Both the position numbers and the translations under genes were made by a program. This document shows, in pieces, positions 1 to 64,000 of a stretch of 64,000 nucleotides of DNA. Under the pieces are notes generated by a model. The model worked only from the letters and a program-made list of their open reading frames with translations. It ran no database searches and was not told the origin of the DNA. Source of the DNA: Escherichia coli (GTDB lineage: Bacteria; Pseudomonadota; Gammaproteobacteria; Enterobacterales; Enterobacteriaceae); the NCBI RefSeq assembly GCF_024700885.2, contig NZ_CP117016.1. One strand, written 5' to 3'. How positions within the stretch are numbered: the stretch's first letter is position 1; each line of letters begins with the position of its first letter.

Positions 1-1
1 A

Positions 2-1258
2 TCGGACGGTGCGGAAGTTGCCGTCAGCAAGACCACCGGCATTAGCGTAAGCACGCGTTATGGTGAAGTGGAGAATGTTGAATTCAATAGCGATGGCGCG
101 TTGGGGATCACTGTTTATCACCAGAACCGCAAAGGTAGCGCATCGTCTACCGATTTAAGCCCGCAGGCCATTGCCCGCACCGTACAGGCGGCACTGGATA
201 TTGCCCGTTATACCTCGCCAGATCCCTGTGCCGGCGTGGCAGACAAAGAGCTGCTGGCCTTTGACGCACCGGATCTCGACTTGTTCCACCCTGCGGAAGT
301 TTCCCCGGATGAAGCCATTGAACTGGCGGCCCGCGCAGAACAGGCGGCATTGCAGGCGGACAAACGCATCACCAATACCGAAGGCGGCAGCTTTAACAGC
401 CACTACGGTGTCAAAGTTTTCGGCAACAGCCACGGCATGTTGCAGGGTTACTGCTCTACGCGTCATTCGCTCTCCAGCTGTGTAATTGCTGAAGAAAATG
501 GCGATATGGAGCGTGATTACGCCTACACCATTGGTCGTGCGATGAGCGATCTGCAAACGCCAGAGTGGGTTGGGGCCGACTGTGCTCGCCGTACTTTATC
601 GCGCCTGTCACCGCGTAAACTCTCCACCATGAAAGCGCCGGTCATTTTTGCCAATGAAGTGGCAACCGGGCTTTTTGGGCATCTGGTGGGGGCGATAGCG
701 GGTGGATCGGTTTACCGTAAATCTACCTTCCTGCTGGATTCGCTGGGTAAACAAATTCTGCCGGACTGGCTGACCATTGAAGAGCATCCGCATCTGCTGA
801 AAGGGCTGGCCTCTACGCCATTCGACAGCGAAGGTGTGCGCACCGAGCGTCGCGATATTATTAAAGATGGCATTCTGACTCAGTGGCTGCTGACCAGCTA
901 CTCGGCGCGGAAACTGGGGCTGAAAAGCACTGGACACGCAGGCGGTATTCACAACTGGCGGATTGCCGGACAAGGGCTAAGCTTCGAACAAATGCTCAAA
1001 GAGATGGGTACCGGGCTGGTGGTGACGGAGCTGATGGGCCAGGGCGTGAGTGCCATTACCGGTGATTATTCCCGTGGTGCAGCGGGCTTCTGGGTAGAGA
1101 ATGGCGAAATTCAGTATCCTGTTAGTGAAATCACCATCGCAGGTAATTTGAAAGATATGTGGCGCAATATTGTCACCGTCGGTAACGATATTGAAACACG
1201 CAGTAATATACAGTGTGGTTCTGTGCTGTTGCCGGAGATGAAAATCGCCGGGCAGTAA
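2..1258 (+). CDS. pmbA: PmbA/TldE protease-maturation factor, 5' end cut by window edge
   Basis: Frame is open from base 2 ([16 protein letters not shown]...) into ORF 68..1258. Sequence recognised as the E. coli PmbA C-terminal part. cybC follows, as in K-12. Confidence 0.93.
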
Positions 1259-1438
1259 AAAAACTGGCGCGACCTGCCGCGCTATAAACTAAAAAATTAC
1301 ACAAAATCATTCGCACTGCATCGAGACGGAAAGTGAATGAGGGCCGGGGAGCGTACTCGCAGTACGTGACTCGGGCGAATGAGCGTAGCCGTCGATGAGG
1401 CAGTGTGAAGGATGAAGTGTAAATAAAAAAGGAAGTGA

Positions 1439-1828
<390 letters not shown>

Positions 1829-1835
1829 TTCCTTA

Positions 1836-1871
1836 TTGGGCGGTGAAACGTTACCGCCCAACGCTTTCTTC
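1836..1871 (+). terminator. probable cybC terminator hairpin
   Basis: TTGGGCGGT (1836-1844) pairs with ACCGCCCAA (1853-1861), followed by a T-rich tract. Confidence 0.55.
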
Positions 1872-1962
1872 TCCCTTCGTAAAATCACCGCAATATCTAT
1901 CTTCACCACGGCATATTCCTGCGTGTCGTCCTCATTTTTGCGAGGCGTTTTCCAGAAATGAA

Positions 1963-1995
1963 TGTAATGCATATGTAATGCTATAATGCATTACA
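1963..1995 (+). promoter_or_regulatory. candidate promoter/operator of the TA operon
   Basis: TGTAATGC occurs twice in direct orientation (1963-1970, 1974-1981) and once inverted as GCATTACA (1988-1995). These flank a TATAAT hexamer (1982-1987) about 30 bp upstream of the antitoxin start. Confidence 0.5.
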
Positions 1996-2019
1996 CTTTT
2001 CATAATTACCGGAGGCATA

Positions 2020-2262
2020 ATGGCCACACTTAACGTCCGCCTGGATGACAAACTGAAAAATGAGGCTTATGCGGTGCTGGAAAAATTAAATATCACGCCT
2101 ACTGAAGCAGTGCGACTGCTGTTTCAGTACGTTGCGGAAAATGGACGAATGCCGGTAAAAACGCTCACTGTCAGTGATAGTGAAGAAGCCTTGTTACGCA
2201 CTGTCAGGGAACGACTGGCCAACCCACAAGAGGCCATTAAGGTCCGACTGGATGAACTATGA
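2020..2262 (+). CDS. RelB/DinJ-family (ribbon-helix-helix) antitoxin
   Basis: 80 aa. The N-terminal MATLNVRLDDKLK...A..VL..LNITPTEAVRLL pattern is typical of RelB/DinJ antitoxins. SD GGAGG upstream. Overlaps the toxin start by 11 nt. Confidence 0.85.
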   Translation: MATLNVRLDDKLKNEAYAVLEKLNITPTEAVRLLFQYVAENGRMPVKTLTVSDSEEALLRTVRERLANPQEAIKVRLDEL

Positions 2263-2542
2263 GCTGGCGTTTGATCCGCGGGCGCTGAAAGAGTGGCAAA
2301 AACTGGGCGTGACAGTCCGGGAACAATTTAAAAAAAAGCTTGAGGATGTGCTGAAAAGGCCGCGCAATCCATCGGCTAAACTGCGGGATTTACCGGACTG
2401 CTACAAAATTAAGCTGCGCACACAGGGATATCGCCTGGTTTATCAGGTTAACGATAAAGAGTTGCTCGTGTTGGTGATAGCTATTGGTAAGAGAGAGAAC
2501 TCAGCCGTTTATGAAGACGCGACTAAACGGCTGGATGAGTGA
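2252..2542 (+). CDS. RelE/StbE-family mRNA interferase toxin
   Basis: Start chosen at MNYELAFDPRALKEWQKL. The body (DCYKIKLR..GYRLVYQV.D..L...V.AIGKRE...VY) resembles plasmid StbE/RelE. The ORF-track start at 2174 lies inside the antitoxin and is unlikely. Confidence 0.85.
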   Translation: MNYELAFDPRALKEWQKLGVTVREQFKKKLEDVLKRPRNPSAKLRDLPDCYKIKLRTQGYRLVYQVNDKELLVLVIAIGKRENSAVYEDATKRLDE

Positions 2543-3007
2543 CTAACGCAAATGATGCACCACCTGATTGCTGCTGCCGCGCCAGATCAGGGAAGGGTCT
2601 TTTAAATCCTGCACAAATTTGCCGTCGACCAGTACGTTAATCAAATCAACAACCTGCATTTGCGCAGCGTTGAGTTCGTCGAGTTTATAGCCTGTCCACA
2701 CCCAAATGTCTTTACCCGGACATTCGGCGCGGATTCGTTGTACCAGTTTCAGAATATCCGGCACGTTTTGCGGATGCAGCGGATCGCCGCCGGAGAGGGA
2801 AATACCCTGGCGTTTGATGCGAGTGTCATTCAGATCGTTAATGATCTGGTCTTCCATTGCTTTGGTAAATGGCTGACCGGAATTTACCCGCCAGGTGCTT
2901 TTGTTATAGCAACCGGGGCATTCATGAACACACCCGGAGACAAACAGGGTGCAGCGAGTGCCGGGGCCGTTGACGATGTCGACAGGATAGTACTGATGAT
3001 AATTCAT
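2543..3007 (-). CDS. nrdG: anaerobic ribonucleotide reductase activating protein (radical SAM)
   Basis: 154 aa with the CxxxCxxC motif (CVHECPGCYN). Recognised as NrdG. Confidence 0.95.
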   Translation of the reverse strand: MNYHQYYPVDIVNGPGTRCTLFVSGCVHECPGCYNKSTWRVNSGQPFTKAMEDQIINDLNDTRIKRQGISLSGGDPLHPQNVPDILKLVQRIRAECPGKDIWVWTGYKLDELNAAQMQVVDLINVLVDGKFVQDLKDPSLIWRGSSNQVVHHLR

Positions 3008-3013
3008 TATTTC

Positions 3014-3142
<129 letters not shown>

Positions 3143-3164
3143 TTTGCTTAGCGCAGAGTGAAGA

Positions 3165-5303
3165 TTAACCTATCTGCCCATTTCCCAAATGTTTAACGCG
3201 GCGCTTAACTTCTTCCTGCTTACCAGCGTTAAACGGACGTGCATCCGGGCTACCTAAATATCCGCACACGCGGCGAGTCACCGATACACGGGAGGTGTCA
3301 TGGTTACCACATTTCGGACAAGTGAAGCCTTTACTAGTGCACTCGAACTCACCGGTAAAGCCACACTCGTAGCACTCATCGATCGGCGTATTGGTGCCGT
3401 AATACGGTACATGCTGATAGCTGTAATCCCAGACATCTTCCAGCGCCTTCAGGTTGTGCTGAATGTTTGGATACTCGCCGTAGCAAATGAAACCACCGTT
3501 CGCCAGCGGCGGGTAAGGCGCTTCAAAGTCGATCTTGTCGTATGGGTTCACCTTCTTCTCCACATCGAGGTGGAAACTGTTGGTGTAGTAACCTTTATCG
3601 GTCACGCCCGGCACCACGCCAAACTCAGCGGTATCGAGACGGCAGAAGCGGTCGCACAGGTTTTCACTTGGCGTGCTGTAGAGACTGAAACCGTAACCCG
3701 TTTCTTCTTTCCACTGATCCACTGCCTGACGCAGACGTTCAACAATTGCGATACCTTTCGCGCGAAGCTGCTCGTTGTCGTAAACATGCTCGCCGCCGAA
3801 CAGCGCGTTAATGGTTTCGTGGATGCCGATGTAACCCAGCGAAATAGACGCACGACCGTTTTTGAAGATTTCAGAAACATCATCGTCAGCATTGAGACGC
3901 ACGCCACAAGCACCTTCCATATAGAGGATCGGGGCCACGCGCGCTTTCACGCCTTCGAGACGAGCGATACGGGTCATCAGCGCTTTACGTGCCAGCACCA
4001 GACGTTCATCCAGCAGCTTCCAGAAGGTGGCTTCATCGCCTTTTGCTTCCAGAGCAATACGCGGCAGGTTCAGGCTGATCACGCCGAGGTTGTTACGACC
4101 ATCGTGGATCTGCTCGCCGTTTTCATTTTCCCACACGCCGAGGAAGCTGCGGCAGCCCATCGGGGTTTTAAACGAACCGGTGACTTTCACTACCTGATCG
4201 TAGTTCAGGATATCCGGATACATGCGCTTGCTTGCGCACTCCAGCGCCAGCTGTTTGATGTCGTAGTTCGGATCGCCTTTTTTATGGTTCAGACCATCGC
4301 GAATTGCAAACACCAGTTTCGGGAACACCGCAGTTTTACGGTTTTTACCGAGGCCTGCGATACGATTACGCAGGATAGATTCCTGAATCAGGCGCGATTC
4401 CCAGCTGGTGCCCAGACCAAAACCAAAGGTTACAAACGGTGTTTGACCGTTGGCGGTGTGCAGGGTGTTTACTTCGTACTCCAGCGACTGGAAGGCATCG
4501 TAGCACTCTTTGATGGTACGAGAGTTAGCGTAGCCTTCGGCGTCCGGGATGTTCCACTCTTCTGCGGTCTTGCGATGTTTGTTGTAGCTGGCGGTGACAA
4601 ACGGTGCCAGCACTTCATCGATACGGTTAATGGTGGTGCCGCCATAAATATGGCTGGCGACCTGGGCAATAATCTGCGCAGTTACCGCGGTTGCCGTAGA
4701 GATCGACTTCGGCGGTTCAATCTCGGCGTTCCCCATTTTAAAGCCCTGGGTCAGCATGCCTTTCAGGTCGATCAACATGCAGTTGAACATCGGGAAGAAC
4801 GGTGAGTAATCGAGATCGTGATAGTGAATATCACCACGTTCATGTGCCTGCACCACGTCACGCGGCAGCAGGTGCTGGCGTGCATAGTGTTTAGCCACGA
4901 TCCCGGCCAGCAGATCGCGCTGGGTTGGAATCACCTTGCTGTCTTTGTTGGCGTTTTCGTTGAGCAACGAGGAGTTGGTCTGCTCGACCAGACCACGGAT
5001 CTCCTGGTTCAGGCGGCCGCGTTTTTCACGTTCAATGTCGCGATCGTGACGGTACTCGATGTAAGCACGAGCCAGTTGTTTGTATGGACCCGACATCAGC
5101 TGGTTTTCAACTGCGGTCTGGATCTCATTGATATCCACCTGGTTGCGGCCCTGCATCTGCTCGCTGACAACCGCAGCAACAGTGGCGCAATAATCGGCAT
5201 CATCGACTTCCGCTGCTTTAGCTGCACGCAGAATCGCTTCTTTGATGCGCTCTGATTTAAACGGCACTTTGCAGCCGTCTCGTTTCATCACATGCGGTGT
5301 CAT
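3165..5303 (-). CDS. nrdD: anaerobic ribonucleoside-triphosphate reductase
   Basis: 712 aa with an ATP-cone N-terminus, a C-terminal Zn-ribbon CxxC..CxxC and the glycyl-radical motif RVCGYLG. Confidence 0.97.
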   Translation of the reverse strand: MTPHVMKRDGCKVPFKSERIKEAILRAAKAAEVDDADYCATVAAVVSEQMQGRNQVDINEIQTAVENQLMSGPYKQLARAYIEYRHDRDIEREKRGRLNQEIRGLVEQTNSSLLNENANKDSKVIPTQRDLLAGIVAKHYARQHLLPRDVVQAHERGDIHYHDLDYSPFFPMFNCMLIDLKGMLTQGFKMGNAEIEPPKSISTATAVTAQIIAQVASHIYGGTTINRIDEVLAPFVTASYNKHRKTAEEWNIPDAEGYANSRTIKECYDAFQSLEYEVNTLHTANGQTPFVTFGFGLGTSWESRLIQESILRNRIAGLGKNRKTAVFPKLVFAIRDGLNHKKGDPNYDIKQLALECASKRMYPDILNYDQVVKVTGSFKTPMGCRSFLGVWENENGEQIHDGRNNLGVISLNLPRIALEAKGDEATFWKLLDERLVLARKALMTRIARLEGVKARVAPILYMEGACGVRLNADDDVSEIFKNGRASISLGYIGIHETINALFGGEHVYDNEQLRAKGIAIVERLRQAVDQWKEETGYGFSLYSTPSENLCDRFCRLDTAEFGVVPGVTDKGYYTNSFHLDVEKKVNPYDKIDFEAPYPPLANGGFICYGEYPNIQHNLKALEDVWDYSYQHVPYYGTNTPIDECYECGFTGEFECTSKGFTCPKCGNHDTSRVSVTRRVCGYLGSPDARPFNAGKQEEVKRRVKHLGNGQIG

Positions 5304-5464
5304 GATCGCTCCATATTTTTAAGAACAGGTTATCCACAGAAATTGGGAAAGGCGTTTTCCGGTTTTTTCGTTTCGTTTTCCGGTGCTTTCCGCAATCGCC
5401 ATCCGCTTATCCACAACGCCGCACCTTTTTCGTGGGGAGCTGTAGTAGCAATTATAGTCGATTA

Positions 5465-5511
5465 ATACAACATATTGGGTTGGGACGCATTTTAAAGTCT
5501 ATATATAGTGC
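5465..5511 (-). promoter_or_regulatory. pair of NrdR-box-like palindromes upstream of nrdD
   Basis: CAACATATTG is centred at about 5472.5 and CTATATATAG at about 5503.5. The centres are 31 bp apart, which matches the known tandem NrdR box arrangement. Confidence 0.55.
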
Positions 5512-5538
5512 TTTGCATCAAGGATGTTTGAACTTTTT

Positions 5539-5552
5539 TTGATGTAGCTCAA
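5539..5552 (-). promoter_or_regulatory. FNR-like site
   Basis: The minus strand reads TTGAG-CTAC-ATCAA against the consensus TTGAT-N4-ATCAA. nrdDG is known to be FNR-activated. Confidence 0.4.
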
Positions 5553-5652
5553 AGTAAAAAGCAGAGCGTACGGATGACGGGCGCTACAGCGATATGTAAA
5601 TTTTTTAATGAATTTGCTGGTTGAAAAATCAACAAAAACAACATGCTGACAG

Positions 5653-5686
5653 ACAAAACCCCGGAATGACCGGCATTACCGGGGTT
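5653..5686 (-). terminator. treC terminator
   Basis: On the minus strand, an AACCCCGG...CCGGGGTT hairpin is followed by TTTTG, directly after the treC stop. Confidence 0.6.
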
Positions 5687-5696
5687 TAGCGAAGAT

Positions 5697-7352
5697 TTAC
5701 TTTTGTAACCACCAGACAGCCTCAAAAGGCCGTAAAGTCATGGCGCAGGGTTGTGGTGAGGCTTCTTCGTAGTTATGCATCACAAGCTGCCAGTTGCCGC
5801 GCATTTGCCCTAGTTGCCAGGGTTGGATCTCACGGCTAAGGTTGGCAATGACCAACAAGGTTTGCCCCTTCCATTCACGGCGATAGCACCACAATACAGG
5901 GCTGTTTGGCAGCAGATCCTGGTAATCGCCCCATGTCAGAACGGCTTCTTGCTTACGCAGTGCGATTAACTTTTGGTAGGTGTAAAACACCGAGGACTCA
6001 TCGGTCAGCGCGGCTTCTACGTTGATTTGTTGATAGTTATCGCCTAGGCCAATCCACGGTTCGCCAGCCGTAAACCCGGCATTATCGCCGTTGGTCCATT
6101 GCATGGGTGTGCGACTGTTGTCACGGGATTTACTGGCGAGGATTGCCAATAACTCGTCGGCATCACGACCATCGTTGCGCAGCTCGGCAAACATATTGAG
6201 GCTCTCCACGTCGCGATAGTCAGTAATGCGCGTGAAATGCGGGTTGGTCATGCCAATCTCTTCGCCCTGGTAGATATACGGCGTTCCCTGCATGCCATGC
6301 AGCACCATCGCCAGCATTTTTGCCGCAGGCACGCGGTATTCACCTTCATCACCAAAGCGAGAAACAATGCGCGGCTGATCGTGGTTACACCAGAACAAGG
6401 CATTCCATGCCACGTTGTGCATTCCTTGTTGCCAGTGGCGGAACAATGTTTTCAACGCTACAAAGTCAGGTTTAGCCAGCGTCCATTTTTCACCACCGGG
6501 ATAATCGACTTTCAGGTGATGAAAATTAAAGGTCATCGACAATTCACTGCCTGTCAGTGCCGCGTATCGCTGGCAATGCTCAAGGCTGGTGGAGGACATT
6601 TCACCTACGGTCATTAACCCGCGTGGCGTAAACACATCGCGGTTCATCTCGTGCAAAAACTCGTGTGCTCGTGGCCCGTCGGTGTAGAAGCGACGCCCGT
6701 CGCCATCCAGGTCATCAGGGAAACGCGGGTCTTTGGAGATCAGATTCACCACATCCAGGCGCAACCCGTCGACCCCACGATCGGCCCAGAACTCACAGAC
6801 TTTTTTCAGCTCTGCGCGTACCGCTGGATTCTCCCAGTTGAGATCCGCCTGTTCTGGTGCAAAGAGATGCAAATAGTACTGTTCGCTTTCCGCATGCCAG
6901 CGCCACGCACTACCGCCAAATTTTGAACGCCAGTTGTTCGGTGGCGTTTCTGGTTCTCCATCGCGCCAGATATAAAACTGGCGGTAAGGGCTTGCTTTGT
7001 TCAGCGCCTCGCGAAACCAGGCATGTTGGGTAGAGGTATGGTTAAACACCATATCGAGAATGATACGAATCCCGCGCGATTTTGCCTGTGTCACCAGTTC
7101 GTCAAAATCGTCCAGCGTGCCGTAGGTGGGATCAATCGCTGTATAGTTCGCTACGTCGTAACCGTTATCGACCTGGGGAGAGACATAAAAGGGGGTTAGC
7201 CAGATGGCATCAACGCCCAGTTTATGCAGATAGTCCAGGCGCTGGATAACGCCACGTAAATCGCCGGTGCCGCTACCCGTGGTGTCCTGAAAACTCTTTG
7301 GATAAATCTGGTAGATAACGCCGTTTTGCCACCAGTGGGGAAGATTAGTCAT
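5697..7352 (-). CDS. treC: trehalose-6-phosphate hydrolase
   Basis: Start set at MTNLPHWWQNGVIYQIYPKSF (551 aa), a GH13 family protein. The ORF-track start at 7499 overlaps treB and is rejected. Confidence 0.95.
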   Translation of the reverse strand: MTNLPHWWQNGVIYQIYPKSFQDTTGSGTGDLRGVIQRLDYLHKLGVDAIWLTPFYVSPQVDNGYDVANYTAIDPTYGTLDDFDELVTQAKSRGIRIILDMVFNHTSTQHAWFREALNKASPYRQFYIWRDGEPETPPNNWRSKFGGSAWRWHAESEQYYLHLFAPEQADLNWENPAVRAELKKVCEFWADRGVDGLRLDVVNLISKDPRFPDDLDGDGRRFYTDGPRAHEFLHEMNRDVFTPRGLMTVGEMSSTSLEHCQRYAALTGSELSMTFNFHHLKVDYPGGEKWTLAKPDFVALKTLFRHWQQGMHNVAWNALFWCNHDQPRIVSRFGDEGEYRVPAAKMLAMVLHGMQGTPYIYQGEEIGMTNPHFTRITDYRDVESLNMFAELRNDGRDADELLAILASKSRDNSRTPMQWTNGDNAGFTAGEPWIGLGDNYQQINVEAALTDESSVFYTYQKLIALRKQEAVLTWGDYQDLLPNSPVLWCYRREWKGQTLLVIANLSREIQPWQLGQMRGNWQLVMHNYEEASPQPCAMTLRPFEAVWWLQK

Positions 7353-7401
7353 TACGTTATTCCTGCAAATGCGAGGGGGCGCAATTGCGCCCCGAAGAAA
7401 A

Positions 7402-8823
7402 TTAAACAATGTCCAGCGTGCCCAGGCGGTATTTCCGCTGATAGATAAACGAGGTGAGTACAATCGGGATGATGATGGCGATAGCCATTGCCAGCGCAAA
7501 CACCTGCCAGTAGCTCGGTTGAATCGAGAGAATTCCCGGCAGGCCGCCTACGCCAATGCCATTCGCCATAACGCCGTTCAGGCCGCATAGCAATCCTGCC
7601 AGACCAGAACCAATCATCGCGCACAGCATCGGGAAGCGATATTTCAGGTTGATGCCGTACATAGCAGGCTCAGTGACTCCAAGCCAGGCGGAGATAGCGG
7701 CAGGCACGGAGATCTCGCGTTCATTGTGCTTGCGGCTGGAAATGATAATGCCTATCACGGCGGAACCCTGAGCGATATTCGACAGCGCAATCAGCGGCCA
7801 CACTGGCGTACCACCCATGCTTTGAATCATCTGCAAATCAATAGCAAGCGTGGTCTGATGTACGCCGGTGATCACCAGCGGGGCGTACAGGAAGCCAAAC
7901 AATGCCGCGCCAATCGGAGCAAAGCTGCCGGTCATCAGGTGACGTACCGCAAAGGCAACGCCATCGCCAATCATGCGACCAAACGGACCAATCAGCGCAT
8001 GGGCGAGGAACACCGCGAGGATCAGCGAACAAACGGGCACCACCACCAGATAGAGGTAATCCGGCACGATGCGCTTAAGACGAGTTTCAATAACGCCCAG
8101 CGCCAGCCCGGCTAACAGTGCCGGGATCACCTGCGCCTGATAGCCCACTTTGGCGATGCTGAACATGCCAAAGTCCCACACTTCCGGCAGCTGCTGCCCG
8201 AGCAGATAAGCGTTCATCAGCTGTGGAGAAACCAGCGTTACGCCAAGCACGATACCAAGGATCGGCGTGCCGCCCATTTTTTTCACCGCTGACCAGCAAA
8301 TCCCGACCGGCAGGTAGAAGAAGATCGCTTCACCGATCAACCACAGAAAATCGTAGATCGTTTGCAGGGAAGGGTACATTTGCGCCAGCGTTTGACCGTT
8401 GCTCATGGGCAAATCGCCGATCACATTGCGAAAACCGAGGATCAAACCGCCGCTAATCAACGCGGGCAGCAACGGGAAGAAAATCTCCGCGAAATGAGAG
8501 ATCAACTGCTCATGCCATTTCATATTCTGCCGGGCGGCTTTTTTTACCTGCTCTTTATCAACCTGCGCCTGTCCGGTTGACGCTATCAGTGCTTGATAGT
8601 AATCACCCACGTTGGTGCCAATCACCACCTGAAATTGCCCGGCATTGGTGAAACAGCCTTTCACCATGGGGAGTTGCTCAATTTCTTTCGGTCTGGCATT
8701 GGCCGGTTGGTTGAGGACAAAGCGCAGACGAGTAATACAGTGGCTCACCGTCGCAATATTGCCGCGCCCGCCGACCAGTTCAATCAACCGATCGATATCC
8801 GTTTGGTTTATTTTGCTCATCAT
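7402..8823 (-). CDS. treB: PTS trehalose-specific EIIBC
   Basis: 473 aa with an N-terminal EIIB motif (ATVSHCITRLRF) followed by a polytopic EIIC domain. Confidence 0.95.
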   Translation of the reverse strand: MMSKINQTDIDRLIELVGGRGNIATVSHCITRLRFVLNQPANARPKEIEQLPMVKGCFTNAGQFQVVIGTNVGDYYQALIASTGQAQVDKEQVKKAARQNMKWHEQLISHFAEIFFPLLPALISGGLILGFRNVIGDLPMSNGQTLAQMYPSLQTIYDFLWLIGEAIFFYLPVGICWSAVKKMGGTPILGIVLGVTLVSPQLMNAYLLGQQLPEVWDFGMFSIAKVGYQAQVIPALLAGLALGVIETRLKRIVPDYLYLVVVPVCSLILAVFLAHALIGPFGRMIGDGVAFAVRHLMTGSFAPIGAALFGFLYAPLVITGVHQTTLAIDLQMIQSMGGTPVWPLIALSNIAQGSAVIGIIISSRKHNEREISVPAAISAWLGVTEPAMYGINLKYRFPMLCAMIGSGLAGLLCGLNGVMANGIGVGGLPGILSIQPSYWQVFALAMAIAIIIPIVLTSFIYQRKYRLGTLDIV

Positions 8824-8888
8824 AAAGCCCCATGGCAGATGACATTTTTGGTTGGCTGCAGAATATATTGCGCTGAAAAATTTAAAAA

Positions 8889-8902
8889 CGGGAACGTTCC
8901 CG
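8889..8902. promoter_or_regulatory. LacI-family (TreR) operator palindrome
   Basis: Perfect palindrome CGGGAACGTTCCCG in the treR-treB intergenic region. Confidence 0.6.
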
Positions 8903-8941
8903 AAACGCAGCGAAGATCACAATTTATCGTTCAGGAAACGA

Positions 8942-9889
8942 TCAGGACAGGGTGGCGGGAATGATGATTTGTTGCGGTTCGCTGCGCCCGGTTACCTGCG
9001 CGATCAACTGGCAGGCCGCCTGGCGTCCAGCTTCGGCGTAACCGGGATCTACGGTGACGATCTCCGGATGGAGGAATTTCATTAACGGCGTATTACCGAC
9101 GCTCGCCAGTTGCAAGGTGTCGATGCGTTGCTCTTGCAGGTATTTACTTGCGCCAAGTGCCAGCGTGTCGGTTGCGCACAGTAACGCGGTAGTTTCAGGC
9201 GTAATCACTTTTGCTACGTTCTCATAGCCTTGCTTCATAGCAAGCCCTGGCAGAGCGGCAACGGGATGCAATTTATGCGCTTTGCAGAACGCCAGGTAGG
9301 CTTCGTGACGTCGCTTACCGGTCGTCACGTCACTGTGCGGCACGCCGAGATAACTGATATTACGATGTCCCTGGTCATACAGCCGTTGCATCAGGATCTT
9401 GATTGCCCCTTCGTCGTCATAACAGACCGAAGCAAAGCCTTTTGCGTCACGCGCCAGCAGAACCAGCGATGACTGCCAGTGGGCTAACATTTCTTCTGTT
9501 ATGCCGGTAAAACCGAACAGCACTACGCCGTCGATATTACGCCGTTTCAGCACCCCCAAATGTTCGGCAACTAATTGCGGGGAAAACTGACTTTCCATCA
9601 TGATTGGGTCGTAACCTTGTTCATAGAACGCTGGCAGCATGGTTTGAACGGCGAGATTTTCTGACAACGAATCCAGACGGGTAACAATGATGGCGACCAC
9701 TTTATCGCTTTGACCACGCATAGCGCGCGCAGAGCGGGAAGGGGAAAATCCATGCTGATTCATCACTGCTTCAACACGCTCGCGCGTGCGCTGGCTCACG
9801 CCGCTTTCGTTATTCAGCACCCGGGAAACCGTAGATTTCCCCACGCCGCTTAAGCGCGCGATGTCTTTGATGGTCAGCCGATTTTGCAT
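8942..9889 (-). CDS. treR: trehalose repressor (LacI family)
   Basis: 315 aa with the N-terminal HTH LTIKDIARLSGVGKSTVSRVLN. Confidence 0.95.
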   Translation of the reverse strand: MQNRLTIKDIARLSGVGKSTVSRVLNNESGVSQRTRERVEAVMNQHGFSPSRSARAMRGQSDKVVAIIVTRLDSLSENLAVQTMLPAFYEQGYDPIMMESQFSPQLVAEHLGVLKRRNIDGVVLFGFTGITEEMLAHWQSSLVLLARDAKGFASVCYDDEGAIKILMQRLYDQGHRNISYLGVPHSDVTTGKRRHEAYLAFCKAHKLHPVAALPGLAMKQGYENVAKVITPETTALLCATDTLALGASKYLQEQRIDTLQLASVGNTPLMKFLHPEIVTVDPGYAEAGRQAACQLIAQVTGRSEPQQIIIPATLS

Positions 9890-10003
9890 CCTGTTGTCCC
9901 GTAACGTGTTGTTTAATTATTTGAGCCTAACTTTACCCGTGCATTCAGCAATGGGTAAAGTCTGGTTTATCGTTGGTTTAGTTGCCAGCAGGTATTATAT
10001 CGC

Positions 10004-10267
10004 CATAGATGCTACGAATATTATTGGATTCTCCTTATTATTTGCGGCGCTTTTTTCACTTACCGGAGGTTATATGGAACCTGATCCCACGCCTCTCCCT
10101 CGACGGAGATTAAAACTTTTCCGGTAAGCCCGTCTTTTCACGGCGTTACCGGATGCGTAAGGCCGTGACGTTTTAACGTCCCTGCTCAGCTTTATTACCT
10201 TCAGGTAAGGCTTCGCCACGCCTGAAGACATTTCTGTACTGTTTCAGACAGTGCGGAGGGACTCCTT
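10004..10267 (+). promoter_or_regulatory. mgtA Mg2+/proline-sensing 5' leader (approximate extent)
   Basis: Long untranslated region ahead of mgtA that contains the mgtL ORF. The extent is set from the remembered leader length of about 264 nt, not measured here. Confidence 0.6.
10074..10127 (+). CDS. mgtL: mgtA leader peptide
   Basis: 17-codon proline-rich [20 protein letters not shown] with SD GGAGG upstream. It is the tail of ORF-track entry 9786..10127. Confidence 0.85.
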
Positions 10268-12964
10268 ATGTTTAAAGAAATTTTTACCCGGTTCATTCGC
10301 CATTTACCTTCCCGTCTGGTTCATCGCGATCCATTGCCTGGCGCGCAGCAGACAGTGAATACGGCGGTCCCGCCGTCCTTAAGTGCGCATTGCCTGAAAA
10401 TGGCGGTGATGCCCGAAGAAGAATTGTGGAAAACGTTCGACACCCATCCGGAAGGATTAAATCAGGCGGAAGTGGAATCTGCCCGCGAACAACATGGTGA
10501 AAATAAATTACCCGCACAACAACCGTCGCCGTGGTGGGTACATTTATGGGTCTGCTATCGCAACCCCTTTAATATTTTACTCACCATTCTCGGCGCTATT
10601 TCTTACGCCACGGAAGATTTATTTGCCGCGGGCGTTATCGCGCTAATGGTCGCTATTTCTACGTTGCTGAACTTTATTCAGGAAGCACGTTCCACTAAAG
10701 CGGCAGATGCCCTGAAAGCGATGGTCAGCAATACTGCGACGGTGCTGCGCGTAATTAACGACAAAGGCGAAAATGGCTGGCTGGAGATCCCGATCGACCA
10801 GCTGGTGCCCGGCGATATTATAAAACTGGCGGCAGGGGATATGATCCCGGCAGATTTACGTATCTTGCAGGCGCGGGATCTGTTCGTCGCTCAGGCGTCG
10901 TTAACCGGTGAGTCTCTGCCCGTGGAAAAAGCCGCTACCACTCGCCAGCCGGAGCACAGCAATCCGCTGGAGTGCGACACGCTGTGTTTTATGGGCACCA
11001 CCGTGGTGAGCGGCACGGCACAAGCAATGGTGATTGCTACAGGTGCCAACACCTGGTTTGGTCAACTGGCGGGGCGTGTTAGTGAGCAGGAAAGCGAGCC
11101 GAATGCCTTTCAGCAAGGGATCAGCCGCGTCAGTATGCTGCTGATTCGCTTTATGCTGGTGATGGCTCCGGTGGTGTTGCTTATCAACGGTTACACCAAA
11201 GGTGACTGGTGGGAAGCGGCACTGTTTGCGCTTTCGGTCGCGGTAGGCTTAACGCCAGAAATGTTGCCGATGATTGTTACCTCGACGCTGGCGCGCGGCG
11301 CAGTAAAGCTGTCGAAACAGAAAGTGATCGTCAAACATCTGGATGCCATTCAGAACTTTGGCGCAATGGATATTCTGTGCACTGATAAAACCGGCACCCT
11401 GACACAGGATAAAATTGTGCTGGAGAATCATACCGATATCTCCGGTAAAACCAGCGAACGCGTGCTGCATAGCGCGTGGTTGAACAGTCATTACCAGACC
11501 GGACTTAAAAACCTGCTTGATACCGCGGTGCTCGAAGGTACGGATGAAGAGTCAGCGCGTTCGCTGGCCAGCCGTTGGCAAAAAATTGATGAGATTCCGT
11601 TTGATTTCGAGCGTCGCCGGATGTCGGTGGTAGTGGCAGAAAATACCGAACACCATCAGCTGGTTTGCAAAGGCGCATTGCAGGAAATCCTCAATGTGTG
11701 TTCGCAAGTGCGTCACAATGGCGAGATTGTACCGCTCGATGACACCATGCTACGTAAGATTAAGCGGGTTACTGATACGCTGAATCGTCAGGGGCTGCGC
11801 GTGGTTGCGGTTGCGACGAAATACCTGCCAGCGCGTGAAGGAGATTACCAGCGAGCGGATGAATCCGACCTGATCCTCGAAGGATATATTGCTTTCCTTG
11901 ATCCGCCAAAAGAGACAACTGCTCCGGCACTGAAGGCATTAAAATCGAGTGGAATTACCGTAAAAATCCTTACTGGCGACAGTGAGTTAGTTGCAGCGAA
12001 AGTGTGCCATGAAGTGGGGCTGGACGCGGGAGAGGTGGTCATTGGTAGTGATATTGAAACGCTATCTGACGACGAACTGGCAAATCTCGCACAGCGCACC
12101 ACGCTGTTTGCTCGCCTGACGCCGATGCATAAAGAACGCATTGTGACCTTACTGAAGCGCGAAGGGCATGTGGTTGGCTTTATGGGCGATGGTATTAATG
12201 ATGCGCCCGCCTTACGTGCTGCGGATATCGGCATTTCTGTGGACGGCGCGGTAGATATTGCCCGTGAAGCGGCTGATATCATCCTGCTGGAAAAAAGCCT
12301 GATGGTGCTGGAAGAGGGGGTTATTGAGGGACGTCGCACTTTCGCCAACATGCTGAAATACATCAAAATGACGGCGAGCTCTAACTTCGGTAATGTGTTC
12401 AGCGTGCTGGTGGCGAGTGCTTTCTTGCCCTTCCTGCCGATGTTGCCGTTACACTTGCTTATTCAGAACCTGCTGTACGATGTGTCACAGGTGGCGATCC
12501 CGTTTGATAACGTCGACGACGAGCAAATTCAAAAGCCGCAGCGTTGGAATCCGGCGGATCTGGGGCGCTTTATGATCTTCTTCGGACCGATCAGCTCGAT
12601 CTTCGATATTCTGACGTTTTGCCTGATGTGGTGGGTATTCCATGCCAACACGCCGGAAACGCAAACGCTGTTCCAGTCGGGCTGGTTTGTGGTGGGCTTA
12701 CTGTCGCAAACGCTGATTGTGCATATGATCCGCACCCGTCGTGTACCGTTTATTCAGAGCTGTGCATCGTGGCCGTTAATGATCATGACCGTGATCGTGA
12801 TGATTGTCGGGATCGCATTGCCGTTTTCACCGCTGGCCAGTTATCTGCAGCTGCAGGCGCTGCCGTTAAGCTATTTCCCGTGGCTGGTTGCGATTCTGGC
12901 AGGGTATATGACGTTAACCCAGTTGGTGAAAGGGTTCTATAGCCGTCGTTACGGCTGGCAGTAA
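10268..12964 (+). CDS. mgtA: P-type Mg2+-importing ATPase
   Basis: 898 aa with the DKTGTLT phosphorylation motif, TGD and GDGINDAPAL. Confidence 0.97.
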   Translation: MFKEIFTRFIRHLPSRLVHRDPLPGAQQTVNTAVPPSLSAHCLKMAVMPEEELWKTFDTHPEGLNQAEVESAREQHGENKLPAQQPSPWWVHLWVCYRNPFNILLTILGAISYATEDLFAAGVIALMVAISTLLNFIQEARSTKAADALKAMVSNTATVLRVINDKGENGWLEIPIDQLVPGDIIKLAAGDMIPADLRILQARDLFVAQASLTGESLPVEKAATTRQPEHSNPLECDTLCFMGTTVVSGTAQAMVIATGANTWFGQLAGRVSEQESEPNAFQQGISRVSMLLIRFMLVMAPVVLLINGYTKGDWWEAALFALSVAVGLTPEMLPMIVTSTLARGAVKLSKQKVIVKHLDAIQNFGAMDILCTDKTGTLTQDKIVLENHTDISGKTSERVLHSAWLNSHYQTGLKNLLDTAVLEGTDEESARSLASRWQKIDEIPFDFERRRMSVVVAENTEHHQLVCKGALQEILNVCSQVRHNGEIVPLDDTMLRKIKRVTDTLNRQGLRVVAVATKYLPAREGDYQRADESDLILEGYIAFLDPPKETTAPALKALKSSGITVKILTGDSELVAAKVCHEVGLDAGEVVIGSDIETLSDDELANLAQRTTLFARLTPMHKERIVTLLKREGHVVGFMGDGINDAPALRAADIGISVDGAVDIAREAADIILLEKSLMVLEEGVIEGRRTFANMLKYIKMTASSNFGNVFSVLVASAFLPFLPMLPLHLLIQNLLYDVSQVAIPFDNVDDEQIQKPQRWNPADLGRFMIFFGPISSIFDILTFCLMWWVFHANTPETQTLFQSGWFVVGLLSQTLIVHMIRTRRVPFIQSCASWPLMIMTVIVMIVGIALPFSPLASYLQLQALPLSYFPWLVAILAGYMTLTQLVKGFYSRRYGWQ

Positions 12965-13023
12965 AGAATAAACTGGGCATGGTGGCCCGGATTCAGATTG
13001 CAGACAAAGTGAGCTTTGTTCAT

Positions 13024-13039
13024 GCCGGATGCGGCGTAA
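13024..13039. repeat. left half of a REP palindromic unit split by the IS
   Basis: GCCGGATGCGGCGTAA. When joined to 14476 onward it restores GCCGGATGCGGCGTAAACGCCCAATCCGGCCTAC. Confidence 0.75.
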
Positions 13040-13563
13040 TGAACTGCACCCCAAATGTTGGACATAATCTGACATCTGAAGGTGCAGTTTATGAAACATT
13101 CATTTGAAGTAAAACTTGCCGCTGTAAATCATTACCTGGCTGGTCATGCAGGCATCATTTCTACGGCAAAACTCTTTCAACTTTCTCACACCAGCCTCTC
13201 ACACTGGATTAATCTTTTTCTTCTTCACGGTCCTCGGGCACTGGATTGCAGACACAAGCGTAGCTATTCTCCTGAAGATAAACTTTGCGTGGTTCTTTAT
13301 GCTCTCGGGCATTCTGAGTCTCTACCCCGGGTAGCTGCCCGGTTTAATATTCCCAGCCACAACACGGTTAAAAACTGGATAAAAGGCTACCGCAAATCTG
13401 GTAATGAGGCCTTTATCAGGCGCAGGAAGGAGAAAAGCATGACCCGTTCTGATGATACCCATGAAAACGAGGCAAACATGACGCCGGAAGAGATGAAGAA
13501 TGAGCTGCGTTATCTTCGCGCAGAAAATGCATATCTGAAAGCCATGCAGGAGCATCTCCTGGA

Positions 13564-14471
<908 letters not shown>

Positions 14472-14493
14472 GTAAACGCCCAATCCGGCCTAC
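14472..14493. repeat. right half of the split REP palindromic unit (includes the duplicated GTAA)
   Basis: GTAAACGCCCAATCCGGCCTAC. A second REP (AGGCCTGATAAGCGTAGCGCATCGGGC) follows at about 14521-14547. Confidence 0.75.
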
Positions 14494-14605
14494 AAATTCA
14501 ATAAATTGCAGGAATCACATAGGCCTGATAAGCGTAGCGCATCGGGCGATTTTGCTTTTGTCATCAGACTTAATCCGGGCATGATAGCCCGGATTTCCGT
14601 CAAGA

Positions 14606-14992
14606 TTAGCGACGAACAGCGATCGCTTCGATCTCAATCTTCACGTCTTTCGGCAGACGGGCAACTTCAACGCAAGAACGTGCCGGGAAGGTGGCATTGT
14701 GCTCGGTGAAGAACGCTTCGTAAGTGGCGTTTACGGTTGCGAAGTCGTTCAGATCTTTCACAAACACGGTGGTTTTAACGATGTCGCCCACTTTCAGGCC
14801 TGCGGCTTCGACGATCGCTTTTACGTTATCCAGCGACTGACGAGCCTGTGCAGCGACGTCTGCCGGTACTTCGCCCGTTTTCGGATTTACCGGGATCTGA
14901 CCGGAGGTGATGATCATATTGCCCAGATCAACGCCCTGTACGTAAGGACCGATAGCTGCCGGTGCATTTTCCGTCGCGATAGTTTTGCTCAT
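14606..14992 (-). CDS. ridA: enamine/imine deaminase RidA
   Basis: Start at MSKTIATENAPAAIGPYVQG (128 aa). Recognised as YjgF/RidA. Confidence 0.95.
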   Translation of the reverse strand: MSKTIATENAPAAIGPYVQGVDLGNMIITSGQIPVNPKTGEVPADVAAQARQSLDNVKAIVEAAGLKVGDIVKTTVFVKDLNDFATVNATYEAFFTEHNATFPARSCVEVARLPKDVKIEIEAIAVRR

Positions 14993-15064
14993 GATTTCTC
15001 CTTTATTACAGCGGTAAAAAGTCTGGCTCATTATAGGGAGCCAGACTTTTATTACCAACCGCAA

Positions 15065-15526
15065 TTAATTGGCCAGCACCACATTATGGGAAAACTCTTT
15101 TTCACAGTATTTGCATTTGAGCGCGATGTCATTGGCGCGTTTTCGCACGGCAAAGCTGGAAGAAACCGGTTCGGCATGGCTGATACAGTTGCTGTTCGGG
15201 CAGACCAGCACATTGTCGATGCGCTCCGGCAGACTGGGGCGCGATTTGCCAACCACTTCATAGTTGTCGATACGATTTACCGTGGCTTGCGGCGCATACA
15301 ATGCCAGTTGATCTACTTGATCTTCACTTAAAAAGGTATTTTCGATTTTGATCAGATCTTTGCGGCCCATCTCGCCAGAAGGCAGATTCAGACCAATGGT
15401 GATCCGCTGATCCGTTTCGGTCAGCTTGAACAGACTCAACAGCTTAAAACCGATCTGGGCGGGGATATGGTCAATTACCGTGCCGCGTTTAATAGCTTCA
15501 ACCTGCAATTTATTATCGTGTGTCAT
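15065..15526 (-). CDS. pyrI: aspartate carbamoyltransferase regulatory chain
   Basis: 153 aa with a C-terminal Zn-binding CPNSNC...CKYC motif. Confidence 0.96.
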
Positions 15527-15538
15527 CTCTATTTCCCC

Positions 15539-16474
15539 TTACAGTACCAGATCGCGATTCAGAACCAGTGCCAGTAACGCCTGGCGAGCGAAAATCCCGT
15601 TGCCTGCCTGCTGGAAGTACCAGGCGTGTGGCGTTTTATCAACATCCGTCGCAATCTCATCAACACGCGGCAGCGGATGCAGCACTTTCATATTGGCTTT
15701 GGCGTTGTGGAGATCGCTGGCGCGAAGAACAAACTGCGCTTTCACGTTGGCGTACTCGGACGGGTCCAGACGCTCTTTTTGCACGCGGGTCATGTACAGG
15801 ATGTCTACTTCCGCCATCACTTCTTCAATAGAGCTGTGCAGACTCCAGGCGATCCCTTTTTCATCAAGCATATCCAGAATGTATTGCGGCATTGCCAGCG
15901 CGTCCGGCGCGATGAAGTAAAAACGGTTGCCGTCGAACTTCGCTAACGCCTGAGTCAGGGAGTGAACGGTGCGGCCATATTTCAGGTCACCAACCATTGC
16001 GACGTGGAGATTGTCCAGACGCCCCTGGGTTTCCTGAATGGTGAATAAGTCCAGCAAGGTTTGCGTCGGATGTTGGTTGGAGCCATCACCGGCATTCAGT
16101 ACCGGTACATTGCCAGAAAATTCGGTGGCCAGGCGCGCCGCCCCTTCCTGCGGATGACGCATCACTATCGCATCGACGTAAGTGCTGATAACCGAAATGG
16201 TATCGGCCAGCGTCTCGCCTTTTTTACCCAGTGATGTATTGGCGCTGTCGGAGAAGCCCACCACGCTGGCACCCAGGCGGTGCATGGAAGTTTCGAAAGA
16301 GAGGCGGGTACGGGTAGAGGCTTCGAAGAAACAGCTGGCAATGACTTTGTGCTTCAACAGCTCTGGTTGCGGGTTTGCTTTCAGTTTCGCCGCTGTCGCC
16401 AGCACCAGATTAAGGTCATCGCGACTAAGGTCGTTTATGGAAATGATATGTTTCTGATAGAGCGGATTAGCCAT
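15539..16474 (-). CDS. pyrB: aspartate carbamoyltransferase catalytic chain
   Basis: 311 aa with the STRTR and HPLPR motifs. Confidence 0.97.
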
Positions 16475-16477
16475 CTT

Positions 16478-16612
16478 TTATCTCCTGACGCCTGGGCAAA
16501 AAAAAGCCCCTCGATTGAGGGGCTGGGAATGGGTGATCAACGGGAAGAAAAACGGCAGGCCAGCGTCTTTTTTCAGACGCGGTAAGACAAAATGTCGAAC
16601 ACACTGAACCAT
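16478..16612 (-). CDS. pyrL: pyrBI operon leader peptide
   Basis: 44-aa MVQCVRHFVLPRLKKDAGLPFFFPLITHSQPLNRGAFFCPGVRR. It is the internal part of ORF 16478..16678. Confidence 0.85.
   Translation of the reverse strand: MVQCVRHFVLPRLKKDAGLPFFFPLITHSQPLNRGAFFCPGVRR
16498..16524 (-). terminator. pyrBI attenuator hairpin plus U-run
   Basis: The minus strand reads GCCCCTCAATCGAGGGGC followed by TTTTTTTT, inside pyrL and just upstream of pyrB. Confidence 0.85.
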
Positions 16613-16892
16613 ACATCCTCCCGGCAAATTGTCCGGCATTATACTCATAGCCAGAAGCGGTGCAAGCATTTGATGCAATATTTTGTCAGCGCAAACGGTT
16701 TATTTGAATTAAAAGTCAAAATGTATGCATTTTTATTTGCTTTGATTCTGGAGGAGAACTGTCGTTCGGTATCAATAATTGCAGACATTTCCTGCTTTTT
16801 TCTTTTTCACTTTCACGCAATCAGATATGCATTTTATTCCATTCATCCGACTTATACGGCGGAGTGTGAAAACGAACGGCTAACACTATTGC

Positions 16893-17288
16893 TTACAGCT
16901 CAGGGATGCGCGCTATCACTTTAATTTCAAAATCAAAGCCTGCCAGCCAGGTAACGCCCACCGCCGTCCAGTTTGGATAAGGAGGGGCGCTAAATATTTC
17001 ATTTTTGACCGTCATGATGTCTTCAAATTGTTTTTCCGGATCGGTATGAAAGCTCGTAACATCAATGATATCGTCAAAAGTGCATCCCGCGGCAGCTAGG
17101 GTCGCATGCAAATTATCAAATGCCAGTCTGACTTGTTGCTGAAAATCGGGTTCTGGTGTTCCGTCCTCTCGACTTCCTACTTGCCCGGAAACAAACAGCA
17201 AATCGCCGGAACGAATAGCCGCAGAATAACGATGTTCAGCATACAGTGAATGTCGGCCAGCAGGGAAAACAGCGGTTCTTTCTACCAT
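16893..17288 (-). CDS. yjgH: RidA/YjgF-family protein
   Basis: 131 aa. Position and sequence are consistent with K-12 yjgH. Confidence 0.85.
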   Translation of the reverse strand: MVERTAVFPAGRHSLYAEHRYSAAIRSGDLLFVSGQVGSREDGTPEPDFQQQVRLAFDNLHATLAAAGCTFDDIIDVTSFHTDPEKQFEDIMTVKNEIFSAPPYPNWTAVGVTWLAGFDFEIKVIARIPEL

Positions 17289-17418
17289 TTGGTTATCCCC
17301 AAGATTTACGACATGAACAGAAGATTTATATTTACCAGGAGCCGCTTTTAGCGGACGACGTGAGTAAACAAAACCCAGACATCATGGGAAATGGCTGGGC
17401 TTAATTGAGCGTAGTCGG

Positions 17419-18132
17419 TTATGCGCCAAACGCGCCATCAATGGTATGCATCGCGCCGGTAACAAAACTGGCTTCTGGCCCTGCTAACCATGCGACCATA
17501 CCAGCGACCTCTTCCGGTTGCCCATGTCTTTTAATAGCCATAAAACCATGCAACATATCGCGCATTGGCCCGTTGGCGGGATTAGCGTCGGTATCTATTG
17601 GCCCAGGCTGGACGACGTTAATGGTGATCCCACGCGGTCCAAAATCACGGGCCAGCCCGCGCGCCATGCCTTGCAGGGCAGATTTACTGGCGGCATAAGC
17701 AGCCATGCCTGCAACAGGCATACGATCGCCATTCACGGAGCCGATGATTAAGATGCGCCCGCCTTCGGGCATCTGCCGGGCGGCTTCAACAGAGGCATGG
17801 TAAGGAGCATGAATATTGATTTTGAAAAGGCGATCAATATCGTCGGCATTTAATTCCAGGGCATCGCCAAAGACGCCAATACCTGCATTTACCACCAGGA
17901 TATCCAATGCGCCGCTCTTACGAACGACATCAATAACAGCGTCTCTGTCAGCACTATCTGTGAATACTGCTGTCGCTCCAGTCTCTTGTGCCAGGCGTTC
18001 AGCGGCATCTTTCGACCCCGCATAGGTGAATCGTACATTGGCCCCATCGGTGACGAAACGACGTACGATAGCGGCACCGATTCCACGGCTACCACCGAGG
18101 ATGAGAACTGTCTTACCTGTAAAAGCGCCCAT
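17419..18132 (-). CDS. bdcA: short-chain dehydrogenase/c-di-GMP-binding biofilm dispersal protein
   Basis: Start at MGAFTGKTVLILGGSRGIGAAI (237 aa) with a Rossmann GxxxGxG motif. The ORF-track start at 18210 is judged an upstream extension. Confidence 0.9.
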   Translation of the reverse strand: MGAFTGKTVLILGGSRGIGAAIVRRFVTDGANVRFTYAGSKDAAERLAQETGATAVFTDSADRDAVIDVVRKSGALDILVVNAGIGVFGDALELNADDIDRLFKINIHAPYHASVEAARQMPEGGRILIIGSVNGDRMPVAGMAAYAASKSALQGMARGLARDFGPRGITINVVQPGPIDTDANPANGPMRDMLHGFMAIKRHGQPEEVAGMVAWLAGPEASFVTGAMHTIDGAFGA

Positions 18133-18202
18133 AAGGACTCCTTGATTTATTATGTAACATGCATTACAAAACTGTTTTAACTTTCTGTCAACAAGTTTTG
18201 TA

Positions 18203-18796
18203 ATGGTCACTAAAAAACAATCTCGTGTTCCAGGTCGCCCCAGACGTTTCGCTCCTGAGCAGGCAGTCTCTGCGGCAAAAGTGCTTTTTCATCAAAAAGG
18301 TTTCGATGCTGTCAGTGTTGCTGAAGTTACTGATTATCTTGGTATTAACCCCCCGAGCCTCTACGCGGCTTTTGGCAGTAAGGCTGGGTTATTTAGCCGT
18401 GTACTCAATGAATATGTCGGTACGGAAGCTATTCCGCTTGCCGATATTCTTCGTGATGATCGTCCGGTAGGCGAGTGCCTGGTTGAGGTATTAAAAGAAG
18501 CGGCGCGCAGATATAGCCAAAACGGCGGCTGCGCTGGCTGTATGGTTCTTGAAGGTATTCATAGTCATGATCCACAAGCGCGTGATATTGCCGTTCAATA
18601 TTATCACGCCGCAGAAACGACCATTTATGACTATATCGCCAGGCGGCATCCACAACGCGCACAATGCGTGACTGATTTTATGAGTACAGTGATGTCTGGG
18701 CTTTCTGCGAAGGCACGGGAGGGGCACTCCCTCGAACAACTCTGTGCAACAGCTGCACTGGCGGGGGAAGCGATAAAAACTATTCTCGAGGAGTGA
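18203..18796 (+). CDS. bdcR: TetR-family regulator
   Basis: 197 aa with an N-terminal TetR HTH (FHQKGFDAVSVAEVTDYLGINPPSLYAAFGSK). Divergent from bdcA. Confidence 0.9.
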   Translation: MVTKKQSRVPGRPRRFAPEQAVSAAKVLFHQKGFDAVSVAEVTDYLGINPPSLYAAFGSKAGLFSRVLNEYVGTEAIPLADILRDDRPVGECLVEVLKEAARRYSQNGGCAGCMVLEGIHSHDPQARDIAVQYYHAAETTIYDYIARRHPQRAQCVTDFMSTVMSGLSAKAREGHSLEQLCATAALAGEAIKTILEE

Positions 18797-18928
18797 TGCG
18801 GGCCTTGACCCGAAAGGCGGGAACGCGCCTGCCGATAAGTTGTGATAAGACAATAATTCACGCGTTAAGGCTAGCGGAATTGATCATCTTTTCGTATAAC
18901 GATAGAAATGAAACGTTGTTTTAATTAA

Positions 18929-19393
<465 letters not shown>

Positions 19394-19515
19394 TGACTTT
19401 TCGCCGTAAATAACTCCAGGTTTACGGCGAGTTTGTGAAAAGAGCGTTTTTTGATATTTTTTTGTGAGTAAAATTTGTAATGCTTAGACGTTCTTATTAA
19501 CTCAAGGAGTTCGTC

Positions 19516-21387
19516 ATGAGCAAAATATCAGATTTGAATTATTCTCAACACATTACATTAGCCGACAATTTTAAACAAAAAAGTGAAGTTTTAAATACCT
19601 GGCGTGTTGGAATGAATGATTTTGCCCGTATTGCCGGGGGGCAGGATAGCAGAAGGAATATTCTTTCTCCTGGAGCATTTTTGGCGTTTTTGGCAAAGAT
19701 ATTTACCCTGGGTTATGTGGATTTTAGCAAACGCTCCAACGAAGCGGGTAGAAATATGATGGCTCATATTAAGTCCTCATCTTATATCAAAAATAATGAC
19801 GGTAGTGAGATAATGAAGTTTGTTATGAATAATCCTGTAGGGGAACGAGCGGATTCACCCAAGGTGATTATAGAAATTTCACTTTCCGCTATCACTACTA
19901 TGGGGACTCGTCAAGGACATACAGCCATTATATTTCCACAATCTGATTTTTTGAGTTTTCGTTATGAAGGTAAGTCTTTTGAAAGAAAAGATGATAGTTC
20001 ATTACACCTGATTACTAACAAGGTTCTGGCGTGTTACCAACGCGAAGCTAACAAGGAAATAGCGCGTCTATTAAATAATCATCAGAAGTTAAATAATCGT
20101 CAAAAGTTAAATGCTCTACAGAAGTTAAATAATTTACAGAAGTTAAATAATCTACAGAAGTTAAATAATCCGCAGGAGTTAAATAATCCGCAGGAGCTAA
20201 ATAATTCGCAGGAGCTAAATAATTCGCAGGGGTTAAATAATTCGCAGGGGTTAAATGATTCGCAGGATTTAAATGATTCTCAGGATTTAAATGATTCTCA
20301 GGAGTTAAATAACTCGCAGGAGTTAAATAATTCTCAGGACTTAAATAACTCGCAGGTGAGTTGTAAAGGTTCAGTTGATTCTACGATTACGGATTTATTA
20401 GAAAAACCATTGAATAATGCATTATTAGCAATAAGGAAAGAACATCTGCTATTAATGCCTCATGTATGTGATGAATCGATATCATACTTACTGGGCGAAA
20501 ATGGTATACTTGAAGAAATAGATAAGCTCTACGAATCAAATGATCACGGAATTGATAATGACAAAAAAGGTAACAATGAAATTAATGACATCATGATTAA
20601 CCTGTCTCATATTCTTATTGATTCCTTAGATGATGCAAAGGTTAACCTTACACCGGTCATCCATTCGATGTTGGTGACTTTTTTAGAATTGCCATATAAT
20701 AATGATGTAAAAATACTGGAATGGTGTTTTAATAAAAGCATGCAATATTTTGATGATTCTGCAAAGATAAAGCATGCATGCTCCGTAATAAATCATATTA
20801 ATCTTCGCAGCGATCAGTCTAAAATAGCTGAGGCATTATTTTTCAATCTCGATAAAGAACCCTATAAAAATAGCCCTGAATTACAGGAGTTGATTTGGAA
20901 TAAGTTGGTTGTATATGTCAATGATTTTAATTTAAGTAATCAAGAAAAATCACGCTTAATACTAAGGTTATTTGATGATGTTAAGTTGCTATTTAATGAA
21001 GTGCCTGTCAGCATTTTAGTAAATGACATTTTTTTGAAGGGTTTTTTCATAAAACACCCTGATTTTGCTAAGTGGTACTTCTATCAATTACTTAAGAATT
21101 ATGAGGTCGAACAGCTGTATCTTAATGAGTTAGGATATGTTTATGGTGATGAAGAAAAAACAAATGAAATTGTAAAAAAACAACCGGGTTATGTCGTTAA
21201 GATTTTTGAAGAAAAGATGGGGAATGAATTAAAAATTAGAACAAGAATGATGAAAATCCTCCGGGATGGGAAAATAAATATATATGAATATATTAATAAA
21301 GAACAGTTAGAAAAATTAAATCCTCCGGAAGATTTACGAACAGTAATAGAAAAATTGGGGTGGAAGAATAGAACTCACACTGCATAA
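19516..21387 (+). CDS. yjgL: uncharacterised AT-rich protein YjgL with an internal hexapeptide repeat array
   Basis: 623 aa at the position of K-12 yjgL. SD AAGGAG upstream. Confidence 0.85.
   Translation: MSKISDLNYSQHITLADNFKQKSEVLNTWRVGMNDFARIAGGQDSRRNILSPGAFLAFLAKIFTLGYVDFSKRSNEAGRNMMAHIKSSSYIKNNDGSEIMKFVMNNPVGERADSPKVIIEISLSAITTMGTRQGHTAIIFPQSDFLSFRYEGKSFERKDDSSLHLITNKVLACYQREANKEIARLLNNHQKLNNRQKLNALQKLNNLQKLNNLQKLNNPQELNNPQELNNSQELNNSQGLNNSQGLNDSQDLNDSQDLNDSQELNNSQELNNSQDLNNSQVSCKGSVDSTITDLLEKPLNNALLAIRKEHLLLMPHVCDESISYLLGENGILEEIDKLYESNDHGIDNDKKGNNEINDIMINLSHILIDSLDDAKVNLTPVIHSMLVTFLELPYNNDVKILEWCFNKSMQYFDDSAKIKHACSVINHINLRSDQSKIAEALFFNLDKEPYKNSPELQELIWNKLVVYVNDFNLSNQEKSRLILRLFDDVKLLFNEVPVSILVNDIFLKGFFIKHPDFAKWYFYQLLKNYEVEQLYLNELGYVYGDEEKTNEIVKKQPGYVVKIFEEKMGNELKIRTRMMKILRDGKINIYEYINKEQLEKLNPPEDLRTVIEKLGWKNRTHTA
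20071..20358 (+). repeat. 16 tandem in-frame 18-bp repeats (TTAAATAAYNNNCAGNAG) inside yjgL
   Basis: Counted directly: 16 consecutive units of 18 bp encoding L-N-N/D-x-Q-K/E/G/D. Sequence variants are clustered along the array. Confidence 0.95.
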
Positions 21388-21444
21388 AATAATATGATGC
21401 CGGGATGTTTTTTGTATTTCCCGGCATCTTTATAGAGATGTCAA

Positions 21445-22449
21445 TTATTTACTGAGCGTCGCGACCATCACCGCTTTGATGGTATGCATGCGGTTTTCCG
21501 CCTGATCAAATACAATGCTGGCGGCAGATTCGAAGACCTCATCAGTCACTTCCATTCCGCCATGTAGGCCAAACTCTTCCGCCATTTTTTTGCCAAGCGT
21601 CGTTTGGTCGTCATGAAACGCGGGCAGGCAGTGGAGGAATTTGACCTCCGGGTTACCGGTCAACTGCATCATCTTGCTGTTCACCTGATAATCACGCAGT
21701 AATGCAATGCGTTCAGCCCATTTTTCTTTTGCTTCACCCATCGACACCCATACATCGGTATAGATAAAGTCAGCACCTTCAACTCCTTTAGCTACATCTT
21801 CCGTCAGCGTAATATTCCCGCCATTTTGTTGTGCCAGGGCGCGGCATTCCGTAACCAGCGCAGCTTCTGGCCAGCACGCCTGTGGCGCGACCAGACGCAA
21901 ATCCAGACCGGTAAGCGCTGCAGCTTCGAGCATCGAATTGCCCATGTTGTTACGTGCGTCACCTGCATAGACCAGCGTCATTTCGTTGAACGCTTTGCCG
22001 GGCAAATGCTCCTGCATGGTGAGGAGATCCGCCAGCAGCTGCGTTGGGTGAAACTCATTGGTCAGGCCGTTCCATACCGGCACGCCAGCGTATTCCGCCA
22101 GTGTTTCGACAATCTCCTGACCATAGCCGCGATACTGAATACCGTCATACATGCGACCAAGCACGCGGGCAGTGTCTTTAATCGACTCTTTATGACCAAT
22201 TTGGCTGCCGCTTGGGCCGAGATAAGTAACGCGAGCACCCTGGTCATATGCGGCAACTTCGAAAGAGCATCGGGTACGGGTCGAGTCTTTTTCGAAGATG
22301 AGCGCGATGTTTTTACCAGTGAGTTTGGCTTCTTCTTTACCGCTTTTCTTATCAGCTTTCAGCTTCGCGGCTAACTGCAGCAGGCTGTTAAGTTCAGCTG
22401 GCGTGAAATCGAGTAATTTCAGGAAATGCTTATGATAAAACCCGGACAT
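21445..22449 (-). CDS. argI: ornithine carbamoyltransferase
   Basis: 334 aa with STRTR and HCLPA motifs. Recognised as ArgI. Confidence 0.96.
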
Positions 22450-22474
22450 AGATCCCTCCTGTGGCTAACGCCTC

Positions 22475-22513
22475 AATGAATTAAAATTCAATTTATATGG
22501 ATGATTATTCATT
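22475..22513 (-). promoter_or_regulatory. two ARG boxes (ArgR operator)
   Basis: AATGAATTAAAATTCAAT (22475-22492) and TATGGATGATTATTCATT (22496-22513). Both are 18 bp, separated by 3 bp, and match the TGAAT-N4-ATTCA pattern. Confidence 0.8.
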
Positions 22514-22610
22514 TGCAAGTCTAAAGCATAAATCTTTGTCACAAAGGTGGAGGCAATGTCAGTGGTGTGTGACAATAAGAGTATCGGCAGGACATTAAGA
22601 GGAATGAGCC

Positions 22611-23027
22611 ATGGCAAACCCGGAACAACTGGAAGAACAGCGTGAAGAAACACGTTTGATTATTGAAGAATTACTGGAAGATGGCAGCGATCCGGACGCG
22701 CTGTACACCATCGAACACCATCTTTCCGCAGACGATCTGGAAACTCTGGAAAAAGCGGCAGTTGAAGCGTTTAAACTCGGTTACGAAGTGACCGATCCAG
22801 AAGAGCTGGAAGTTGAAGATGGTGACATCGTGATTTGCTGCGACATCCTCAGCGAGTGCGCATTGAATGCCGATCTGATCGATGCCCAGGTTGAACAACT
22901 GATGACGCTGGCGGAGAAATTTGACGTTGAGTACGACGGTTGGGGCACTTACTTTGAAGATCCTAATGGCGAAGATGGCGACGATGAAGATTACGTCGAT
23001 GAAGACGATGACGGGGTTCGCCACTAA
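22611..23027 (+). CDS. rraB: RNase E regulator RraB
   Basis: 138 aa, very acidic. Recognised as YjgD/RraB. Confidence 0.93.
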
Positions 23028-23072
23028 TTAATTGATTAAAATGCCCGATAGCACACACTAGCGGGCATTTTT

Positions 23073-23576
23073 TTAGAGTTCGCGTAGCATCCGCACTTCA
23101 CAATCGACATGGCCCGTGCAGCCAAGCGCATAGTCGATATGCTCAAAGCCCAAATGCTCATAAAGCGCAATGGCTTCCTTTAAAAAAGCGGTCGTTTCCA
23201 GATAGCAGCGTTTGAAGCCCATCTCTCGTGCCTGCTCCATCGCCATTACGGCCAGTTTTTTCGCTAGCCCTTTACCGCGAATAGCCGGAAGAAAATACAT
23301 CTTTTGCAGTTCGCAAATGTCCGACTCACTCCCGGTTAATGGCGCAATCCCACCGCCGCCGACCACTTCACCCTCGTACTCAACCACCCAATATGCATGG
23401 CCAGGCTGACTATACACTTGATACAGCTCGTCAAGATTCGGATCGGCGACGGTGTAGCCTTTATCAGCGGTAAGACCGTATTCGGCGGATACCTGACGAA
23501 TGACGCGGGCAATAGCAGGATTATCCTGCAGCGTCAGGCGACGCATTACAGGTGATTGCGGCGCAATGTTATTCAT
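23073..23576 (-). CDS. yjgM: GNAT-family N-acetyltransferase
   Basis: 167 aa with the acetyl-CoA motif RGKGLAKKL. Confidence 0.9.
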
Positions 23577-23768
23577 AGTTTAACCCAATAAAAATAAAGT
23601 AATTATACATTTGTTTAATACCACTCTCTTCTTACGTGCGCAAGCGTCTTATAAAGCAATAAAGTTTTTGCCAGCCTATTACTGATAAGAGTATTGTAAC
23701 GTGGCAGAACATTTTACTGTCTGTATCTATAAATTATATCAATGGATTTTTTAATTCAGGGAATTTTT

Positions 23769-24965
23769 ATGGCTCAAGTTATTAATGAAATGGATGTTCC
23801 GTCCCATTCTTTTGTTTTTCATGGTACAGGTGAGAGATATTTTCTTATTTGTGTGGTGAATGTGTTGTTAACGATTATAACGCTAGGTATCTATTTACCA
23901 TGGGCATTAATGAAATGTAAGCGTTATCTTTATGCTAATATGGAAGTTAACGGACAACGATTTTCTTATGGAATAACCGGTGGGAATGTTTTTGTTAGTT
24001 GTCTTATTTTTGTTTTTTTCTATTTCGCAATCTTAATGACAGTGTCAGCAGATATGCCGCTTGTTGGTTGTGTTTTGACTTTGTTACTGTTGGTTTTGCT
24101 TATATTTATGGCAGCAAAAGGACTGCGTCATCAGGCCTTGATGACCAGTCTCAACGGCGTAAGATTTAGTTTTAATTGCTCTATGAAAGGGTTCTGGTGG
24201 GTAACCTTTTTCTTGCCGATTTTAATGGCCATTGGGATGGGGACTGTTTTCTTTATCTCGACAAAGATGCTACATGCCAATAGTTCAAGTAGTGTTATTA
24301 TATCTGTGGTTCTGATGGCAATAGTTGGTATTGTTTCCATTGGTATTTTTAATGGTACTTTATATAGTCTGGTAATGAGTTTTCTCTGGAGTAATACCAG
24401 TTTCGGTATACATCGTTTCAAGGTGAAATTAGATACTACATATTGTATAAAATATGCCATTCTCGCATTTTTAGCTTTATTACCTTTTCTCGCTGTTGCT
24501 GGTTATATTATCTTCGATCAAATATTAAATGAGTATGATAGTTCTGGGTATGCAAATGATGATGTTGAGAATTTACAGCAGTTTATGGAAATGCAACGTA
24601 AAATGATAATCGCGCAGTTAATTTATTATTTTGGGATTGCTGTTAGCACCAGTTATTTAACGGTGTCGTTGCGAAATCATTTTATGAGCAACCTGTCACT
24701 GAATGATGGGCGTATTCGTTTTCGCTCAACTTTAACGTACCACGGTATGCTTTATCGCATGTGTGCGTTGGTGGTGATATCCGGGATTACGGGTGGTCTG
24801 GCTTACCCACTGCTGAAAATATGGATGATTGACTGGCAGGCAAAAAATACGTATTTGCTGGGCGATTTGGATGACCTTCCTTTAATCAATAAAGAAGAAC
24901 AACCAGATAAAGGCTTCTTAGCCAGTATTTCTCGGGGAGTTATGCCTTCTTTACCATTTCTGTAA
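23769..24965 (+). CDS. yjgN: DUF898-family inner membrane protein
   Basis: Start at MAQVINEMDV (398 aa). Multiple hydrophobic helices. Confidence 0.85.
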   Translation: MAQVINEMDVPSHSFVFHGTGERYFLICVVNVLLTIITLGIYLPWALMKCKRYLYANMEVNGQRFSYGITGGNVFVSCLIFVFFYFAILMTVSADMPLVGCVLTLLLLVLLIFMAAKGLRHQALMTSLNGVRFSFNCSMKGFWWVTFFLPILMAIGMGTVFFISTKMLHANSSSSVIISVVLMAIVGIVSIGIFNGTLYSLVMSFLWSNTSFGIHRFKVKLDTTYCIKYAILAFLALLPFLAVAGYIIFDQILNEYDSSGYANDDVENLQQFMEMQRKMIIAQLIYYFGIAVSTSYLTVSLRNHFMSNLSLNDGRIRFRSTLTYHGMLYRMCALVVISGITGGLAYPLLKIWMIDWQAKNTYLLGDLDDLPLINKEEQPDKGFLASISRGVMPSLPFL

Positions 24966-24974
24966 GAGATAAAA

Positions 24975-24998
24975 AAGGCCGGAGCATGCTCCGGCCTT
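24975..24998. terminator. bidirectional terminator between yjgN and valS
   Basis: Perfect palindrome AAGGCCGGAGCATGCTCCGGCCTT, flanked by an A-run and a T-run. Confidence 0.7.
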
Positions 24999-25018
24999 CG
25001 TTTTCATCACGGTGTTGA

Positions 25019-27874
25019 TTACAGCGCGGCGATAACAGCCTGCTGTTCAAGCAGCTTCGCTTTCGCTTCCGCATAGCCTTCCAGCTTCTCACGCTCTTTC
25101 GCGATAACCGCTTCCGGTGCACGGGCGACAAAGCCTTCGTTCGCCAGTTTGTTCTCGATACGGCTGATTTCACCTTCGATCTTCGCCACTTCTTTCGCCA
25201 GGCGCGCCAGCTCATCTTCTTTGTTGATGAGGCCAGCCATCGGGATCAGCAGCTCTGCGCCGTCGATGATCTTCGTAACGGAAACCGGACCTTTGTCATC
25301 GGCAGGCAGCACGGTGATGCTTTCCAGACGCGCCAGCGTTTGCAGGAAGCCACGGTTTTCGTTCACTCGACGTTCTGCATCCGCGCTGCAACCACGCAGC
25401 AGCAGCTCCAGCGGTTTGCCCGGCGCGATGTTCATTTCTGCACGGATGTTACGTACAGCAACGATCGCCTGTTTCAGCCACTCGGTGTCGGCCAGTGCGG
25501 CTTCATCAACCTGAGACGCATCGTACTGCGGGAACGGTTGCAGCATGATGGTGTCAGCAGTGATACCGCAAAGTACTTTCACACGCTGCCAGATGGTTTC
25601 GGTGATGAACGGAATGATCGGATGCGCCAGGCGCAGCAAACCTTCCAGTACAGTCACCAGCGTATGGCGAGTACCGCGCAGTTCGGCTTCTGTTCCACCG
25701 TTCATTACCGGCTTGGTCAGCTCCAGATACCAGTCACAGAACTGGTTCCAGGTGAACTCATACAAAATGCCTGCGGCGATATCGAAGCGGAAGCTGTCCA
25801 GCGCTTCGCGGTACGCTTTGATAGTCTGGTTGAACTCCGCCAGAATCCAGCGGTCCGCCAGCGACAGCGTCATTTCACCGCCGTTGAAGCCGCAATCCTG
25901 ACCTTCTGTGTTCATCAGCACAAAGCGGCTGGCGTTCCACAGCTTGTTACAGAAGTTACGGTAGCCTTCCAGACGCTTCATATCCCAGTTGATGTCACGA
26001 CCGGTAGAAGCCAGCGCCGCCAGGGTGAAGCGCAGCGCGTCAGTGCCGTGCGGCTCAATGCCGTTCGGGAACTGTTTCTCGGTGCGCTTACGGATTTTGT
26101 CCGCCAGCTGCGGCTGCATCATATTGCCGGTACGTTTTTCCAGCAGTTCTGGCAGCGAAATACCGTCAACCATATCCAGCGGGTCGATAACGTTACCCTT
26201 GGATTTGGACATCTTCTGGCCTTCGTCGTCACGAATCAGACCGGTCATGTAAACAGTGTGGAACGGCACCTGCGGTTTGCCATTTTCATCTTTGATGAAG
26301 TGCATGGTCATCATGATCATGCGGGCAATCCAGAAGAAGATGATGTCGAAACCAGATACCATCACGCTGGTTGGGTGGAACTGACGCAGGGCGTCGGTAT
26401 TTTCCGGCCAGCCGAGCGTGGAGAAGGTCCACAGCGCGGAGGAGAACCAGGTGTCGAGAACGTCTTCGTCCTGACGCAGGGCAACGTCGGCACCGAGGTT
26501 ATTTTCTTTACGCACTTCGTCTTCATTGCGGCCAACATAAACGTTACCCGCTTCGTCGTACCATGCCGGGATACGGTGACCCCACCACAGCTGACGAGAG
26601 ATACACCAGTCCTGAATATCGCGCATCCAGGAGAAGTACATGTTTTCGTACTGCTTCGGTACGAACTGAATGTCGCCGTTCTCAACCGCTTCAACTGCCG
26701 GTTTCGCCAGTACATCGGCACGCACGTACCACTGGTCGGTCAGCATCGGTTCGATAACCACGCCGCCACGGTCGCCGTAAGGAACGGTCAGGTCGTGCGG
26801 TTTAATTTCTTCCAGCAGGCCGAGTGCATCAACCGCAGCAACGACTGCTTTACGTGCAGCAAAACGCTCGAGTTTCTGGAACTCTGCCGGGATTTCGCTG
26901 GAATAAACGTCAGATTCGTTACCTTTGGTATCGAACACCTGGGCGCTTTCACGGATATCGCCGTCAAAGGTCAGGATGTTGATCATCGGCAGCGCGTGAC
27001 GTTTACCGACTTCATAGTCGTTAAAGTCGTGCGCCGGGGTGATTTTCACGCAGCCGGTGCCTTTTTCCATGTCGGCGTGTTCGTCGCCAACGATCGGAAT
27101 ACGACGGTTAACCAGCGGCAGAATGACATATTTGCCAATCAGATCTTTGTAACGCGGATCTTCCGGGTTAACGGCTACGCCGGTATCGCCCAGTAGGGTT
27201 TCCGGGCGAGTGGTCGCAACCACCAGATAATCTTTACCGTCTGCGGTTTTCGCGCCGTCAGCCAGCGGATAGCGGATGTGCCACATCGAACCTTTCGATT
27301 CGCGATTTTCCACTTCCAGGTCAGAGATAGCGGTACGCAGTTTCGGGTCCCAGTTTACCAGGCGCTTGCCACGGTAAATCAGGTCTTCTTTATACAGACG
27401 AACGAAAACTTCTTTCACCGCATTGGACAGGCCTTCGTCCATGGTGAAGCGTTCACGCTCCCAGTCGACGGAGTTGCCGAGACGGCGCATCTGACGGGTA
27501 ATGGTGCCGCCAGATTCCGCTTTCCATTCCCAGATTTTGTCGATGAAAGCTTCGCGGCCGTAGTCGTGACGGGTTTTACCTTCTTCTGCGGCAATCTTGC
27601 GCTCAACGACCATCTGGGTAGCGATCCCGGCGTGGTCAGTACCGACCTGCCACAGGGTGTTTTTGCCCTGCATGCGCTGATAGCGGATCATGGTATCCAT
27701 GATGGTTTGCTGGAAGGCGTGACCCATATGCAAACTGCCGGTGACGTTCGGCGGCGGGATCATGATGCAGAAACTTTCCTGGCTTTCATCGCCATTAGGC
27801 TTAAAGTAGCCCTGCTTTTCCCAGTGCTCGTAAAGCGGCTGTTCGATATCTTGTGGGTTATATGTCTTTTCCAT
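25019..27874 (-). CDS. valS: valyl-tRNA synthetase
   Basis: 951 aa with the HIGH ([11 protein letters not shown]) and KMSKS motifs. Confidence 0.98.
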
Positions 27875-28317
27875 TATTTCCAGGTTGCCGTATTCAGGTT
27901 GAAACCAGCCACGCGGTAGGCTTTATAGCGTTCGCGCGCCAGTTGTTTCAGAGAATCTTCATAAGGAACGAAGTCTACCACTTCTGTGAAAGCGGTGGCA
28001 AAATCTGCAAAGCTTGTTCGCAGACTAATCAATATATCGCGCGGGCTGCTGCTACGCTTTTGCGGCCAGGCGATCTCCACCGGCGCACCGCCGCGCGGTC
28101 CTTCTCCCGCTAAATTATGCGGAACAAAGCTTTCTGCCGGACGCGCCCACAGGGCTTCATCCAGCCGGTAAGCCTGCTTTTCATCTTCACAGGCGATGAG
28201 CACGCGCTTACCGCTGCGCCAACGTTCTGCGGCAATTTCACACACCAGCTGCTCAACGGCGCTTAAGCCATCGACGGTGGTGTCATTGTCCAGAAGGTAG
28301 AACGTTGCGTTTTTCAT
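27874..28317 (-). CDS. holC: DNA polymerase III chi subunit
   Basis: Start at [11 protein letters not shown] (147 aa). Its stop overlaps the valS ATG in a TAATG arrangement. Confidence 0.93.
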
Positions 28318-28358
28318 ATATGGGGCTTCTTGTGGTGGATTTAAATATTGCTGCATTC

Positions 28359-28440
28359 CTCACCCTGAAAGATGAGCAATGAATTTCTATTGCGCTCGAT
28401 CGGTTCCCTCTCCCTTAGGGAGAGGGTTAGGGTGAGGGTA
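28359..28440. repeat. GC-rich interspersed palindromic repeat (box C-like)
   Basis: CCTCACCCT ... CCCTCTCCCTTAGGGAGAGGGTTAGGGTGAGGG. This sequence type recurs in E. coli intergenic regions. The family name is from memory. Confidence 0.5.
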
Positions 28441-28450
28441 AAACGCAAAC

Positions 28451-29965
<1,515 letters not shown>

Positions 29966-30228
29966 CTACGCTCCTGAATCTTAAAGACAACGGCGGTGGC
30001 TACAGATAGAATTGCAAGCTTTCGTAACTCATGTCCGCTGTTGCGATGACTTCGTGTTAATCTTAACGTTATTACGGCATTGGCACGTCAGAACATAATC
30101 TGAGAGGTGAATCCGTTGAGTATAATTATCTTAGCGACGATTTCGACGACTCAAGAGAATAAATGACGTTTAAGCCATGAAACAAGCTAAAATCCTGCAA
30201 AAGACGAGTTTTTACGGGCGTATTTAAA

Positions 30229-31329
30229 GTGATAATCATAAGATATCTGGTGCGGGAGACGCTCAAAAGCCAGCTGGCGATACTCTTCATCTTGCTTTTG
30301 ATCTTCTTCTGTCAAAAGTTAGTGAGGATCCTCGGCGCAGCGGTTGACGGCGATATTCCGGCGAATCTGGTGCTCTCCCTTCTCGGGTTGGGCGTGCCGG
30401 AAATGGCGCAGCTTATCCTGCCATTAAGCCTGTTCCTCGGGCTGCTGATGACGCTGGGCAAACTGTATACCGAAAGTGAAATTACGGTAATGCATGCCTG
30501 CGGCCTGAGCAAAGCGGTTCTGGTGAAAGCGGCAATGATCCTTGCGGTATTCACGGCAATCGTCGCGGCGGTTAACGTGATGTGGGCGGGACCGTGGTCA
30601 TCGCGTCATCAGGATGAAGTGTTAGCAGAAGCGAAAGCGAACCCTGGCATGGCGGCGCTGGCGCAAGGGCAATTCCAGCAAGCGACTAATGGCAGTTCGG
30701 TGCTGTTCATCGAAAGCGTTGACGGCAGCGATTTCAAAGATGTGTTCCTCGCGCAAATTCGACCAAAAGGTAATGCACGTCCTTCTGTGGTGGTGGCCGA
30801 TTCCGGACATTTAACCCAGCTGCGCGACGGCTCCCAGGTCGTCACTCTCAACCAGGGAACGCGCTTCGAAGGCACTGCACTGTTACGTGATTTCCGCATT
30901 ACGGATTTCCAGGATTATCAGGCGATCATTGGTCACCAGGCGGTGGTGCTCGACCCGAACGATACCGACCAGATGGACATGCGCACATTGTGGAACACTG
31001 ACACCGATCGTGCTCGCGCAGAACTGAACTGGCGTATCACGTTGGTATTCACCGTGTTTATGATGGCACTTATGGTCGTACCGCTGAGCGTGGTTAACCC
31101 ACGTCAGGGACGCGTACTGTCGATGCTGCCAGCCATGCTGCTGTATCTGTTGTTCTTCCTGATCCAGACCTCCCTGAAATCGAACGGCGGTAAAGGTAAG
31201 CTGGACCCGACGCTGTGGATGTGGACCGTTAACCTGATTTATCTGGCTTTGGCGATTGTTCTCAACCTTTGGGACACCGTGCCGGTCCGCCGCCTGCGCG
31301 CCAGTTTTTCGCGTAAAGGAGCGGTGTGA
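30229..31329 (+). CDS. lptF: LPS export ABC permease LptF
   Basis: 366 aa starting MIIIRYLVRETLKSQ with a GTG start. YjgP/YjgQ family. Confidence 0.95.
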   Translation: MIIIRYLVRETLKSQLAILFILLLIFFCQKLVRILGAAVDGDIPANLVLSLLGLGVPEMAQLILPLSLFLGLLMTLGKLYTESEITVMHACGLSKAVLVKAAMILAVFTAIVAAVNVMWAGPWSSRHQDEVLAEAKANPGMAALAQGQFQQATNGSSVLFIESVDGSDFKDVFLAQIRPKGNARPSVVVADSGHLTQLRDGSQVVTLNQGTRFEGTALLRDFRITDFQDYQAIIGHQAVVLDPNDTDQMDMRTLWNTDTDRARAELNWRITLVFTVFMMALMVVPLSVVNPRQGRVLSMLPAMLLYLLFFLIQTSLKSNGGKGKLDPTLWMWTVNLIYLALAIVLNLWDTVPVRRLRASFSRKGAV

Positions 31330-32411
31330 TGCAACCTTTTGGCGTACTTGACCGCTATATCGGTAAAACTATTTTCACCACCATCATGATGACACTGTTC
31401 ATGCTGGTGTCGCTGTCGGGCATTATCAAATTTGTCGATCAGTTGAAAAAAGCCGGGCAGGGGAGTTACGACGCGTTAGGCGCAGGAATGTATACCTTGC
31501 TGAGCGTGCCGAAAGATGTGCAGATCTTCTTCCCGATGGCGGCTCTGCTTGGGGCGTTGCTTGGTCTTGGGATGCTGGCGCAGCGCAGCGAACTGGTGGT
31601 GATGCAGGCTTCTGGTTTTACCCGTATGCAGGTGGCGCTGTCGGTGATGAAAACCGCCATTCCGCTGGTCTTACTGACGATGGCGATTGGTGAATGGGTC
31701 GCGCCGCAGGGCGAGCAGATGGCGCGTAACTACCGTGCGCAGGCGATGTACGGCGGCTCGTTGCTCTCTACCCAGCAAGGTTTATGGGCGAAAGATGGCA
31801 ACAACTTCGTCTACATTGAGCGGGTTAAAGGTGACGAAGAGTTAGGTGGCATCAGTATTTATGCCTTTAACGAGAATCGTCGTCTGCAATCCGTACGCTA
31901 TGCCGCTACCGCGAAGTTTGACCCGGAACATAAAGTCTGGCGTCTGTCGCAGGTTGATGAATCTGATCTGACCAATCCGAAACAGATCACCGGTTCGCAG
32001 ACGGTGAGCGGCACCTGGAAAACCAACCTCACGCCGGACAAACTGGGCGTGGTGGCGCTGGACCCGGATGCACTCTCCATCAGTGGTTTGCACAACTACG
32101 TGAAGTATCTGAAGTCGAGCGGTCAGGATGCCGGGCGTTATCAGCTCAACATGTGGAGCAAAATCTTCCAGCCGCTATCCGTGGCGGTGATGATGCTGAT
32201 GGCGCTGTCGTTCATCTTTGGCCCACTGCGTAGCGTACCGATGGGTGTGCGTGTGGTCACCGGTATTAGCTTCGGTTTTGTCTTCTACGTACTGGACCAG
32301 ATCTTCGGCCCGCTGACGTTGGTTTATGGCATCCCGCCGATCATCGGCGCACTGTTGCCAAGCGCTAGCTTCTTCTTAATCAGCCTGTGGCTGTTAATGA
32401 GAAAATCGTAA
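31329..32411 (+). CDS. lptG: LPS export ABC permease LptG
   Basis: Start at MQPFGVLDRYIGKTIF (360 aa). Overlaps the lptF stop. Confidence 0.95.
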   Translation: MQPFGVLDRYIGKTIFTTIMMTLFMLVSLSGIIKFVDQLKKAGQGSYDALGAGMYTLLSVPKDVQIFFPMAALLGALLGLGMLAQRSELVVMQASGFTRMQVALSVMKTAIPLVLLTMAIGEWVAPQGEQMARNYRAQAMYGGSLLSTQQGLWAKDGNNFVYIERVKGDEELGGISIYAFNENRRLQSVRYAATAKFDPEHKVWRLSQVDESDLTNPKQITGSQTVSGTWKTNLTPDKLGVVALDPDALSISGLHNYVKYLKSSGQDAGRYQLNMWSKIFQPLSVAVMMLMALSFIFGPLRSVPMGVRVVTGISFGFVFYVLDQIFGPLTLVYGIPPIIGALLPSASFFLISLWLLMRKS

Positions 32412-32425
32412 CCGAATGAACGAAT

Positions 32426-32453
32426 AAAGGGAGCGAAAGCTCCCTTTATTATT
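32426..32453 (+). terminator. lptG terminator
   Basis: AAAGGGAGC-GAAA-GCTCCCTTT hairpin followed by a T-rich tail. Confidence 0.75.
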
Positions 32454-32571
32454 GTTAGCATAGTGTGCTTCGTTCATTTATGAAAAATCATTAAAATTCA
32501 ATATATTGCAGTGGTGTGGGCATAATAAGACGCGCCAGCGTCGCATCAGGCAAAGACAAATCGCACCTGGC

Positions 32572-34074
32572 TTACCTTTTTCTCCCCCCCAGCAAACTCC
32601 CCAACATTCCACGCACAATCTGATTCGTCACCTGGCGGGCGGCGCTTTTCGCCATTGTTTGCACAACACCATCTTTCTTCCCGCCGCGTGGTCCGGTAGT
32701 GCCGAACAAAATATCCTTCAATCCACCAAGAATGCCGTCATCTACCGCTACCTCTTTCCCTTTCGCGGGGGGATTATTTTGCTGCTCGGTGCTTGCCTGT
32801 ACGCCTTTTTGCAACATCTCATAGGCGGATTCCCGGTCCACGTCATCCTCGTACTTGCCATACACCGGAGAGTGATTAATCAAGCCATTACGCTCATCTT
32901 CCGTCACCGGTCCCATCCGCGAACAAGGCGCAATCACCATCGCCCGTTCCACCACAGAAGGACTTCCTTTTGCATCGAGAAACGAGATTAACGCCTCGCC
33001 GGTCCCCAGTTCCTGGATTGCCTTTTCCGTATCAAATGCAGGGGTGGGGCGCATGGTTTGCGCCGCAGCTTTTACCGCTTTCTGATCTTTGGGCGTAAAA
33101 GCACGCAAAGCGTGTTGAACGCGATTACCGAGCTGGCCGAGCACATTATCTGGAATATCAGACGGGTTTTGCGAAACGAACCAGACGCCCACGCCTTTTG
33201 AGCGAATAAGCCTTATCACCTGCTCAATCTTATCCAGCAGTACCTGCGGGGCATCGTTAAATAGCAGATGTGCCTCGTCGAAGAAAAACACCAGTTTTGG
33301 TTTCTCCAGATCGCCCGCTTCCGGCAATTGTTCATACAACTCTGAAAGCATCCACAGCAGGCTGGCGGCGTACAGTTTCGGCATCTGATAAAGTTTCTCG
33401 GCGCTGAGGATATTGATAACGCCTTTACCGTTGGCATCGGTGCGCATCCAGTCTTTGATATCCAGCATCGGCTCACCAAAGAAGTGTGCTGCGCCTTGCT
33501 GTTCCAGCGACAACAGCCCGCGCTGGATGGCACCAACCGATGCGCTACTGATATTTCCGTACTGATTCTGGAAGGATTTGGCGTTATCGCCGATGTACTG
33601 GGTAATTGCCCGCAGATCTTTAAAGTCGAGCAGTAACAGCCCCTGATCGTCAGCAATGCGGAAAATGATATCCAGCACGCCAGATTGCACATCGTTGAGA
33701 TTCAACAGTCGCGCCAGCAACAGCGGTCCCAGATCCGAAACCGTCGCCCGCACCGGATGGCCTTTCTCGCCAAAGATATCCCACACCACCACCGGATTGG
33801 CATGCGGTTGCCAATCATTGACGCCGATATTTTTAAGCCTTGCGAGCAGTTTTTCCGACGCCGTTCCTGCCTGCGCGATACCGGTCAGATCGCCTTTCAC
33901 ATCAGCCATAAACACCGGCACGCCGATTTCCGACAATGACTCTGCCAGTTTTTGCAGCGTAACGGTTTTACCCGTCCCCGTTGCGCCGGTAATCAGCCCG
34001 TGACGGTTCGCCATTCCCGGCAGTAAAAACAGTTCTGTGTCCGGCGTGCGGGCAATTAACAGGGGTTCGCTCAT
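32572..34074 (-). CDS. yjgR: DUF853-family P-loop NTPase
   Basis: Start at [12 protein letters not shown] (500 aa) with Walker A GATGTGKT. Confidence 0.9.
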
Positions 34075-34203
34075 GAGATTTCCTCCAGTTTCCTGCCTGG
34101 AGTATAGGCAACGGCTGCGCACTCTTCACCGCTAAATTCAGCAGATTGCGAGACGCCTTCCAAAGAGATTTAAGTGCCGGGCGACAGGCACCCGGCAAAG
34201 GGA

Positions 34204-35223
34204 TCAGAAGTCGGCTTTCAGGACCACTCGGTAGCGCGCTTTACCATCGCGTACATGCTGAATGGCGTCGTTAATTTTCGACATCGGGAACAATTCGGTA
34301 GTCGGCGCAACCTTGCTGCGGGCGGCAAAGCGCATCAGCTTACGCAACTCATAAGGCGTGCCGGTAGCAGAACCAGAGACGCTGCGGTCGCCCGCAATTA
34401 ACGTAAAGGCCGGAACAGACAGCGGCGTGAGAACCGCACCGACCGTATGGAAATTACCGCCGTACGTCAGCGCTTCAAAATAAGGCTGCCAGTCGAGGCT
34501 GACGTTGACGGTGTTGATAATGAGATCAAACTGCCCCGCCAGTGCTTTCAGTGCCTGCGGATCGCGGCTATTCACCACTTTATCGGCACCCATCGCCAGT
34601 ACTTCCTGCTCTTTCGCCGGATTCGAACTAAAGGCTGTCACCTCGCATCCCATTGCGTGCAGAAGTTTTATAGCGATATGCCCCAGCCCGCCAATACCAA
34701 TTACCCCAACGCGGCTGGTGGCAGTGATATGGTGCATTAACAGTGGTTTGAAGACCGTGATACCACCGCACAACAGCGGCCCGGCGGACTCGATATCAAT
34801 ATTTTCTGGCAGTGGAATCACCCATTGCCAGTCCGCACGCAACTTCTCGGCAAAGCCACCGCGATTCATAATCGTCGGCACCGCACCTTGCTCACAGTTG
34901 ATCTGATTACCGCTAATACAGGCATCGCAATGCCCGCAGCTACGCGCCGTCCAGCCAATCCCGACACGCTGACCGACCTGCAAACCTTTATCCTGCGCGG
35001 CGCTCCCGAGCGCCACCACGCGACCAATCACCTCATGCCCGGCAACCAGCGGATATTGTGAAAATCCCCATTCGTTATCGATCATCGACAGATCGGAATG
35101 GCAGATCCCGCAGTAATCCACCTGCACTTCAACATCTTGTGGCTTCAGTTCACCGGGATCGTACTCATAAACTTCCAGTTCGCCGCCTGCTTCTTTTGCG
35201 GCATAGCTTTTTATCATCGACAT
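34204..35223 (-). CDS. ahr: NADPH-dependent aldehyde reductase (Zn-ADH family)
   Basis: Start at [14 protein letters not shown] (339 aa) with the GHEVIG and CGICHSD motifs. Confidence 0.93.
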
Positions 35224-35360
35224 TTTTTGGTCCTTCTCTGGTGTTGTCTGGGAAGTGTAGAGCATGGCAGGGCGGGGTGCCTGGAGTGTGACAAAGGTTA
35301 CACATCGCTGTATGCAATGCTGAAAATTTCAGCACTTAGCGAGGTGCGAGCAAGCTGGCG

Positions 35361-35389
35361 CTTGCATGGTGGCGTGCGACAGGTATAAT
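35361..35389 (+). promoter_or_regulatory. leuX promoter
   Basis: CTTGCA (-35), a 17-nt spacer, then TATAAT (35384-35389), about 30 nt upstream of the tRNA 5' end. Confidence 0.6.
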
Positions 35390-35418
35390 CCACAACGTTT
35401 TCCGCATACCTCTTCAGT

Positions 35419-35503
35419 GCCGAAGTGGCGAAATCGGTAGACGCAGTTGATTCAAAATCAACCGTAGAAATACGTGCCGGTTCGAGTCCGGCCTTCGGCA
35501 CCA
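35419..35503 (+). tRNA. leuX: tRNA-Leu (CAA), complete, 85 nt with encoded CCA
   Basis: GCCGAAGTGGCGAAATCGGTAGACGCAGTTGATTCAAAATCAACCGTAGAAATACGTGCCGGTTCGAGTCCGGCCTTCGGCACCA. It has a long variable arm and anticodon loop TTCAAAA. Confidence 0.97.
35479..35503 (+). repeat. direct repeat copy 1 (att core inside leuX 3' end)
   Basis: GGTTCGAGTCCGGCCTTCGGCACCA, identical to 41077-41101. Confidence 0.95.
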
Positions 35504-36016
35504 AGTCACTAAATTCCTTACAATACAGGTAGTTAGACAATAAAATCTGTCTCTTTTGCCTGTAAGAAATGCTCTGTTATGTCCCTTGAAAAAGCCGCTG
35601 TGGTTGATAGTGGTAATTGGGATGTTAACTCATAGCGGCGTGTAGTTCCAAGCGTCAAACACGTACTGACTCAACTTGAAAGCTATGACGTAGCCACTGT
35701 CTCTAAACAATCCCAAAAACTTTTAGTGAAGCGCATTTTAGCCCGATGCCCCCGTTCTGCCGCTGTCGCGAGACGCCGCAGGGGATAAACAGGTTTATGG
35801 TGGTCACGGTACTTGCAGACCATATGCAAGCTCTGCCAGCGGTTCGGCCTCGCTCCCCTTGGGTACATGGTCATCCTGATAAGCCTCACTAACTGACATA
35901 ACTGTGATGTAGTCGCCAGAGGCTCCGCTTGTTGTCTTACCACCAACGGGGCTTTATGGATTCTATTGCGGTATGTTTGAAAGTGCGCGGGGGTTCATTC
36001 CCGCGCGTCCGGCGCT

Positions 36017-36931
36017 TTATGGTAAGTATTTAAGTATTTCTGCTGCCCAGTTTACACGGTGGATGACACGGGCATGGTGCAAGTTTCCGTCTAGTATTTC
36101 GGCTTTAGTTAGCTGGGATAACTGCTGCCAATTATTGTTAAGTATATAAGTTGCGTTATTACATTGTGAGCTTTCTAGCACGTAAATGTTTTGGCCTGTG
36201 AACCCAAATATCACGTAGCCTTGGAACCCAGCTTGCCCAACCGCTACGAAATCTGGTTTTTTACTATTGATAAGTTCAAGTCTGCCTTCAACAACAGCGG
36301 TATTGCCCTTTCCCCTGATCTTAATAGCTGAAAGGATTTTTGAGCCGATAGTACTCCAAGGCTGTTGACCCTGAGGCAGGAGGCTCCAGTTTAGTTTTAT
36401 AGATTTACTTTTAACGATGGTATTAAGTTGGTCGTCAACAGTTTCGCACAACCCAAAAAGCTCTAAAAAAAGATTAATGCAGTGAGCCACTAACTCTTTG
36501 TTGTTAGCTGTCAAACTTAGCTTTGGAGAGATGATCAACTTCTCCCCTTGAAGATTCTCTACAATCTTTAACTCTATGCTTGGTGGAGGGGTGAGGATTC
36601 TCTTGTAGCGCTTATACTCAATTTCACGAGTGTCAGTAACTTCTTGAGTTGCGCCCCCTCCGATCCATTGCTTTCTAGTCCATGAAATTTGTCTGTATGC
36701 AGTTTCTTTAGGTGCTGTTTTGTCAGGTACTGATTTGCCATTAGCATTGAATCTGGTTATTGGCCCTAAAATCTTGGGGAGGACTTCTTCACCTAAAGCT
36801 CTTTGACTTGAGAAACCAATAGAGTCCGTTTTCCCCGCATCTGGCAAAGAATGTGCAATGTAGATATCACGGCCATCAAAGTTAGGTATGTAATTATCAA
36901 TATTTCGAATACGCTTTTTCTGAATAAGCAT
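36017..36931 (-). CDS. orphan 304-aa protein, no family recognised
   Basis: Long AT-rich ORF with SD AAGGAA 7 nt upstream of the ATG. A GCGCGGG..CCCGCGC hairpin lies after the stop. No motif that I can assign. Confidence 0.75.
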   Translation of the reverse strand: MLIQKKRIRNIDNYIPNFDGRDIYIAHSLPDAGKTDSIGFSSQRALGEEVLPKILGPITRFNANGKSVPDKTAPKETAYRQISWTRKQWIGGGATQEVTDTREIEYKRYKRILTPPPSIELKIVENLQGEKLIISPKLSLTANNKELVAHCINLFLELFGLCETVDDQLNTIVKSKSIKLNWSLLPQGQQPWSTIGSKILSAIKIRGKGNTAVVEGRLELINSKKPDFVAVGQAGFQGYVIFGFTGQNIYVLESSQCNNATYILNNNWQQLSQLTKAEILDGNLHHARVIHRVNWAAEILKYLP

Positions 36932-37062
36932 GGATCGTTCCTTTTGATTTTATCTTACTGTTTACATAACCAACCAAGCCGGGCACAATCGAGCCGTTAG
37001 AAACGATAGTGAGGCTAACAATCGTTATGAGTTTGCAGACTCATGGCGGTCATGCTTCATAG

Positions 37063-37094
37063 ACCGGATTCACGCAGGTGACTCCGGTTTTTTT
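37063..37094 (+). terminator. strong plus-strand rho-independent terminator with no upstream plus-strand ORF
   Basis: ACCGGA-T-TCAC GCAG GTGA-C-TCCGGT followed by seven T. The opposite strand lacks a U-run. Confidence 0.7.
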
Positions 37095-37787
37095 ATGCCC
37101 ATCATTTATACATGAGCACAACATATAGGGTGTGTTAATAAGATTACCCCCTACATGTTCAGCATTCTAGTTAGGATTCTTTGCAGTACAAGGGGTGATT
37201 TTGAGGTTAAATTGAGGTTGTCAAAGGGAAATTTCGACCAACCCTACGTGCCGTAAGGCTTAGGCTGTATGTCAATGTTTCAGAAAAAAAATGAAAATTT
37301 GATCGAGTGCTGATTTCTTTAGCACGAGAACATGAGATCGAACCAAAATATTGCAAAGTTTTGAACAAAACTTGAGCTGCCTCGTGTCTCCATAGCCAAG
37401 ACGAATGCAGTTTAAATAAGCTAAGTCAGCTCTCAAAAGTCCTTTATGACCCGAACCAAAAATTGTACCTCTTAAACCCCCACCGCAAGCGGCTCTCCGG
37501 GGTTTGTGCGCGTGGAGTAATGCGATTGTACTGGGTATGTGCGCACAACCCTCTACAAGCCGCATTCTACCGTTAGCCTATAGCTGAATCCCCGGCTTGA
37601 AAAATTGCACGCTTATGGTTGCCCCTCCCTCAACTGTATAGCTCGCCCGCGCCCCCGTGCGCATGTGCGTGCCCGCGCGTCAGGGGTCGCTGAGAAAACC
37701 CTAAGATTTTGCTCATCCGAGACAACCGTTGCAGGCGCGCGTTGCCGGGGCACACTGTTAGTGTTTGATGGTGTCATCAATCGACCG

Positions 37788-37884
37788 TTTTCTGGCACCT
37801 CCCAATCGCACGCTTTCACACTGTTGGAAAAATAGCCTTGGCTTTTCTGGCAGGCCATCCTAATGTTGGCCTCGTTTTCTGGCA
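37788..37884 (+). promoter_or_regulatory. three direct copies of TTTTCTGGCA upstream of the recombinase gene
   Basis: Copies at 37788-37797, 37843-37852 and 37875-37884. Copy 2 sits in the imperfect palindrome GAAAAATAGCC-TT-GGCTTTTCTG. Confidence 0.4.
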
Positions 37885-37906
37885 GGGGTCAGATGGGGAG
37901 ATAACA

Positions 37907-38467
37907 ATGGCAACTTTTGGCTACGGACGTGTTTCGACATCGCAGCAGGATACTGAGAACCAACGGCTGGAGCTTGGGCAGGCTGGGTGGCAAATTGATT
38001 ACTGGTTTGCCGATGTTGTTAGCGGGAAGGTTCCGGCAATGCAACGTAAAGCATTTTCTGAAATGCTCAATAAAATCCGCGATGGTGAAACGTTGGTGGT
38101 AGCGAAGCTTGATCGTCTGGGGCGTGATGCGATTGACGTCCTGCAAACGGTAAGGGCGCTGGCTGACCGTAATATCAAGGTTCTTGTCCACCAGCTTGGT
38201 AACACAGATCTCACTTCTGCCGCTGGGAAGTTGCTATTATCTATGCTCGCCGCGGTTGCGGAGATGGAGCGTGATCTGCTGATTGAGCGCACTCAGGCGG
38301 GACTATCACGAGCAAAAGCCGAAGGTAAGAAATTGGGCAGACCTCCTAAAATCGCGTCAGAAGCCCGTAGAGAGATTTTAGAGAAAAAGAATAGCGGTTT
38401 GAGTATCAGTGCGTTAGCGCGTCAATATGGCGTTTCAAGAGCGACTGTAGCAGCTATTACCGATTGA
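37907..38467 (+). CDS. small serine recombinase (resolvase/invertase family)
   Basis: Start at MATFGYGRVSTSQQ (catalytic Ser motif) with SD GGGGAG upstream. Contains DRLGRD and the C-terminal HTH GLSISALARQYGVSRATV. 186 aa. Confidence 0.9.
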   Translation: MATFGYGRVSTSQQDTENQRLELGQAGWQIDYWFADVVSGKVPAMQRKAFSEMLNKIRDGETLVVAKLDRLGRDAIDVLQTVRALADRNIKVLVHQLGNTDLTSAAGKLLLSMLAAVAEMERDLLIERTQAGLSRAKAEGKKLGRPPKIASEARREILEKKNSGLSISALARQYGVSRATVAAITD

Positions 38468-38480
38468 ATATGGAGAGTTT

Positions 38481-39326
38481 ATGGCTTACACAGCAACTGT
38501 TATCCCTGTAATGATTGCTTCTCCTGGTGATGTCGCTGAAGAGAGACAAGTCATTCGTGAAATGATCCATGAGTGGAATGATATAAATTCAGCTCGTTCA
38601 AAAGTAATGTTGACACCAATTGGATGGGAAACTCATACATCACCCGAATTAGGAGTTAGGCCTCAGAAGTTGATTAATCAAAGATTATTAGTAGATTGTG
38701 ATTTATTAATCGGTGTGTTTTGGACTCGTCTAGGCTCACCGACTGGGAACGAGGCCAGCGGAACAGTCGAAGAAATCCACCGTCATTTGAATGCGGGAAA
38801 ACCGGCAATGATTTACTTTTCCTCAAAGCCTGTTGCCCCTGAAAGCCTTGATAGAGAACAATATGAGTCTCTTAAATTGTTCAAAACTGAGTGCATGCAA
38901 AAGGGATTGATAGAGTCTTTTAATGACTTATCTGATTTCAAAGACAAAGTCCGTAGGCAACTTTCGATAATTATTTCTAGTAGCCCTTATTTGTCTTCTC
39001 TTATATCTACCATTAACAATTCTCCTGATGCGAATACAAGTCAATCTTTGCCAGAAAGTAATTTGTCCGCCGATGCACTCAGTTTGCTGAAATTGGCATG
39101 TGTCGATGATAGCGGAACAATTTATGTGATAAGGCATTTAGGTGGCACGGATATTCAAGCGGGAAATCAATCCTTTGGTGGAAGTTCGGCTAGAGAGGTA
39201 GCCCGTTGGGAGGGCGCACTTAACGAACTGTTATCCTTTGATTATGTGATTGAAAGAGGGGCAAAAGGACAAATGTATTATGTTACTCATAAAGGCTGGA
39301 CATTTCTTGAATCTTTAAATGAATAA
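38481..39326 (+). CDS. DUF4062 / TIR-like (nucleoside 2-deoxyribosyltransferase-like) N-terminal domain protein with an unknown C-terminal domain
   Basis: N-terminal VMIASPGDVAEER ... CDLLIGVFWTRLGSPTG..ASGTVEEIHRHLNAGKPAMIYFS matches my memory of the DUF4062 pattern. Lies 13 nt after the recombinase stop with SD GGAGAG upstream. Confidence 0.6.
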   Translation: MAYTATVIPVMIASPGDVAEERQVIREMIHEWNDINSARSKVMLTPIGWETHTSPELGVRPQKLINQRLLVDCDLLIGVFWTRLGSPTGNEASGTVEEIHRHLNAGKPAMIYFSSKPVAPESLDREQYESLKLFKTECMQKGLIESFNDLSDFKDKVRRQLSIIISSSPYLSSLISTINNSPDANTSQSLPESNLSADALSLLKLACVDDSGTIYVIRHLGGTDIQAGNQSFGGSSAREVARWEGALNELLSFDYVIERGAKGQMYYVTHKGWTFLESLNE

Positions 39327-39360
39327 TTAAATGCGAGGCCATTACATAAGTTTATTTTTG

Positions 39361-39390
39361 ATGTGAGGGTGAATTCCCTCACATTTTTAT
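39361..39390. terminator. bidirectional terminator between convergent genes
   Basis: ATGTGAGGG-TGAATTC-CCTCACAT hairpin with T-runs on both sides. Confidence 0.7.
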
Positions 39391-39881
39391 TCGAAAGAGG
39401 CCGCAATGACTTCTCCTGTTTTTGCGTTGAAAACACAAAAGTATTGAAGCGGAGCTAGCATCCCCAAGCCGTTAACTACCTTAGCTTGTTGCCCAAATGC
39501 CTGAATAATCTTCGCATTCTCATCGTGCCAGAGATAAGTATTAAATACAGGCGCTTCGCTTTCTTGCCACACATGGCGAAACTTCGCTTTCTCATCCATT
39601 ACCTTTTTGCACTCCCTGACCGGGTTATGGTGCGTTTTCGCATAGCATTCCGGGTTGTCATCTGCACATACGATATCTTTTCGTGCTGTCTGATGCTCAG
39701 CACCTACAGCAGAAAAGGCGCATACGCCCAGCACCAATGAGAGAGTGCCCAGAGCACCCCATACAGTTGCGCGTAGCGTGCTGATGTGCTGCTTTGATAC
39801 AGCATGGGCAACTACACTATAACTGGCCCAGCTAATCGCGGCTCCCGCTGCAATCGGTAGTAAAAAGTCTGCTCCCGTCAT
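39387..39881 (-). CDS. small membrane protein (2 predicted TM helices plus a Cys-containing soluble domain), unknown function
   Basis: Start chosen at MTGADFLLPIAAGAAISW with SD GAGGGAA upstream. A second hydrophobic stretch is VWGALGTLSLVLGVCAFSAV. Confidence 0.65.
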   Translation of the reverse strand: MTGADFLLPIAAGAAISWASYSVVAHAVSKQHISTLRATVWGALGTLSLVLGVCAFSAVGAEHQTARKDIVCADDNPECYAKTHHNPVRECKKVMDEKAKFRHVWQESEAPVFNTYLWHDENAKIIQAFGQQAKVVNGLGMLAPLQYFCVFNAKTGEVIAASFE

Positions 39882-39941
39882 GATTCCCTCACTTTCCAAA
39901 CCACATCGCGCCTGATAGCGAACGCTGGTGACGCCCAACCG

Positions 39942-39955
39942 ATGATGATCATCAT
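39942..39955. promoter_or_regulatory. perfect 14-bp palindrome in the divergent promoter region (candidate XRE operator)
   Basis: ATGATGATCATCAT (contains GATC), about 60 bp upstream of the 2-TM gene start. Confidence 0.4.
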
Positions 39956-40121
39956 ACTTGTTGGGTTTTAAATGTCACCATTGGTGTTTGTTTTGAATCA
40001 AAAAGGATTGTCATGATACAGCCGATGAATGCTAGTGACTAAGCTCGCTGACGTGAGATTGGATTCAAAATATCTCATATGGAGCGTGGCCTTACAGTGG
40101 TCAAAATTGCACATTCAGTGC

Positions 40122-40586
40122 ATGAAAAAATCCCTGAGAATACAGTTTGGCGAGCGGGTAAAAGAACTGCGCATTGCCACCGGATTGAGCCAGGAGGCCT
40201 TTGCCGATCGGTGCGGGTTTGCACGTAGTTATATGAGCAGAATTGAACGTGGTGGCTCTAATGCGTCTCTGGATGCGATTGAGGTGCTGGCTAACGCTCT
40301 GAGCGTTGAGCCGTGGCAGTTGTTAGCGCCTGGCCCATCTGAAGATAACGACTCGGAACTGTTGGTTCCATACGCAGCCGATGGTTCCTGTTTTCACCCC
40401 GGTTTGGCGAGCACCCGTGATGGCTCGTTTGGCGTAGGTGATAAAGCGGCTCAGAAGCGTTTTGGCACGTTTGCTGAAGCTCTTGAGTATCTTCGTAGCA
40501 TGGAGACAGCAAAATGGCGTAGGCCTAATCCTAGCGGCAACTGGGGTATCGTATCAGCGGTTCGGTGGGACAAACTGAGAAAGTAG
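40122..40586 (+). CDS. XRE-family HTH regulator with an approximately 85-aa C-terminal extension
   Basis: MKKSLRIQFGERVKELRIATGLSQEAFADRCGFARSYMSRIERGGSNASLDAIEVLANAL is a canonical Cro/C1 HTH. The start is uncertain: there is no clear SD, and an alternative start lies at 40029. Confidence 0.75.
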   Translation: MKKSLRIQFGERVKELRIATGLSQEAFADRCGFARSYMSRIERGGSNASLDAIEVLANALSVEPWQLLAPGPSEDNDSELLVPYAADGSCFHPGLASTRDGSFGVGDKAAQKRFGTFAEALEYLRSMETAKWRRPNPSGNWGIVSAVRWDKLRK

Positions 40587-40709
40587 CTCAAGTGTAAGTT
40601 TATGAATTTTCATGCTGTATGGATGAACAGTATTCATTAGATGCTGATAGTCTTATGTTTCATCAGCCCTTTGTTTCTATAAGAGTGAATAAAACAGCAA
40701 AATGCGGGT

Positions 40710-40739
40710 GCGTTACGTAGGCGTTACGGTGGCGTTTCG
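40710..40739 (+). repeat. three iteron-like GCGTTWCG repeats with 11-bp phasing
   Basis: GCGTTACG at 40710 and at 40721, and GCGTTTCG at 40732. Confidence 0.6.
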
Positions 40740-41076
40740 CTTTGGCTCTTAATGGCTTAATTCATATAAATAACATTGAGTTAAATAGTTATTCTGAACA
40801 AGGTCTGCCGGGGTCTAACTGGTTTCAAAATCCGAACGCAGTGGCGTTTATTCAACGTCCACATAGCTGACAAATGTTCTTTCCTCCCGACTCGGCAGAC
40901 CTCCAGAAACATTAAAAGGCAGGTATGGCACGTTGATGTTTTATGCCGCCACGAACACTCGGTTTGATTCCGTCCAGCGGATCAAACTTAATATGTAGCC
41001 CCTAGAACAAAAAGGTCCTACGATTGCTCTCTTAACAGCTAACAGGAACGTGATTACAGCAGGTTATAGAGACTTA

Positions 41077-41101
41077 GGTTCGAGTCCGGCCTTCGGCACC
41101 A
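41077..41101 (+). repeat. direct repeat copy 2 (leuX 3'-end remnant)
   Basis: GGTTCGAGTCCGGCCTTCGGCACCA with no tRNA body upstream. Confidence 0.95.
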
Positions 41102-41114
41102 AAAGTATGTAAAT

Positions 41115-41138
41115 AGACCTCAACTGAGGTCTTTTTTT
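41115..41138 (+). terminator. tRNA-type terminator following the remnant
   Basis: AGACCTCA-AC-TGAGGTCT followed by TTTTTTT. Confidence 0.8.
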
Positions 41139-41287
41139 ATGCCTGAAATCCAGTGTTTATCTATCTTTCCCGCTATATTAACTCTCTCAAGGTCAACCGA
41201 TATCAACGTACATCTACCAACATATGTTGGTACAGATGATGGTATTTCCGGTTCGATAATGCTTGTACCAACAGGGAGGGAATACGC

Positions 41288-41734
41288 ATGGCATTAACAG
41301 ATATCAAAGTCAGAGCAGCCAAGCCAACGGATAAGCAATATAAGCTGACTGATGGTGGCGGTATGCATCTGCTTGTCCATCCAAATGGTTCTAAGTACTG
41401 GCGTTTGCAGTACCGTTATGAGGGAAAGCAAAAAATGCTGGCACTTGGGGTTTATCCTGAAATCACACTAGCGGATGCCAGAGTACGTCGTGACGAGGCG
41501 CGTAAGCTGCTTGCGAATGGCGTCGATCCGGGAGACAAAAAGAAAAATGATAAGGTTGAACAGAGTAAAGCACGAACCTTTAAAGAAGTCGCGATTGAGT
41601 GGCATGGCACCAATAAAAAGTGGTCTGAAGATCACGCCCATCGTGTGCTAAAAAGTCTTGAAGATAATCTTTTTGCAGCGCTTGGTGAACGTAATATCGC
41701 TGAGTTAAAAACTCGAGATTTATTAGCACCTATT
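41288..41734 (+). pseudogene. intB: P4-type tyrosine integrase, N-terminal approximately 149 codons only
   Basis: MALTDIKVRAAKPTDKQYKLTDGGGMHLLVHPNGSKYWRLQYRY... is the conserved P4 Int/IntB N-terminus. Similarity stops after ...KTRDLLAPI, and no catalytic R..HxxR..Y domain follows. Confidence 0.85.
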
Positions 41735-42359
41735 GTTCCTTTAACCATCCGCAATGGCCAACGGTTTACAGAGCATAATACGAATAGCCGTAGAGCCAGC
41801 CAGTTACGGTGGTCGCGATGGTGTGTCCGCCAGAAAATCACCACGAATACCAGAATCGCGGCACTGACCAGAAAATGATAAACAGGAAACACGGGGAGGT
41901 TCACTTTGCTTTCTCCTGTAGTATTTTCTGTAGGTTCTGAACCGGTTCGAGCGGGGTTGTGAGGCTGATGGCAATCCCCGGGCTCTTCCTGCATGTTACA
42001 CTGGTACTGCAACAGGGGGCCTTCGCTCCTATGACATTACTCAGTATTTTCACTACTACACCCCATCTGCCATCCATAACAACCGATTCACCCCCTCGGG
42101 AGGCGTTGTTGCCCGTCACCCGGACAGGCATCGTTATGGACTTCTCTTGTTGCACGATCGATCAATTGTTATGCATGCTGACACCACTACCCCGGTGGGT
42201 ATGACCGATGCCTTTCTCACTCTCTTCCCGGTCATCGTCGGCCTTCCCCGTTATTGTGGCGTGTCGGCACCATCGACGGCATTTCGATGGCTGCTCAGTG
42301 TTCACTCACGTTACGGCCCGCATAACCCATTGACTTCCTGAAGAAGTCGTTTCAGGGAG

Positions 42360-42700
42360 AGATTCAGCCCTTTTGTTACCTCCTGGACCGCTTCCTGTCC
42401 TTCCAGTTGGAGCGAGAGTTAGTCGGGGCGGACTTTCACCGACGGAAAGATCGTGCATTTCAAGGCACACACAACAATATCTGCGAGCGTGCTATCCGTC
42501 CGGTCGTTATGGGACGAAAGGCCTGGTTGTTCGCTGGTTCACTGATGGCCGGGAACCGAGCGGCACAGATAATGAGCCTTCTGGAAACAGCAGTCTGGAG
42601 CCACATGCTTGGCTGACGGACGTCCTAACGCGTCTGCCCGGAGTGGCCGGAGGAGAGGTTGGCAGAGTTACTGCCTCTTGAGGGCTTTACCTTCTTTGGG
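42360..42700 (+). pseudogene. IS66-family transposase (TnpC) C-terminal remnant, frameshifted
   Basis: One frame reads NNICERAIRPVVMGRKAWLFAGS...AAQIMSLLETA. A second frame reads EPHAWLTDVLTRLP. Confidence 0.75.
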
Positions 42701-43045
42701 TAAGTGATACCTGCCGTCAGGTGTTTGTGCACCGGGCCATAACCTGCAGTTGGGAATTGAACGCCTGACAACAGGAAATGAGCTAGAGCAGTAAACACGC
42801 GGGCTGACAATGGGTCAGAATATGAGTCTGCCCGGCGTTATTCTTGGGGTCAGTACTTCAGATCCAGCCTCCGGTACCAGACTAGCTAGCCCCTACGCAA
42901 CCAAATAAATCAACCATCGTAAGAGTGCAATCGTTCATATACACTGCCGGTGATGGGCGGAAAAATGCGTTAATGTTGAGTTCCTCGAACCCTTACCAAT
43001 TAAGGGACATAGCCAGATACGCAACTGGCTGATGCAAGCAGTCTG

Positions 43046-43358
43046 ATGTCTTTAGATTCGCTGGCCTGCGGGCATGACAATGTCAAACAGTCAAAGATTG
43101 TGGCGTTGACGGTCAGTCTGGGTCGTAAAAACTTCCTGTTCTTCGGCTCTGACCATGGTGGTGAGCGGGGAGCGCTACTGTACAGCCTGATCGGGACGTG
43201 CAAACTGAATGACGTGGATCCAGAAAGCTACCTTCGCCATGTGCTTGGCGTCATAGCAGACTGGCCGGTCAACCGGGTCAGCGAACTGCTTCCGTGGCGT
43301 ATAGCACTGCCAGCTGAATAACACATCCCCGTCAATACGGCCCTCGCTGTACGCTTAC
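43046..43358 (+). mobile_element. IS66-family right-end fragment (TnpC tail plus terminal repeat)
   Basis: LGRKNFLFFGSDHGGERGALLYSLIGTCKLNDVDPESYLRHVL..., with the DNA ending ...ACGCTTAC (the characteristic GTAAGCG terminus). Confidence 0.8.
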
Positions 43359-43815
43359 GATTAGTGGTGGTGTCTTCCAGTGCGAGGAGCAGCGGATGAG
43401 CCTCACATGCCCTTGCAGTGGCGGTAAATCCGGCTTAGGCAATGGCTTCCGGGGACACAGACGGGTTACGTATCAGGCGGTACGCACTTTCAACCTGAGC
43501 AGTGGAGTGGGATGATTTCACAATAGAAAGACCTGCATGCTGAGCGAGAGAAGAGGCCAGTGACACAAGGCGTCGTGTACGACGCGGATCACCGAGACGG
43601 GCATGTCCAAACTGCTCGTTATCCCATGAATAACAATCAGAAAGTACCATAACAGACCCGAAGAAAATGAAATATAAGAGAAGATCAACGGGTGAAGAAA
43701 AAGTTCAAAAAATCGCTGCCGGGGAGGAAGGAAACTACCGAATGGAAAGAGTCCCCCTAAAGCAGACTGACAGACATCACAAATCCCCGGGTGGGGATTT
43801 GTGTATAAGAGACAG
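43359..43815 (-). pseudogene. IS4-family (IS50/Tn5-like) left-end remnant with a truncated transposase
   Basis: The minus-strand end CTGTCTCTTATACACAAATC resembles the Tn5 outside/mosaic ends. The N-terminus ...LGDPRRTRRLV...AYRLIRNPSVSPEAI parallels Tn5 Tnp. It has an in-frame stop and is cut at 43358/43359 by the IS66 end. Confidence 0.75.
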
Positions 43816-44113
43816 CCTGATAGGGGGGCGCATACATTATGCATACATACTCTCGGATATTGTAAAAGTTTTTTATATAATTACTAAGTTAGCTACCATC
43901 AATAAAATATTGACGTTAGCAGGTAACATCAACTTAATATATAAAAATATTCTTAGGTGAAAGTAACTGTTCAAGATAAAATAAAATCATCGCTTAAAAA
44001 GAAAAACACTCTCTTTGTTATATACGTACTCTGATAAATGCCAGATAAAACTATTAATTTTCATAAAAATATAATGCCATATATTATGATGCTATACATC
44101 TTACATATTCAAT

Positions 44114-44878
44114 TCAGATATATTTTAATTTTTCCGATAGTTCTTGACACGCATCAAGAACCAAAGTTGAATAATATTCAATTTTTTCTTTAGGTATCTG
44201 AATTTCCACGCCACTAATGCTGATAGCTGCAATTACTTCACGAGTCTGATTAAATACCGGAGCAGCAATACAATAAATTCCCGGTGAATCCTCTGCGTTA
44301 TCAAAAGCCCATCCACGTTCACGAATACGTGCAAATTCCTGTATTAGATCAGATTTACGAGTGATAGTTGTTTGCGTAAATCGTGGCAACGTTTCCTCAG
44401 GCAACAATGTGTCAATGACGTCTTGAGGTAACCACGCACATAAAGCCTTACCAACTCCAGAACTATGGAGTGGCAACTTCTTGCCTACCCACGTTCTGAT
44501 GCCAATTGGTTGTGTACTCTCGAGTTTCAAAATATAGATTGGAGCGACTTCATCGAGAATGCCCAGATGGCAGATAAGATCAGTACTGTCTCTCAGTTTT
44601 TCTAGAACCGGCCTCGCTACCTTACTGATGTCAAACTGCTCCAGAGATCGATTCCCCCATTCATACAATTTCAGCCCAAGAAAAAAACGCCCTCTTTCCT
44701 GACGTAACAGATGATGTTCGACAAGGGCATTCAGTAAAGATGATGTGCTGCTTTTTGGCAGATCCAGATCCTGCTGGATCTGGCTGAAGGTGGCGCCTGG
44801 AGAGCTAAAAAGGTAATTGCAGACTCTGACAGTTTTATCGAGTGCTGGTACCGATGTTCTGATGGTTTGATTATTCAT
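44114..44878 (-). CDS. IclR-family transcriptional regulator
   Basis: Start at MNNQTIRTSVPALDKTVRV, with a winged-helix N-terminus and an IclR effector domain. Divergent from the catabolic operon. Confidence 0.85.
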   Translation of the reverse strand: MNNQTIRTSVPALDKTVRVCNYLFSSPGATFSQIQQDLDLPKSSTSSLLNALVEHHLLRQERGRFFLGLKLYEWGNRSLEQFDISKVARPVLEKLRDSTDLICHLGILDEVAPIYILKLESTQPIGIRTWVGKKLPLHSSGVGKALCAWLPQDVIDTLLPEETLPRFTQTTITRKSDLIQEFARIRERGWAFDNAEDSPGIYCIAAPVFNQTREVIAAISISGVEIQIPKEKIEYYSTLVLDACQELSEKLKYI

Positions 44879-45078
44879 AAAAAAATATGATTCCTTACAA
44901 TACTGAATAGTATACCCCATTCCCCCTTGATGCGCAGCGGCGCTTAGCACACATATTATACATGGCCTCCGCGTACCGGCATGCCTCTATAAACCTGACT
45001 TATTTCACACTTTTCATATCGCATTGTAAAAACATTTGACATGCAAAACCTGAATTTGATTCACTTTATTCAGCATAA

Positions 45079-45107
45079 AGAACTTATGTTCCATATACAG
45101 AACTTAG
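45079..45107 (+). promoter_or_regulatory. candidate IclR operator
   Basis: AGAACTTA is repeated at 45079 and 45099. The first copy is part of the GAAC-TTAT-GTTC inverted repeat, immediately upstream of the aldolase start. Confidence 0.35.
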
Positions 45108-45117
45108 TGAGAGTGAT

Positions 45118-46017
45118 ATGTTGACAGCGTTTAGAGGTATTTTCCCGCCAGTTCCTACAATTGTTGACGCACAAGGGAAACTAGATAAGGCTGGCATGGC
45201 CCGGATGATCGACCATGTTTTAGAAAATGGTGCAAACGGGATGTTGATCCTTGGCAGTGGGGGAGAATTCTCACAATTTTCTTCCCAGCAACGAAAAGAG
45301 ATAGCTGCATTTTGCTTAAGTCATGTAGATGGCAAAGTGCCTGTTCTGGTGGGGATCGCCTGCGCGGGAACTGCAGAAACTATTGATTTAGGACATCATG
45401 CACAGGAGCACGGAGCTGATGGTGTGATGGTGGTGAATCCGTATTATGCAAAACTCAGCGATGATGCCCGGTTTATGCATTACAAATCTATTGCCGATTC
45501 ACTTAAAATTCCAGTGTTTCTCTATAACTTTCCTGATCTGACCGGTCAGGATATTGGGCTTGAGGTCATTACCCGGCTGGCCCGGGAAGTTCCAAATATC
45601 GTGGGTATCAAGGATACCATCGATAATATCAGCCATACCCGGGAAGTCATCAACCGTGTACATGCTTTTCGTCCGGATTTCATTATATTCAGCGGATATG
45701 ACGAATATATGCTGGATACCCTGTTACTGGGCGGCCATGGTGGTATTCCGGCGACATTCAATTTTGCTCCAAATATCACACGTGGTATTTATCAGGCCGT
45801 TATGGAAAATGATCTTGATAAAGCACGTTCTTTTCAGCAACAACTGGCAAAACTGTCTCCGTTATACACACTGGAGCAGCCTTTCTTTGGCGTGATAAAA
45901 ACTGCCATCAAACTGAGTGGACTGGACATATCTACTGCAGTTATGGCACCGGCTCTTCCGCTCAGTGATGACAAGGTCGCCAGGGTGAAAGCCATTCTGG
46001 AACACATTCACCAGTGA
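45118..46017 (+). CDS. DapA/NanA (class I aldolase, DHDPS) family protein
   Basis: 299 aa with GSGGEF, YNFPDLTG and the Schiff-base region VGIKDT. Confidence 0.85.
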   Translation: MLTAFRGIFPPVPTIVDAQGKLDKAGMARMIDHVLENGANGMLILGSGGEFSQFSSQQRKEIAAFCLSHVDGKVPVLVGIACAGTAETIDLGHHAQEHGADGVMVVNPYYAKLSDDARFMHYKSIADSLKIPVFLYNFPDLTGQDIGLEVITRLAREVPNIVGIKDTIDNISHTREVINRVHAFRPDFIIFSGYDEYMLDTLLLGGHGGIPATFNFAPNITRGIYQAVMENDLDKARSFQQQLAKLSPLYTLEQPFFGVIKTAIKLSGLDISTAVMAPALPLSDDKVARVKAILEHIHQ

Positions 46018-46033
46018 TTACGAGGATCGTAAG

Positions 46034-47551
46034 ATGAATAAGACTCCGATACTCAAATTAAATAACTCGGATGATGTCGTTATTGCCAGGACAGAACTTC
46101 CTGCCGGAAGCTGGCTGGAATCTGAAAGTATGGAAACACGTGACCTTATTCCGGCAGGGCACAAAATTGCTCTTCGGGATATTCCGGCCGGCAGTGCCGT
46201 TAAACGCTATGGACAGATAATCGGTTTTGCGACCCGTGACATCCGACAGGGCGAACATATTCATGTGCATAATCTCGGTATGGGGAGTTTTGAGCGTGAT
46301 TATGCCTGGGGGATAGACAGTCATCTTCCGGAAAAGGATGTTCATCAGGATACCTTTATGGGGATCCGCAGAAAAGACGGACGGGTGGCAACCCGTAATT
46401 ATATTGGTGTACTGAGTTCTGTAAACTGTAGTGCAACCGTAGTAAGGGCAATTGAAGATCATTTCCGTACCCGTGGTCTCAGTGATTACCCTAATGTGGA
46501 TGGTATTGTTGCCCTCCCACAAAGTTTTGGTTGTGCCTTTGGCTCTGACAGCGAAATGATGAAAGTCATGCGGAGGACAATGGCAGGCTATGCCACGCAC
46601 GCGAACTTTGCCGGGATCGTGATCGTGGGACTGGGATGTGAATCATTCCAGATTAAGGACATGATGAATGCCCACGGATTACATGAAAGTCCTGTATTCC
46701 ATACAATGACTATTCAGGAAAGCGGCGGAACACGTAACGCTATAGAAAAAGGTATTTCCTTCATTCTCGACATGCTCCCGGAAGCCAACAATGTCAAACG
46801 AGAACCAGTTCCGGTATCAGAAATCATTCTGGCTCTTGAGTGTGGCGGCTCTGATAGCTATTCAGGAATTTCCGCTAATCCGGCTCTCGGGTACGCAGTT
46901 GATCGCCTGGTTCGCCAGGGAGGAACGGCTATTCTGTCGGAAACATCGGAAATTTATGGAGCAGAACACCTTCTGACACGCCGTGCCATTAGTCGCGAAG
47001 TTGGCGAGAAACTAATCCGCAGAATTAAGTGGTGGGAAGAGTACTGTAAACGTACAGGGAGTGAAATGAATAACAACCCTTCTGCAGGTAATAAAGCGGG
47101 GGGACTGACCACTGTTCTGGAGAAATCGCTGGGAGGGATAGCAAAAGCTGGTACAACCAGCTTAATGGATGTATATGAATATGCTGAACCGGTGACAGCA
47201 AAAGGGCTTGTCTTTATGGATACCCCCGGATATGACCCGATGGCAGTAACCGGACAAATCGCCGGAGGAGCCAACCTGCTGTGTTTTACCACGGGCAGGG
47301 GATCTGCCTTTGGCGCAAAACCCACTCCTTGTCTGAAACTGTCAACCAATAACGCACTATGGCAACGGCAGCGCGACGACATGGATTTAAACTGTGGCAC
47401 GATTGTTGATGGCGAAGAAACAATAGAACAGGTTGGAGAACGTATTTATCAGAGAATTATTGAGCTGGCTTCAGGTCATCGTAGTCGAAGTGAAGAGCTG
47501 GGTTATGGGAGCCAGGAATTCGTTCCCTGGATAATGAACTCAATCATGTAA
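46034..47551 (+). CDS. UxaA/GarD-family sugar-acid dehydratase (SAF N-terminal domain)
   Basis: 505 aa, collinear with remembered GarD/UxaA blocks (GHKIAL, LECGGSDSYSGISANPALGY, PSAGNKAGGLTTVLEKSLG, TTGRGS). Confidence 0.85.
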   Translation: MNKTPILKLNNSDDVVIARTELPAGSWLESESMETRDLIPAGHKIALRDIPAGSAVKRYGQIIGFATRDIRQGEHIHVHNLGMGSFERDYAWGIDSHLPEKDVHQDTFMGIRRKDGRVATRNYIGVLSSVNCSATVVRAIEDHFRTRGLSDYPNVDGIVALPQSFGCAFGSDSEMMKVMRRTMAGYATHANFAGIVIVGLGCESFQIKDMMNAHGLHESPVFHTMTIQESGGTRNAIEKGISFILDMLPEANNVKREPVPVSEIILALECGGSDSYSGISANPALGYAVDRLVRQGGTAILSETSEIYGAEHLLTRRAISREVGEKLIRRIKWWEEYCKRTGSEMNNNPSAGNKAGGLTTVLEKSLGGIAKAGTTSLMDVYEYAEPVTAKGLVFMDTPGYDPMAVTGQIAGGANLLCFTTGRGSAFGAKPTPCLKLSTNNALWQRQRDDMDLNCGTIVDGEETIEQVGERIYQRIIELASGHRSRSEELGYGSQEFVPWIMNSIM

Positions 47552-47628
47552 TAACTACAGGCATAATTTGTTTTGCCCGGAAATAAGGAAACAAACTGAA
47601 TCCTGTTTTTGATAATTAGAGGTGAATA

Positions 47629-48636
47629 ATGGAACGTAAACCAGTACTGGGCATTTTTTTAGGTGAAGCTGCCGGCATTGGACCTGAACTGGTTGCCAAA
47701 GTCGTAGCTGATGGTACTGTCTATAAATATTGCAGACCTGTTCTGATTGGCGATGCCCGGGTACTTGCTCTTGGGCAAGAGATTGCTGGTGTGGATTTTC
47801 AGTGGGATGTCATCAGTGATCCCACTGAAGCTGACTGGACTACGGGAAATGTACCATTACTTGATTTGAAAAATTTTAATCCCGAAAAACTAACTATGGG
47901 CACCATTGACACTGCCTCAGGTTATGCAACAGGAGAATCACTGGTAACCTGTATGTCATTACTTAAATCAGGTAAAATTGACGGTTTTGTTTTCGCTCCA
48001 CTCAATAAAGAAGCGTTCAAGAAGGGGGGCTGGGATATTGAGGACGAACATTATCTCTTTGCTGAGCAGTTAGGATACTTGGATAAACCACGTGGCCTGT
48101 TGAATGTCCTTGATGACCTCTGGGTTTTTCGCGTGACGGGACATATTCCATTCAAAGATATTGCCAGCCATATTACACCAGAAAATGTCAGTCGTTCGAT
48201 TCAGTTATGCTACGATACATTAAAGATGGCGGGTTATAAATCACCTCGCATTGCAGTTGCGGCACTAAATCCTCATGCTGGTGATGGTGGTACATGTGGC
48301 ACTGAGGAAATAGATGTACTTATCCCTGTAATTGAAATGTTTCGGGAGAAAGGAATGGATATGTACGGTCCTGTCCCAGGGGACACCATCTTTATTCATG
48401 CATTTAATCATGAATATGATGCGATCGTTACCCTGTTCCATGATCAAGGACAAATTGCCACCAAGCTTCATTCCTTTGATGTGGGCATAACTGTAGCCGC
48501 CGGGCTTCCATTTGCTATAACAACACCGGAACATGGCACTGCATTTGATATTGCAGGTAAGGGGATCGCAAAAACAATGGCTACAGAGAGGGCTATTGCT
48601 GTTGCAGCCAGAATGGCATCAACAACACAGAAATAA
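47629..48636 (+). CDS. PdxA-family NAD(P)-dependent hydroxy-acid dehydrogenase
   Basis: 335 aa with the PdxA signatures LNPHAGDGG and EHGTAFDIAGKGIA. Confidence 0.8.
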   Translation: MERKPVLGIFLGEAAGIGPELVAKVVADGTVYKYCRPVLIGDARVLALGQEIAGVDFQWDVISDPTEADWTTGNVPLLDLKNFNPEKLTMGTIDTASGYATGESLVTCMSLLKSGKIDGFVFAPLNKEAFKKGGWDIEDEHYLFAEQLGYLDKPRGLLNVLDDLWVFRVTGHIPFKDIASHITPENVSRSIQLCYDTLKMAGYKSPRIAVAALNPHAGDGGTCGTEEIDVLIPVIEMFREKGMDMYGPVPGDTIFIHAFNHEYDAIVTLFHDQGQIATKLHSFDVGITVAAGLPFAITTPEHGTAFDIAGKGIAKTMATERAIAVAARMASTTQK

Positions 48637-48937
48637 TTTTTATAATAGCAGATAATAATACAATATATAACTTATATTGAGGGATATAGATATTATCTGC
48701 ATTAAAATGAGCTTTATAAAATGTCTTTATAAAGTTATCGCAAGTAATAGTGACTGTTTAAAATAGCAATAGACTATTTTATCTTCTAAGGAATACGATA
48801 CAGTCTATTGTTGGACTTATAGGAGCACTACTTCTCGGAACTATTCTTTGTTAGTAATTTCGCAATCAATATCCAGAAAGTAAAATCAAATTTTAACATA
48901 TTTAGTCTAATAGGTGTATTATTAAAGGAGAATAATT

Positions 48938-50203
48938 ATGTCCGCCTATGAGAAAGCAACAAATATAAGATGGAGAATATTTTTTGTACTTTTCCTTCTT
49001 GTTGTTGTCAGTATGATTGATCGAGCCTCAATATCTATAGCTATGCCTACTATTGCTAAAGATCTGGGATTAAGCGATACGATGCAAGGACTAATCTTGA
49101 GTGGTTTTTTCTGGACTTATGCATGCATGCAAATACCGGGTGGATTTTTAGCCGATAAATTTGGGGCAAGAATTATATTAGCATGCTCGGCAATACTTTG
49201 GGGAACTGCAGAAGCACTATTAGGGTTATGCCCAACAGGCTTTGCCTTACTTGCTGCTAATCTATTGCTTGGTGCAAGTGAAGCACCTGTATTTCCTTCT
49301 GGAGCCAGACTGAATGCAATCTGGCTTAACAAAAATGAAAGAGCTCGGGGAGCAACACTAATGGATGCAGGAGGGCCATTTGGTGCTGCAATTGGAGGAA
49401 TATTAGTAGCTGAAATGATGTTATATTTTACATCATGGCGGATTACCTTCATTATTTGTGGCATCGCAGCTATAACTCTGGGGCTAATCGCATACTGGGT
49501 TATTCGCGACAGGCCTGAAGATTCGCCAAGAGTGAATAACAAAGAACTGGGAATCATTAATCTCGATCGTGTTGTACAAGATACAGTAGAAGAAAATAAT
49601 GATCCCTTATTAAAAGTGATTCCACTACGTTCCTTCATCGGCATGCTTCTAGGCCGTTGTTCATGGGCTATGTGTTTCTTTGGTTTATTAACATGGGGGC
49701 CGGGATATCTTACACGAGCATTAAACCTGGATTTAAAAGCCGTTGGGTTTGCCACAATGATCGTTTTCTGTGCAGGTGGTTGTGGTAGCCTTTGTGGAGG
49801 ATGGCTCGCAGATAAACTTGCAAGTAAAGGGTTCGGACAGGCTAGATCATGTAAATTTCTATTAACAGTGTCAGGTATCTGCACGCTTATATCATTTGCT
49901 TTATTACCAAGTATTCCTGACGTAAAAACATCGATTATTTTACTGTCCTGCGCTGCATTTGTTTTAATGTGGGGAAGTATGTACTGGACATTCCCTCCTT
50001 TACTGGCACCCCGTTCTCGCGTAGCTACCGTCGGAGGAATGATGAATATGGCGGGAAGTGTTGGGGGCATTTGCATTCCTTTATTAGTAGGACTTATTTT
50101 AGATGTAACAAATTCATTCAATCCTGTACTCTATTTCTTTGCTGGTTGCGCAGTGATATTTATTTTAATGACAAACATTATTGATTTACGACACGTGCGA
50201 TAG
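48938..50203 (+). CDS. MFS transporter, anion:cation symporter (DgoT/GudP-like) type
   Basis: 421 aa and about 12 TM helices, with DRASISIAMP...QIPGGFLADKFGAR similar to sugar-acid MFS permeases. SD AAGGAG upstream. Confidence 0.85.
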   Translation: MSAYEKATNIRWRIFFVLFLLVVVSMIDRASISIAMPTIAKDLGLSDTMQGLILSGFFWTYACMQIPGGFLADKFGARIILACSAILWGTAEALLGLCPTGFALLAANLLLGASEAPVFPSGARLNAIWLNKNERARGATLMDAGGPFGAAIGGILVAEMMLYFTSWRITFIICGIAAITLGLIAYWVIRDRPEDSPRVNNKELGIINLDRVVQDTVEENNDPLLKVIPLRSFIGMLLGRCSWAMCFFGLLTWGPGYLTRALNLDLKAVGFATMIVFCAGGCGSLCGGWLADKLASKGFGQARSCKFLLTVSGICTLISFALLPSIPDVKTSIILLSCAAFVLMWGSMYWTFPPLLAPRSRVATVGGMMNMAGSVGGICIPLLVGLILDVTNSFNPVLYFFAGCAVIFILMTNIIDLRHVR

Positions 50204-50212
50204 GAGATAAAT

Positions 50213-51169
50213 ATGAACATTAAGCCACTAAATTTATATGATGGTCCTGTAATCGATGCTCATCATCATTTCTGGGATCCGATAAAAAACGATCATCCTT
50301 GGTTGAAACCGGATGTTTTAATTCCTTTTAGATATGGTGATTATACAGCCATTAAGAGAAAATATTATCCAGAAGATTATTTTGCAGATGTAGGTGATAT
50401 TAATATTGTTGAAACATGTTATATGGAAACTGAATGGAATCCAACGGATCCATGTGGTGAAAGCGATTTCATTACATCAGTGGCAAAAATGACAGGTTAT
50501 CCAAATGCTGTTGTCGGTCAGGCTTGGTTAAACCATGATGATATAGATTCTGTATTAAAAATGCAGAGCTCATATAAGCTAATGCGAAGCATCAGACATA
50601 AACCTGAAGGCCCGGATAAACCAGAAGATGTTGGACAGTATACCACACTGATGAGTGATGAAAAATGGCGATATGGCTATTCGTTACTTTCGAAATATAA
50701 TTTAATGTTTGACCTTCAGACCCAGTGGTGGAACCTGCATGAAGCAGTAAAACTTGCAAATGATTTTCCAGATACAGTCATAATACTTAACCATACAGGA
50801 CTTCCTGCACAACGATCTGCTGAAGGGCTTGCCGGTTGGCATTCAGCAATGGCTTCTTTAGCTGAGTGTCAAAATGTTATGGTCAAAATTTCGGGAATAG
50901 GTTTAAAAGGAATCCCATGGACAATGGAGAATAATTTATGGATTATATCTGAAACCTTATCAATGTTTGGTCCTGACAGGGTAATGTTTGCAAGCAATTT
51001 CCCCGTAGATAGCCTTTGTGGCAGCTTTACTAATATATTCCATGGTTTTATGACAGTGTGTGAAATGAAAGGATATTCGCATGCCGCTCAGCGGAAGATG
51101 TTTCATGACAATTGTAAGAGAATTTATCGAACAATCCCACCACATAAATTGAAAGAAAAGCATAGCTAA
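50213..51169 (+). CDS. amidohydrolase-2 family protein (sugar-lactonase-like)
   Basis: 318 aa. The N-terminal IDAHHHFWDP metal-binding motif resembles the L-fucono/L-rhamnono-lactonase type amidohydrolase-2 enzymes. Confidence 0.75.
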   Translation: MNIKPLNLYDGPVIDAHHHFWDPIKNDHPWLKPDVLIPFRYGDYTAIKRKYYPEDYFADVGDINIVETCYMETEWNPTDPCGESDFITSVAKMTGYPNAVVGQAWLNHDDIDSVLKMQSSYKLMRSIRHKPEGPDKPEDVGQYTTLMSDEKWRYGYSLLSKYNLMFDLQTQWWNLHEAVKLANDFPDTVIILNHTGLPAQRSAEGLAGWHSAMASLAECQNVMVKISGIGLKGIPWTMENNLWIISETLSMFGPDRVMFASNFPVDSLCGSFTNIFHGFMTVCEMKGYSHAAQRKMFHDNCKRIYRTIPPHKLKEKHS

Positions 51170-51676
51170 TAACCATACAACAAAACCTGATATTTATTGT
51201 GATATATAACGTATCAAACTTTATAACTTTTAAATATATGTTATGTTCATACTATGTCGAATGATAGTGCTCAAGTAGCACATCTAAAAAGACAATGCAA
51301 AACAGTAATAACCCCCCTTGCTAAAAAAAGGGGGGTATCATCCCTACACCGTCTCCAAAGGAGATGGAGATAGTTCCTATAAGGTCATAGCCTAAAAAAT
51401 ACCTATGACGGAATATCTCAACTTACTCACCACAATTAAAAAGAGACAAAATGACATGGAGTTTATGTGACCTCATCCCATTTTGCACAGCCTCCATTGT
51501 TCTGACATTGACGGCAGGTTGCCGCTTTATATCCGGCTTTATTGCAGCCATAAAGTTATGTGCCACTATATAATTCTCTGACTCACACTTCATTTACTGC
51601 ACGGGCTTCAAGCCCAAACCTCATGCAGGTTTAGTGAGTCCCAATCTTACCTGTCTTTATCATCTGTCACGAACGA

Positions 51677-53249
<1,573 letters not shown>

Positions 53250-53297
53250 TGAAATTCCTGAGAGAATAGTGGACACCAAATATGGTGGACGCTATCC

Positions 53298-53702
53298 ATG
53301 AAATCATTAACCGCAGTGCGTAAAAAAAGCCCTAATTATCCCGTTGAGTTCAAAATCAAAATGGTTGAACTCTCGCATCGACCAGAGATCTCCGTAGCGC
53401 AACTCGCTCGTGAGCATGGGATCAACGATAATTTGCTGTTCAAGTGGCGCCAGTACTGGCGCGAAGGAAAACTACGTCCTCCTTCAACAACAGAAAACAA
53501 CGTGCCTGAGCTGCTCCCGATAACACTTGATGCCGAAGATGTTGTCCCTACAACCTCCCCCCGGTCACAACCTGTAGCTGCTGCGACACCTGAATCACTC
53601 AATATCAGCTGTGAAGTGACGTTCCGGCACGGATCACTCCGTCTGAATGGTGCCATCAGCGAAAATATCCTGAACCTGCTGATACGGGAGCTCAAACGTT
53701 GA
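53298..53702 (+). CDS. IS66-family TnpA (HTH)
   Basis: 134 aa with VAQLAREHGINDNLLFKWRQ. Confidence 0.85.
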   Translation: MKSLTAVRKKSPNYPVEFKIKMVELSHRPEISVAQLAREHGINDNLLFKWRQYWREGKLRPPSTTENNVPELLPITLDAEDVVPTTSPRSQPVAAATPESLNISCEVTFRHGSLRLNGAISENILNLLIRELKR

Positions 53703-54046
53703 TCCCATTACCATCAGGGACAAAGATCTGGCTGGTCGCTGGCATCACCGATATGAGAAACGGCTTCAACGGCCTGGCGGCAAAGGTGCAGACGACGCTG
53801 AAAGACGATCCGATGTCAGGTCACGTTTTTATCTTCCGTGGGCGTAATGGCAGTCAGGTAAAGCTCCTCTGGTCTACCGGCGATGGACTGTGTCTGCTGA
53901 CCAAACGGCTGGAGCGCGGCCGCTTCGCCTGGCCGTCAGCCCGGGATGGCAAAGTGTTCCTCACACCGGCACAGCTGGCGATGCTGCTGGAAGGTATCGA
54001 CTGGCGGCAGCCTAAAAGACTACTTACGTCCCTGACTATGTTGTAA
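53699..54046 (+). CDS. IS66-family TnpB
   Basis: 115 aa starting MIPLPSGTKIWLVAGITDMRNGFNGLAAKV. Overlaps the tnpA stop (ATGA). Confidence 0.88.
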   Translation: MIPLPSGTKIWLVAGITDMRNGFNGLAAKVQTTLKDDPMSGHVFIFRGRNGSQVKLLWSTGDGLCLLTKRLERGRFAWPSARDGKVFLTPAQLAMLLEGIDWRQPKRLLTSLTML

Positions 54047-54094
54047 GCCTCTTTATCCTGGTCGACGCTGAATGAGCCTGGTAATATACCCGGT

Positions 54095-55445
54095 ATGAGC
54101 AGCTCACTTCCTGACGATATCAATGCACTGAAACGTCTCCTTGCCGAACAGGAGGCGCTGAACCGTGCCCTGCAGGAAAAGCTGAACGAGCGTGAACGCG
54201 AAATAGACCATCTGCAGGCACAGCTGGATAAGCTGCGCCGGATGAACTTCGGCAGCCGCTCGGAAAAAGTCTCCCGTCGTATCGCACAGATGGAAGCTGA
54301 CCTGAAGGCACTTCAGAAAGAAAGTGATACCCTTACCGGTCGGGTTGACGACCCGGCCGTGCAGCGCCCGCTGCGTCAAACCCGCACCCGCAAACCGTTC
54401 CCCGAATCACTCCCCCGCGATGAAAAACGGCTGCTGCCGGCAGCGTCATGCTGCCCGGAATGTGGAGGCTCGCTGAGCTATCTGGGTGAGGATGCCGCCG
54501 AACAGCTGGAGTTGATGCGCAGCGCCTTCCGGGTTATCCGGACTGTACGTGAAAAGCATGCCTGTACTCAGTGCGATGCCATCGTGCAGGCCCCCGCGCC
54601 TTCACGGCCCATCGAGCGGGGTATCGCAGGACCGGGGCTGCTGGCCCGCGTGCTGATCTCAAAGTATGCAGAGCACACCCCGCTGTACCGCCAGTCTGAA
54701 ATGTACGGCCGCCAGGGCGTGGAGCTGAGTCGTTCACTGCTGTCGGGCTGGGTGGATGCATGCTGCCGGCTACTGTCACCGCTGGAAGAAGCGCTTCAGG
54801 ACTATGTGCTGACTGACGGTAAGCTCCATGCTGATGACACGCCTGTCCCGGTGCTGTTGCCAGGCAATAAGAAAACGAAGACCGGGCGGTTATGGACCTA
54901 CGTTCGTGACGACCGTAACGCCGGGTCAACGCTGGCGCCGGCGGTGTGGTTCGCTTACAGCCCGGACAGAAAAGGCATCCATCCGCAGACCCATCTTGCG
55001 GGGTTCAGTGGTGTACTGCAGGCGGATGCATACGCCGGGTTCAACGAGCTGTACCGGGATGGCCGGATAACGGAAGCCGCCTGTTGGGCTCACGCCCGCC
55101 GTAAAATCCACGATGTGCACGTTCGCACCCCGTCAGCCCTGACGGAGGAAGCGCTGAAACGGATCGGCGAACTGTACGCCATCGAGGCAGAGATAAGGGG
55201 AATGACGGCGGAGCAGCGCCTTGCCGAACGTCAGTTGAAAACGAAACCGCTGCTGAAATCCCTGGAAAGCTGGCTGCGTGAAAAGATGAAAACCCTGTCG
55301 CGACACTCAGAACTGGCGAAAGCGTTCGCATACGCCCTGAACCAGTGGCCGGCGCTGACGTACTATGCAGATGATGGCTGGGCTGAGGCGGACAATAACA
55401 TCGCTGAAAATGCGTTGCGGATGGTCAGTCTGGGCCGCAAAAACT
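54095..55445 (+). pseudogene. IS66-family TnpC (DDE transposase), interrupted at codon approximately 451
   Basis: Leucine zipper and CPECGG zinc motif. It reads ...MVSLGRKN and then enters the inserted IS. The remainder resumes at 56892. Confidence 0.88.
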
Positions 55446-55696
55446 CTTATGACCTTTGTCAAATATTAAGCCCAAAAAGACCTACGCAGCTCCGGGAGCT
55501 TCGTTATATCGCGGATTAAAGAACCTGAAACAGTCAGACTGTATCTTGGATTTTACAAACTCTTATTCGGGGATTTTAGCCCCATGACGATTTACGCAGT
55601 GAGCTGGCCTCTTTCTACGTGCAGGTATTAGCGCATTCTGGCTTCCCTGAATTCTTTTTCGAGGATCACTCATTCCGTGTCTGACTGCTTCAGGGT
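55446..55696 (-). ncRNA. candidate bridge/seek RNA region of the IS110-family element (251-nt non-coding 3' arm)
   Basis: The IS has only 59 nt upstream of its recombinase but 251 nt downstream. IS110/IS1111 elements are known to encode a guide RNA in their long non-coding end. The RNA ends are not determined. Confidence 0.45.
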
Positions 55697-56830
55697 TTAA
55701 TTTTGCTTCTGCTGACTGAATGATGATTGGGCAGCAAGTGCAATATCCCACATAAATCCAGTCAACTCACGAGCCACCGCCGTAATGGCTACTTGTGATT
55801 TTTTCCCTTTTGCTGTCAGAGTTCGGTAACGAGAACACAATCGTTGTTGAGCTTTCCATGCAATATCTTTGGAATATTGTGTTACAGAGTCCGGTCGGTA
55901 ATATATAAGCCATGCACCAACTTTTGCAGGTGTACGATAAGACCAGGCGGCTTCGTAAAGCAGACGTCTCAGTTCGCTGTTTCCAACTTTTGTTATTCCT
56001 CTGGGACGAATACTGTTTCCACTGGAATATTCACCTGGCACCAGTCCCAGAAAAGCCATGAGCTGTTTGGGATTGGAAAATCGCGAAAAATCACCCAGTT
56101 CAGCAACCAGGGTTATTGCAATTAGCTGACCAACACCTTTTAGAGCCTGCAACTGGCAGACCAGATTGCACAGAGACCACTCAGGTAACAGGCGAGATAT
56201 TTCCTGGTCGAGTTGAAGTATGCGATCTTCAATCTGCTCCAGACTTTGACAATAGTGTTGAAAAGCAATCTGCTGAGATGGCTGACTAAATGATTGATTA
56301 GCTAACCAGGTTCGATGTTTGCCGGTCCAGTGCTTCCCTGCATAACGTTTGTCTGTTCGCAATAGCATGCTCAGAATTCGCTGTCGGGCAACTCTGCTGT
56401 CTCGTTTAGCTGCTGCACGGGCTCTGATTAGATCCCGCATAGCTTCATGAGTCAGGTCAGGGATCCAGACAGGGGTAAGTTCACCAGCCCGCAGTAACCT
56501 GGCAAGAGAAATTGCGTCCCGATGATCATTTTTGATTCTGTCTGTCGGTGATTTTGGTATCCGGGAAGGGGCAATAACCTGGAATTTTATATTCATCGCT
56601 GTGAGTTGATGATATAGCCCAAAACCACAGGGGCCAGCCTCATAGCAGGAAAGAATGTTTCCGTAAAGTCCCTGCAATTTCTGAAATAATCGACGTACAG
56701 CCTGGGCTTCGTTGTTAATCGTACCATAATAACGAACTTCGCCAAGCCGTTCAGGTGCAGCAATAGCAACCGCCAACGTTTCTTTATGTACATCCAGCCC
56801 GATGTAAGCTGCAATATTTTCCGAATGCAT
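55697..56830 (-). CDS. IS110-family DEDD recombinase/transposase
   Basis: 377 aa with the N-terminal YIGLDVHKETLAVAI (DEDD RuvC-like) and C-terminal Tnp_20 region GVGQLIAITLVAELGDFSRF...SGNS. Confidence 0.9.
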   Translation of the reverse strand: MHSENIAAYIGLDVHKETLAVAIAAPERLGEVRYYGTINNEAQAVRRLFQKLQGLYGNILSCYEAGPCGFGLYHQLTAMNIKFQVIAPSRIPKSPTDRIKNDHRDAISLARLLRAGELTPVWIPDLTHEAMRDLIRARAAAKRDSRVARQRILSMLLRTDKRYAGKHWTGKHRTWLANQSFSQPSQQIAFQHYCQSLEQIEDRILQLDQEISRLLPEWSLCNLVCQLQALKGVGQLIAITLVAELGDFSRFSNPKQLMAFLGLVPGEYSSGNSIRPRGITKVGNSELRRLLYEAAWSYRTPAKVGAWLIYYRPDSVTQYSKDIAWKAQQRLCSRYRTLTAKGKKSQVAITAVARELTGFMWDIALAAQSSFSQQKQN

Positions 56831-56891
56831 AATGACCTCCTCTGGAATATCCCACCAATGCTATAGTGAGTATATAAAGGTCATACCATCT

Positions 56892-57079
56892 ACCTGTTCT
56901 TCGGTTCGGATCATGGAGGAGAGCGGGGAGCGCTGCTGTACAGCCTGATCGGGACGTGCAAACTGAACGGAGTGGAGCCAGAAAGCTACCTCCGCTATGT
57001 CCTTGACGTCATAGCCGACTGGCCGATAAACCGGGTCGGCGAACTGCTCCCCTGGCGCGTAGCACTGCCGACTGAATAA
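56892..57079 (+). pseudogene. C-terminal remainder of the interrupted IS66 TnpC
   Basis: (Y)LFFGSDHGGERGALLYSLIGTCKLNGVEPESYLRYVLDVIADWPINRVGELLPWRVALPTE*. Confidence 0.88.
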
Positions 57080-57116
57080 CACATCCCCGTCAATACGGTT
57101 CTTGCTGCACGCTTAC

Positions 57117-57768
57117 AGTTCGTAAACGTCCGATAGCGATGATCTGAAGTGCACTATTTGCAGCACGCTCCCCACCCCGATTAAGTCGGTAACGGTTCAT
57201 TTTTTTAGAAGATACGGTAACCGAGTTGACACCACACAGCACCGCAAAACCTGATTCTATTCTTAGCCGTTGGGGATTATCTCCGGCAGTGATGAGCAAC
57301 TGCGAAGCGCTTTCGTATCCAACAGCATTACGTTTAATCAGTTCAGGTGCCAGTTCATCGACAATTGCCGCAATCATGACATCAAGGTCGGCGATTTCAT
57401 CATGTAACTCGAAATAGCGTCAGGCAAGTGATTTCAATGCAATGCGATAAACGTTGGTAACATTACGATATTCACTGGCACTAGGCTTCCAGGATCCCGG
57501 AGTCCTGATAAGTTGCATACGTGTCATATTTCTGAGTGGTTCGCGTAATTCATCCGGTGCAGAGATAATATAGGAATGGATAATCTGGAGAGCGACTCTG
57601 CAGGCTGATATTGCGGTTTTGCGGCAAGTTTTTGGCATCCGCTTCTACGCCAAATACCTGAAGTAGGAATGGATGCGTTAGCAGCATACATCCGGATCTG
57701 CGCGGGGAATAGCCGGAAACGGCTATCCCTACCACAATAGCTAACTTTGTAATAGTGCCCTTTTAGGC
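57117..57768 (-). pseudogene. remnant of a second, different IS110-family transposase
   Basis: The minus strand reads ...ALKSLA*RYFELHDEIADLDVMIAAIVDELAPELI...GDNPQRLR.ESGFAVLCGV..V.SSKKMNRYRLNRGGERAANSAL. It has an in-frame stop at 57417-57419 and its C-terminus is cut at the IS66 end. Confidence 0.65.
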
Positions 57769-58800
57769 TCATGTACTCTGACGTAATTCTATCTGGTAGT
57801 TGAATTGCACGATACGCGACTCTTCTGATTCATCATGATTATTATTCAATAGCCCAATCAGTAACTTACCCGTCTCTATCCCCATTTTTTTGTAGTCAAT
57901 ACGGATGGATGTCAAGGTTGGGTGTGTTTGATCGCAATTGTCTGAACCATCAAGACAAGCTACAGCGATATTTTCAGGAATTTTTAACAAACGCCGCTGG
58001 CACTCAAACATGATACCCAGCGCAATCTCTTCGTGGCTGCAAATCACAGCATCCAGCTCTGGTTGTCGCAGTAATATCTCGTTTAATGCGTAACGCCCCA
58101 ATTGCAGACTTGCGGCATCCGGCATGGTGATAACAAGATCAGAGTTCTGGTAATGGCTCAACATTGCTTTATGCCAGCCGTTCAGTTGCTGACGTTGCAG
58201 GCGGTTGTCCATATGCGCACCGATAAATCCGATATTCTTATAACCCTGTTCCAGCAGATGTTCGGTCAGTTTATGTGATGCTTCAAAAAATGCTGTTTCG
58301 ATGGTAATTTGAGCCGGACTGAAAGGGGAACCGACAACGTTAATGGTAGGTATATTTGTTTTCTCGAGTATCTGGTGAGTTTTATCAGCCAACTGAGAAC
58401 CAAAAATAACTAACGCCGCCGGGTTGCCTTGAAGAAGCGTCATCAGAATTTCAGCTTCTTTGAGCTGATTATACTCATGACACCCAAGCAGTAGCTGGAA
58501 TTCATTTTTATTAAGCACCTGCTGCAACGACTGCATAAAGCGGGAGCTGGCTTTATCTGTCAGGGAAGGAACCAGTACGGCGACTGTATCACTGTGACCA
58601 GATGCAAGGGCGCCAGCAGTTCTGTTGGGAATATAACCCAACTCTTCTACGGCCTGTTCTATCTTTTCCCTCAGCTTGTCAGATACCTGTTCCGGTGTTC
58701 TCAGCGCACGGGAAACGGTCATGGTTCCGACACCTGCAAAGTTAGCGACCTCCTGCAGCGTCACCCGTCCGGTACCACGGCGCTTACGTGTTTTTTCCAT
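57769..58800 (-). CDS. LacI-family transcriptional regulator
   Basis: 343 aa with the HTH VTLQEVANFAGVGTMTVSRALR and a periplasmic-binding-like effector domain. Confidence 0.9.
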   Translation of the reverse strand: MEKTRKRRGTGRVTLQEVANFAGVGTMTVSRALRTPEQVSDKLREKIEQAVEELGYIPNRTAGALASGHSDTVAVLVPSLTDKASSRFMQSLQQVLNKNEFQLLLGCHEYNQLKEAEILMTLLQGNPAALVIFGSQLADKTHQILEKTNIPTINVVGSPFSPAQITIETAFFEASHKLTEHLLEQGYKNIGFIGAHMDNRLQRQQLNGWHKAMLSHYQNSDLVITMPDAASLQLGRYALNEILLRQPELDAVICSHEEIALGIMFECQRRLLKIPENIAVACLDGSDNCDQTHPTLTSIRIDYKKMGIETGKLLIGLLNNNHDESEESRIVQFNYQIELRQST

Positions 58801-58945
58801 TTCGACTCCATGGATAATTACAACCAGCTGTTTTCATTACTTTTATTTCACCATTACTCTTTCCAGTTTTTGCCCACGGTAGCAAATATCCTGTTGCATT
58901 GTATATGCAGGAACCGAATATAGCCAAAGCATGGCGGCAGAGAAA

Positions 58946-58993
58946 TGATAGCGCTATCACAAAGATTGATAGCGTTATCAGATAGCGCTATCA
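58946..58993. promoter_or_regulatory. three LacI-type operator palindromes
   Basis: TGATAGCGCTATCA (58946-58959), TGATAGCGTTATCA (58967-58980) and AGATAGCGCTATCA (58980-58993). Confidence 0.7.
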
Positions 58994-59070
58994 AATGCGA
59001 CAATCATCACATTAATTAATGCGTAAAATATCTACTCTCCTGTTAATTATCATCGGGAGTTATCAGTAGC

Positions 59071-59514
59071 ATGTTAAAAAATCTATTAAATACAGAGGTC
59101 GTTCAGGTCGTGGAACAGGCCAAAGACTGGCGGGAAGCCGTGGCGATTTCATGCCGGCCGTTGATTGAAAACGGTTCTATCGAACCGCGTTATGTTGATG
59201 CGATCTATCGCTCGCACGACACTATCGGTCCGTACTATGTGGTTGGCCCTGGTATTGCGATGCCTCATGCGCGCCCGGAAGAGGGAGCTAACAAGCTGTC
59301 ATTAGCACTGACCCTGATCCCTTCAGGTGTGAATTTTGATGCCGATGAAAACGATCCAGTGAAATTACTGATTGTGCTGGCTGCAACCGACAGTACCAGC
59401 CACATTGAAGCGATTTCTCAACTCGCCAAGTTATTCGATAACGAAAAAGACATACAGGCCATTTTGATGGCCAAAACGACGCAGGACATTTTGTCTGTTA
59501 TTGCGCGCTATTAA
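59071..59514 (+). CDS. PTS EIIA component (mannitol/fructose/ascorbate-type EIIA-2)
   Basis: 147 aa with GIAMPHARPE containing the phospho-His region. Confidence 0.85.
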   Translation: MLKNLLNTEVVQVVEQAKDWREAVAISCRPLIENGSIEPRYVDAIYRSHDTIGPYYVVGPGIAMPHARPEEGANKLSLALTLIPSGVNFDADENDPVKLLIVLAATDSTSHIEAISQLAKLFDNEKDIQAILMAKTTQDILSVIARY

Positions 59515-59529
59515 TCCAGAGGAACATTT

Positions 59530-59817
59530 ATGAAAATTACAGTGGTTTGCGGTAACGGCTTAGGCACCAGCCTGATGATGGAAATGAGCATTAAAAGCAT
59601 TTTGAAGGATTTGTCCGTCAGCGCTGATGTTGATCACGTCGACCTGGGCTCCGCGAAAGGGACGTCGAGTGATATCTATGTCGGCACCAAAGACATTGCC
59701 GAGCAGTTAGTCGCGCAGTCTGTCGCAGGCAAAATCGTCGCACTGGAAAATATGATTGATAAGAAAGCCATGAGAGAACGTTTATCCGTGGTATTAAACG
59801 AATTAGGCGCACTGTAA
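59530..59817 (+). CDS. PTS EIIB component (ascorbate/SgaB-like)
   Basis: 95 aa with the active-site Cys in MKITVVCGNGLGTS. Confidence 0.85.
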   Translation: MKITVVCGNGLGTSLMMEMSIKSILKDLSVSADVDHVDLGSAKGTSSDIYVGTKDIAEQLVAQSVAGKIVALENMIDKKAMRERLSVVLNELGAL

Positions 59818-59829
59818 GCTGGGGGCGAT

Positions 59830-61086
59830 ATGGATTTCTTTCGTTTTTTGATGAGCGATGTACTTTCCGAACCCGCAGTGCTGGTCGGTTTAATCGCCCT
59901 GATTGGCCTGATTGCACAGAAAAAACCGGTAACCGAATGCATTAAAGGTACCGTCAAGACCATTATGGGGTTTGTGATTTTAGGCGCAGGGGCGGGTTTA
60001 GTTGTGTCGTCACTGGGTGACTTCGCAAACATTTTCCAGCATGCCTTTGGTATTCAGGGTGTAGTGCCGAACAATGAAGCCATTGTTTCCGTAGCGCAGA
60101 AAAGCTTCGGGAAAGAAATGGCGATGATTATGTTCTTTGCGATGGTTATCAACATTATGATTGCCCGTTTCACACCGTGGAAATTTATCTTCCTGACCGG
60201 TCATCACACGTTGTTTATGTCGATGATGGTAGCGGTAATTCTGGCAACAGCAGGCATGACCGGCATTACGCTTATAGCCGTTGGCTCTTTGGTTGTTGGC
60301 GTGGCAATGGTCTTTTTCCCGGCTATTGCGCATCCGTACATGAAGAAAGTGACCGGTTCTGATGACGTTGCCATCGGCCACTTCTCAACATTATCTTATG
60401 TATTGGCCGGTTTCATCGGCAGCAAGTTTGGTAATAAAGAGCACTCGACTGAAGACATGAATGTGCCGAAAAGTCTGCTGTTCTTGCGCGACACGCCGGT
60501 TGCTATCTCTTTTACCATGAGCATAATTTTCCTGGTGACGTGCCTGTTTGCGGGTGCAGATGCGGTGAAAGAGCTTAGCGGTGGTAAAAACTGGTTCATG
60601 TTCTCTATCATGCAATCCATTACCTTCGCAGCTGGCGTGTACATCATTCTGCAGGGTGTGCGCATGGTGATTGCGGAGATTGTCCCGGCATTCAAAGGTA
60701 TTTCAGACAAGCTGGTTCCGAATGCCAGACCTGCTCTCGATTGCCCGGTCGTCTTCCCTTACGCACCTAACGCTGTACTGGTTGGTTTCCTGAGTAGCTT
60801 TGCTGCAGGTTTAATCGGTATGTTCACGTTGTATCTGCTGAACATGATCGTGATTATTCCTGGTGTGGTGCCGCACTTCTTCGTAGGTGCAGCTGCAGGG
60901 GTATTCGGTAATGCAACGGGTGGACGTCGTGGTGCGATTTTGGGTGCCTTCGCTCAAGGCTTGCTTATTACCTTCCTGCCAGTATTCTTATTGCCGGTGC
61001 TGGGTGATATTGGTTTTGCTAACACCACCTTCAGTGATGCTGACTTTGGCGCACTGGGTATTTTGTTAGGGATTATCGTTCGCTAA
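59830..61086 (+). CDS. PTS EIIC permease (UlaA/SgaT family)
   Basis: 418 aa, polytopic. The N-terminus MDFFRFLMSDVLSEPAVLVGLIALIGL is typical of the UlaA/SgaT family. Confidence 0.85.
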   Translation: MDFFRFLMSDVLSEPAVLVGLIALIGLIAQKKPVTECIKGTVKTIMGFVILGAGAGLVVSSLGDFANIFQHAFGIQGVVPNNEAIVSVAQKSFGKEMAMIMFFAMVINIMIARFTPWKFIFLTGHHTLFMSMMVAVILATAGMTGITLIAVGSLVVGVAMVFFPAIAHPYMKKVTGSDDVAIGHFSTLSYVLAGFIGSKFGNKEHSTEDMNVPKSLLFLRDTPVAISFTMSIIFLVTCLFAGADAVKELSGGKNWFMFSIMQSITFAAGVYIILQGVRMVIAEIVPAFKGISDKLVPNARPALDCPVVFPYAPNAVLVGFLSSFAAGLIGMFTLYLLNMIVIIPGVVPHFFVGAAAGVFGNATGGRRGAILGAFAQGLLITFLPVFLLPVLGDIGFANTTFSDADFGALGILLGIIVR

Positions 61087-61098
61087 TATTTTGATGAC

Positions 61099-61140
61099 AT
61101 TAATATCCTCCAGGATTTCAGGAACGTGGAGGATATTAAT
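61099..61140 (+). terminator. long perfect hairpin after the EIIC gene
   Basis: ATTAATATCCTCCA (61099-61112) pairs perfectly with TGGAGGATATTAAT (61127-61140). T-rich sequence follows. Confidence 0.55.
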
Positions 61141-61332
61141 TCCTCTTATTTTCTCCATTTTTCTTTCTTCCAGTCAGGACTGCATCCGATTAATCGTAAG
61201 CGCTCCGAGAAGTACGTAGCGTAAGGATTATTTTACAGCTGAGAAGTTTCAGTGCAGCAGTTCATGCACACGGTTCGACGGCTAGTCATTGATCTTCATA
61301 ATTACCTCGCGTAAAAAACGGGGTAAGGCCGC

Positions 61333-61524
61333 TCATCCCAGCGTCATCTCCACAGGTAATAATTCAACGCCAATGCCAGAAGAGTTCGTTAACGGAAGAC
61401 GCCGTGATATACGCCCTTTGATCAGCGAGAGCCTGAGCCATTTGAACAGAAGATTATCATTGATATCATGCTCCCGGGCAATACGGGCAACAGAACCCCT
61501 TGGTTGTAAAGCCAGTGTAACCAT
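61333..61524 (-). pseudogene. IS66-family tnpA remnant
   Basis: GSVARIAREHDINDNLLFKWLR parallels the intact TnpA at 53298. There is no tnpB or tnpC adjacent. Confidence 0.65.
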
Positions 61525-61811
61525 TTGAAGTTTAAACTCATTTGAAAATGACCTGCGGGGTTCAGCTGATAATGTTTTTTGTTCTATAACAGGTGTCCAC
61601 TTGTTGAAAAGGTGGGTACCTATGTTACCAATACAGGCTTAATGGCTACATACAGCAGTCGGTTTACGCATACACTTTTATAGTGCACTCCGGCCTCATG
61701 AATATAACGGTGGATTACCGCCGAACGAATCGGAAAATAGATACTGGAAAAAATCTGAAATTGTGACCAGTTTTTGTTGACCACTACAAATAAATAAAAG
61801 AGTTGCAGTGC

Positions 61812-61880
61812 TTGCTCGGTAAGAAAACAATGGAAGTTGAGATCCTAAAAGAAGCTGTGGAGTACACCACTCTACAGTAG
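61812..61880 (+). pseudogene. IS3-family OrfA C-terminal scrap
   Basis: LLGKKTMEVEILKEAVEYTTLQ* is the conserved OrfA tail motif. There is no upstream or downstream continuation. Confidence 0.45.
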
Positions 61881-61954
61881 TTGCGCAAATTTGGAGTGGA
61901 CGATAATGTGATCGTCTATAAGGGCAACGCTATCATAGTATTGTCCTGGCGGGT

Positions 61955-61986
61955 AAAAAAACGCGCTTACATTAACGATAAGCGCG
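61955..61986 (-). terminator. terminator of the DUF4432-like gene
   Basis: The minus strand reads CGCGCTTA-TCGTTAATG-TAAGCGCG followed by TTTTTTT. Confidence 0.75.
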
Positions 61987-62008
61987 CCGCTGTTCAGGCC
62001 TTAAGTGG

Positions 62009-63022
62009 TTATTCAATTCCTGTGGTGACTGTAAAAGTGCGTGTTTGCTGCGGTGCAACCTGAATCAGCGTGCCATTACGTTGCGCGGCAAGATACCCCT
62101 CAGGCCGACAGGTTGCAGGTAATGCAAAGGCGGCTACCTGTTGCTCGCCGTTATAAAGGATCCAGCGTGTCACATAATTTAGTTCGGCACTGGAGAAACG
62201 AGTAACAAACGTAGTGCCATCGGGAGCGATCATGCGAAACTCTGGCTGATCTGTGTAAGCGTCCAGTTTGTCTGCAAAGAAGACTATTTCTGGATCATAA
62301 AATTCCGGTTGATTCAGCGTCGACAGAGAGGCTTCTCCCTGCATAATCCGTTGATTAAACGCCAGCCACTGAGCGGTGGGATTAACATGCGAAGGTACTG
62401 ATTCACGCAACCTTAATATTTCGTCCGGTATATTCTGGCTGAACGTAGCATTTGGTATATATGCATAATTCATGTGGCACATATATTGTAGTGGCATATC
62501 TACAGAAGCCAGATTGGTTACGGCCATCTTAATATCGAACAATGTAGAGGATTTGTGAAGGACCACTGTTGGCTGAGCCAGATAATGATGCCCGAACCCC
62601 ATTACATACTCGCAACGCCCGGTAAGGCGTAACATATCTCCCTCTAATTCCATCCATGCTTCATCCATCGCGGCACAGGCCATTTCACCGTGTAGCAGAT
62701 GAGTATCTTCCGCAGATGGGCAGCCATTAGCCAGCAAACCTGAATGAAAGGCAAAACAGCCATAGGTTTCTATCACCTCTGTCGCCGGTTTAGGCTGGCG
62801 AAACATATTGCACATGGTGAGACTGTGTCCATCAAATTGCGCATCCCAAATCATCTGCCCCATCCAGGGAAGAATAATTAAATGTCCACGACTGTTTGCA
62901 ATTTTAAGCCCCTCGACACCACTGTCATAGCGAAAAGACGTGACAGTAAAATCACTATTTTCCAGCAAGATACGAGGTTTTTCGCCAAAAAGCGCCCGCC
63001 ACAAATAAATACGCGTACTCAT
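62009..63022 (-). CDS. aldose-epimerase-like (DUF4432-type) protein
   Basis: 337 aa. The family assignment is tentative and from memory. It lies 11 nt downstream of the permease gene, so it is probably co-transcribed. Confidence 0.55.
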   Translation of the reverse strand: MSTRIYLWRALFGEKPRILLENSDFTVTSFRYDSGVEGLKIANSRGHLIILPWMGQMIWDAQFDGHSLTMCNMFRQPKPATEVIETYGCFAFHSGLLANGCPSAEDTHLLHGEMACAAMDEAWMELEGDMLRLTGRCEYVMGFGHHYLAQPTVVLHKSSTLFDIKMAVTNLASVDMPLQYMCHMNYAYIPNATFSQNIPDEILRLRESVPSHVNPTAQWLAFNQRIMQGEASLSTLNQPEFYDPEIVFFADKLDAYTDQPEFRMIAPDGTTFVTRFSSAELNYVTRWILYNGEQQVAAFALPATCRPEGYLAAQRNGTLIQVAPQQTRTFTVTTGIE

Positions 63023-63033
63023 AACGATTCTCC

Positions 63034-64000
63034 TCAGGACTCTGTGACTTCAGCCAGTGCATTACGTACTTTGCTTTCACGCCAGAAGTAGACTCCGACA
63101 TAGACAAAGCAGAGCATAGAAACCAGGAATGAAAGCTGAAGTGAGTGGAACATATCTGCAATATATCCCTGAATTGCCGGAACCACCGCGGCGCCGACAA
63201 TAGCCATAACAATGACTGCTCCTGCCATTTCTGTATGTTCGTTATCAACTGTATCCAGTGTTCCTGCATAGATCGTCGCCCAGCAAGGGCCAAACAAAAC
63301 ACTTACCAGGACGGCGACATAGACCGCGCTGAAACTTGGAGCCAGTGCAACATATGCCAGGAACAGCGCCCCTATAACGGAATAGAGAATCAATACTTTT
63401 TCCGGATTAAAACGCGTCATAAGGATGTTGGCTATAAACTTGCCAATAAAGAAGCAGGCAAAGCTATAGACCATGAAGTTTGAAGCATCACGTTCGTTGA
63501 TATCGCCCAACTCCAGTGCCAGACGGATGGTAAATGACCATACTGCGACCTGCATACCCACATAAAGGAATTGAGCCACAATACCACGACGAAAGCGCGA
63601 ATTTTTAGCCAGATAGCGCAGCGTATCCATTGCTGACGGGCGTTTATGGTGACTTGTCTGTGCCACTTTACAGGTTGGGAAGCGGGTTAAAAGGAACAAC
63701 ACCATGACCACAACCAGAATCATAATCATATACTTATACGGTTCAAGGGTGTTCTCTAACATCAGCACCTTAAAGTTGTGAATTTGCTCGGCGTTCATTC
63801 CGGACATCTGCTTCTCAAGGCTTTCCCCCTCGGAGAAAACCAGATATTTGCCCAATAAAATACCAGACGCAGCACCAATCGGATAAAAGGTCTGGCTGAT
63901 ATTGAGCCGCAATGTGGCATAGGCTTTTGGACCGATCATTGAACTGTATGTGTTCGCTGCAGTTTCAAGGAAACTCAGGCCAATCGCAATCGCAAAAATA
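63034..64000 (-). CDS. FucP-like MFS sugar:H+ symporter, 5' end beyond the window
   Basis: The frame stays open to base 64000 (…IFAIAIGLSFLETAANTYSSMIGP…), the FucP-family signature region. Confidence 0.8.
   Translation of the reverse strand, partial: IFAIAIGLSFLETAANTYSSMIGPKAYATLRLNISQTFYPIGAASGILLGKYLVFSEGESLEKQMSGMNAEQIHNFKVLMLENTLEPYKYMIMILVVVMVLFLLTRFPTCKVAQTSHHKRPSAMDTLRYLAKNSRFRRGIVAQFLYVGMQVAVWSFTIRLALELGDINERDASNFMVYSFACFFIGKFIANILMTRFNPEKVLILYSVIGALFLAYVALAPSFSAVYVAVLVSVLFGPCWATIYAGTLDTVDNEHTEMAGAVIVMAIVGAAVVPAIQGYIADMFHSLQLSFLVSMLCFVYVGVYFWRESKVRNALAEVTES

Follow-up and report, generated by a model that had tools for sequence, protein, structure and literature searches.

The 281-aa protein encoded at nt 38481..39326 of the E. 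coli DNA analysed here (the window, a stretch of 64,000 nt) is probably a self-contained, single-polypeptide abortive-infection defence protein, in which an N-terminal NADase domain is combined with a C-terminal sensor. By homology with described DUF4062 proteins, the N-domain (aa 1–148) would be an NAD+ glycohydrolase of the TIR-like type that uses E98 for catalysis, and in the uninfected cell it would be kept inactive in an oligomer that is held together by the domain itself and the stalk helices (aa 150–179). The C-terminal module (aa 195–281) would serve as the sensor, and binding of a phage-derived trigger, either a protein or a nucleic acid, would rearrange or cluster the N-domains into an active assembly. 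Cleavage of NAD+, which gives ADP-ribose plus nicotinamide, would then cause NAD+ levels to collapse, so that the infected cell would no longer support phage replication. If this prediction holds, pathogenic lineages of E. coli (ST648, for example) possess in this one gene a native defence that works by depleting NAD+.

The open reading frame is real, starts with ATG on the + strand and specifies a product identical to a RefSeq protein carrying the name 'DUF4062 domain-containing protein'. Homologues of the 281-aa protein number more than 2,100, the best 120 of which are full-length and share 52–99% identity, and since M1-A2-Y3 is conserved among homologues the start codon can be regarded as fixed. 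All motifs quoted in an earlier note on this DNA were found in the translation, including the C-terminal strings: VMIASPGDV occupies aa 10–18 and is followed by E21-R22, while CDLLIGVFWTRLGSP corresponds to aa 73–87, GTVEEI to aa 94–99 and GKPAMIYFS to aa 106–114. NCBIfam and PHROGs contain no family for the 281-aa protein, and the PDB copy searched contains no DUF4062 entry that matches it. Most current tools report the gene as hypothetical or as DUF4062, and PADLOC as a partial candidate match only. The features of the locus are collected in Table 1.

Table 1. Features of the DUF4062 locus and its surroundings, in window coordinates.
Feature	Position (nt)	Strand	Basis or details
Left 26-nt direct repeat bounding the islet, 3' end of tRNA-Leu(CAA) leuX	35479..35504	+	
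Conserved module leader	37772..37906	+	Three direct copies of (CG)TTTTCTGGCA(GG); repeats, homology boundary
Small serine recombinase, 186 aa, upstream neighbour	37907..38467	+	Resolvase E=8.8e-37, HTH_7
13-nt spacer, recombinase stop to DUF4062 start	38468..38480	+	ATATGGAGAGTTT, GGAG Shine-Dalgarno
Complete DUF4062 plus winged-helix-like gene	38481..39326	+	Product identical to RefSeq WP_000331918.1
TIR-like DUF4062/NIR domain, aa 1-148, predicted effector	38481..38924	+	
E97 codon, likewise invariant	38769-38771	+	40/40 conserved
E98 codon, predicted catalytic glutamate	38772..38774	+	Alignment with canonical DUF4062, conservation
Stalk of two helices (aa 149-180), then hypervariable, disordered linker (aa 181-194)	38925..39062	+	AF2, identity
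Winged-helix-like module, aa 195-281, predicted sensor	39063..39323	+	AF2, Foldseek, HMMER
Intrinsic terminator of DUF4062 gene	39360..39393	+	10-bp stem then TTTTTATT, -16.1 kcal/mol, z=-3.3
164-aa predicted membrane protein, convergent with DUF4062 gene	39387..39881	-	RefSeq CDS; phrog_20749 full-length, E=5e-102
XRE-family HTH protein, last module gene	40122..40586	+	HTH_31, HTH_3; PADLOC control-protein and capH models
Right 26-nt leuX repeat, islet end	41077..41102	+	100% identical

Residues 1–148 form a divergent DUF4062 domain. The DUF4062/TIR-like assignment that had been made from the letters alone was borne out by profile searches, by the fold and by motif conservation. The Pfam model PF13271 matched the 281-aa protein with an E-value of 8.9e-5 and a score of 23.1 bits, 1.6 bits short of the curated cut-off of 24.7, and full-length orthologues with 52–60% identity exceed this cut-off (e.g. 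P0069, 25.0 bits). The PADLOC defence candidate PDC-S60 matched the N-domain with an E-value of 1.3e-26, and annotated DUF4062 proteins of Enterococcus plasmids aligned to it at 35% identity (E=2e-20). The N-domain displays the alpha/beta fold of TIR and nucleoside-deoxyribosyltransferase-like proteins. The Pfam TIR families gave no detectable sequence match to the 281-aa protein, and DUF4062 is a family separate from Pfam TIR. The enzymatic domain is unusually conserved, being ~70% identical from Enterobacterales to Planctomycetota, Chlorobi and Nitrospira, and in Nostoc, Rhodococcus and Enterococcus the N-domain clade is joined to other C-termini.

The acidic pair pointed out in GTVEEI is conserved, with E97 and E98 each present in 40 of 40 family sequences, and D17, W49, Q62, D74, G85 and S93 are invariant in the same set. 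E98 aligns with the glutamate of the canonical DUF4062 motif S-Y-x-x-x-E-Y, and is among just five N-domain columns that are invariant across the family, canonical DUF4062 proteins and an Enterococcus DUF4062. In DUF4062 proteins the catalytic glutamate opens the helix that comes next after the third strand, within an S-x-T/x-x-x-E motif; from the alignment, E98 is predicted to be the equivalent of that residue.

Three 2026 preprints show DUF4062 to be a TIR-like NADase that operates in abortive-infection defence, in the systems Swarozyc, Evangelion, Vulcan and Vesta (Osinski et al., 10.64898/2026.05.01.722283; Le Mouellic et al., 10.64898/2026.09.04.749371; Ibarra-Chavez et al., 10.64898/2026.06.25.731849). 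The catalytic glutamate is needed for defence and NAD+ depletion in KpSwz, PsAvs2, Vulcan (E98), Vesta, Eva01 and human TEP1. By analogy, these other DUF4062 proteins lend support to the suggestion that the domain may be an NAD+- or nucleotide-processing effector of conflict systems, and homology with them would give the N-domain NAD+ glycohydrolase activity.

The layout is shared with Swarozyc KpSwz of Klebsiella pneumoniae, in which residues 1–164 form a DUF4062 domain, a helical stalk comes next, and the phage portal is bound by a terminal AUX domain of HTH/winged type (10.64898/2026.05.01.722283). Both are single polypeptides of similar size without an obligatory partner gene, both occur as single genes in Enterobacterales defence islands, and the output of KpSwz, that is, conversion of NAD+ to ADPR and nicotinamide with abortive infection, is also the one predicted here. 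When compared by the published landmark residues (D16, R18, D71, E97, W176, W238 and Y239), however, the protein has no counterpart to D16-x-R18, W176 or W238-Y239. The family has D17-V18-[ASFTYL]19, never R, at the first of these sites, most members carry no Trp in the interval from W81 to W243, and the C-domain lacks W-Y/F. Three accessions given in the supplement of Osinski et al. (WP_202404386, WP_341800075 and UPI0002A39D72; 10.64898/2026.05.01.722283) were not seen in a cluster look-up. The protein is not an orthologue of KpSwz, and is probably a new representative of a kind that was described only recently; the E. coli protein tested by Osinski et al., which could be the present one, has the UniParc accession UPI0002A39D72.

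Evangelion (Eva01–Eva04; 10.64898/2026.06.25.731849) is likewise a single gene; its DUF4062 core and its compact AUX are both required, mobile elements carry it, and infection brings a drop in NAD+. The core motifs published for Eva01 are F11, W51-E52, E87-Y88 and, at the core-AUX junction, W162. Counterparts of these in the family include W49-E/D50 and E98, whereas two landmarks of Evangelion and KpSwz, the dipeptide E-Y and a tryptophan at the junction, are missing: E-Y is replaced by E-I/V (E98-I99 here) and W162 is absent, with F153 conserved instead. The present gene also differs in being chromosomal and island-borne in E. coli rather than on a resistance plasmid, and the AUX of the Enterococcus DUF4062 relative is unrelated to the C-domain here. 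Among profiles, the closest to the N-domain is the N-terminal part (170 positions) of the 906-position PDC-S60 model. Since the canonical DUF4062 protein P0248 has no match to PDC-S60, a match to this model marks a sub-clade. PDC-S60 is possibly related to Vulcan (NIR plus HEAT repeats; 10.64898/2026.09.04.749371), the catalytic residue of which is also numbered E98, although this is a lead only. A long C-terminal repeat region, such as the HEAT repeats of Vulcan, is absent from the E. coli protein, which has the 85-aa winged-helix-like module instead, and Vesta consists of NIR with an adjacent alkaline-phosphatase gene, whereas no neighbour is conserved here.

The clade is divergent from canonical DUF4062, with an extra invariant E97, and with P55-E56-L57 and Q62-x3-N66 in a longer loop, and several adenine metabolites are perturbed on Eva01 activation. 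Both observations would suit a protein of the same architecture whose N-domain carries out a chemistry other than bulk NAD+ depletion, for example nucleotide hydrolysis or transfer (as in the MilB CMP hydrolase and nucleoside 2-deoxyribosyltransferases) or the production of a signalling ADP-ribose isomer (as in Thoeris ThsB). Nevertheless, all DUF4062 domains assayed so far yield ADP-ribose and nicotinamide, with no cyclic products, and no signal-reading partner effector is conserved beside the gene, so that such a chemistry is considered unlikely. NAD+ depletion is the preferred reading.

The upstream neighbour is a small serine recombinase similar to gamma-delta resolvase (1.4e-25) and to DNA invertase (6.5e-23). 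As previously noted, the DUF4062 gene begins 13 nt after the recombinase stop codon (TGA, 38465-38467) and has its own Shine-Dalgarno sequence, the GGAG being located five nt upstream of the ATG. Co-transcription is plausible given the short gap, the lack of a terminator between the two genes and the retention of the same spacing in other Enterobacterales (loci L082-L091). To this extent the proposed recombinase-effector transcription unit stands, but as a functional unit it does not, the recombinase adjoining the gene in only three of 80 loci. The bidirectional terminator that had been proposed at the end of the gene was not confirmed either. The hairpin at 39360-39385 is followed by a U-tract on the + strand only, the - strand continuing as CAAAAAUAAA. 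The DUF4062 gene thus has an intrinsic terminator here, and the convergent gene only shares the hairpin.

Co-occurrence of the gene with serine recombinases, which the earlier note had put forward as a check, was assessed in 80 species-level loci. A recombinase is adjacent in three, all from Enterobacterales, and lies within 1.2–1.6 kb in three more; 74 of the 80 have none within 10 kb. These counts weigh against a recombinase-effector unit in which the recombinase switches or mobilises the effector gene, or the effector stabilises the element of the recombinase. Such an arrangement would account for the 13-nt, terminator-free gap kept in all enterobacterial copies, for the repeat-bearing conserved leader upstream of the recombinase, which marks the module boundary, and for the serine recombinases found near the gene in three distant loci and beside the Enterococcus plasmid relative. 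On the other hand, the family is still 45–58% identical across phyla where the recombinase is missing, no convincing inverted repeats surround the gene or the promoter region (the best are 21 nt at 76%), and all 25 of the E. coli matches listed are collinear single pieces. Resolvases are, moreover, common passengers of islands and plasmids, and adjacency can reflect the carrier element rather than the system. Taken with the locus counts, this makes a recombinase-effector unit improbable; the serine recombinase takes no part in the effector mechanism, nor is it conserved in the family as a partner.

No other gene was found to be a conserved neighbour across the 80 species-level loci, which come from many phyla, and the DUF4062 gene is thus best described as a system of one gene that travels as cargo in a module with a recombinase. 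The largest neighbour clusters were rejected as partners, as they consist of generic LysR, response-regulator, integrase and SDR paralogues. At sister loci the gene adjoins type I R-M, McrBC, Mrr and OLD-family genes, and elsewhere BREX, CBASS, PifA and PD-Lambda-3. Housekeeping genes make up many of the neighbours in other species, and no recognised defence system stands beside the gene in the window.

Between the two domains, the AF2 model places stalk helices at residues 150–167 and 169–179, followed by a stretch of low confidence (pLDDT <50 for residues 180–192). Sequence identity drops from 39% for the stalk to ~13% for the linker. A C-terminal domain is present as had been claimed, but its size is ~85 aa (195–281, after the stalk helices and linker) and not ~110 aa. 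When modelled alone it gave a pLDDT of 88.4. The domain, for which the earlier note recognised no match, is a divergent winged-helix-like module that is common to many effector fusions. Foldseek returned weak winged-helix matches only (eS10, the MarR-type BpsR, F93 and MukE; best E-value 0.016), and profile matches to winged helices of the MarR, TrmB, HTH_45 and MksE families were also weak.

An exhaustive HMMER search with the C-domain retrieved 627 cluster representatives. The module is C-terminal in fusions with DUF4062 (20), TIR_2 (14), CAP12-TIR (4) and TIR (3), and further partners are ThsB-TIR, PIN_8, PIN_12, RelA_SpoT and DndB. It is also joined to canonical DUF4062 in P0248, and a search seeded with this protein returned environmental proteins only. 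Grouped by kind, the killing domains that carry the module are two DUF4062 clades, TIR, PIN, RelA/SpoT-like and DndB-like.

The occurrence of one C-domain on TIR, PIN and RelA/SpoT as well as on canonical DUF4062 is typical of a swappable sensor. The same sensor-plus-TIR logic is seen in TIR abortive-infection effectors (Thoeris ThsB, TIR-SAVED, TIR-STING/CAP12 and SARM1-type NADases), and proteins with Pfam TIR_2, TIR, CAP12-TIR or ThsB-TIR domains carry the very same C-domain as the E. coli gene. That the protein is instead a non-immune, winged-helix DNA-binding regulator, with a flavodoxin-like N-domain serving as receiver or ligand-binding domain, would agree with the weak MarR, TrmB, HTH_45 and MksE matches and with the housekeeping genes among the neighbours, but is highly improbable given the invariance of the catalytic-type glutamate and other DUF4062 landmarks, the presence of the same C-domain on bona fide TIR domains as well as on PIN nucleases and RelA/SpoT, and a distribution that is patchy, horizontally transferred and island-borne. 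For a defence protein with a C-terminal sensor, a wider proposal can be made tentatively, namely that the 85-aa C-module might be an undescribed but widespread phage-sensing domain, without a Pfam family and distinct from the AUX domains of Swarozyc and Evangelion, which has been joined to no fewer than six types of killing domain. If true, many otherwise unrelated defence proteins would read one conserved phage cue and the E. coli gene would be a tractable entry point to it; a sensor module common to TIR, PIN and RelA/SpoT fusions offers a testable handle on what these fusions sense.

In Enterobacterales, the DUF4062 gene is the cargo of a module of ~3 kb that comprises a res-like leader, the recombinase, the DUF4062 gene, a 164-aa membrane protein and an XRE regulator, and sits inside small integrase-borne islands. 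An alignment of six loci shows that homology between module copies starts sharply at the leader (nt 37772), which may serve as a res-like site and as the promoter region. As a secondary possibility, it may be the site at which defence cassettes are exchanged between islands. Rfam detected a tRNA and no other ncRNA in the 975-bp non-coding stretch upstream of the recombinase. An invertible segment was considered and rejected, the inverted repeats being weak. The membrane protein is present in loci L082-L091 and is not conserved outside the enterobacterial module, and the XRE-family HTH gene is present in L082-L090. In E. coli, the gene lies on a 5.6-kb islet of ~40% GC at tRNA-Leu (leuX), and the truncated integrase of the next island begins at nt 41288. 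None of the phage genomes in INPHARED encodes the 281-aa protein, and in IMG/VR it is encoded by 14 contigs, mostly at contig ends. Some allele of the recombinase-DUF4062 query stretch is carried by 498 of 5,426 complete E. coli genomes (about 9%). When E. coli alleles are compared, divergence is greatest in the C-domain, the rest of the module being 76–94% identical.

ORF calling placed the DUF4062 gene exactly where the earlier note had put it, and the four N-terminal motifs and the C-terminal strings quoted there all occur in the translation. The homologues number more than 2,100, the best 120 of which are full-length with 52–99% identity and a conserved M-A-Y start, so the ORF is a genuine gene and did not arise by chance. 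The small serine recombinase encoded directly upstream is about equally similar to gamma-delta/Tn3 resolvases and Gin/Hin invertases. Its TGA is separated from the ATG of the DUF4062 gene by a 13 nt spacer, ATATGGAGAGTTT, which contains GGAG, as expected from the gap and separate Shine–Dalgarno sequence described previously. The proposed bidirectional terminator stands for one direction only: TTTTTATT follows the hairpin on the plus strand and CAAAAAUAAA on the minus strand, making it a terminator for the DUF4062 gene and a mere shared hairpin for the convergent gene.

Features of the leuX islet and its surroundings
Feature	Coordinates	Strand	Remarks
tRNA-Leu-CAA leuX	35419-35503		last 26 nt perfectly repeated at 41077-41102
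First 480 bp after leuX	35479-35959		97.5% identical to DNA after the attR repeat in E. coli sister locus L087
Variable-slot ORF	36017-36931	-	304 aa; upstream of recombinase
Leader	37772-37906		~135 bp upstream of recombinase ATG; homology between independent module copies starts abruptly here
Small serine recombinase	37907-38467	+	186 aa; Resolvase E=8.8e-37, HTH_7
DUF4062 gene	38481-39326	+	ATG start, 281 aa
Hairpin	39360-39385		10-bp stem; downstream of DUF4062 gene
Two-TM protein	39387-39881	-	164 aa; full-length match to phrog_20749, E=5e-102
XRE regulator	40122-40586	+	~90-aa C-terminal extension

The N-terminal domain belongs to DUF4062 on four lines of evidence: profiles, fold, conserved residues and conservation. 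Pfam DUF4062 matches aa 10–99 (E=8.9e-5; 23.1 bits, just below the 24.7-bit cut-off); many orthologues exceed this cut-off, and RefSeq labels the identical protein WP_000331918.1 'DUF4062 domain-containing'. The PADLOC defence candidate model PDC-S60 matches aa 8–167 (E=1.3e-26) and does not match canonical DUF4062 proteins, which indicates a distinct sub-clade. In the AlphaFold2 model (pLDDT 80) the domain consists of alternating strands and helices, and it has the same fold spectrum as that reported for the PsAvs2 DUF4062 domain (Le Mouellic et al. 2026, bioRxiv 10.64898/2026.09.04.749371). Profile searches and model thus agree with the domain assignment of the earlier note. When aligned with canonical DUF4062 proteins and one DUF4062 from an Enterococcus plasmid, only D17, Q62, D74, G85 and E98 are invariant in the N-domain, E98 aligning with the glutamate in the canonical S-Y-x-x-x-E-Y motif; within the family, D17, V18, R22, W49, Q62, D74, G85, S93, E97 and E98 are conserved in 40/40 members. 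This makes E98 the residue of choice for mutagenesis; E97 is a second acidic residue specific to the family. Mean pairwise identity of the domain is 70% across phyla.

DUF4062 has been established by three 2026 preprints as a TIR-like NADase of abortive-infection immunity (bioRxiv 10.64898/2026.05.01.722283, 10.64898/2026.09.04.749371, 10.64898/2026.06.25.731849), and by analogy with those proteins the proposed role as an NAD+/nucleotide-processing effector in conflict systems is correct in kind. In Swarozyc (KpSwz), DUF4062 is combined with a helical stalk and an HTH/winged AUX domain; the protein forms an autoinhibited oligomer that is activated by the phage portal and yields ADPR and nicotinamide (Osinski et al. 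2026, bioRxiv 10.64898/2026.05.01.722283). The window protein has an equal architecture, but the KpSwz landmarks D16-x-R18, W176 and W238-Y239 are absent from 40/40 family members examined, and these published residues set it apart as not a KpSwz orthologue. Le Mouellic et al. (2026, bioRxiv 10.64898/2026.09.04.749371) renamed the domain NIR and described Avs2-NIR, Vulcan (NIR-HEAT, catalytic E98) and Vesta (NIR plus alkaline phosphatase); the window protein lacks the HEAT repeats that define the second and the phosphatase partner that defines the third. Evangelion, a DUF4062 core with an AUX region (Ibarra-Chavez et al. 2026, bioRxiv 10.64898/2026.06.25.731849), has motifs that are only partly matched. 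The window protein joins this recently described kind of defence proteins as a new member and, judged entirely from homology, is probably a single-gene, sensor-coupled NADase acting in abortive infection. The E. coli protein that Osinski et al. assayed (UPI0002A39D72) may be the window protein or its 65%-identical 282-aa allele.

The promiscuous C-terminal module, the predicted sensor, is the most interesting remaining novelty. Modelled alone (aa 185–281, pLDDT 88), it forms a helix, a three-stranded sheet, a long helix, a hairpin and a helix. Foldseek returned nothing significant for this model, the weak matches (E 0.016 or worse) being winged helices: eS10, MarR-type BpsR/HpaR, viral F93, CodY and MukE. 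Pfam gave HTH_45 below threshold for the window domain, and HTH_45, MksE, DUF4364, EarA, TrmB and MarR_2 for its relatives. Searched exhaustively with HMMER, the 97 C-terminal residues matched 627 cluster representatives (43 at E <=1e-10), in which the module is nearly always at the C-terminus and is duplicated in some proteins. Its N-terminal partners in 91 multi-domain examples include DUF4062 (20), TIR_2 (14), CAP12/Pycsar TIR (4), TIR (3) and ThsB-TIR (1), as well as PIN_8, PIN_12, RelA_SpoT and DndB, and a separate family of ~310-aa proteins joins a canonical DUF4062 to it. Conversely, the N-domain clade of the window protein carries unrelated C-termini in Nostoc (532 aa, with a C-terminal region like that of PADLOC candidate PDC-S65), Rhodococcus and Enterococcus. 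Two-way domain shuffling is a hallmark of sensor-effector defence proteins, and here it argues that the C-domain is the sensor. Some proteins contain two tandem copies of the module (P0217), and others of 80–130 aa comprise nothing but the module (P0169, P0171, P0172 and others); these small proteins may be regulators, decoys or fragments from metagenomes.

While the domain and the conflict-system role proposed earlier hold, the idea of a functional recombinase-effector unit is mistaken or lacks support. Scanning one genome per species gave 280 relatives in many phyla; among the 80 loci analysed, a recombinase is directly upstream in three, all in Enterobacterales, a serine recombinase lies 1.2–1.6 kb away in three others, and none occurs within 10 kb in 74. 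Co-transcription is likely in the window, but since adjacency is confined to the enterobacterial module it reflects the carrier element and not the mechanism. No other neighbour is conserved across the 80 loci, the largest neighbour clusters being generic LysR, response-regulator, integrase and SDR paralogues. Flanking genes (two per side, 37 loci) include BREX (PglZ, BrxL), PifA, a CBASS cyclase with 4TM effector, type I R-M specificity subunits and PD-Lambda-3, together with housekeeping genes. The N-domain clade of the window protein also includes a 333-aa DUF4062 protein (Enterococcus faecalis plasmid NZ_CP124933.1, 2995–3996) found on ~155 Enterococcus plasmids, where its gene adjoins an Abi-family gene, a RelE/ParE toxin-antitoxin pair and a small serine recombinase. 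Recombinases of 186–188 aa also fall into the window protein's 90%-identity cluster, which suggests that the protein collection contains a recombinase-DUF4062 ORF, fused or mis-assembled, that bridges the two.

In Enterobacterales the module runs in the order DUF6538-tyrosine integrase, small ORF, variable gene, recombinase, DUF4062 gene (alleles of 278–282 aa), 165-aa membrane protein and XRE regulator. It is often located at leuX, with type I R-M, McrBC, Mrr or OLD-family genes following it. The last two genes are divergently transcribed and always accompany the recombinase-DUF4062 pair. To the left of the leader a different gene is found at each locus, and the leader itself, with three direct (CG)TTTTCTGGCA(GG) repeats (37786, 37841 and 37873), looks like a res-type recombination site doubling as a cassette junction. 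The 304-aa ORF in the variable slot, possibly another cargo or defence gene, had no match in Pfam, NCBIfam, PADLOC or PHROG; in sister loci this slot is taken by a 306-aa protein or by a DUF1643 protein of 155 aa. Compared with the E. coli sister alleles (L082, L087, L089), DNA identity is 76% over the recombinase and N-domain and 92–94% over the downstream genes, while the DNA for the C-terminal half of the DUF4062 protein (38948–39282) is too diverged for blastn alignment. This mosaic structure fits replacement of the sensor domain or diversifying selection.

The window DNA is chromosomal E. coli sequence (lptFG, yjgR, ahr, leuX), and the perfect 26-nt repeat of the leuX end bounds a 5.6-kb islet holding the 304-aa gene, the recombinase, the DUF4062 gene, the membrane protein and the XRE regulator, behind which stands the truncated integrase of the next island. 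GC content is ~40% over the DUF4062 gene and ~52–56% in adjoining core genes. Of 5,426 complete E. coli genomes, 498 carry the recombinase-DUF4062 stretch, 391 in near-identical form and ~107 as diverged alleles. The left 480 bp match the start of an Mrr-containing island in L087 and derive from another leuX island; as the 636-aa DUF6538-integrase of sister islets is also missing, the window islet is a recombined, integrase-less remnant.

Follow-up and report, generated by a model that had tools for sequence, protein, structure and literature searches.

Our results suggest that the six-gene cluster carried by this Escherichia coli DNA may well serve, as a non-phosphorylative operon, to break down a branched (2-carboxy) sugar acid, a reading to which we give about an even chance. 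Its likeliest substrates would be 2-carboxy-L-threo-pentonolactones and 2-carboxy-L-threo-pentonate, which come from oxidised vitamin C. Most likely, the cluster couples a known entry, formed by a hydrolase and a PdxA-like decarboxylase, with an exit route that is new in this combination. The cluster itself is real, intact and under strong purifying selection.

All six open reading frames were present in the ORF list of the 64-kb window (the whole stretch of DNA analysed, 64,000 nucleotides), and strong Pfam matches bore out the families that a preliminary description of this DNA had named (Table 1). Note that the longest IclR frame extends to 44114-44950 (minus strand); the start used here, for 254 aa, is that of RefSeq and of the Salmonella and Hafnia orthologues.

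Table 1. Features of the cluster and its surroundings (positions in the window)
Feature	Position	Strand	Basis or remark
IS66 and IS4 fragments, left boundary	about 42.4-43.7 kb		RefSeq annotation of 99.99%-identical strain
IclR-family transcriptional regulator	44114..44878	-	divergent from operon; 254 aa, RefSeq start; WP_001064798.1
Candidate operator	45080..45107	.	read directly from sequence
Class I aldolase, YagE/YjhH clade, DHDPS/NAL family	45118..46017	+	Pfam DHDPS 9e-80
UxaA/GarD-family acid-sugar dehydratase	46034..47551	+	Pfam SAF, GD_AH_second, GD_AH_C 3e-100
Non-canonical PdxA-family NAD-dependent enzyme	47629..48636	+	Pfam PdxA 2e-85
Gap, 301 nt; probable gntP deletion joint, possible internal promoter	48637..48937	.	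Salmonella comparison
MFS anion:cation-symporter-type transporter (MFSa)	48938..50203	+	Pfam MFS_1 2e-53
Amidohydro_2 (AH2; COG3618-type) hydrolase	50213..51169	+	Pfam Amidohydro_2 2e-36
IS21/IS100 remnant, right boundary	51751..53252	+	istA with internal stop, truncated istB; ORFs, RefSeq annotation

The tRNA gene leuX (tRNA-Leu CAA, 35419-35503) is some 8.6 kb away from the cluster. As had been described, the cluster is free of kinases: none was found in the cluster or within 12 kb on either side in the RefSeq annotation (interval 32114-63169, from a strain 99.99% identical). The K-12 yjhIHG genes, previously placed in the same island region, are not visible in the window; in K-12 they map at 4.522-4.526 Mb, in the leuX-adjacent KpLE2 element. 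IS21 and other transposases flank the Salmonella copy of the cluster too.

Among 5,426 complete E. coli genomes, 55 carry the 7-kb block at 99% identity or more, and the six families are also syntenic in Salmonella (87-92% amino acid identity), in a Desulfovibrio MAG and in a Firmicute-like scaffold. A core of aldolase, UxaA, PdxA and IclR persists in 451 E. coli genomes and in Salmonella, Hafnia and Citrobacter. AH2 is missing, with PdxA retained, from Hafnia, from Citrobacter and from about 395 of the E. coli genomes. These include ST131, whose variant has the first four genes only, its 3' part being replaced; relative to the ST131 allele, the pdxA homologue has an internal recombination breakpoint at about 47.9-48.1 kb. 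The Salmonella form has seven genes, with an extra GntP in the order PdxA-GntP-MFS-AH2, and a GntP-family permease occupies the position of the gap in Hafnia and Citrobacter as well. Nucleotide homology between Salmonella and the window ends at 48636 and restarts at 48953, and the window copy has probably lost gntP, with the gap as the deletion joint. The six ORFs are full length, of the same lengths as their orthologues, and dN/dS against Salmonella is 0.03-0.07 for all of them (IclR 0.035, aldolase 0.072, PdxA 0.031, AH2 0.030), in a comparison where dS is near-saturated for every gene. Recurrence in E. coli, synteny across genera and these ratios place the association of the genes beyond chance.

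The PdxA homologue scores under every NCBIfam PdxA/PdxA2 equivalog cut-off. It retains the Zn ligands His172, His216 and His271, and three motifs are changed: GHTE to DEHY, RTSxDHGTA to ITTPEHGTA (Arg to Ile) and HDQG(L/H)xP to HDQGQIA. With GHTE and RTSxDHGTA absent and the cut-offs missed, it was rejected as a canonical PdxA or PdxA2. The canonical motifs occurred in none of about 95 relatives and in none of the 240 homologues listed; those lost from the window protein would be phosphate ligands. DUF1537 kinases lie within 9 kb of a non-canonical PdxA in 5 of 80 loci and are adjacent in none, and the usual neighbours are carboxylate transporters, Amidohydro_2 hydrolases and acid-sugar dehydratases. 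Since the motifs are lost, the kinases are rare and never adjacent, and carboxylate transporters stand alongside, the enzyme probably acts on a non-phosphorylated hydroxy-acid, as the preliminary description had proposed. That description had also called the protein unusual. Its sequence assigns it to a non-canonical PdxA subfamily with many members, so it is no oddity, and Stack et al. (2020, J Am Chem Soc 142:1657) are reported to have described a non-phosphorylated precedent. In that ascorbate pathway, reported as occurring in P. aeruginosa, an amidohydrolase-superfamily lactonase is said to open 2-carboxy-L-lyxonolactone, and a PdxA-family enzyme reportedly decarboxylates the ring-opened product to L-lyxonate, using NAD+ catalytically.

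The MFS-AH2-PdxA trio recurs in Pseudomonas, Caballeronia, Methylobacterium, the Desulfovibrio MAG and the Firmicute-like scaffold. The Methylobacterium locus reads LysR-MFS-AH2-PdxA, that of Caballeronia LyxD-like gene, MFS, PdxA, AH2, and that of Pseudomonas MFS-AH2-PdxA followed by MFS, LyxD-like gene, unknown gene and aldehyde dehydrogenase; Chelatococcus has PdxA-TctCBA-AH2, and AH2 and PdxA are also paired in Halomonas and Mesorhizobium. In the loci compared, MFSa always neighbours the AH2 hydrolase, with orthologues of 47-70% identity adjoining AH2 in loci L009, L010, L093, L097 and L098 and one of 89% in Salmonella. Its best NCBIfam match is the D-galactonate-transporter subfamily (TIGR00893), which makes the earlier label of DgoT-like a fair one. 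AH2 carries the HHHFW motif noted before, at residues 17-21 (VIDAHHHFWDP), and is 58% identical to its Methylobacterium counterpart and 78-79% to those of L009 and L010; we propose that it may be the lactonase for an imported carboxy-aldonolactone.

In 11 loci the gene next to PdxA is a LyxD-like member of the enolase superfamily (620 bits to PDB 3stp/3ssz/3sqs), and in the window, Salmonella, L009 and L010 UxaA stands in its place. Either arrangement fits a PdxA that makes the substrate of the dehydratase. The route first predicted, of uptake, ring opening, dehydration and aldol cleavage, appears sound in these steps, but it gave PdxA none; the neighbourhoods would place the PdxA step, paired with the amidohydrolase, between ring opening and dehydration. 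Pseudomonas and Caballeronia share the trio with the window, but theirs accompanies a LyxD-type dehydratase, whereas the window has a UxaA-type dehydratase and a YagE/YjhH-like aldolase. Compared with the ascorbate pathway above, the entry lactonase and PdxA decarboxylase are alike and the exit route differs. Orthologues in a characterised pathway, which the preliminary description had said would count against it, exist for the entry module and not for the exit module. Since Pseudomonas has a homologous trio in an operon with LyxD-type dehydratases (AH2 61% identical, 407 bits; MFS 48%; PdxA 42%), 2-carboxy-pentonolactones derived from ascorbate are indicated, and the earlier opinion that the substrate could not be deduced seems too pessimistic.

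As regards the exit module, the nearest solved relatives of the aldolase are E. coli YagE structures (3n2x/2v8z, 295 bits), against about 150 bits for true DapA. Its identity is 46% with YagE and 44% with YjhH, and the GIKDT lysine motif is conserved. This strengthens the earlier aldolase call and points to a member of the YagE/YjhH clade, a class I (Schiff-base) enzyme for 2-keto-3-deoxy sugar acids. The UxaA-family protein is unsplit, with a SAF domain plus the catalytic domains, and its best solved relative is GarD (6u7l, 337 bits); as a galactarate dehydratase equivalog it was rejected (404 against an NCBIfam cut-off of 731). Some RefSeq records name it D-arabinonate dehydratase (WP_001044501.1, PGAP naming), and proteins from Burkholderiales and JGI that bear the label arabinonate dehydratase share 62-66% identity with it. 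A characterised family member is a pentonate/6-deoxyhexonate dehydratase, reported to be active only on D-arabinonate and L-fuconate of 14 acid sugars tried (PMC6336799). The aldolase clade, the naming and this characterised member would all fit a pentonate.

The pathway that we favour would start from 2,3-diketo-L-gulonate (DKG), an oxidised form of vitamin C. Without enzymes, DKG rearranges to a dicarboxylate and two mono-anionic lactones, which slowly yield L-lyxonate and L-xylonate (PMC11066805, PMC6225978). No upstream ascorbate-oxidising or rearranging enzymes were found in the cluster, a point against this reading. The DgoT-like MFS would import a mono-anionic lactone; the GntP permease of Salmonella, Hafnia and Citrobacter would be an additional or substitute way in, possibly taken by the open-chain acid. 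Amidohydro_2 would open the lactone, and the PdxA-family enzyme would use NAD+ to oxidise the hydroxyl at C3. The beta-keto acid so formed would lose one carboxyl, and re-reduction of the ketone would give a pentonate. The UxaA-family dehydratase would convert this to 2-keto-3-deoxy-pentonate, and the aldolase would cleave the latter to pyruvate and glycolaldehyde, which the host enzymes AldA and FucO could process. L-xylonate is favoured as the pentonate, because a 2,3-threo configuration is common to those UxaA/GarD substrates that have been characterised, and L-lyxonate is possible; neither is obviously covered by the reported D-arabinonate/L-fuconate range, which counts against this explanation. 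Erythorbate, a food antioxidant, would as precursor give D-arabinonate instead.

An alternative that we consider unlikely is the 'Route I' non-phosphorylative pathway for L-fuconate/D-arabinonate (or a lactone). AH2 would then be an aldonolactonase, UxaA an L-fuconate/D-arabinonate dehydratase, the DHDPS protein a KDF/KDP aldolase releasing pyruvate and L-lactaldehyde/glycolaldehyde, and PdxA an auxiliary redox enzyme, e.g. an unusual sugar/aldehyde dehydrogenase. The architecture is very similar to that of Campylobacter jejuni cj0480c-cj0490, where genes for DapA-like, UxaA, MFS and amidohydrolase proteins accompany a divergently placed IclR repressor, as in the window (PMC12566272). The names given to the UxaA protein and the substrates of its characterised relative also point this way, as do fucP and an aldose-1-epimerase gene about 11 kb downstream in the same island (RefSeq annotation). 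The only NCBIfam match of AH2 is likewise L-fucono-1,5-lactonase, but the score is 79 bits where the equivalog cut-off is 400, and the protein is 61% identical to the AH2 of LyxD/PdxA clusters. PdxA-family chemistry is the oxidation of beta-hydroxy acids, not of aldoses or aldehydes. Moreover, PdxA is the best-conserved gene and never missing, whereas AH2 is dispensable; an aldose 1-dehydrogenase that could supply a lactone is absent, the transporter is of the anion symporter type, and PdxA, AH2 and dehydratases recur in clusters without fucose-related genes.

We also find it improbable, to a like degree, that the PdxA homologue acts on another non-phosphorylated sugar acid with net production of NADH, as a dehydrogenase or as an oxidative decarboxylase, the true substrate being an unrelated dietary or host sugar acid. 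It might trim one carbon from an aldarate/uronate-derived acid before dehydration, or oxidise the 4-hydroxyl of a 2-keto-3-deoxy acid, as in 'Route III'; 4-dehydrogenases of that route exist in related pathways (PMC6336799). In favour of this alternative, galactarate dehydratase is the best NCBIfam and PDB match of the UxaA protein. Route III, however, needs a C-C hydrolase of the FAH family, absent here, where an aldolase is present instead, and the cluster has no second carboxylate-handling enzyme (tartronate semialdehyde reductase, glycerate kinase). The large PdxA subfamily occurs in many different settings (with TctABC, TRAP, sigma-54 activators or cyclase-family hydrolases), and therefore substrates must vary. 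In an NJ tree the window clade is nested among Firmicute sequences of other contexts; the LyxD-linked proteobacterial PdxAs, only 41-45% identical to it, do not form its sister group. The AH2-less genomes indicate that the core can do without lactone opening and may have another compound as its true substrate. The tree and these genomes also count against the favoured reading. Against the present alternative, MFS, AH2 and PdxA are co-inherited across five phyla-level lineages at 42-79% identity, which favours one conserved entry chemistry. Far less probable than either is cryptic or decaying island cargo without present function in E. coli: the cluster is embedded in IS debris of the leuX island, its full version is rare, it is rearranged among lineages, and a sigma-70 promoter scan did not exceed background, but the intact frames, the low dN/dS of every gene and synteny held across genera and phyla speak against decay.

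The divergent IclR protein (Pfam IclR_C 2e-50, HTH_IclR 9e-9) is 33% identical to K-12 YjhI and XynR; it would control the operon and possibly sense the 2-keto-3-deoxy intermediate, as these relatives do. A sigma-70 consensus scan of the region upstream of the aldolase gave no more sites than shuffles. Promoter-like hexamers at 48859-48886 and 48893-48922, in a count not above shuffles, make the gap a possible internal promoter site. The candidate operator, 11-38 nt upstream of the aldolase ATG, comprises the palindrome GAACTTATGTTC (45080-45091) and a third half-site, GAACTTAG (45100-45107), and is preserved in Hafnia, where the rest of the intergenic region has diverged.

All six open reading frames were found exactly where the preliminary description had placed them, each with a strong match to its family. 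None of the six proteins reached a curated NCBIfam equivalog cut-off, and therefore no annotated function is simply transferable to them. The earlier claim that the cluster has no kinase also held, as the RefSeq annotation of strain DFL.5, which is 99.99% identical to window 32114-63169, contains none within 12 kb. No description of this gene combination, or of this E. coli/Salmonella locus, was found in the literature; the "pdxA-like cluster" of the BEN2908 paper is a separate, kinase-containing one.

Features of the window and of the comparison loci
Feature	Sequence	Coordinates	Strand	Pfam match	E-value	Remark
tRNA-Leu(CAA)	window	35419-35503				leuX
Hypothetical gene	window	36017-36931	-			leuX-side insert
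Recombinase-family gene	window	37907-38467				leuX-side insert
DUF4062 gene	window	38481-39326				leuX-side insert
Hypothetical gene	window	39387-39881	-			leuX-side insert
HTH gene	window	40122-40586				leuX-side insert
Truncated tyrosine integrase, IS66/IS4 fragments	window	41288-43960				left flank
Six-gene cluster	window	44114-51169
IclR gene	window		-	IclR_C, HTH_IclR	2e-50	cluster
DHDPS-like gene	window		+	DHDPS	9e-80	cluster, aldolase
UxaA-like gene	window		+	SAF, GD_AH_second, GD_AH_C	3e-100	cluster, dehydratase
PdxA-like gene	window		+	PdxA	2e-85	cluster
pdxA 3' half	window	47864-48624				divergent in ST131
MFS gene	window		+	MFS_1	2e-53	cluster
AH2 gene	window		+	Amidohydro_2	2e-36	cluster, hydrolase
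G+C-rich hairpin	window	51311-51336				ACCCCCC...GGGGGGT
IS21/IS100 istA with internal stop, truncated istB, IS66 tnpA/tnpB	window	51751-54046				right flank
LacI-family regulator	window	57769-58800	-
PTS IIA, IIB, UlaA-like IIC	window	59071-61086
Fe-dependent alcohol dehydrogenase, SDR	L005/L006	4997-6911				Citrobacter
Subfamily PdxA	L007, L008	~9001-10038				metagenome; Clostridium swellfunianum
Gene without Pfam match	L085	12177-13235				after LyxD-like gene
Gene without Pfam match	L098	12962-13948				after LyxD-like gene

The proposal that the PdxA homologue acts on a non-phosphorylated substrate was supported by the loss of conserved motifs, by the rarity of DUF1537 kinases and by the carboxylate transporters encoded nearby. 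The Zn ligands His172, His216 and His271 are all present. Compared with the reference set (E. coli PdxA, PdxA2 2hi1/6e85, 4jqp), GHTE is changed to DEHY, RTS(V/A)DHGTA to ITTPEHGTA and HDQG(L/H)xP to HDQGQIA, and the lost motifs would be the ligands of the substrate phosphate. Neither GHTE nor RTSxDHGTA occurred in any of the ~95 PdxA-carrying loci examined or in any of the 240 listed homologues; note that HDQGQ was part of the search pattern of the genome scan, while the other two motifs were not. Moreover, the loci fetched independently through AH2, the Amidohydro_2 hydrolase of the cluster, showed the same changes in their PdxA. The protein is thus not the singular oddity it had been taken for, since a whole subfamily shares these changes. 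Of 80 loci searched by tblastn with K-12 YgbK, 5 had a DUF1537 kinase within 9 kb, in no case adjacent, and neither this search nor the annotation placed one at the window locus. The neighbours in the subfamily are MFS, TRAP, TctABC or GntP carboxylate transporters.

The window protein is 32% identical to K-12 PdxA. It scored 257 and 284 bits with the PLP-biosynthesis models TIGR00557 and NF002992 (cut-offs 290 and 470), and 205 bits with the PdxA2 equivalog NF002891 (cut-off 583); on the features tested it falls outside the PdxA and PdxA2/DUF1537 definitions. The PdxA2/DUF1537 pathways for the tetronates D-threonate, D-erythronate and L-threonate have in common with it the PdxA fold, the Zn histidines and a beta-hydroxy-acid oxidative decarboxylation chemistry. 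However, PdxA2 enzymes receive 4-phospho-tetronates from an adjacent DUF1537 kinase and keep GHTE and RTSxDHGTA, whereas the window has neither the kinase nor the motifs. Other arrangements were also seen: in a metagenome locus (L007) and in Clostridium swellfunianum (L008), subfamily members 55-59% identical to the window protein lie behind sigma-54 PrpR-type activators, accompanied by an MFS and a cyclase-family hydrolase, or by TctCBA with sugar-phosphate-isomerase-like and transketolase genes.

When plasmids and chromids were searched with AH2, a PdxA-family gene was alongside in four of the five best contexts inspected, Variovorax being the sole exception. The order is LysR-MFS-AH2-PdxA in Methylobacterium nodulans (MFS 47% and AH2 58% identical to the window proteins), GntR-PdxA-TctCBA-AH2 in Chelatococcus, and in Caballeronia a LysR gene followed by enolase-superfamily dehydratase-MFS-PdxA-AH2 (48%, 41% and 48% for the last three); in Mesorhizobium the PdxA-family gene is next to AH2. 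The window AH2 is thus 48-58% identical to the Caballeronia and Methylobacterium hydrolases, each with PdxA beside it. Gene positions at the high-GC loci come from tblastn and the listed gene calls. The last homology search matched Caballeronia, Paraburkholderia and Pseudomonas species, C. necator H16 and PAO1 being absent by name from its matches. The DgoT-like MFS was accompanied by AH2 in seven of seven organisms, and the variants without AH2 carry another transporter; this constancy may arise because an anion symporter plus a lactonase would suit mono-anionic lactones. The open-chain acid could enter through another transporter such as GntP or TctABC, which would account for the variants without AH2.

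The Caballeronia dehydratase scored ~620 bits against PDB 3stp, 3ssz and 3sqs, of which 3STP is reportedly the L-lyxonate dehydratase LyxD described by Ghasempur and colleagues (2014). A LyxD-like gene (60-84% identity) directly adjoins a PdxA-subfamily gene in 11 loci of Alpha-, Beta- and Gammaproteobacteria, and the window PdxA shares its motif changes with these LyxD-linked members, to which it is 41-45% identical. Pseudomonas sp. ENNP23 has LysR-TctABC, then MFS-AH2-PdxA and then MFS-LyxD-like-unknown-aldehyde dehydrogenase; its AH2 (407 bits), MFS and PdxA match the window proteins with 61%, 48% and 42% identity. In Sulfitobacter the order is DctP-LyxD-like-DHDPS-PdxA-aldehyde dehydrogenase. 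The design that recurs combines an acid-sugar dehydratase, from either the enolase superfamily or the UxaA family, with a PdxA-like enzyme, an AH2 hydrolase and a carboxylate transporter. In Gammaproteobacteria, a gene of 328-352 aa without a Pfam match always follows the LyxD-like gene (L085 and L098, and likewise the loci L064, L066 and L071); members from different genera share 58-64% identity, and in the loci checked for it (L098, L071) an aldehyde dehydrogenase gene comes next. The 352-aa Halomonas member was considered as an upstream rearrangement enzyme and rejected, given its fixed place between LyxD and the aldehyde dehydrogenase. The gene probably encodes the enzyme for the second dehydration in the lyxonate pathway, from a family apparently without a Pfam model, and the window contains no homologue of it.

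This design has a precedent in the catabolism of oxidised vitamin C. In the work of Stack and colleagues (2020) on Cupriavidus necator H16, 2,3-diketo-L-gulonate (DKG) is reportedly rearranged to 2-carboxy-L-lyxonolactone, the lactone is said to be opened by an amidohydrolase-superfamily enzyme, and a PdxA-family enzyme reportedly converts 2-carboxy-L-lyxonate to L-lyxonate with NAD+ used catalytically. L-lyxonate would then enter the LyxD pathway, and the whole is said to exist in P. aeruginosa; for strain PAO1, LyxD and the L-lyxonate pathway were reportedly described by Ghasempur and colleagues (2014). These pathways resemble the route proposed for the window cluster, in which an Amidohydro_2-type lactonase and a kinase-free PdxA-family enzyme would likewise act on an imported, non-phosphorylated carboxy-aldonate and pass the decarboxylation product to an acid-sugar dehydratase. 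The entry module (MFS, AH2, PdxA) would function in the same manner as its counterpart in the published ascorbate-catabolite pathway, of which it is probably an orthologue.

The differences lie on either side of this module. The upstream enzymes in C. necator are said to be a cytochrome b561-type oxidase, a gluconolactonase-family hydrolase and a WD40-like rearrangement enzyme, whereas the window cluster has no ascorbate-oxidising, ring-opening or rearranging enzyme: its six genes belong to other families, and the flanks hold IS debris, the LacI/PTS unit and an integrase. Downstream, the dehydratase is of the UxaA/GarD family and not of the enolase superfamily, and the predicted end is a YagE-like aldol cleavage instead of a second dehydration (KDL dehydratase) and oxidation (alpha-KGSA dehydrogenase) to alpha-ketoglutarate; Pfam found no MR_MLE or Aldedh gene in the cluster. 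The regulator is IclR, compared to LysR in the Stack/Ghasempur-type system. On the features tested, the cluster falls outside both the fuconolactonase and the LyxD-pathway definitions.

The upstream chemistry can also occur spontaneously. DKG rearranges to one dicarboxylate, 2-carboxy-L-threo-pentonate, of which "2-carboxy-L-xylonate" and "2-carboxy-L-lyxonate" are synonyms, and to two epimeric lactones with one ionisable carboxylate apiece, and slow decarboxylation of the DKG products gives L-lyxonate and L-xylonate (PMC11066805, PMC6225978).

Regarding the exit module, the DHDPS-family protein matched the YagE structures with 295 bits, compared to ~150 for DapA and ~131-143 for NanA. It is 46% identical to YagE and 44% to YjhH, the lysine motif GIKDT is aligned, and by sequence we assign it to the YagE/YjhH-type class I (Schiff-base lysine) 2-keto-3-deoxy acid aldolases. 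In the K-12 xylonate clusters, according to PMC13279387 and to annotation, YagE and YjhH cleave 2-keto-3-deoxypentonate to pyruvate and glycolaldehyde. These Dahms-type clusters, yagEF-xynR and yjhIHG, share with the window the aldolase clade, an IclR regulator (33% identical to both XynR and YjhI) and a transporter for acids, K-12 YjhF being 35% identical to the GntP found in Salmonella. Both systems lie on horizontally acquired elements. By contrast, the K-12 clusters use an IlvD/Edd-family dehydratase (YagF/YjhG), not UxaA, and have neither PdxA nor an amidohydrolase. Immediately upstream of the aldolase gene lies a conserved operator-like palindrome, GAACTTATGTTC, accompanied by a third half-site; it was found by alignment and missed by the inverted-repeat scan, and the promoter and terminator scan of the cluster gave nothing above the shuffled background. 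In Citrobacter (L005/L006), an Fe-dependent alcohol dehydrogenase gene divergently adjoins the aldolase gene, and an SDR gene lies beside it; this would be in keeping with a step that reduces the aldehyde product of the aldol cleavage, glycolaldehyde or lactaldehyde.

The dehydratase belongs to the UxaA/GarD acid-sugar dehydratase superfamily: it has the SAF N-domain and the GD_AH second and C-terminal domains, and its closest solved structure is GarD 6u7l (337 bits). It scored 404 bits with the galactarate dehydratase equivalog (cut-off 731). Newer RefSeq annotations name it D-arabinonate dehydratase, and proteins from Burkholderiales and JGI that bear the name "arabinonate dehydratase" share 62-66% identity with it. 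A characterised family member, C785_RS13685 of Herbaspirillum huttiense, grouped here by family and PGAP name, dehydrates D-arabinonate and L-fuconate and feeds Route II/III (to alpha-ketoglutarate, or to pyruvate and glycolate) with FAH-family enzymes (Watanabe et al. 2019, PMC6336799). Working from Fischer projections, we find that D-altronate, D-arabinonate, L-fuconate, galactarate and D-idonate, the known UxaA/GarD substrates, are all 2,3-threo, as is L-xylonate, but not L-lyxonate. Because the diacid is prochiral at C2, either epimer could result from a PdxA-type decarboxylation, and L-xylonate is therefore favoured. We speculate that the UxaA substrate is L-xylonate, or D-arabinonate if the precursor comes from erythorbate.

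The 7-kb block was at least 99% identical in 55 of 5,426 complete E. coli genomes, every copy being chromosomal. Another ~395 E. coli genomes, ST131 included, have in common, at 98.2% identity, only the stretch with IclR, aldolase, UxaA and PdxA; after PdxA, they carry another MFS (29% identical) and no amidohydrolase. The ST131 allele differs from the window by 7 mismatches in the 3.7 kb before the 3' part of pdxA and by ~80 over its final ~750 bp; homology does not extend beyond these, and therefore a recombination breakpoint lies within pdxA. In residues 151-335, the ST131 PdxA is 94.6% identical to that of Hafnia, compared to 91.9% for the window allele. Hafnia (PdxA 91%) and Citrobacter (PdxA 82%) have the same four genes plus a GntP permease, without amidohydrolase. 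In Salmonella enterica, the divergent IclR gene is followed by aldolase-UxaA-PdxA-GntP-MFS-AH2; the six common proteins are 87-92% identical to those of the window, and its GntP is 93% identical to that of Hafnia. From this order and these identities, the seven-gene form is probably ancestral in Enterobacterales, and the 301-nt gap between PdxA and MFS in the window probably marks the loss of gntP. A mosaic of an enterobacterial left half and a gut-anaerobe MFS-AH2 right half was considered and dropped, given the uniform 87-92% of the six Salmonella genes and the presence of gntP.

All six families are also encoded in a Desulfovibrio MAG (L010) and in a Firmicute-like scaffold (L009), the latter with UxaA split into a SAF gene and a catalytic gene. 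PdxA, MFS and AH2 of these loci are 68-79% identical to the window proteins, compared to 48-50% for the aldolase, 37-38% for UxaA and 26-30% for IclR. Conservation across phyla is thus much stronger in the entry trio than in the aldolase and dehydratase; across the variants, PdxA is the most constant member of the cluster. Between E. coli and Salmonella, dN/dS was 0.03-0.07 for every cluster gene, with dS near saturation, which marks the cluster as a functional unit under selection.

Together, we propose a route in which a 2-carboxy-pentonolactone would be imported, AH2 would open the lactone ring, PdxA-type NAD-dependent decarboxylation would give a pentonate, UxaA would dehydrate it, and YagE-like aldol cleavage would release pyruvate and glycolaldehyde, all steps being governed by IclR. 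We consider the chances of this complete route to be evenly balanced. Its exit module would work, by analogy, like the Dahms and Route I aldolase pathways. A more specific and more tentative extension, which we regard as possible but rather doubtful when its parts are taken jointly, is that enteric bacteria and gut anaerobes (Salmonella, ST648-type E. coli, the Desulfovibrio MAG and the Firmicute-like metagenome scaffold) would use the cluster as a dedicated pathway to scavenge, from gut contents and urine, the products into which vitamin C, or the food antioxidant erythorbate, decays spontaneously. There would be two entries, one through GntP for the acid in open-chain form and one through MFS and lactonase for the lactone, and three new specificities, a PdxA-type decarboxylase giving a 2,3-threo pentonate (e.g. 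L-xylonate), a UxaA-type dehydratase for this pentonate and a YagE-like aldolase; the carbon would end in pyruvate and glycolaldehyde, not in alpha-ketoglutarate. Counting against the ascorbate-catabolite reading, the clade of the window PdxA is not sister to the LyxD-linked clade in the NJ tree, AH2 is dispensable in many lineages, and the characterised UxaA relative is specific for D-arabinonate and L-fuconate (PMC6336799).

The same specificity would suit an L-fuconate/D-arabinonate Route I pathway like that of Campylobacter jejuni or the non-phosphorylative fucose pathway of anaerobes, with PdxA in a side role. The architecture is similar: the C. jejuni locus cj0480c-cj0490 (FucR; PMC12566272) also has a divergent IclR repressor, a DapA-like aldolase, a UxaA-type dehydratase, an MFS and an Amidohydro_2 protein, and both it and the route proposed for the window would avoid phosphorylated intermediates and yield pyruvate plus a short aldehyde. 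However, the SDR sugar dehydrogenase, FucP and aldehyde dehydrogenase occur only in C. jejuni, and PdxA, central in the cluster, only in the window. Pfam detected no aldose 1-dehydrogenase (SDR, aldo-keto reductase) and no FucP among the six genes, the nearest fucP lies ~11 kb away past IS elements, and AH2 scored 79 bits with the L-fucono-1,5-lactonase model NF052480 against a curated cut-off of 400. We therefore find a Route I pathway unlikely; were L-fuconate or D-arabinonate the substrate, the cluster would be a more ordinary member of that route, with only the role of PdxA left to explain. It is similarly improbable that PdxA acts as a net dehydrogenase or decarboxylase on another sugar acid. 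That the genes are cryptic cargo is contradicted by the dN/dS values, and we give this very little credence.

If the ascorbate-catabolite reading is correct, this chemistry would be found in enteric bacteria and strict anaerobes as well as in the aerobic Proteobacteria of soil, with a modular swap of the downstream half in which UxaA and aldolase replace LyxD, KdlD and a dehydrogenase. Ascorbate degradation products occur in the diet, in gut contents and in urine, and the cluster, a testable link from vitamin C decay products to enteric, ExPEC-associated island metabolism, would then be a plausible niche-fitness trait of Salmonella and of ExPEC-associated leuX islands (complete in the ST648 type, partial in ST131). 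It also points to systematic mis-annotation across a large PdxA subfamily, which evidently serves several further carboxylate pathways; the reading would provide a role for the many "PdxA" genes to which annotation routinely, and wrongly, gives the name of 4-hydroxythreonine-4-phosphate dehydrogenase, the vitamin B6 enzyme.

The cluster lies in the leuX island. In DFL.5, IS debris is annotated on either side of it, and the Salmonella copy is likewise flanked by IS21 and other transposases; because such debris surrounds both the window and Salmonella copies, the cluster seems to move as an IS-bounded cassette. Between leuX and a truncated P4-type integrase there is a ~5-kb insert (36017-40586), absent from ST131, which looks like a small mobile or defence-like module. 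Past the right flank, the LacI/PTS unit resembles the "vpe" carbohydrate permease locus of ExPEC, and the island of ST131 has a truncated form of its UlaA-like IIC gene. Finally, the G+C-rich hairpin ~140 nt past the AH2 stop codon may terminate transcription in both directions at the cassette boundary.

What the first reader, a model, noticed from the sequence alone, without database searches (positions are those of the whole stretch)
55446..55696. Likely bridge/seek-RNA-encoding arm of the IS110-family element, with its natural target preserved in cis
**Architecture.** The element has 59 nt of non-coding DNA 5' of its DEDD recombinase and 251 nt 3' of it. This asymmetry is the one described for the IS1111-like branch, where the guide RNA lies downstream of the recombinase.

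**Target.** Because the element interrupts a gene of known sequence, the target can be reconstructed unambiguously as GGCCGCAAAAA-CT-ACCTGTTCTTCGG. The CT core is duplicated at both junctions.

**Possible guide.** Within the arm, 55470-55485 reads GCCCAAAAAGACCTAC. This resembles the target GCCGCAAAAACTACCT. It could be a guide segment or it could be chance.

**Value.** The copy offers a ready donor/target/RNA triplet for studying programmable recombination. The target lies inside IS66 transposases, so this IS may preferentially parasitise another IS family.
Basis: partly seen in the sequence, partly recalled or inferred. Interest (0 to 1): 0.6.

Follow-up and report, generated by a model that had tools for sequence, protein, structure and literature searches.

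The report
ISEc45 guide-RNA arm inside IS66
The 251-base tail of this mobile element (ISEc45) very probably encodes the guide RNA that steers it into one conserved spot of another mobile element's gene, but this kind of RNA, and its presence in ISEc45, were already published, so the case is instructive rather than new.

Summary
ISEc45 (IS110 family, IS1111 group) lies on the minus strand at 55446-56889. It has 59 nt before and 251 nt after its DEDD recombinase gene. It splits the tnpC gene of ISEc22 (IS66 family) at the GRKN|YLF codons, with CT at both junctions.

The arm holds a structured RNA of about 171 nt (55524-55694). A covariance model finds this RNA just 3' of the recombinase gene in 77 of 80 relatives.

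Two loops covary with DNA across 46 elements:
- The target loop is at 55650-55660 and 55612-55621.
- The donor loop is at 55586-55591 and 55558-55566.

The layout matches the IS621 bridge RNA and the ISEc11 seekRNA.

The site in this window is near-cognate. The perfect site, GAACACGT-AA-TTCTTTTT (element orientation), is another IS66 variant.

At least 12 relatives, from Proteobacteria and Planctomycetota, sit at the same IS66 codons. Others sit in IS256, IS3-type and IS6 transposase genes.

Durrant et al. 2024 already list ISEc45 with a bridge RNA in its right end. No RNA expression data exist here. Interest is low to moderate.

The parts
55446..56889 (-). ISEc45 element, 1444 bp without the shared core dinucleotide
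   Evidence: The same 1446-nt stretch is annotated 'IS110-like element ISEc45 family transposase' in RefSeq E. coli genomes; 624 records hold a copy covering at least 80%. Ends are defined by the junctions with ISEc22 tnpC.
55697..56830 (-). DEDD recombinase (transposase) gene, 377 aa
   Evidence: ORF. Pfam PF01548 at 2.3e-15 and PF02371 at 6.4e-24. It contains GLVPGEYSSG, which fits the IS1111-type GL-P----S(T)G motif described in PMC11187229.
56831..56889 (-). Left end, 59 nt. It includes subterminal inverted repeat L (TATGACCTTT, 56885..56876) and the ribosome-binding site.
55524..55694 (-). Predicted bridge/long-seek RNA, about 171 nt, closed by the 16-bp helix P1 (55694..55679 pairs with 55539..55524)
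   Evidence: MFE of the 180-nt stretch is -56.6 kcal/mol, z = -4.5, 0 of 200 shuffles as stable. The P1 helix is present in relatives with different sequence: cognate duplex -46 vs non-cognate -25 kcal/mol, 0 of 5000 permutations. The covariance model hits 55544-55679 at 107 bits, E 1e-30.
55650..55660 (-). Target-binding loop, 5' strand: G-AAAAAGAA-UU. It pairs with the antisense strand of tnpC (5'-AR-TTCTTTTT-3'). This is the LTG in IS621 terms, with tnpC sense as top strand.
   Evidence: Matches the flank next to the right end in relatives: cognate 5.30/7 vs non-cognate 3.94, 0 of 5000 permutations. 10/10 Watson-Crick pairs at the L087 site. 5 Watson-Crick plus 2 wobble pairs at the site in this window.
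55612..55621 (-). Target-binding loop, 3' strand: CACGU-AG-AAA. It pairs with the tnpC sense strand 5'-CT-ACGTG-3' (RTG plus core). The following A matches the first base of the left end (handshake-like).
   Evidence: Fixed register, always 3 nt before helix P3. Cognate 3.92/6 vs 2.24, 0 of 5000 permutations. The E. coli variant L092 has CAUAU next to a CATAA flank.
55622..55649 (-). Apical hairpin P4 between the two strands of the target loop
   Evidence: MFE. The sequence is variable but the hairpin is kept in relatives.
55586..55591 (-). Donor-binding loop, 5' strand: AUCGUC. It pairs with 5'-G-ATGGT-3' (core G plus the first 5 nt of the left end), using two wobble pairs.
   Evidence: Relatives with left end ATGGT have ACCAU(C), ATGAT have AUCAU, ACC.. 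have GGUC. Cognate 3.89/5 vs 3.37, 0 of 5000 permutations. This is the weakest of the four guide assignments.
55568..55584 (-). Hairpin P5 (UGGGG-7 nt-CCCCG) inside the donor loop
   Evidence: 98.6% of cells paired, and 3 of 5 pairs show compensatory changes.
55558..55566 (-). Donor-binding loop, 3' strand: AUAAG-AG-UU. It has the same sense as the right end tip ATAAG plus core AG. The UU matches the first target bases beyond the core (handshake-like).
   Evidence: The RNA pentamer equals the last 5 nt of the right end in 36 of 46 elements, across six different pentamers (ATAAG, ATGAG, ATCAG, ATCGG, ATAGG, ATTAG). The next base equals the first target base in 32 of 46 (permuted mean 18.8, 0 of 5000).
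55463..55523 (-). Non-conserved tail with a small hairpin.
   Evidence: Not alignable among relatives. No enrichment of target matches: cognate 6.80 vs non-cognate 6.88, and 4062 of 5000 permutations score as high. No terminator-like site.
55448..55462 (-). TTGACA (55462..55457), overlapping by one base subterminal inverted repeat R (AAAGGTCATA, 55457..55448). TTGACA is the probable -35 box of the promoter formed at the circle junction.
   Evidence: A TTGACA-like hexamer (at least 5/6) lies at the same distance from the right end tip in 32 of 46 relatives. After joining the ends, 17 nt downstream lies xATGAx from the left repeat. Junction promoters are described for ISEc11 and ISEc21 in PMC11187229.
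55444..55445 (+). Core CT at the junction with the 5' part of tnpC
56890..56891 (+). Core CT at the junction with the 3' part of tnpC
54095..55445 (+). ISEc22 (IS66 family) tnpC, 5' part, ending ...SLGRKN
56892..57079 (+). ISEc22 tnpC, 3' part, starting (Y)LFFGSDHGG
   Evidence: The restored protein matches Pfam DDE_Tnp_IS66 and DDE_Tnp_IS66_C.

Best explanation
The arm is the right end of ISEc45, an IS1111-group member of the IS110 family. It encodes an RNA of about 171 nt that guides the element's recombinase.

**Fold.** The RNA forms a long closing helix that holds two arms.
- Arm 1 carries an internal loop that reads the target. Its 5' strand (AAAAAGAA-UU) pairs with one DNA strand on one side of the CT core. 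Its 3' strand (CACGU-AG) pairs with the other DNA strand on the other side.
- Arm 2 carries a loop around a GGGG/CCCC hairpin that reads the joined ends of the excised circular element in the same two-strand way (AUCGUC and AUAAG-AG).

**Reaction.** The recombinase then exchanges strands at the core. The element lands in one orientation at the G(R/K)KN|(Y/W)(L/V)F codons of IS66-family tnpC genes and inactivates that element.

**Shown here.** The RNA motif, its structural covariation, and the covariation of all four loop strands with flanks and ends.

**Inferred from IS621 and ISEc11 work.** That the RNA is made (probably from the promoter formed at the circle junction), that it binds the recombinase, and that it directs the chemistry.
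For: 1. **Conserved RNA.** A covariance model built from 16 relatives finds one full-length match just 3' of the recombinase gene in 77 of 80 loci (48-76% protein identity). It finds one match in the window, at 55544-55679 on the minus strand, 107 bits.
2. **Structure.** 95.3% of cells are paired, against at most 61% in slid controls. 12 of 14 pairs show compensatory changes, and 0 of 500 shuffles reach this. The closing helix pairs far better with its own partner than with others' (-46 vs -25 kcal/mol, 0 of 5000). The fold has z = -4.5.
3. **Target loop.** Both strands match the flanking DNA of their own element better than the flanks of others, with 0 of 5000 permutations for each strand.
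   - Clear retargeting: L078 has flanks TAT-AG/AG-CTTAG with RNA UAU-AG and UAAG-CU. L021 has an 11-nt perfect match. L012, L015, L026, L032, L038 and L066 also follow.
   - Sister contrasts: L003 pairs AAGAA with TTCTT, and L005 pairs AAAAA with TTTTT. L001, L002, L011 and L013 pair GGU, ACC, GGU and GCC with GAT, ACC, GGT and GCC.
   - The E. coli variant L092 pairs CAUAU with a CATAA flank.
4. **Donor loop.** The 3' strand equals the last 5 nt of the right end in 36 of 46 elements, across six different pentamers. The 5' strand follows the left end, ATGG vs ACC types.
5. **Same logic as IS621.**
   - In the tnpC-sense frame the core is CT.
   - The guide that pairs with the bottom strand lies 5' and the one that pairs with the top strand lies 3'.
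   - There is a one-base handshake-like signal.
6. **Same layout as ISEc11.** The experimentally validated ISEc11 seekRNA region has CAGUAUUUU, a hairpin, then GUGAAAAUA inside a stem, for the target GTGAAAATACTG.
7. **Published listing.** ISEc45 is listed with a bridge RNA in its right end.
Against: - No expression, binding or transposition data exist for ISEc45. None can be obtained with these tools.
- The alignment used for the pair counts was fitted to the model.
- The permutation tests do not remove shared ancestry.
- My model does not detect the ISEc11 RNA (best 8 bits, outside that element). The link to validated RNAs therefore rests on layout, not on sequence homology.
- Rfam has no matching family.
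- In ISEc45 itself the AUCGUC guide needs two wobble pairs.
- The site in this window has mismatches to the target loop.
- In ISEc11 a short RNA holding the target matches alone was enough, and more efficient than the long form (42% vs 15.7%; source data). The donor-loop role may therefore be dispensable in this group.
Confidence: 0.85

Rival explanations
1. SeekRNA-only reading. Only the first hairpin (about 55600-55672, roughly 73 nt) acts as a guide, and it reads the target. The donor ends are found through the target-derived flanks and through protein recognition of the subterminal inverted repeats. The second arm is then only a scaffold.
For: In ISEc11 an 82-nt RNA holding the two target matches supported transposition better than the 154-nt form. 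Target-derived flanks on the donor were also required. The 5'-strand donor match in ISEc45 is weak, with two wobbles.
Against: The 3' strand of the second loop copies the right-end tip through six different pentamers (36 of 46 exact). The next base tracks the target (32 of 46, 0 of 5000 permutations). A mere scaffold would not be expected to do either.
Confidence: 0.12
2. The guide is the segment the first reader proposed, 55470-55485 (RNA GUAGGUCUUUUUGGGC).
For: It aligns with the target with two gaps and one mismatch, score 15.
Against: 385 of 1000 dinucleotide shuffles score as high. The tail is not conserved. In 46 relatives the tail matches its own target no better than others' (6.80 vs 6.88; 4062 of 5000 permutations as high). 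The segment lies outside the covariance-model match.
Confidence: 0.01
3. The arm makes no functional RNA. It would be only a 3' untranslated region, or a terminator, or protein-binding end DNA, or it would encode the 62-aa overlapping ORF at 55563..55751.
For: The inverted repeat and the TTGACA box do occupy its last 15 nt. An ORF of 62 aa is listed.
Against: Compensatory base-pair changes and loop-to-DNA covariation point to constraint at the RNA level. No terminator-like site is found in the arm. The conserved part is internal rather than at the tip.
Confidence: 0.02

Closest known systems
IS621 bridge RNA (IS110 group; Durrant et al. 2024, PMC11208160; Hiraizumi et al. 2024, PMC11208158)
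   Same: - Both have two loops, one for the target and one for the donor.
- In each loop one strand pairs with the bottom DNA strand left of the core and the other with the top strand right of the core. Both include the core.
- The core is CT.
- A handshake-like base follows the top-strand guides.
- Both use a DEDD recombinase with a Transposase_20 domain.
   Different: - Here the RNA lies 3' of the recombinase gene in the right end, not 5' in the left end.
- The whole RNA/gene module is inverted relative to the CT-defined target frame.
- The donor loop surrounds a small hairpin within a multiloop closed by a 16-bp helix, rather than being a simple internal loop.
- The element has 10-bp subterminal inverted repeats, against 2-3 bp in IS621.
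- There is no detectable sequence similarity.
seekRNAs of the IS1111-family elements ISEc11, ISPa11 and ISKpn4 (Siddiquee et al. 2024, PMC11187229)
   Same: - The non-coding region is downstream of the gene.
- Subterminal inverted repeats are present.
- The top-strand match lies 5' of the bottom-strand match, and the two overlap at the insertion point.
- In ISEc11 the two matches flank an apical hairpin inside a stem, exactly as in my ISEc45 model.
- The sizes of the first hairpin (about 73 nt) and the whole RNA (about 171 nt) resemble their short (82 nt) and long (154 nt) RNAs.
   Different: - The recombinase has 377 aa, against 330-350 aa for their IS1111 core group, and is only about 15-25% identical to the ISfinder elements in their identity table.
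- My covariance model does not detect the ISEc11 RNA.
- The target is a protein-coding motif of IS66 tnpC, not their sites.
[quoted passage not shown]
   Same: It is an RNA-guided IS whose natural target is a conserved coding motif of another IS family's transposase.
   Different: It belongs to a different subgroup, with an upstream non-coding region and the reverse guide order. Its victim family and motif also differ.
[quoted passage not shown]
   Same: They are IS1111-group elements specialised on a sequence that belongs to another mobile element (reference list).
   Different: Their target is a non-coding terminal repeat, not a coding motif. I did not analyse them here.

Membership tests
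IS110 family, IS1111 group | DEDD (RuvC-like) N-terminal domain plus a C-terminal Transposase_20 domain | tested here: met
   PF01548 at 2.3e-15 and PF02371 at 6.4e-24
IS110 family, IS1111 group | Subterminal inverted repeats of 7-17 bp | tested here: met
   10 bp, TATGACCTTT / AAAGGTCATA, set 4 nt and 2 nt from the tips. The repeats covary in relatives as ..CCTT/AAGG....CCAT/ATGG.. and ..CCGT/ACGG...
IS110 family, IS1111 group | The long non-coding region lies downstream of the recombinase gene and the left end is short | tested here: met
   251 nt vs 59 nt. The pattern is described.
IS110 family, IS1111 group | GL-P----S(T)G motif in the C-terminal domain (PMC11187229) | tested here: met
   GLVPGEYSSG in the 377-aa protein. 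The motif is quoted.
IS110 family, IS1111 group | Recombinase length of 330-350 aa, typical of the tight IS1111 cluster | tested here: not met
   377 aa here, and relatives have about 366-380 aa. This is a typical range rather than a defining rule. Durrant et al. nevertheless class ISEc45 as IS1111.
IS110 family, IS1111 group | Site-specific, orientation-specific insertion without a true target duplication (shared core only) | tested here: met
   The same codons and the same orientation are seen in E. coli copies and in at least 12 relatives in other species. Removing one CT restores the target exactly.
Bridge RNA / seekRNA | A conserved structured RNA motif in the long non-coding end | tested here: met
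Bridge RNA / seekRNA | A loop whose two strands are complementary to opposite strands of the target on either side of the core, and which covary with the target | tested here: met
   retargeted relatives are listed in the report
Bridge RNA / seekRNA | A second loop complementary to the donor (joined ends), covarying with them (bridge RNA sense) | tested here: met
   The 3' strand is strong (36 of 46 exact, six pentamers). The 5' strand is weaker (3.89 vs 3.37 of 5).
Bridge RNA / seekRNA | In IS1111 elements the top-strand match lies 5' of the bottom-strand match | tested here: met
   In element orientation, the 5' strand pairs with the top strand and the 3' strand with the bottom strand. The rule is quoted.
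Bridge RNA / seekRNA | A match to the published bridge-RNA covariance models | not testable with these tools
   The models are not held here. Rfam 15 gave no relevant hit. The authors' own table reports a detection in the right end of ISEc45.
Bridge RNA / seekRNA | The RNA is transcribed, co-purifies with the recombinase, and is required for circle formation and insertion | not testable with these tools
   No expression or biochemical data. No sigma-70-like promoter is found in the linear element. A junction promoter is inferred.

The most novel reading that the evidence does not exclude
ISEc45 belongs to an old lineage of RNA-guided elements that live as parasites of other insertion sequences.
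- One branch has kept the same address, the G(R/K)KN|(W/Y)LF codons of IS66 tnpC, in at least 12 species of Gamma-, Beta- and Alphaproteobacteria and Planctomycetota.
- Sister branches have reprogrammed the same loop to conserved codons of IS256, IS3-type and IS6 transposases.

I found no paper describing this in the searchable library. ISfinder notes or subscription papers may already record it.
Probability: 0.5. Interest if true: 0.5.

Novelty: already known. Interest (0 to 1): 0.3.

Why it matters
The mechanism itself is established, so the main value is as a worked natural example. It gives a full map of an IS1111-type guide RNA: closing helix, target loop, donor loop and handshake base. 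Dozens of naturally reprogrammed relatives support the map.

The data also show how far natural sites may depart from the guide. The copy in this window tolerates one mismatch and two wobbles.

If the wider pattern holds, it shows a strategy for a mobile element: aim at an invariant coding motif of another, multicopy and horizontally mobile element. Such a site is a safe harbour that costs the host nothing and is present wherever the victim spreads. It also inactivates IS66 copies, which may matter for IS66 dynamics in E. coli.

For people who engineer these recombinases, the ISEc45 clade offers a diverse set of guide/target pairs from an IS1111 branch that has had little study.

Tried and rejected
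- **Rfam scan** of 54500-58000 at E up to 10 gave nothing relevant.
- **An intrinsic terminator or internal sigma-70 promoter** in the arm: none found.
- **Plain MAFFT plus RNAalifold** missed the closing helix and the apical hairpin, because their sequences are not alignable. I tested the closing helix with cognate versus non-cognate duplex energies instead.
- **Exact-protein look-up** returned mostly the same chromosomal insertion. It did not help to sample independent events, so I fetched lower-identity E. coli copies.
- **My covariance model on ISEc11** gave no significant hit. The comparison with the validated seekRNA therefore rests on layout only.
- **A fixed register for the 5' strand of the target loop** relative to helix P3 does not hold across relatives (off by one in L001). 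I scored the best register for cognate and non-cognate pairs alike.
- **My first guide labels** (left/right in element orientation) were the reverse of Durrant's once the CT-core frame is used. The labels printed must be read with that in mind (note).
- **Literature searches** for ISEc45 and for IS66 with IS1111 found no description of this target.

Full report
**1. What is there**

The window carries a nest of insertion sequences.
- An IS66-family element has tnpA at 53298-53702, tnpB at 53699-54046 and tnpC from 54095.
- Its tnpC is cut at 55445 by an element on the minus strand.
- That element encodes a 377-aa protein (56830..55697) with the DEDD_Tnp_IS110 and Transposase_20 domains.

RefSeq annotation calls the same 1446 nt ISEc45. 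624 E. coli records hold a copy covering at least 80%, and 1467 of 5426 genomes have some match.

In element orientation the sequence reads ...GAACAGGT-AG-ATGGTATGACCTTT...(gene)...AAAGGTCATAAG-AG-TTTTTGCGGCC. There are 59 nt before the gene and 251 nt after it. A perfect 10-bp subterminal inverted repeat is present.

Removing the element and one CT restores a 512-aa TnpC (...SLGRKNYLFFGSDHGG...). The restored 300 nt are 100% identical to intact ISEc22 copies, and 2685 E. coli records match at 99% identity or more.

**2. What was already published**

The short-5'/long-3' asymmetry and the subterminal repeats are the marks of the IS1111 group. In that group the guide RNA lies downstream of the recombinase gene (PMC11187229; PMC11208160).

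Durrant et al., Supplementary Table 5, lists 'ISEc45: Detected Bridge RNA End = RE; group IS1111'. Siddiquee et al. include ISEc45 only in their protein set.

I found no text giving its RNA structure, guides or target.

**3. The RNA**

Only positions 21-161 of the arm (counted from the stop codon) and its last 15-25 nt are conserved at DNA level in relatives. Positions 162-230 are not conserved.

I fetched 80 loci encoding relatives with 48-76% protein identity. From these I built a covariance model on 16 sequences.
- The model gives one full-length match just 3' of the gene in 77 of the 80 loci.
- It gives one match in the window, at 55544-55679 on the minus strand, 107 bits.
- On the resulting alignment 95.3% of cells are paired, against at most 61% when partners are slid.
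- 12 of 14 pairs show compensatory changes, and no shuffle of 500 reaches this. The alignment is fitted to the model, so these figures lean in its favour.

A long closing helix is not alignable by sequence but is present everywhere. The 5' and 3' segments of the same element pair at -46 kcal/mol on average, against -25 for segments of different elements (0 of 5000 permutations).

In ISEc45 this helix is 55694..55679 with 55539..55524. The 180-nt stretch folds at -56.6 kcal/mol, z = -4.5.

**4. The target loop**

Between helix P3 (CCUC/GAGG) and the apical hairpin P4 lies an internal loop.
- Its 3' strand always reads N5-6-AG-A-NN just before GAGG. The N5-6 copies the flank next to the left end (cognate 3.92 of 6 vs 2.24; 0 of 5000).
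- Its 5' strand is complementary to the core plus the flank next to the right end (5.30 of 7 vs 3.94; 0 of 5000).

Scores count a Watson-Crick pair as 1 and a wobble pair as 0.5.

Elements with quite different targets follow the rule:

| Locus | Flanks | RNA |
|---|---|---|
| L078 | TAT-AG / AG-CTTAG | UAU-AG and UAAG-CU |
| L021 | AA-TTCTCGACC | GGUCGAGAAUU (11 of 11) |
| L032 | AACA-AG / AG-TCGGG | AACA-AG and CCCGA-CU |
| L066 | AG-AGTCC | GGACU-CU |

Close relatives differ in step with their sites:
- L003 pairs AAGAA with TTCTT, and L005 pairs AAAAA with TTTTT.
- L002 pairs ACC with ACC.
- L011 pairs GGU with GGT, and L013 pairs GCC with GCC.

In ISEc45 the strands are G-AAAAAGAA-UU (55660..55650) and CACGU-AG-AAA (55621..55612).

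**5. The donor loop**

After the first arm comes a loop around the hairpin UGGGG...CCCCG (55584..55568).
- Its 3' strand, AUAAG-AG (55566..55560), copies the right end tip plus the core.
- Across 46 unique elements the RNA pentamer equals the last five bases of the right end in 36, through six different pentamers.
- Its 5' strand follows the left end. ATGGT pairs with ACCAU(C), ATGAT with AUCAU, and ACC.. with GGUC (3.89 of 5 vs 3.37; 0 of 5000).
- In ISEc45 this strand is AUCGUC (55591..55586). It pairs with G-ATGGT through two wobbles, and this is the weakest assignment.
- The base after the core in the 3' strand equals the first target base beyond the core in 32 of 46 elements (permuted mean 18.8; 0 of 5000).

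**6. Comparison with known systems**

Read in the tnpC-sense (window +) frame:
- The core is CT.
- The 5' strand of each loop pairs with the bottom strand to the left of the core.
- The 3' strand pairs with the top strand to the right of the core.
- A single handshake-like base follows.

This is the IS621 scheme, with the gene/RNA module inverted relative to the ends. In element orientation it gives the order 'top-strand match 5' of bottom-strand match' that Siddiquee et al. report for IS1111 elements.

I fetched ISEc11. Its essential downstream region reads, inside a stem, CAGUAUUUU, then a hairpin, then GUGAAAAUA. The published target is GTGAAAATACTG. The layout is the same as in my model.

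My covariance model does not detect the ISEc11 RNA, so this is a likeness of design and not a demonstrated homology.

**7.

The segment 55470-55485 lies in the non-conserved tail.
- Its gapped match to the target is equalled in 385 of 1000 shuffles.
- In relatives the tail matches its own target no better than others' (6.80 vs 6.88).

It is a chance match.

**8. The target**

The loop of ISEc45 fits GAACACGT-A(A/G)-TTCTTTTT perfectly, 7 + 10 nt. These are the codons G-K-K-N-Y-V-F of another IS66 variant. A copy sits exactly there on plasmid NZ_CP022914 (L087).

The site in this window (ISEc22, GAACAGGT-AG-TTTTTGCG) has one mismatch on one side. On the other side it has five Watson-Crick pairs plus two wobbles. 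It is therefore near-cognate.

All six further E. coli copies I fetched, and all listed junction hits, abut IS66-family tnpC genes (ISEc22, ISEc43, ISEc23), in at least three sequence contexts. One copy, L088, has an unrelated left flank, probably from a later rearrangement.

Variant L092 carries CAUAU next to a CATAA flank.

Relatives sit at the same codons, antisense to tnpC, in:
- Sodalis, Klebsiella, two Vibrio and two Nitrosomonas;
- Sphingomonas and other Alphaproteobacteria;
- the Planctomycetota Limnoglobus and Botrimarina.

More distant relatives sit elsewhere:
- in IS256 transposases, at AE|HW(K/D)H(L/V)RT (L039, L043, L052);
- in an rve-type transposase (L038);
- in an IS6/IS240 transposase (L009);
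- some in non-IS DNA.

Targeting another IS has precedent in ISEc21, which targets IS3-family transposases.

**9. Mechanism, and what is inferred**

*Shown:* the motif, its pairing, and the four loop-to-DNA relations.

*Inferred:*
- Transcription. No promoter-like site exists in the linear element. TTGACA lies at a fixed distance from the right tip in 32 of 46 elements. After circle formation it is 17 nt from xATGAx of the left repeat. Junction promoters are documented for ISEc11 and ISEc21.
- Binding of the RNA to the recombinase.
- Strand exchange at the core.

Where the two junction cores differ (9 of 46 elements, plus three E. coli copies), it is always AG at the left end and AA at the right end. 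In the CT frame the target's own core stays with the left target half. This fits top-strand cleavage 3' of the core as in IS621. It is an observation, not a test.

**10. Verdict**

The finding is real and its reading is right in outline. Its one concrete guide assignment is wrong, and the cis target is imperfect.

The kind of system is known, and ISEc45 is already listed as carrying it. The incremental points are the explicit map and the IS66 address shared across phyla.

Noticed in passing
Loci L001-L005, L007, L008, L011, L013, L018, L062 (junctions); L039, L043, L052; L038; L009: Relatives carrying the same RNA motif sit in conserved coding motifs of other IS transposases. IS66 G(R/K)KN|(W/Y)LF is hit in at least 12 species across Proteobacteria and Planctomycetota. 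IS256 AE|HW(K/D)H(L/V)RT, an rve-type transposase and an IS6/IS240 transposase are hit by other relatives.
   Followed up: partly
Junctions of L009, L011, L012, L013, L019, L021, L022, L043, L080 and of E. coli L087, L088, L090: When the two junction dinucleotides differ, it is always AG next to the left end and AA next to the right end, never the reverse (9 of 46 unique elements plus 3 E. coli copies). The target's core therefore stays on one fixed side.
   Followed up: partly
window 55558-55559 (UU after the donor-loop core) and the equivalent base in 46 relatives: The base after the core in the 3' strand of the donor loop tracks the first target base beyond the core (32 of 46; permuted mean 18.8). 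This resembles the position-7 handshake signal of IS621.
   Followed up: partly
window 55457-55462 with 56880-56885 after end joining: TTGACA lies at a fixed distance from the right tip (at least 5/6 in 32 of 46 relatives). In the circle it would sit 17 nt from TATGAC of the left repeat, a likely junction promoter. The -10 box of ISEc45 lacks the final T.
   Followed up: partly
locus L092 (NZ_CM142781.1), right-end arm: A 97.8%-identical ISEc45 variant has six differences clustered in the apical hairpin and the target-loop strand. They include CACGU to CAUAU, next to a CATAA flank.
   Followed up: partly
window 57090-57377 (-): A 95-aa ORF with a Transposase_20 (IS110 family) match at 8.2e-05. 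It is a fragment of a second, different IS110-family element just beyond the end of ISEc22 tnpC.
   Followed up: partly
window 51751-53252 (+): Broken IS21-type istA (rve, HTH) and truncated istB (IstB_IS21) reading frames lie upstream of the IS66 element. The region is a pile-up of IS remnants.
   Followed up: partly
window 57635-57744 (+): A weak match to the Moco (molybdenum cofactor) riboswitch model, 20.5 bits against a gathering score of 36, E 0.15. It is probably noise.
   Followed up: no
locus L088 (NZ_CP023533.1), left junction: This ISEc45 copy has an IS66 flank on the right-end side only. The left flank is unrelated sequence, which suggests a later deletion or rearrangement at the element's left end.
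   Followed up: no
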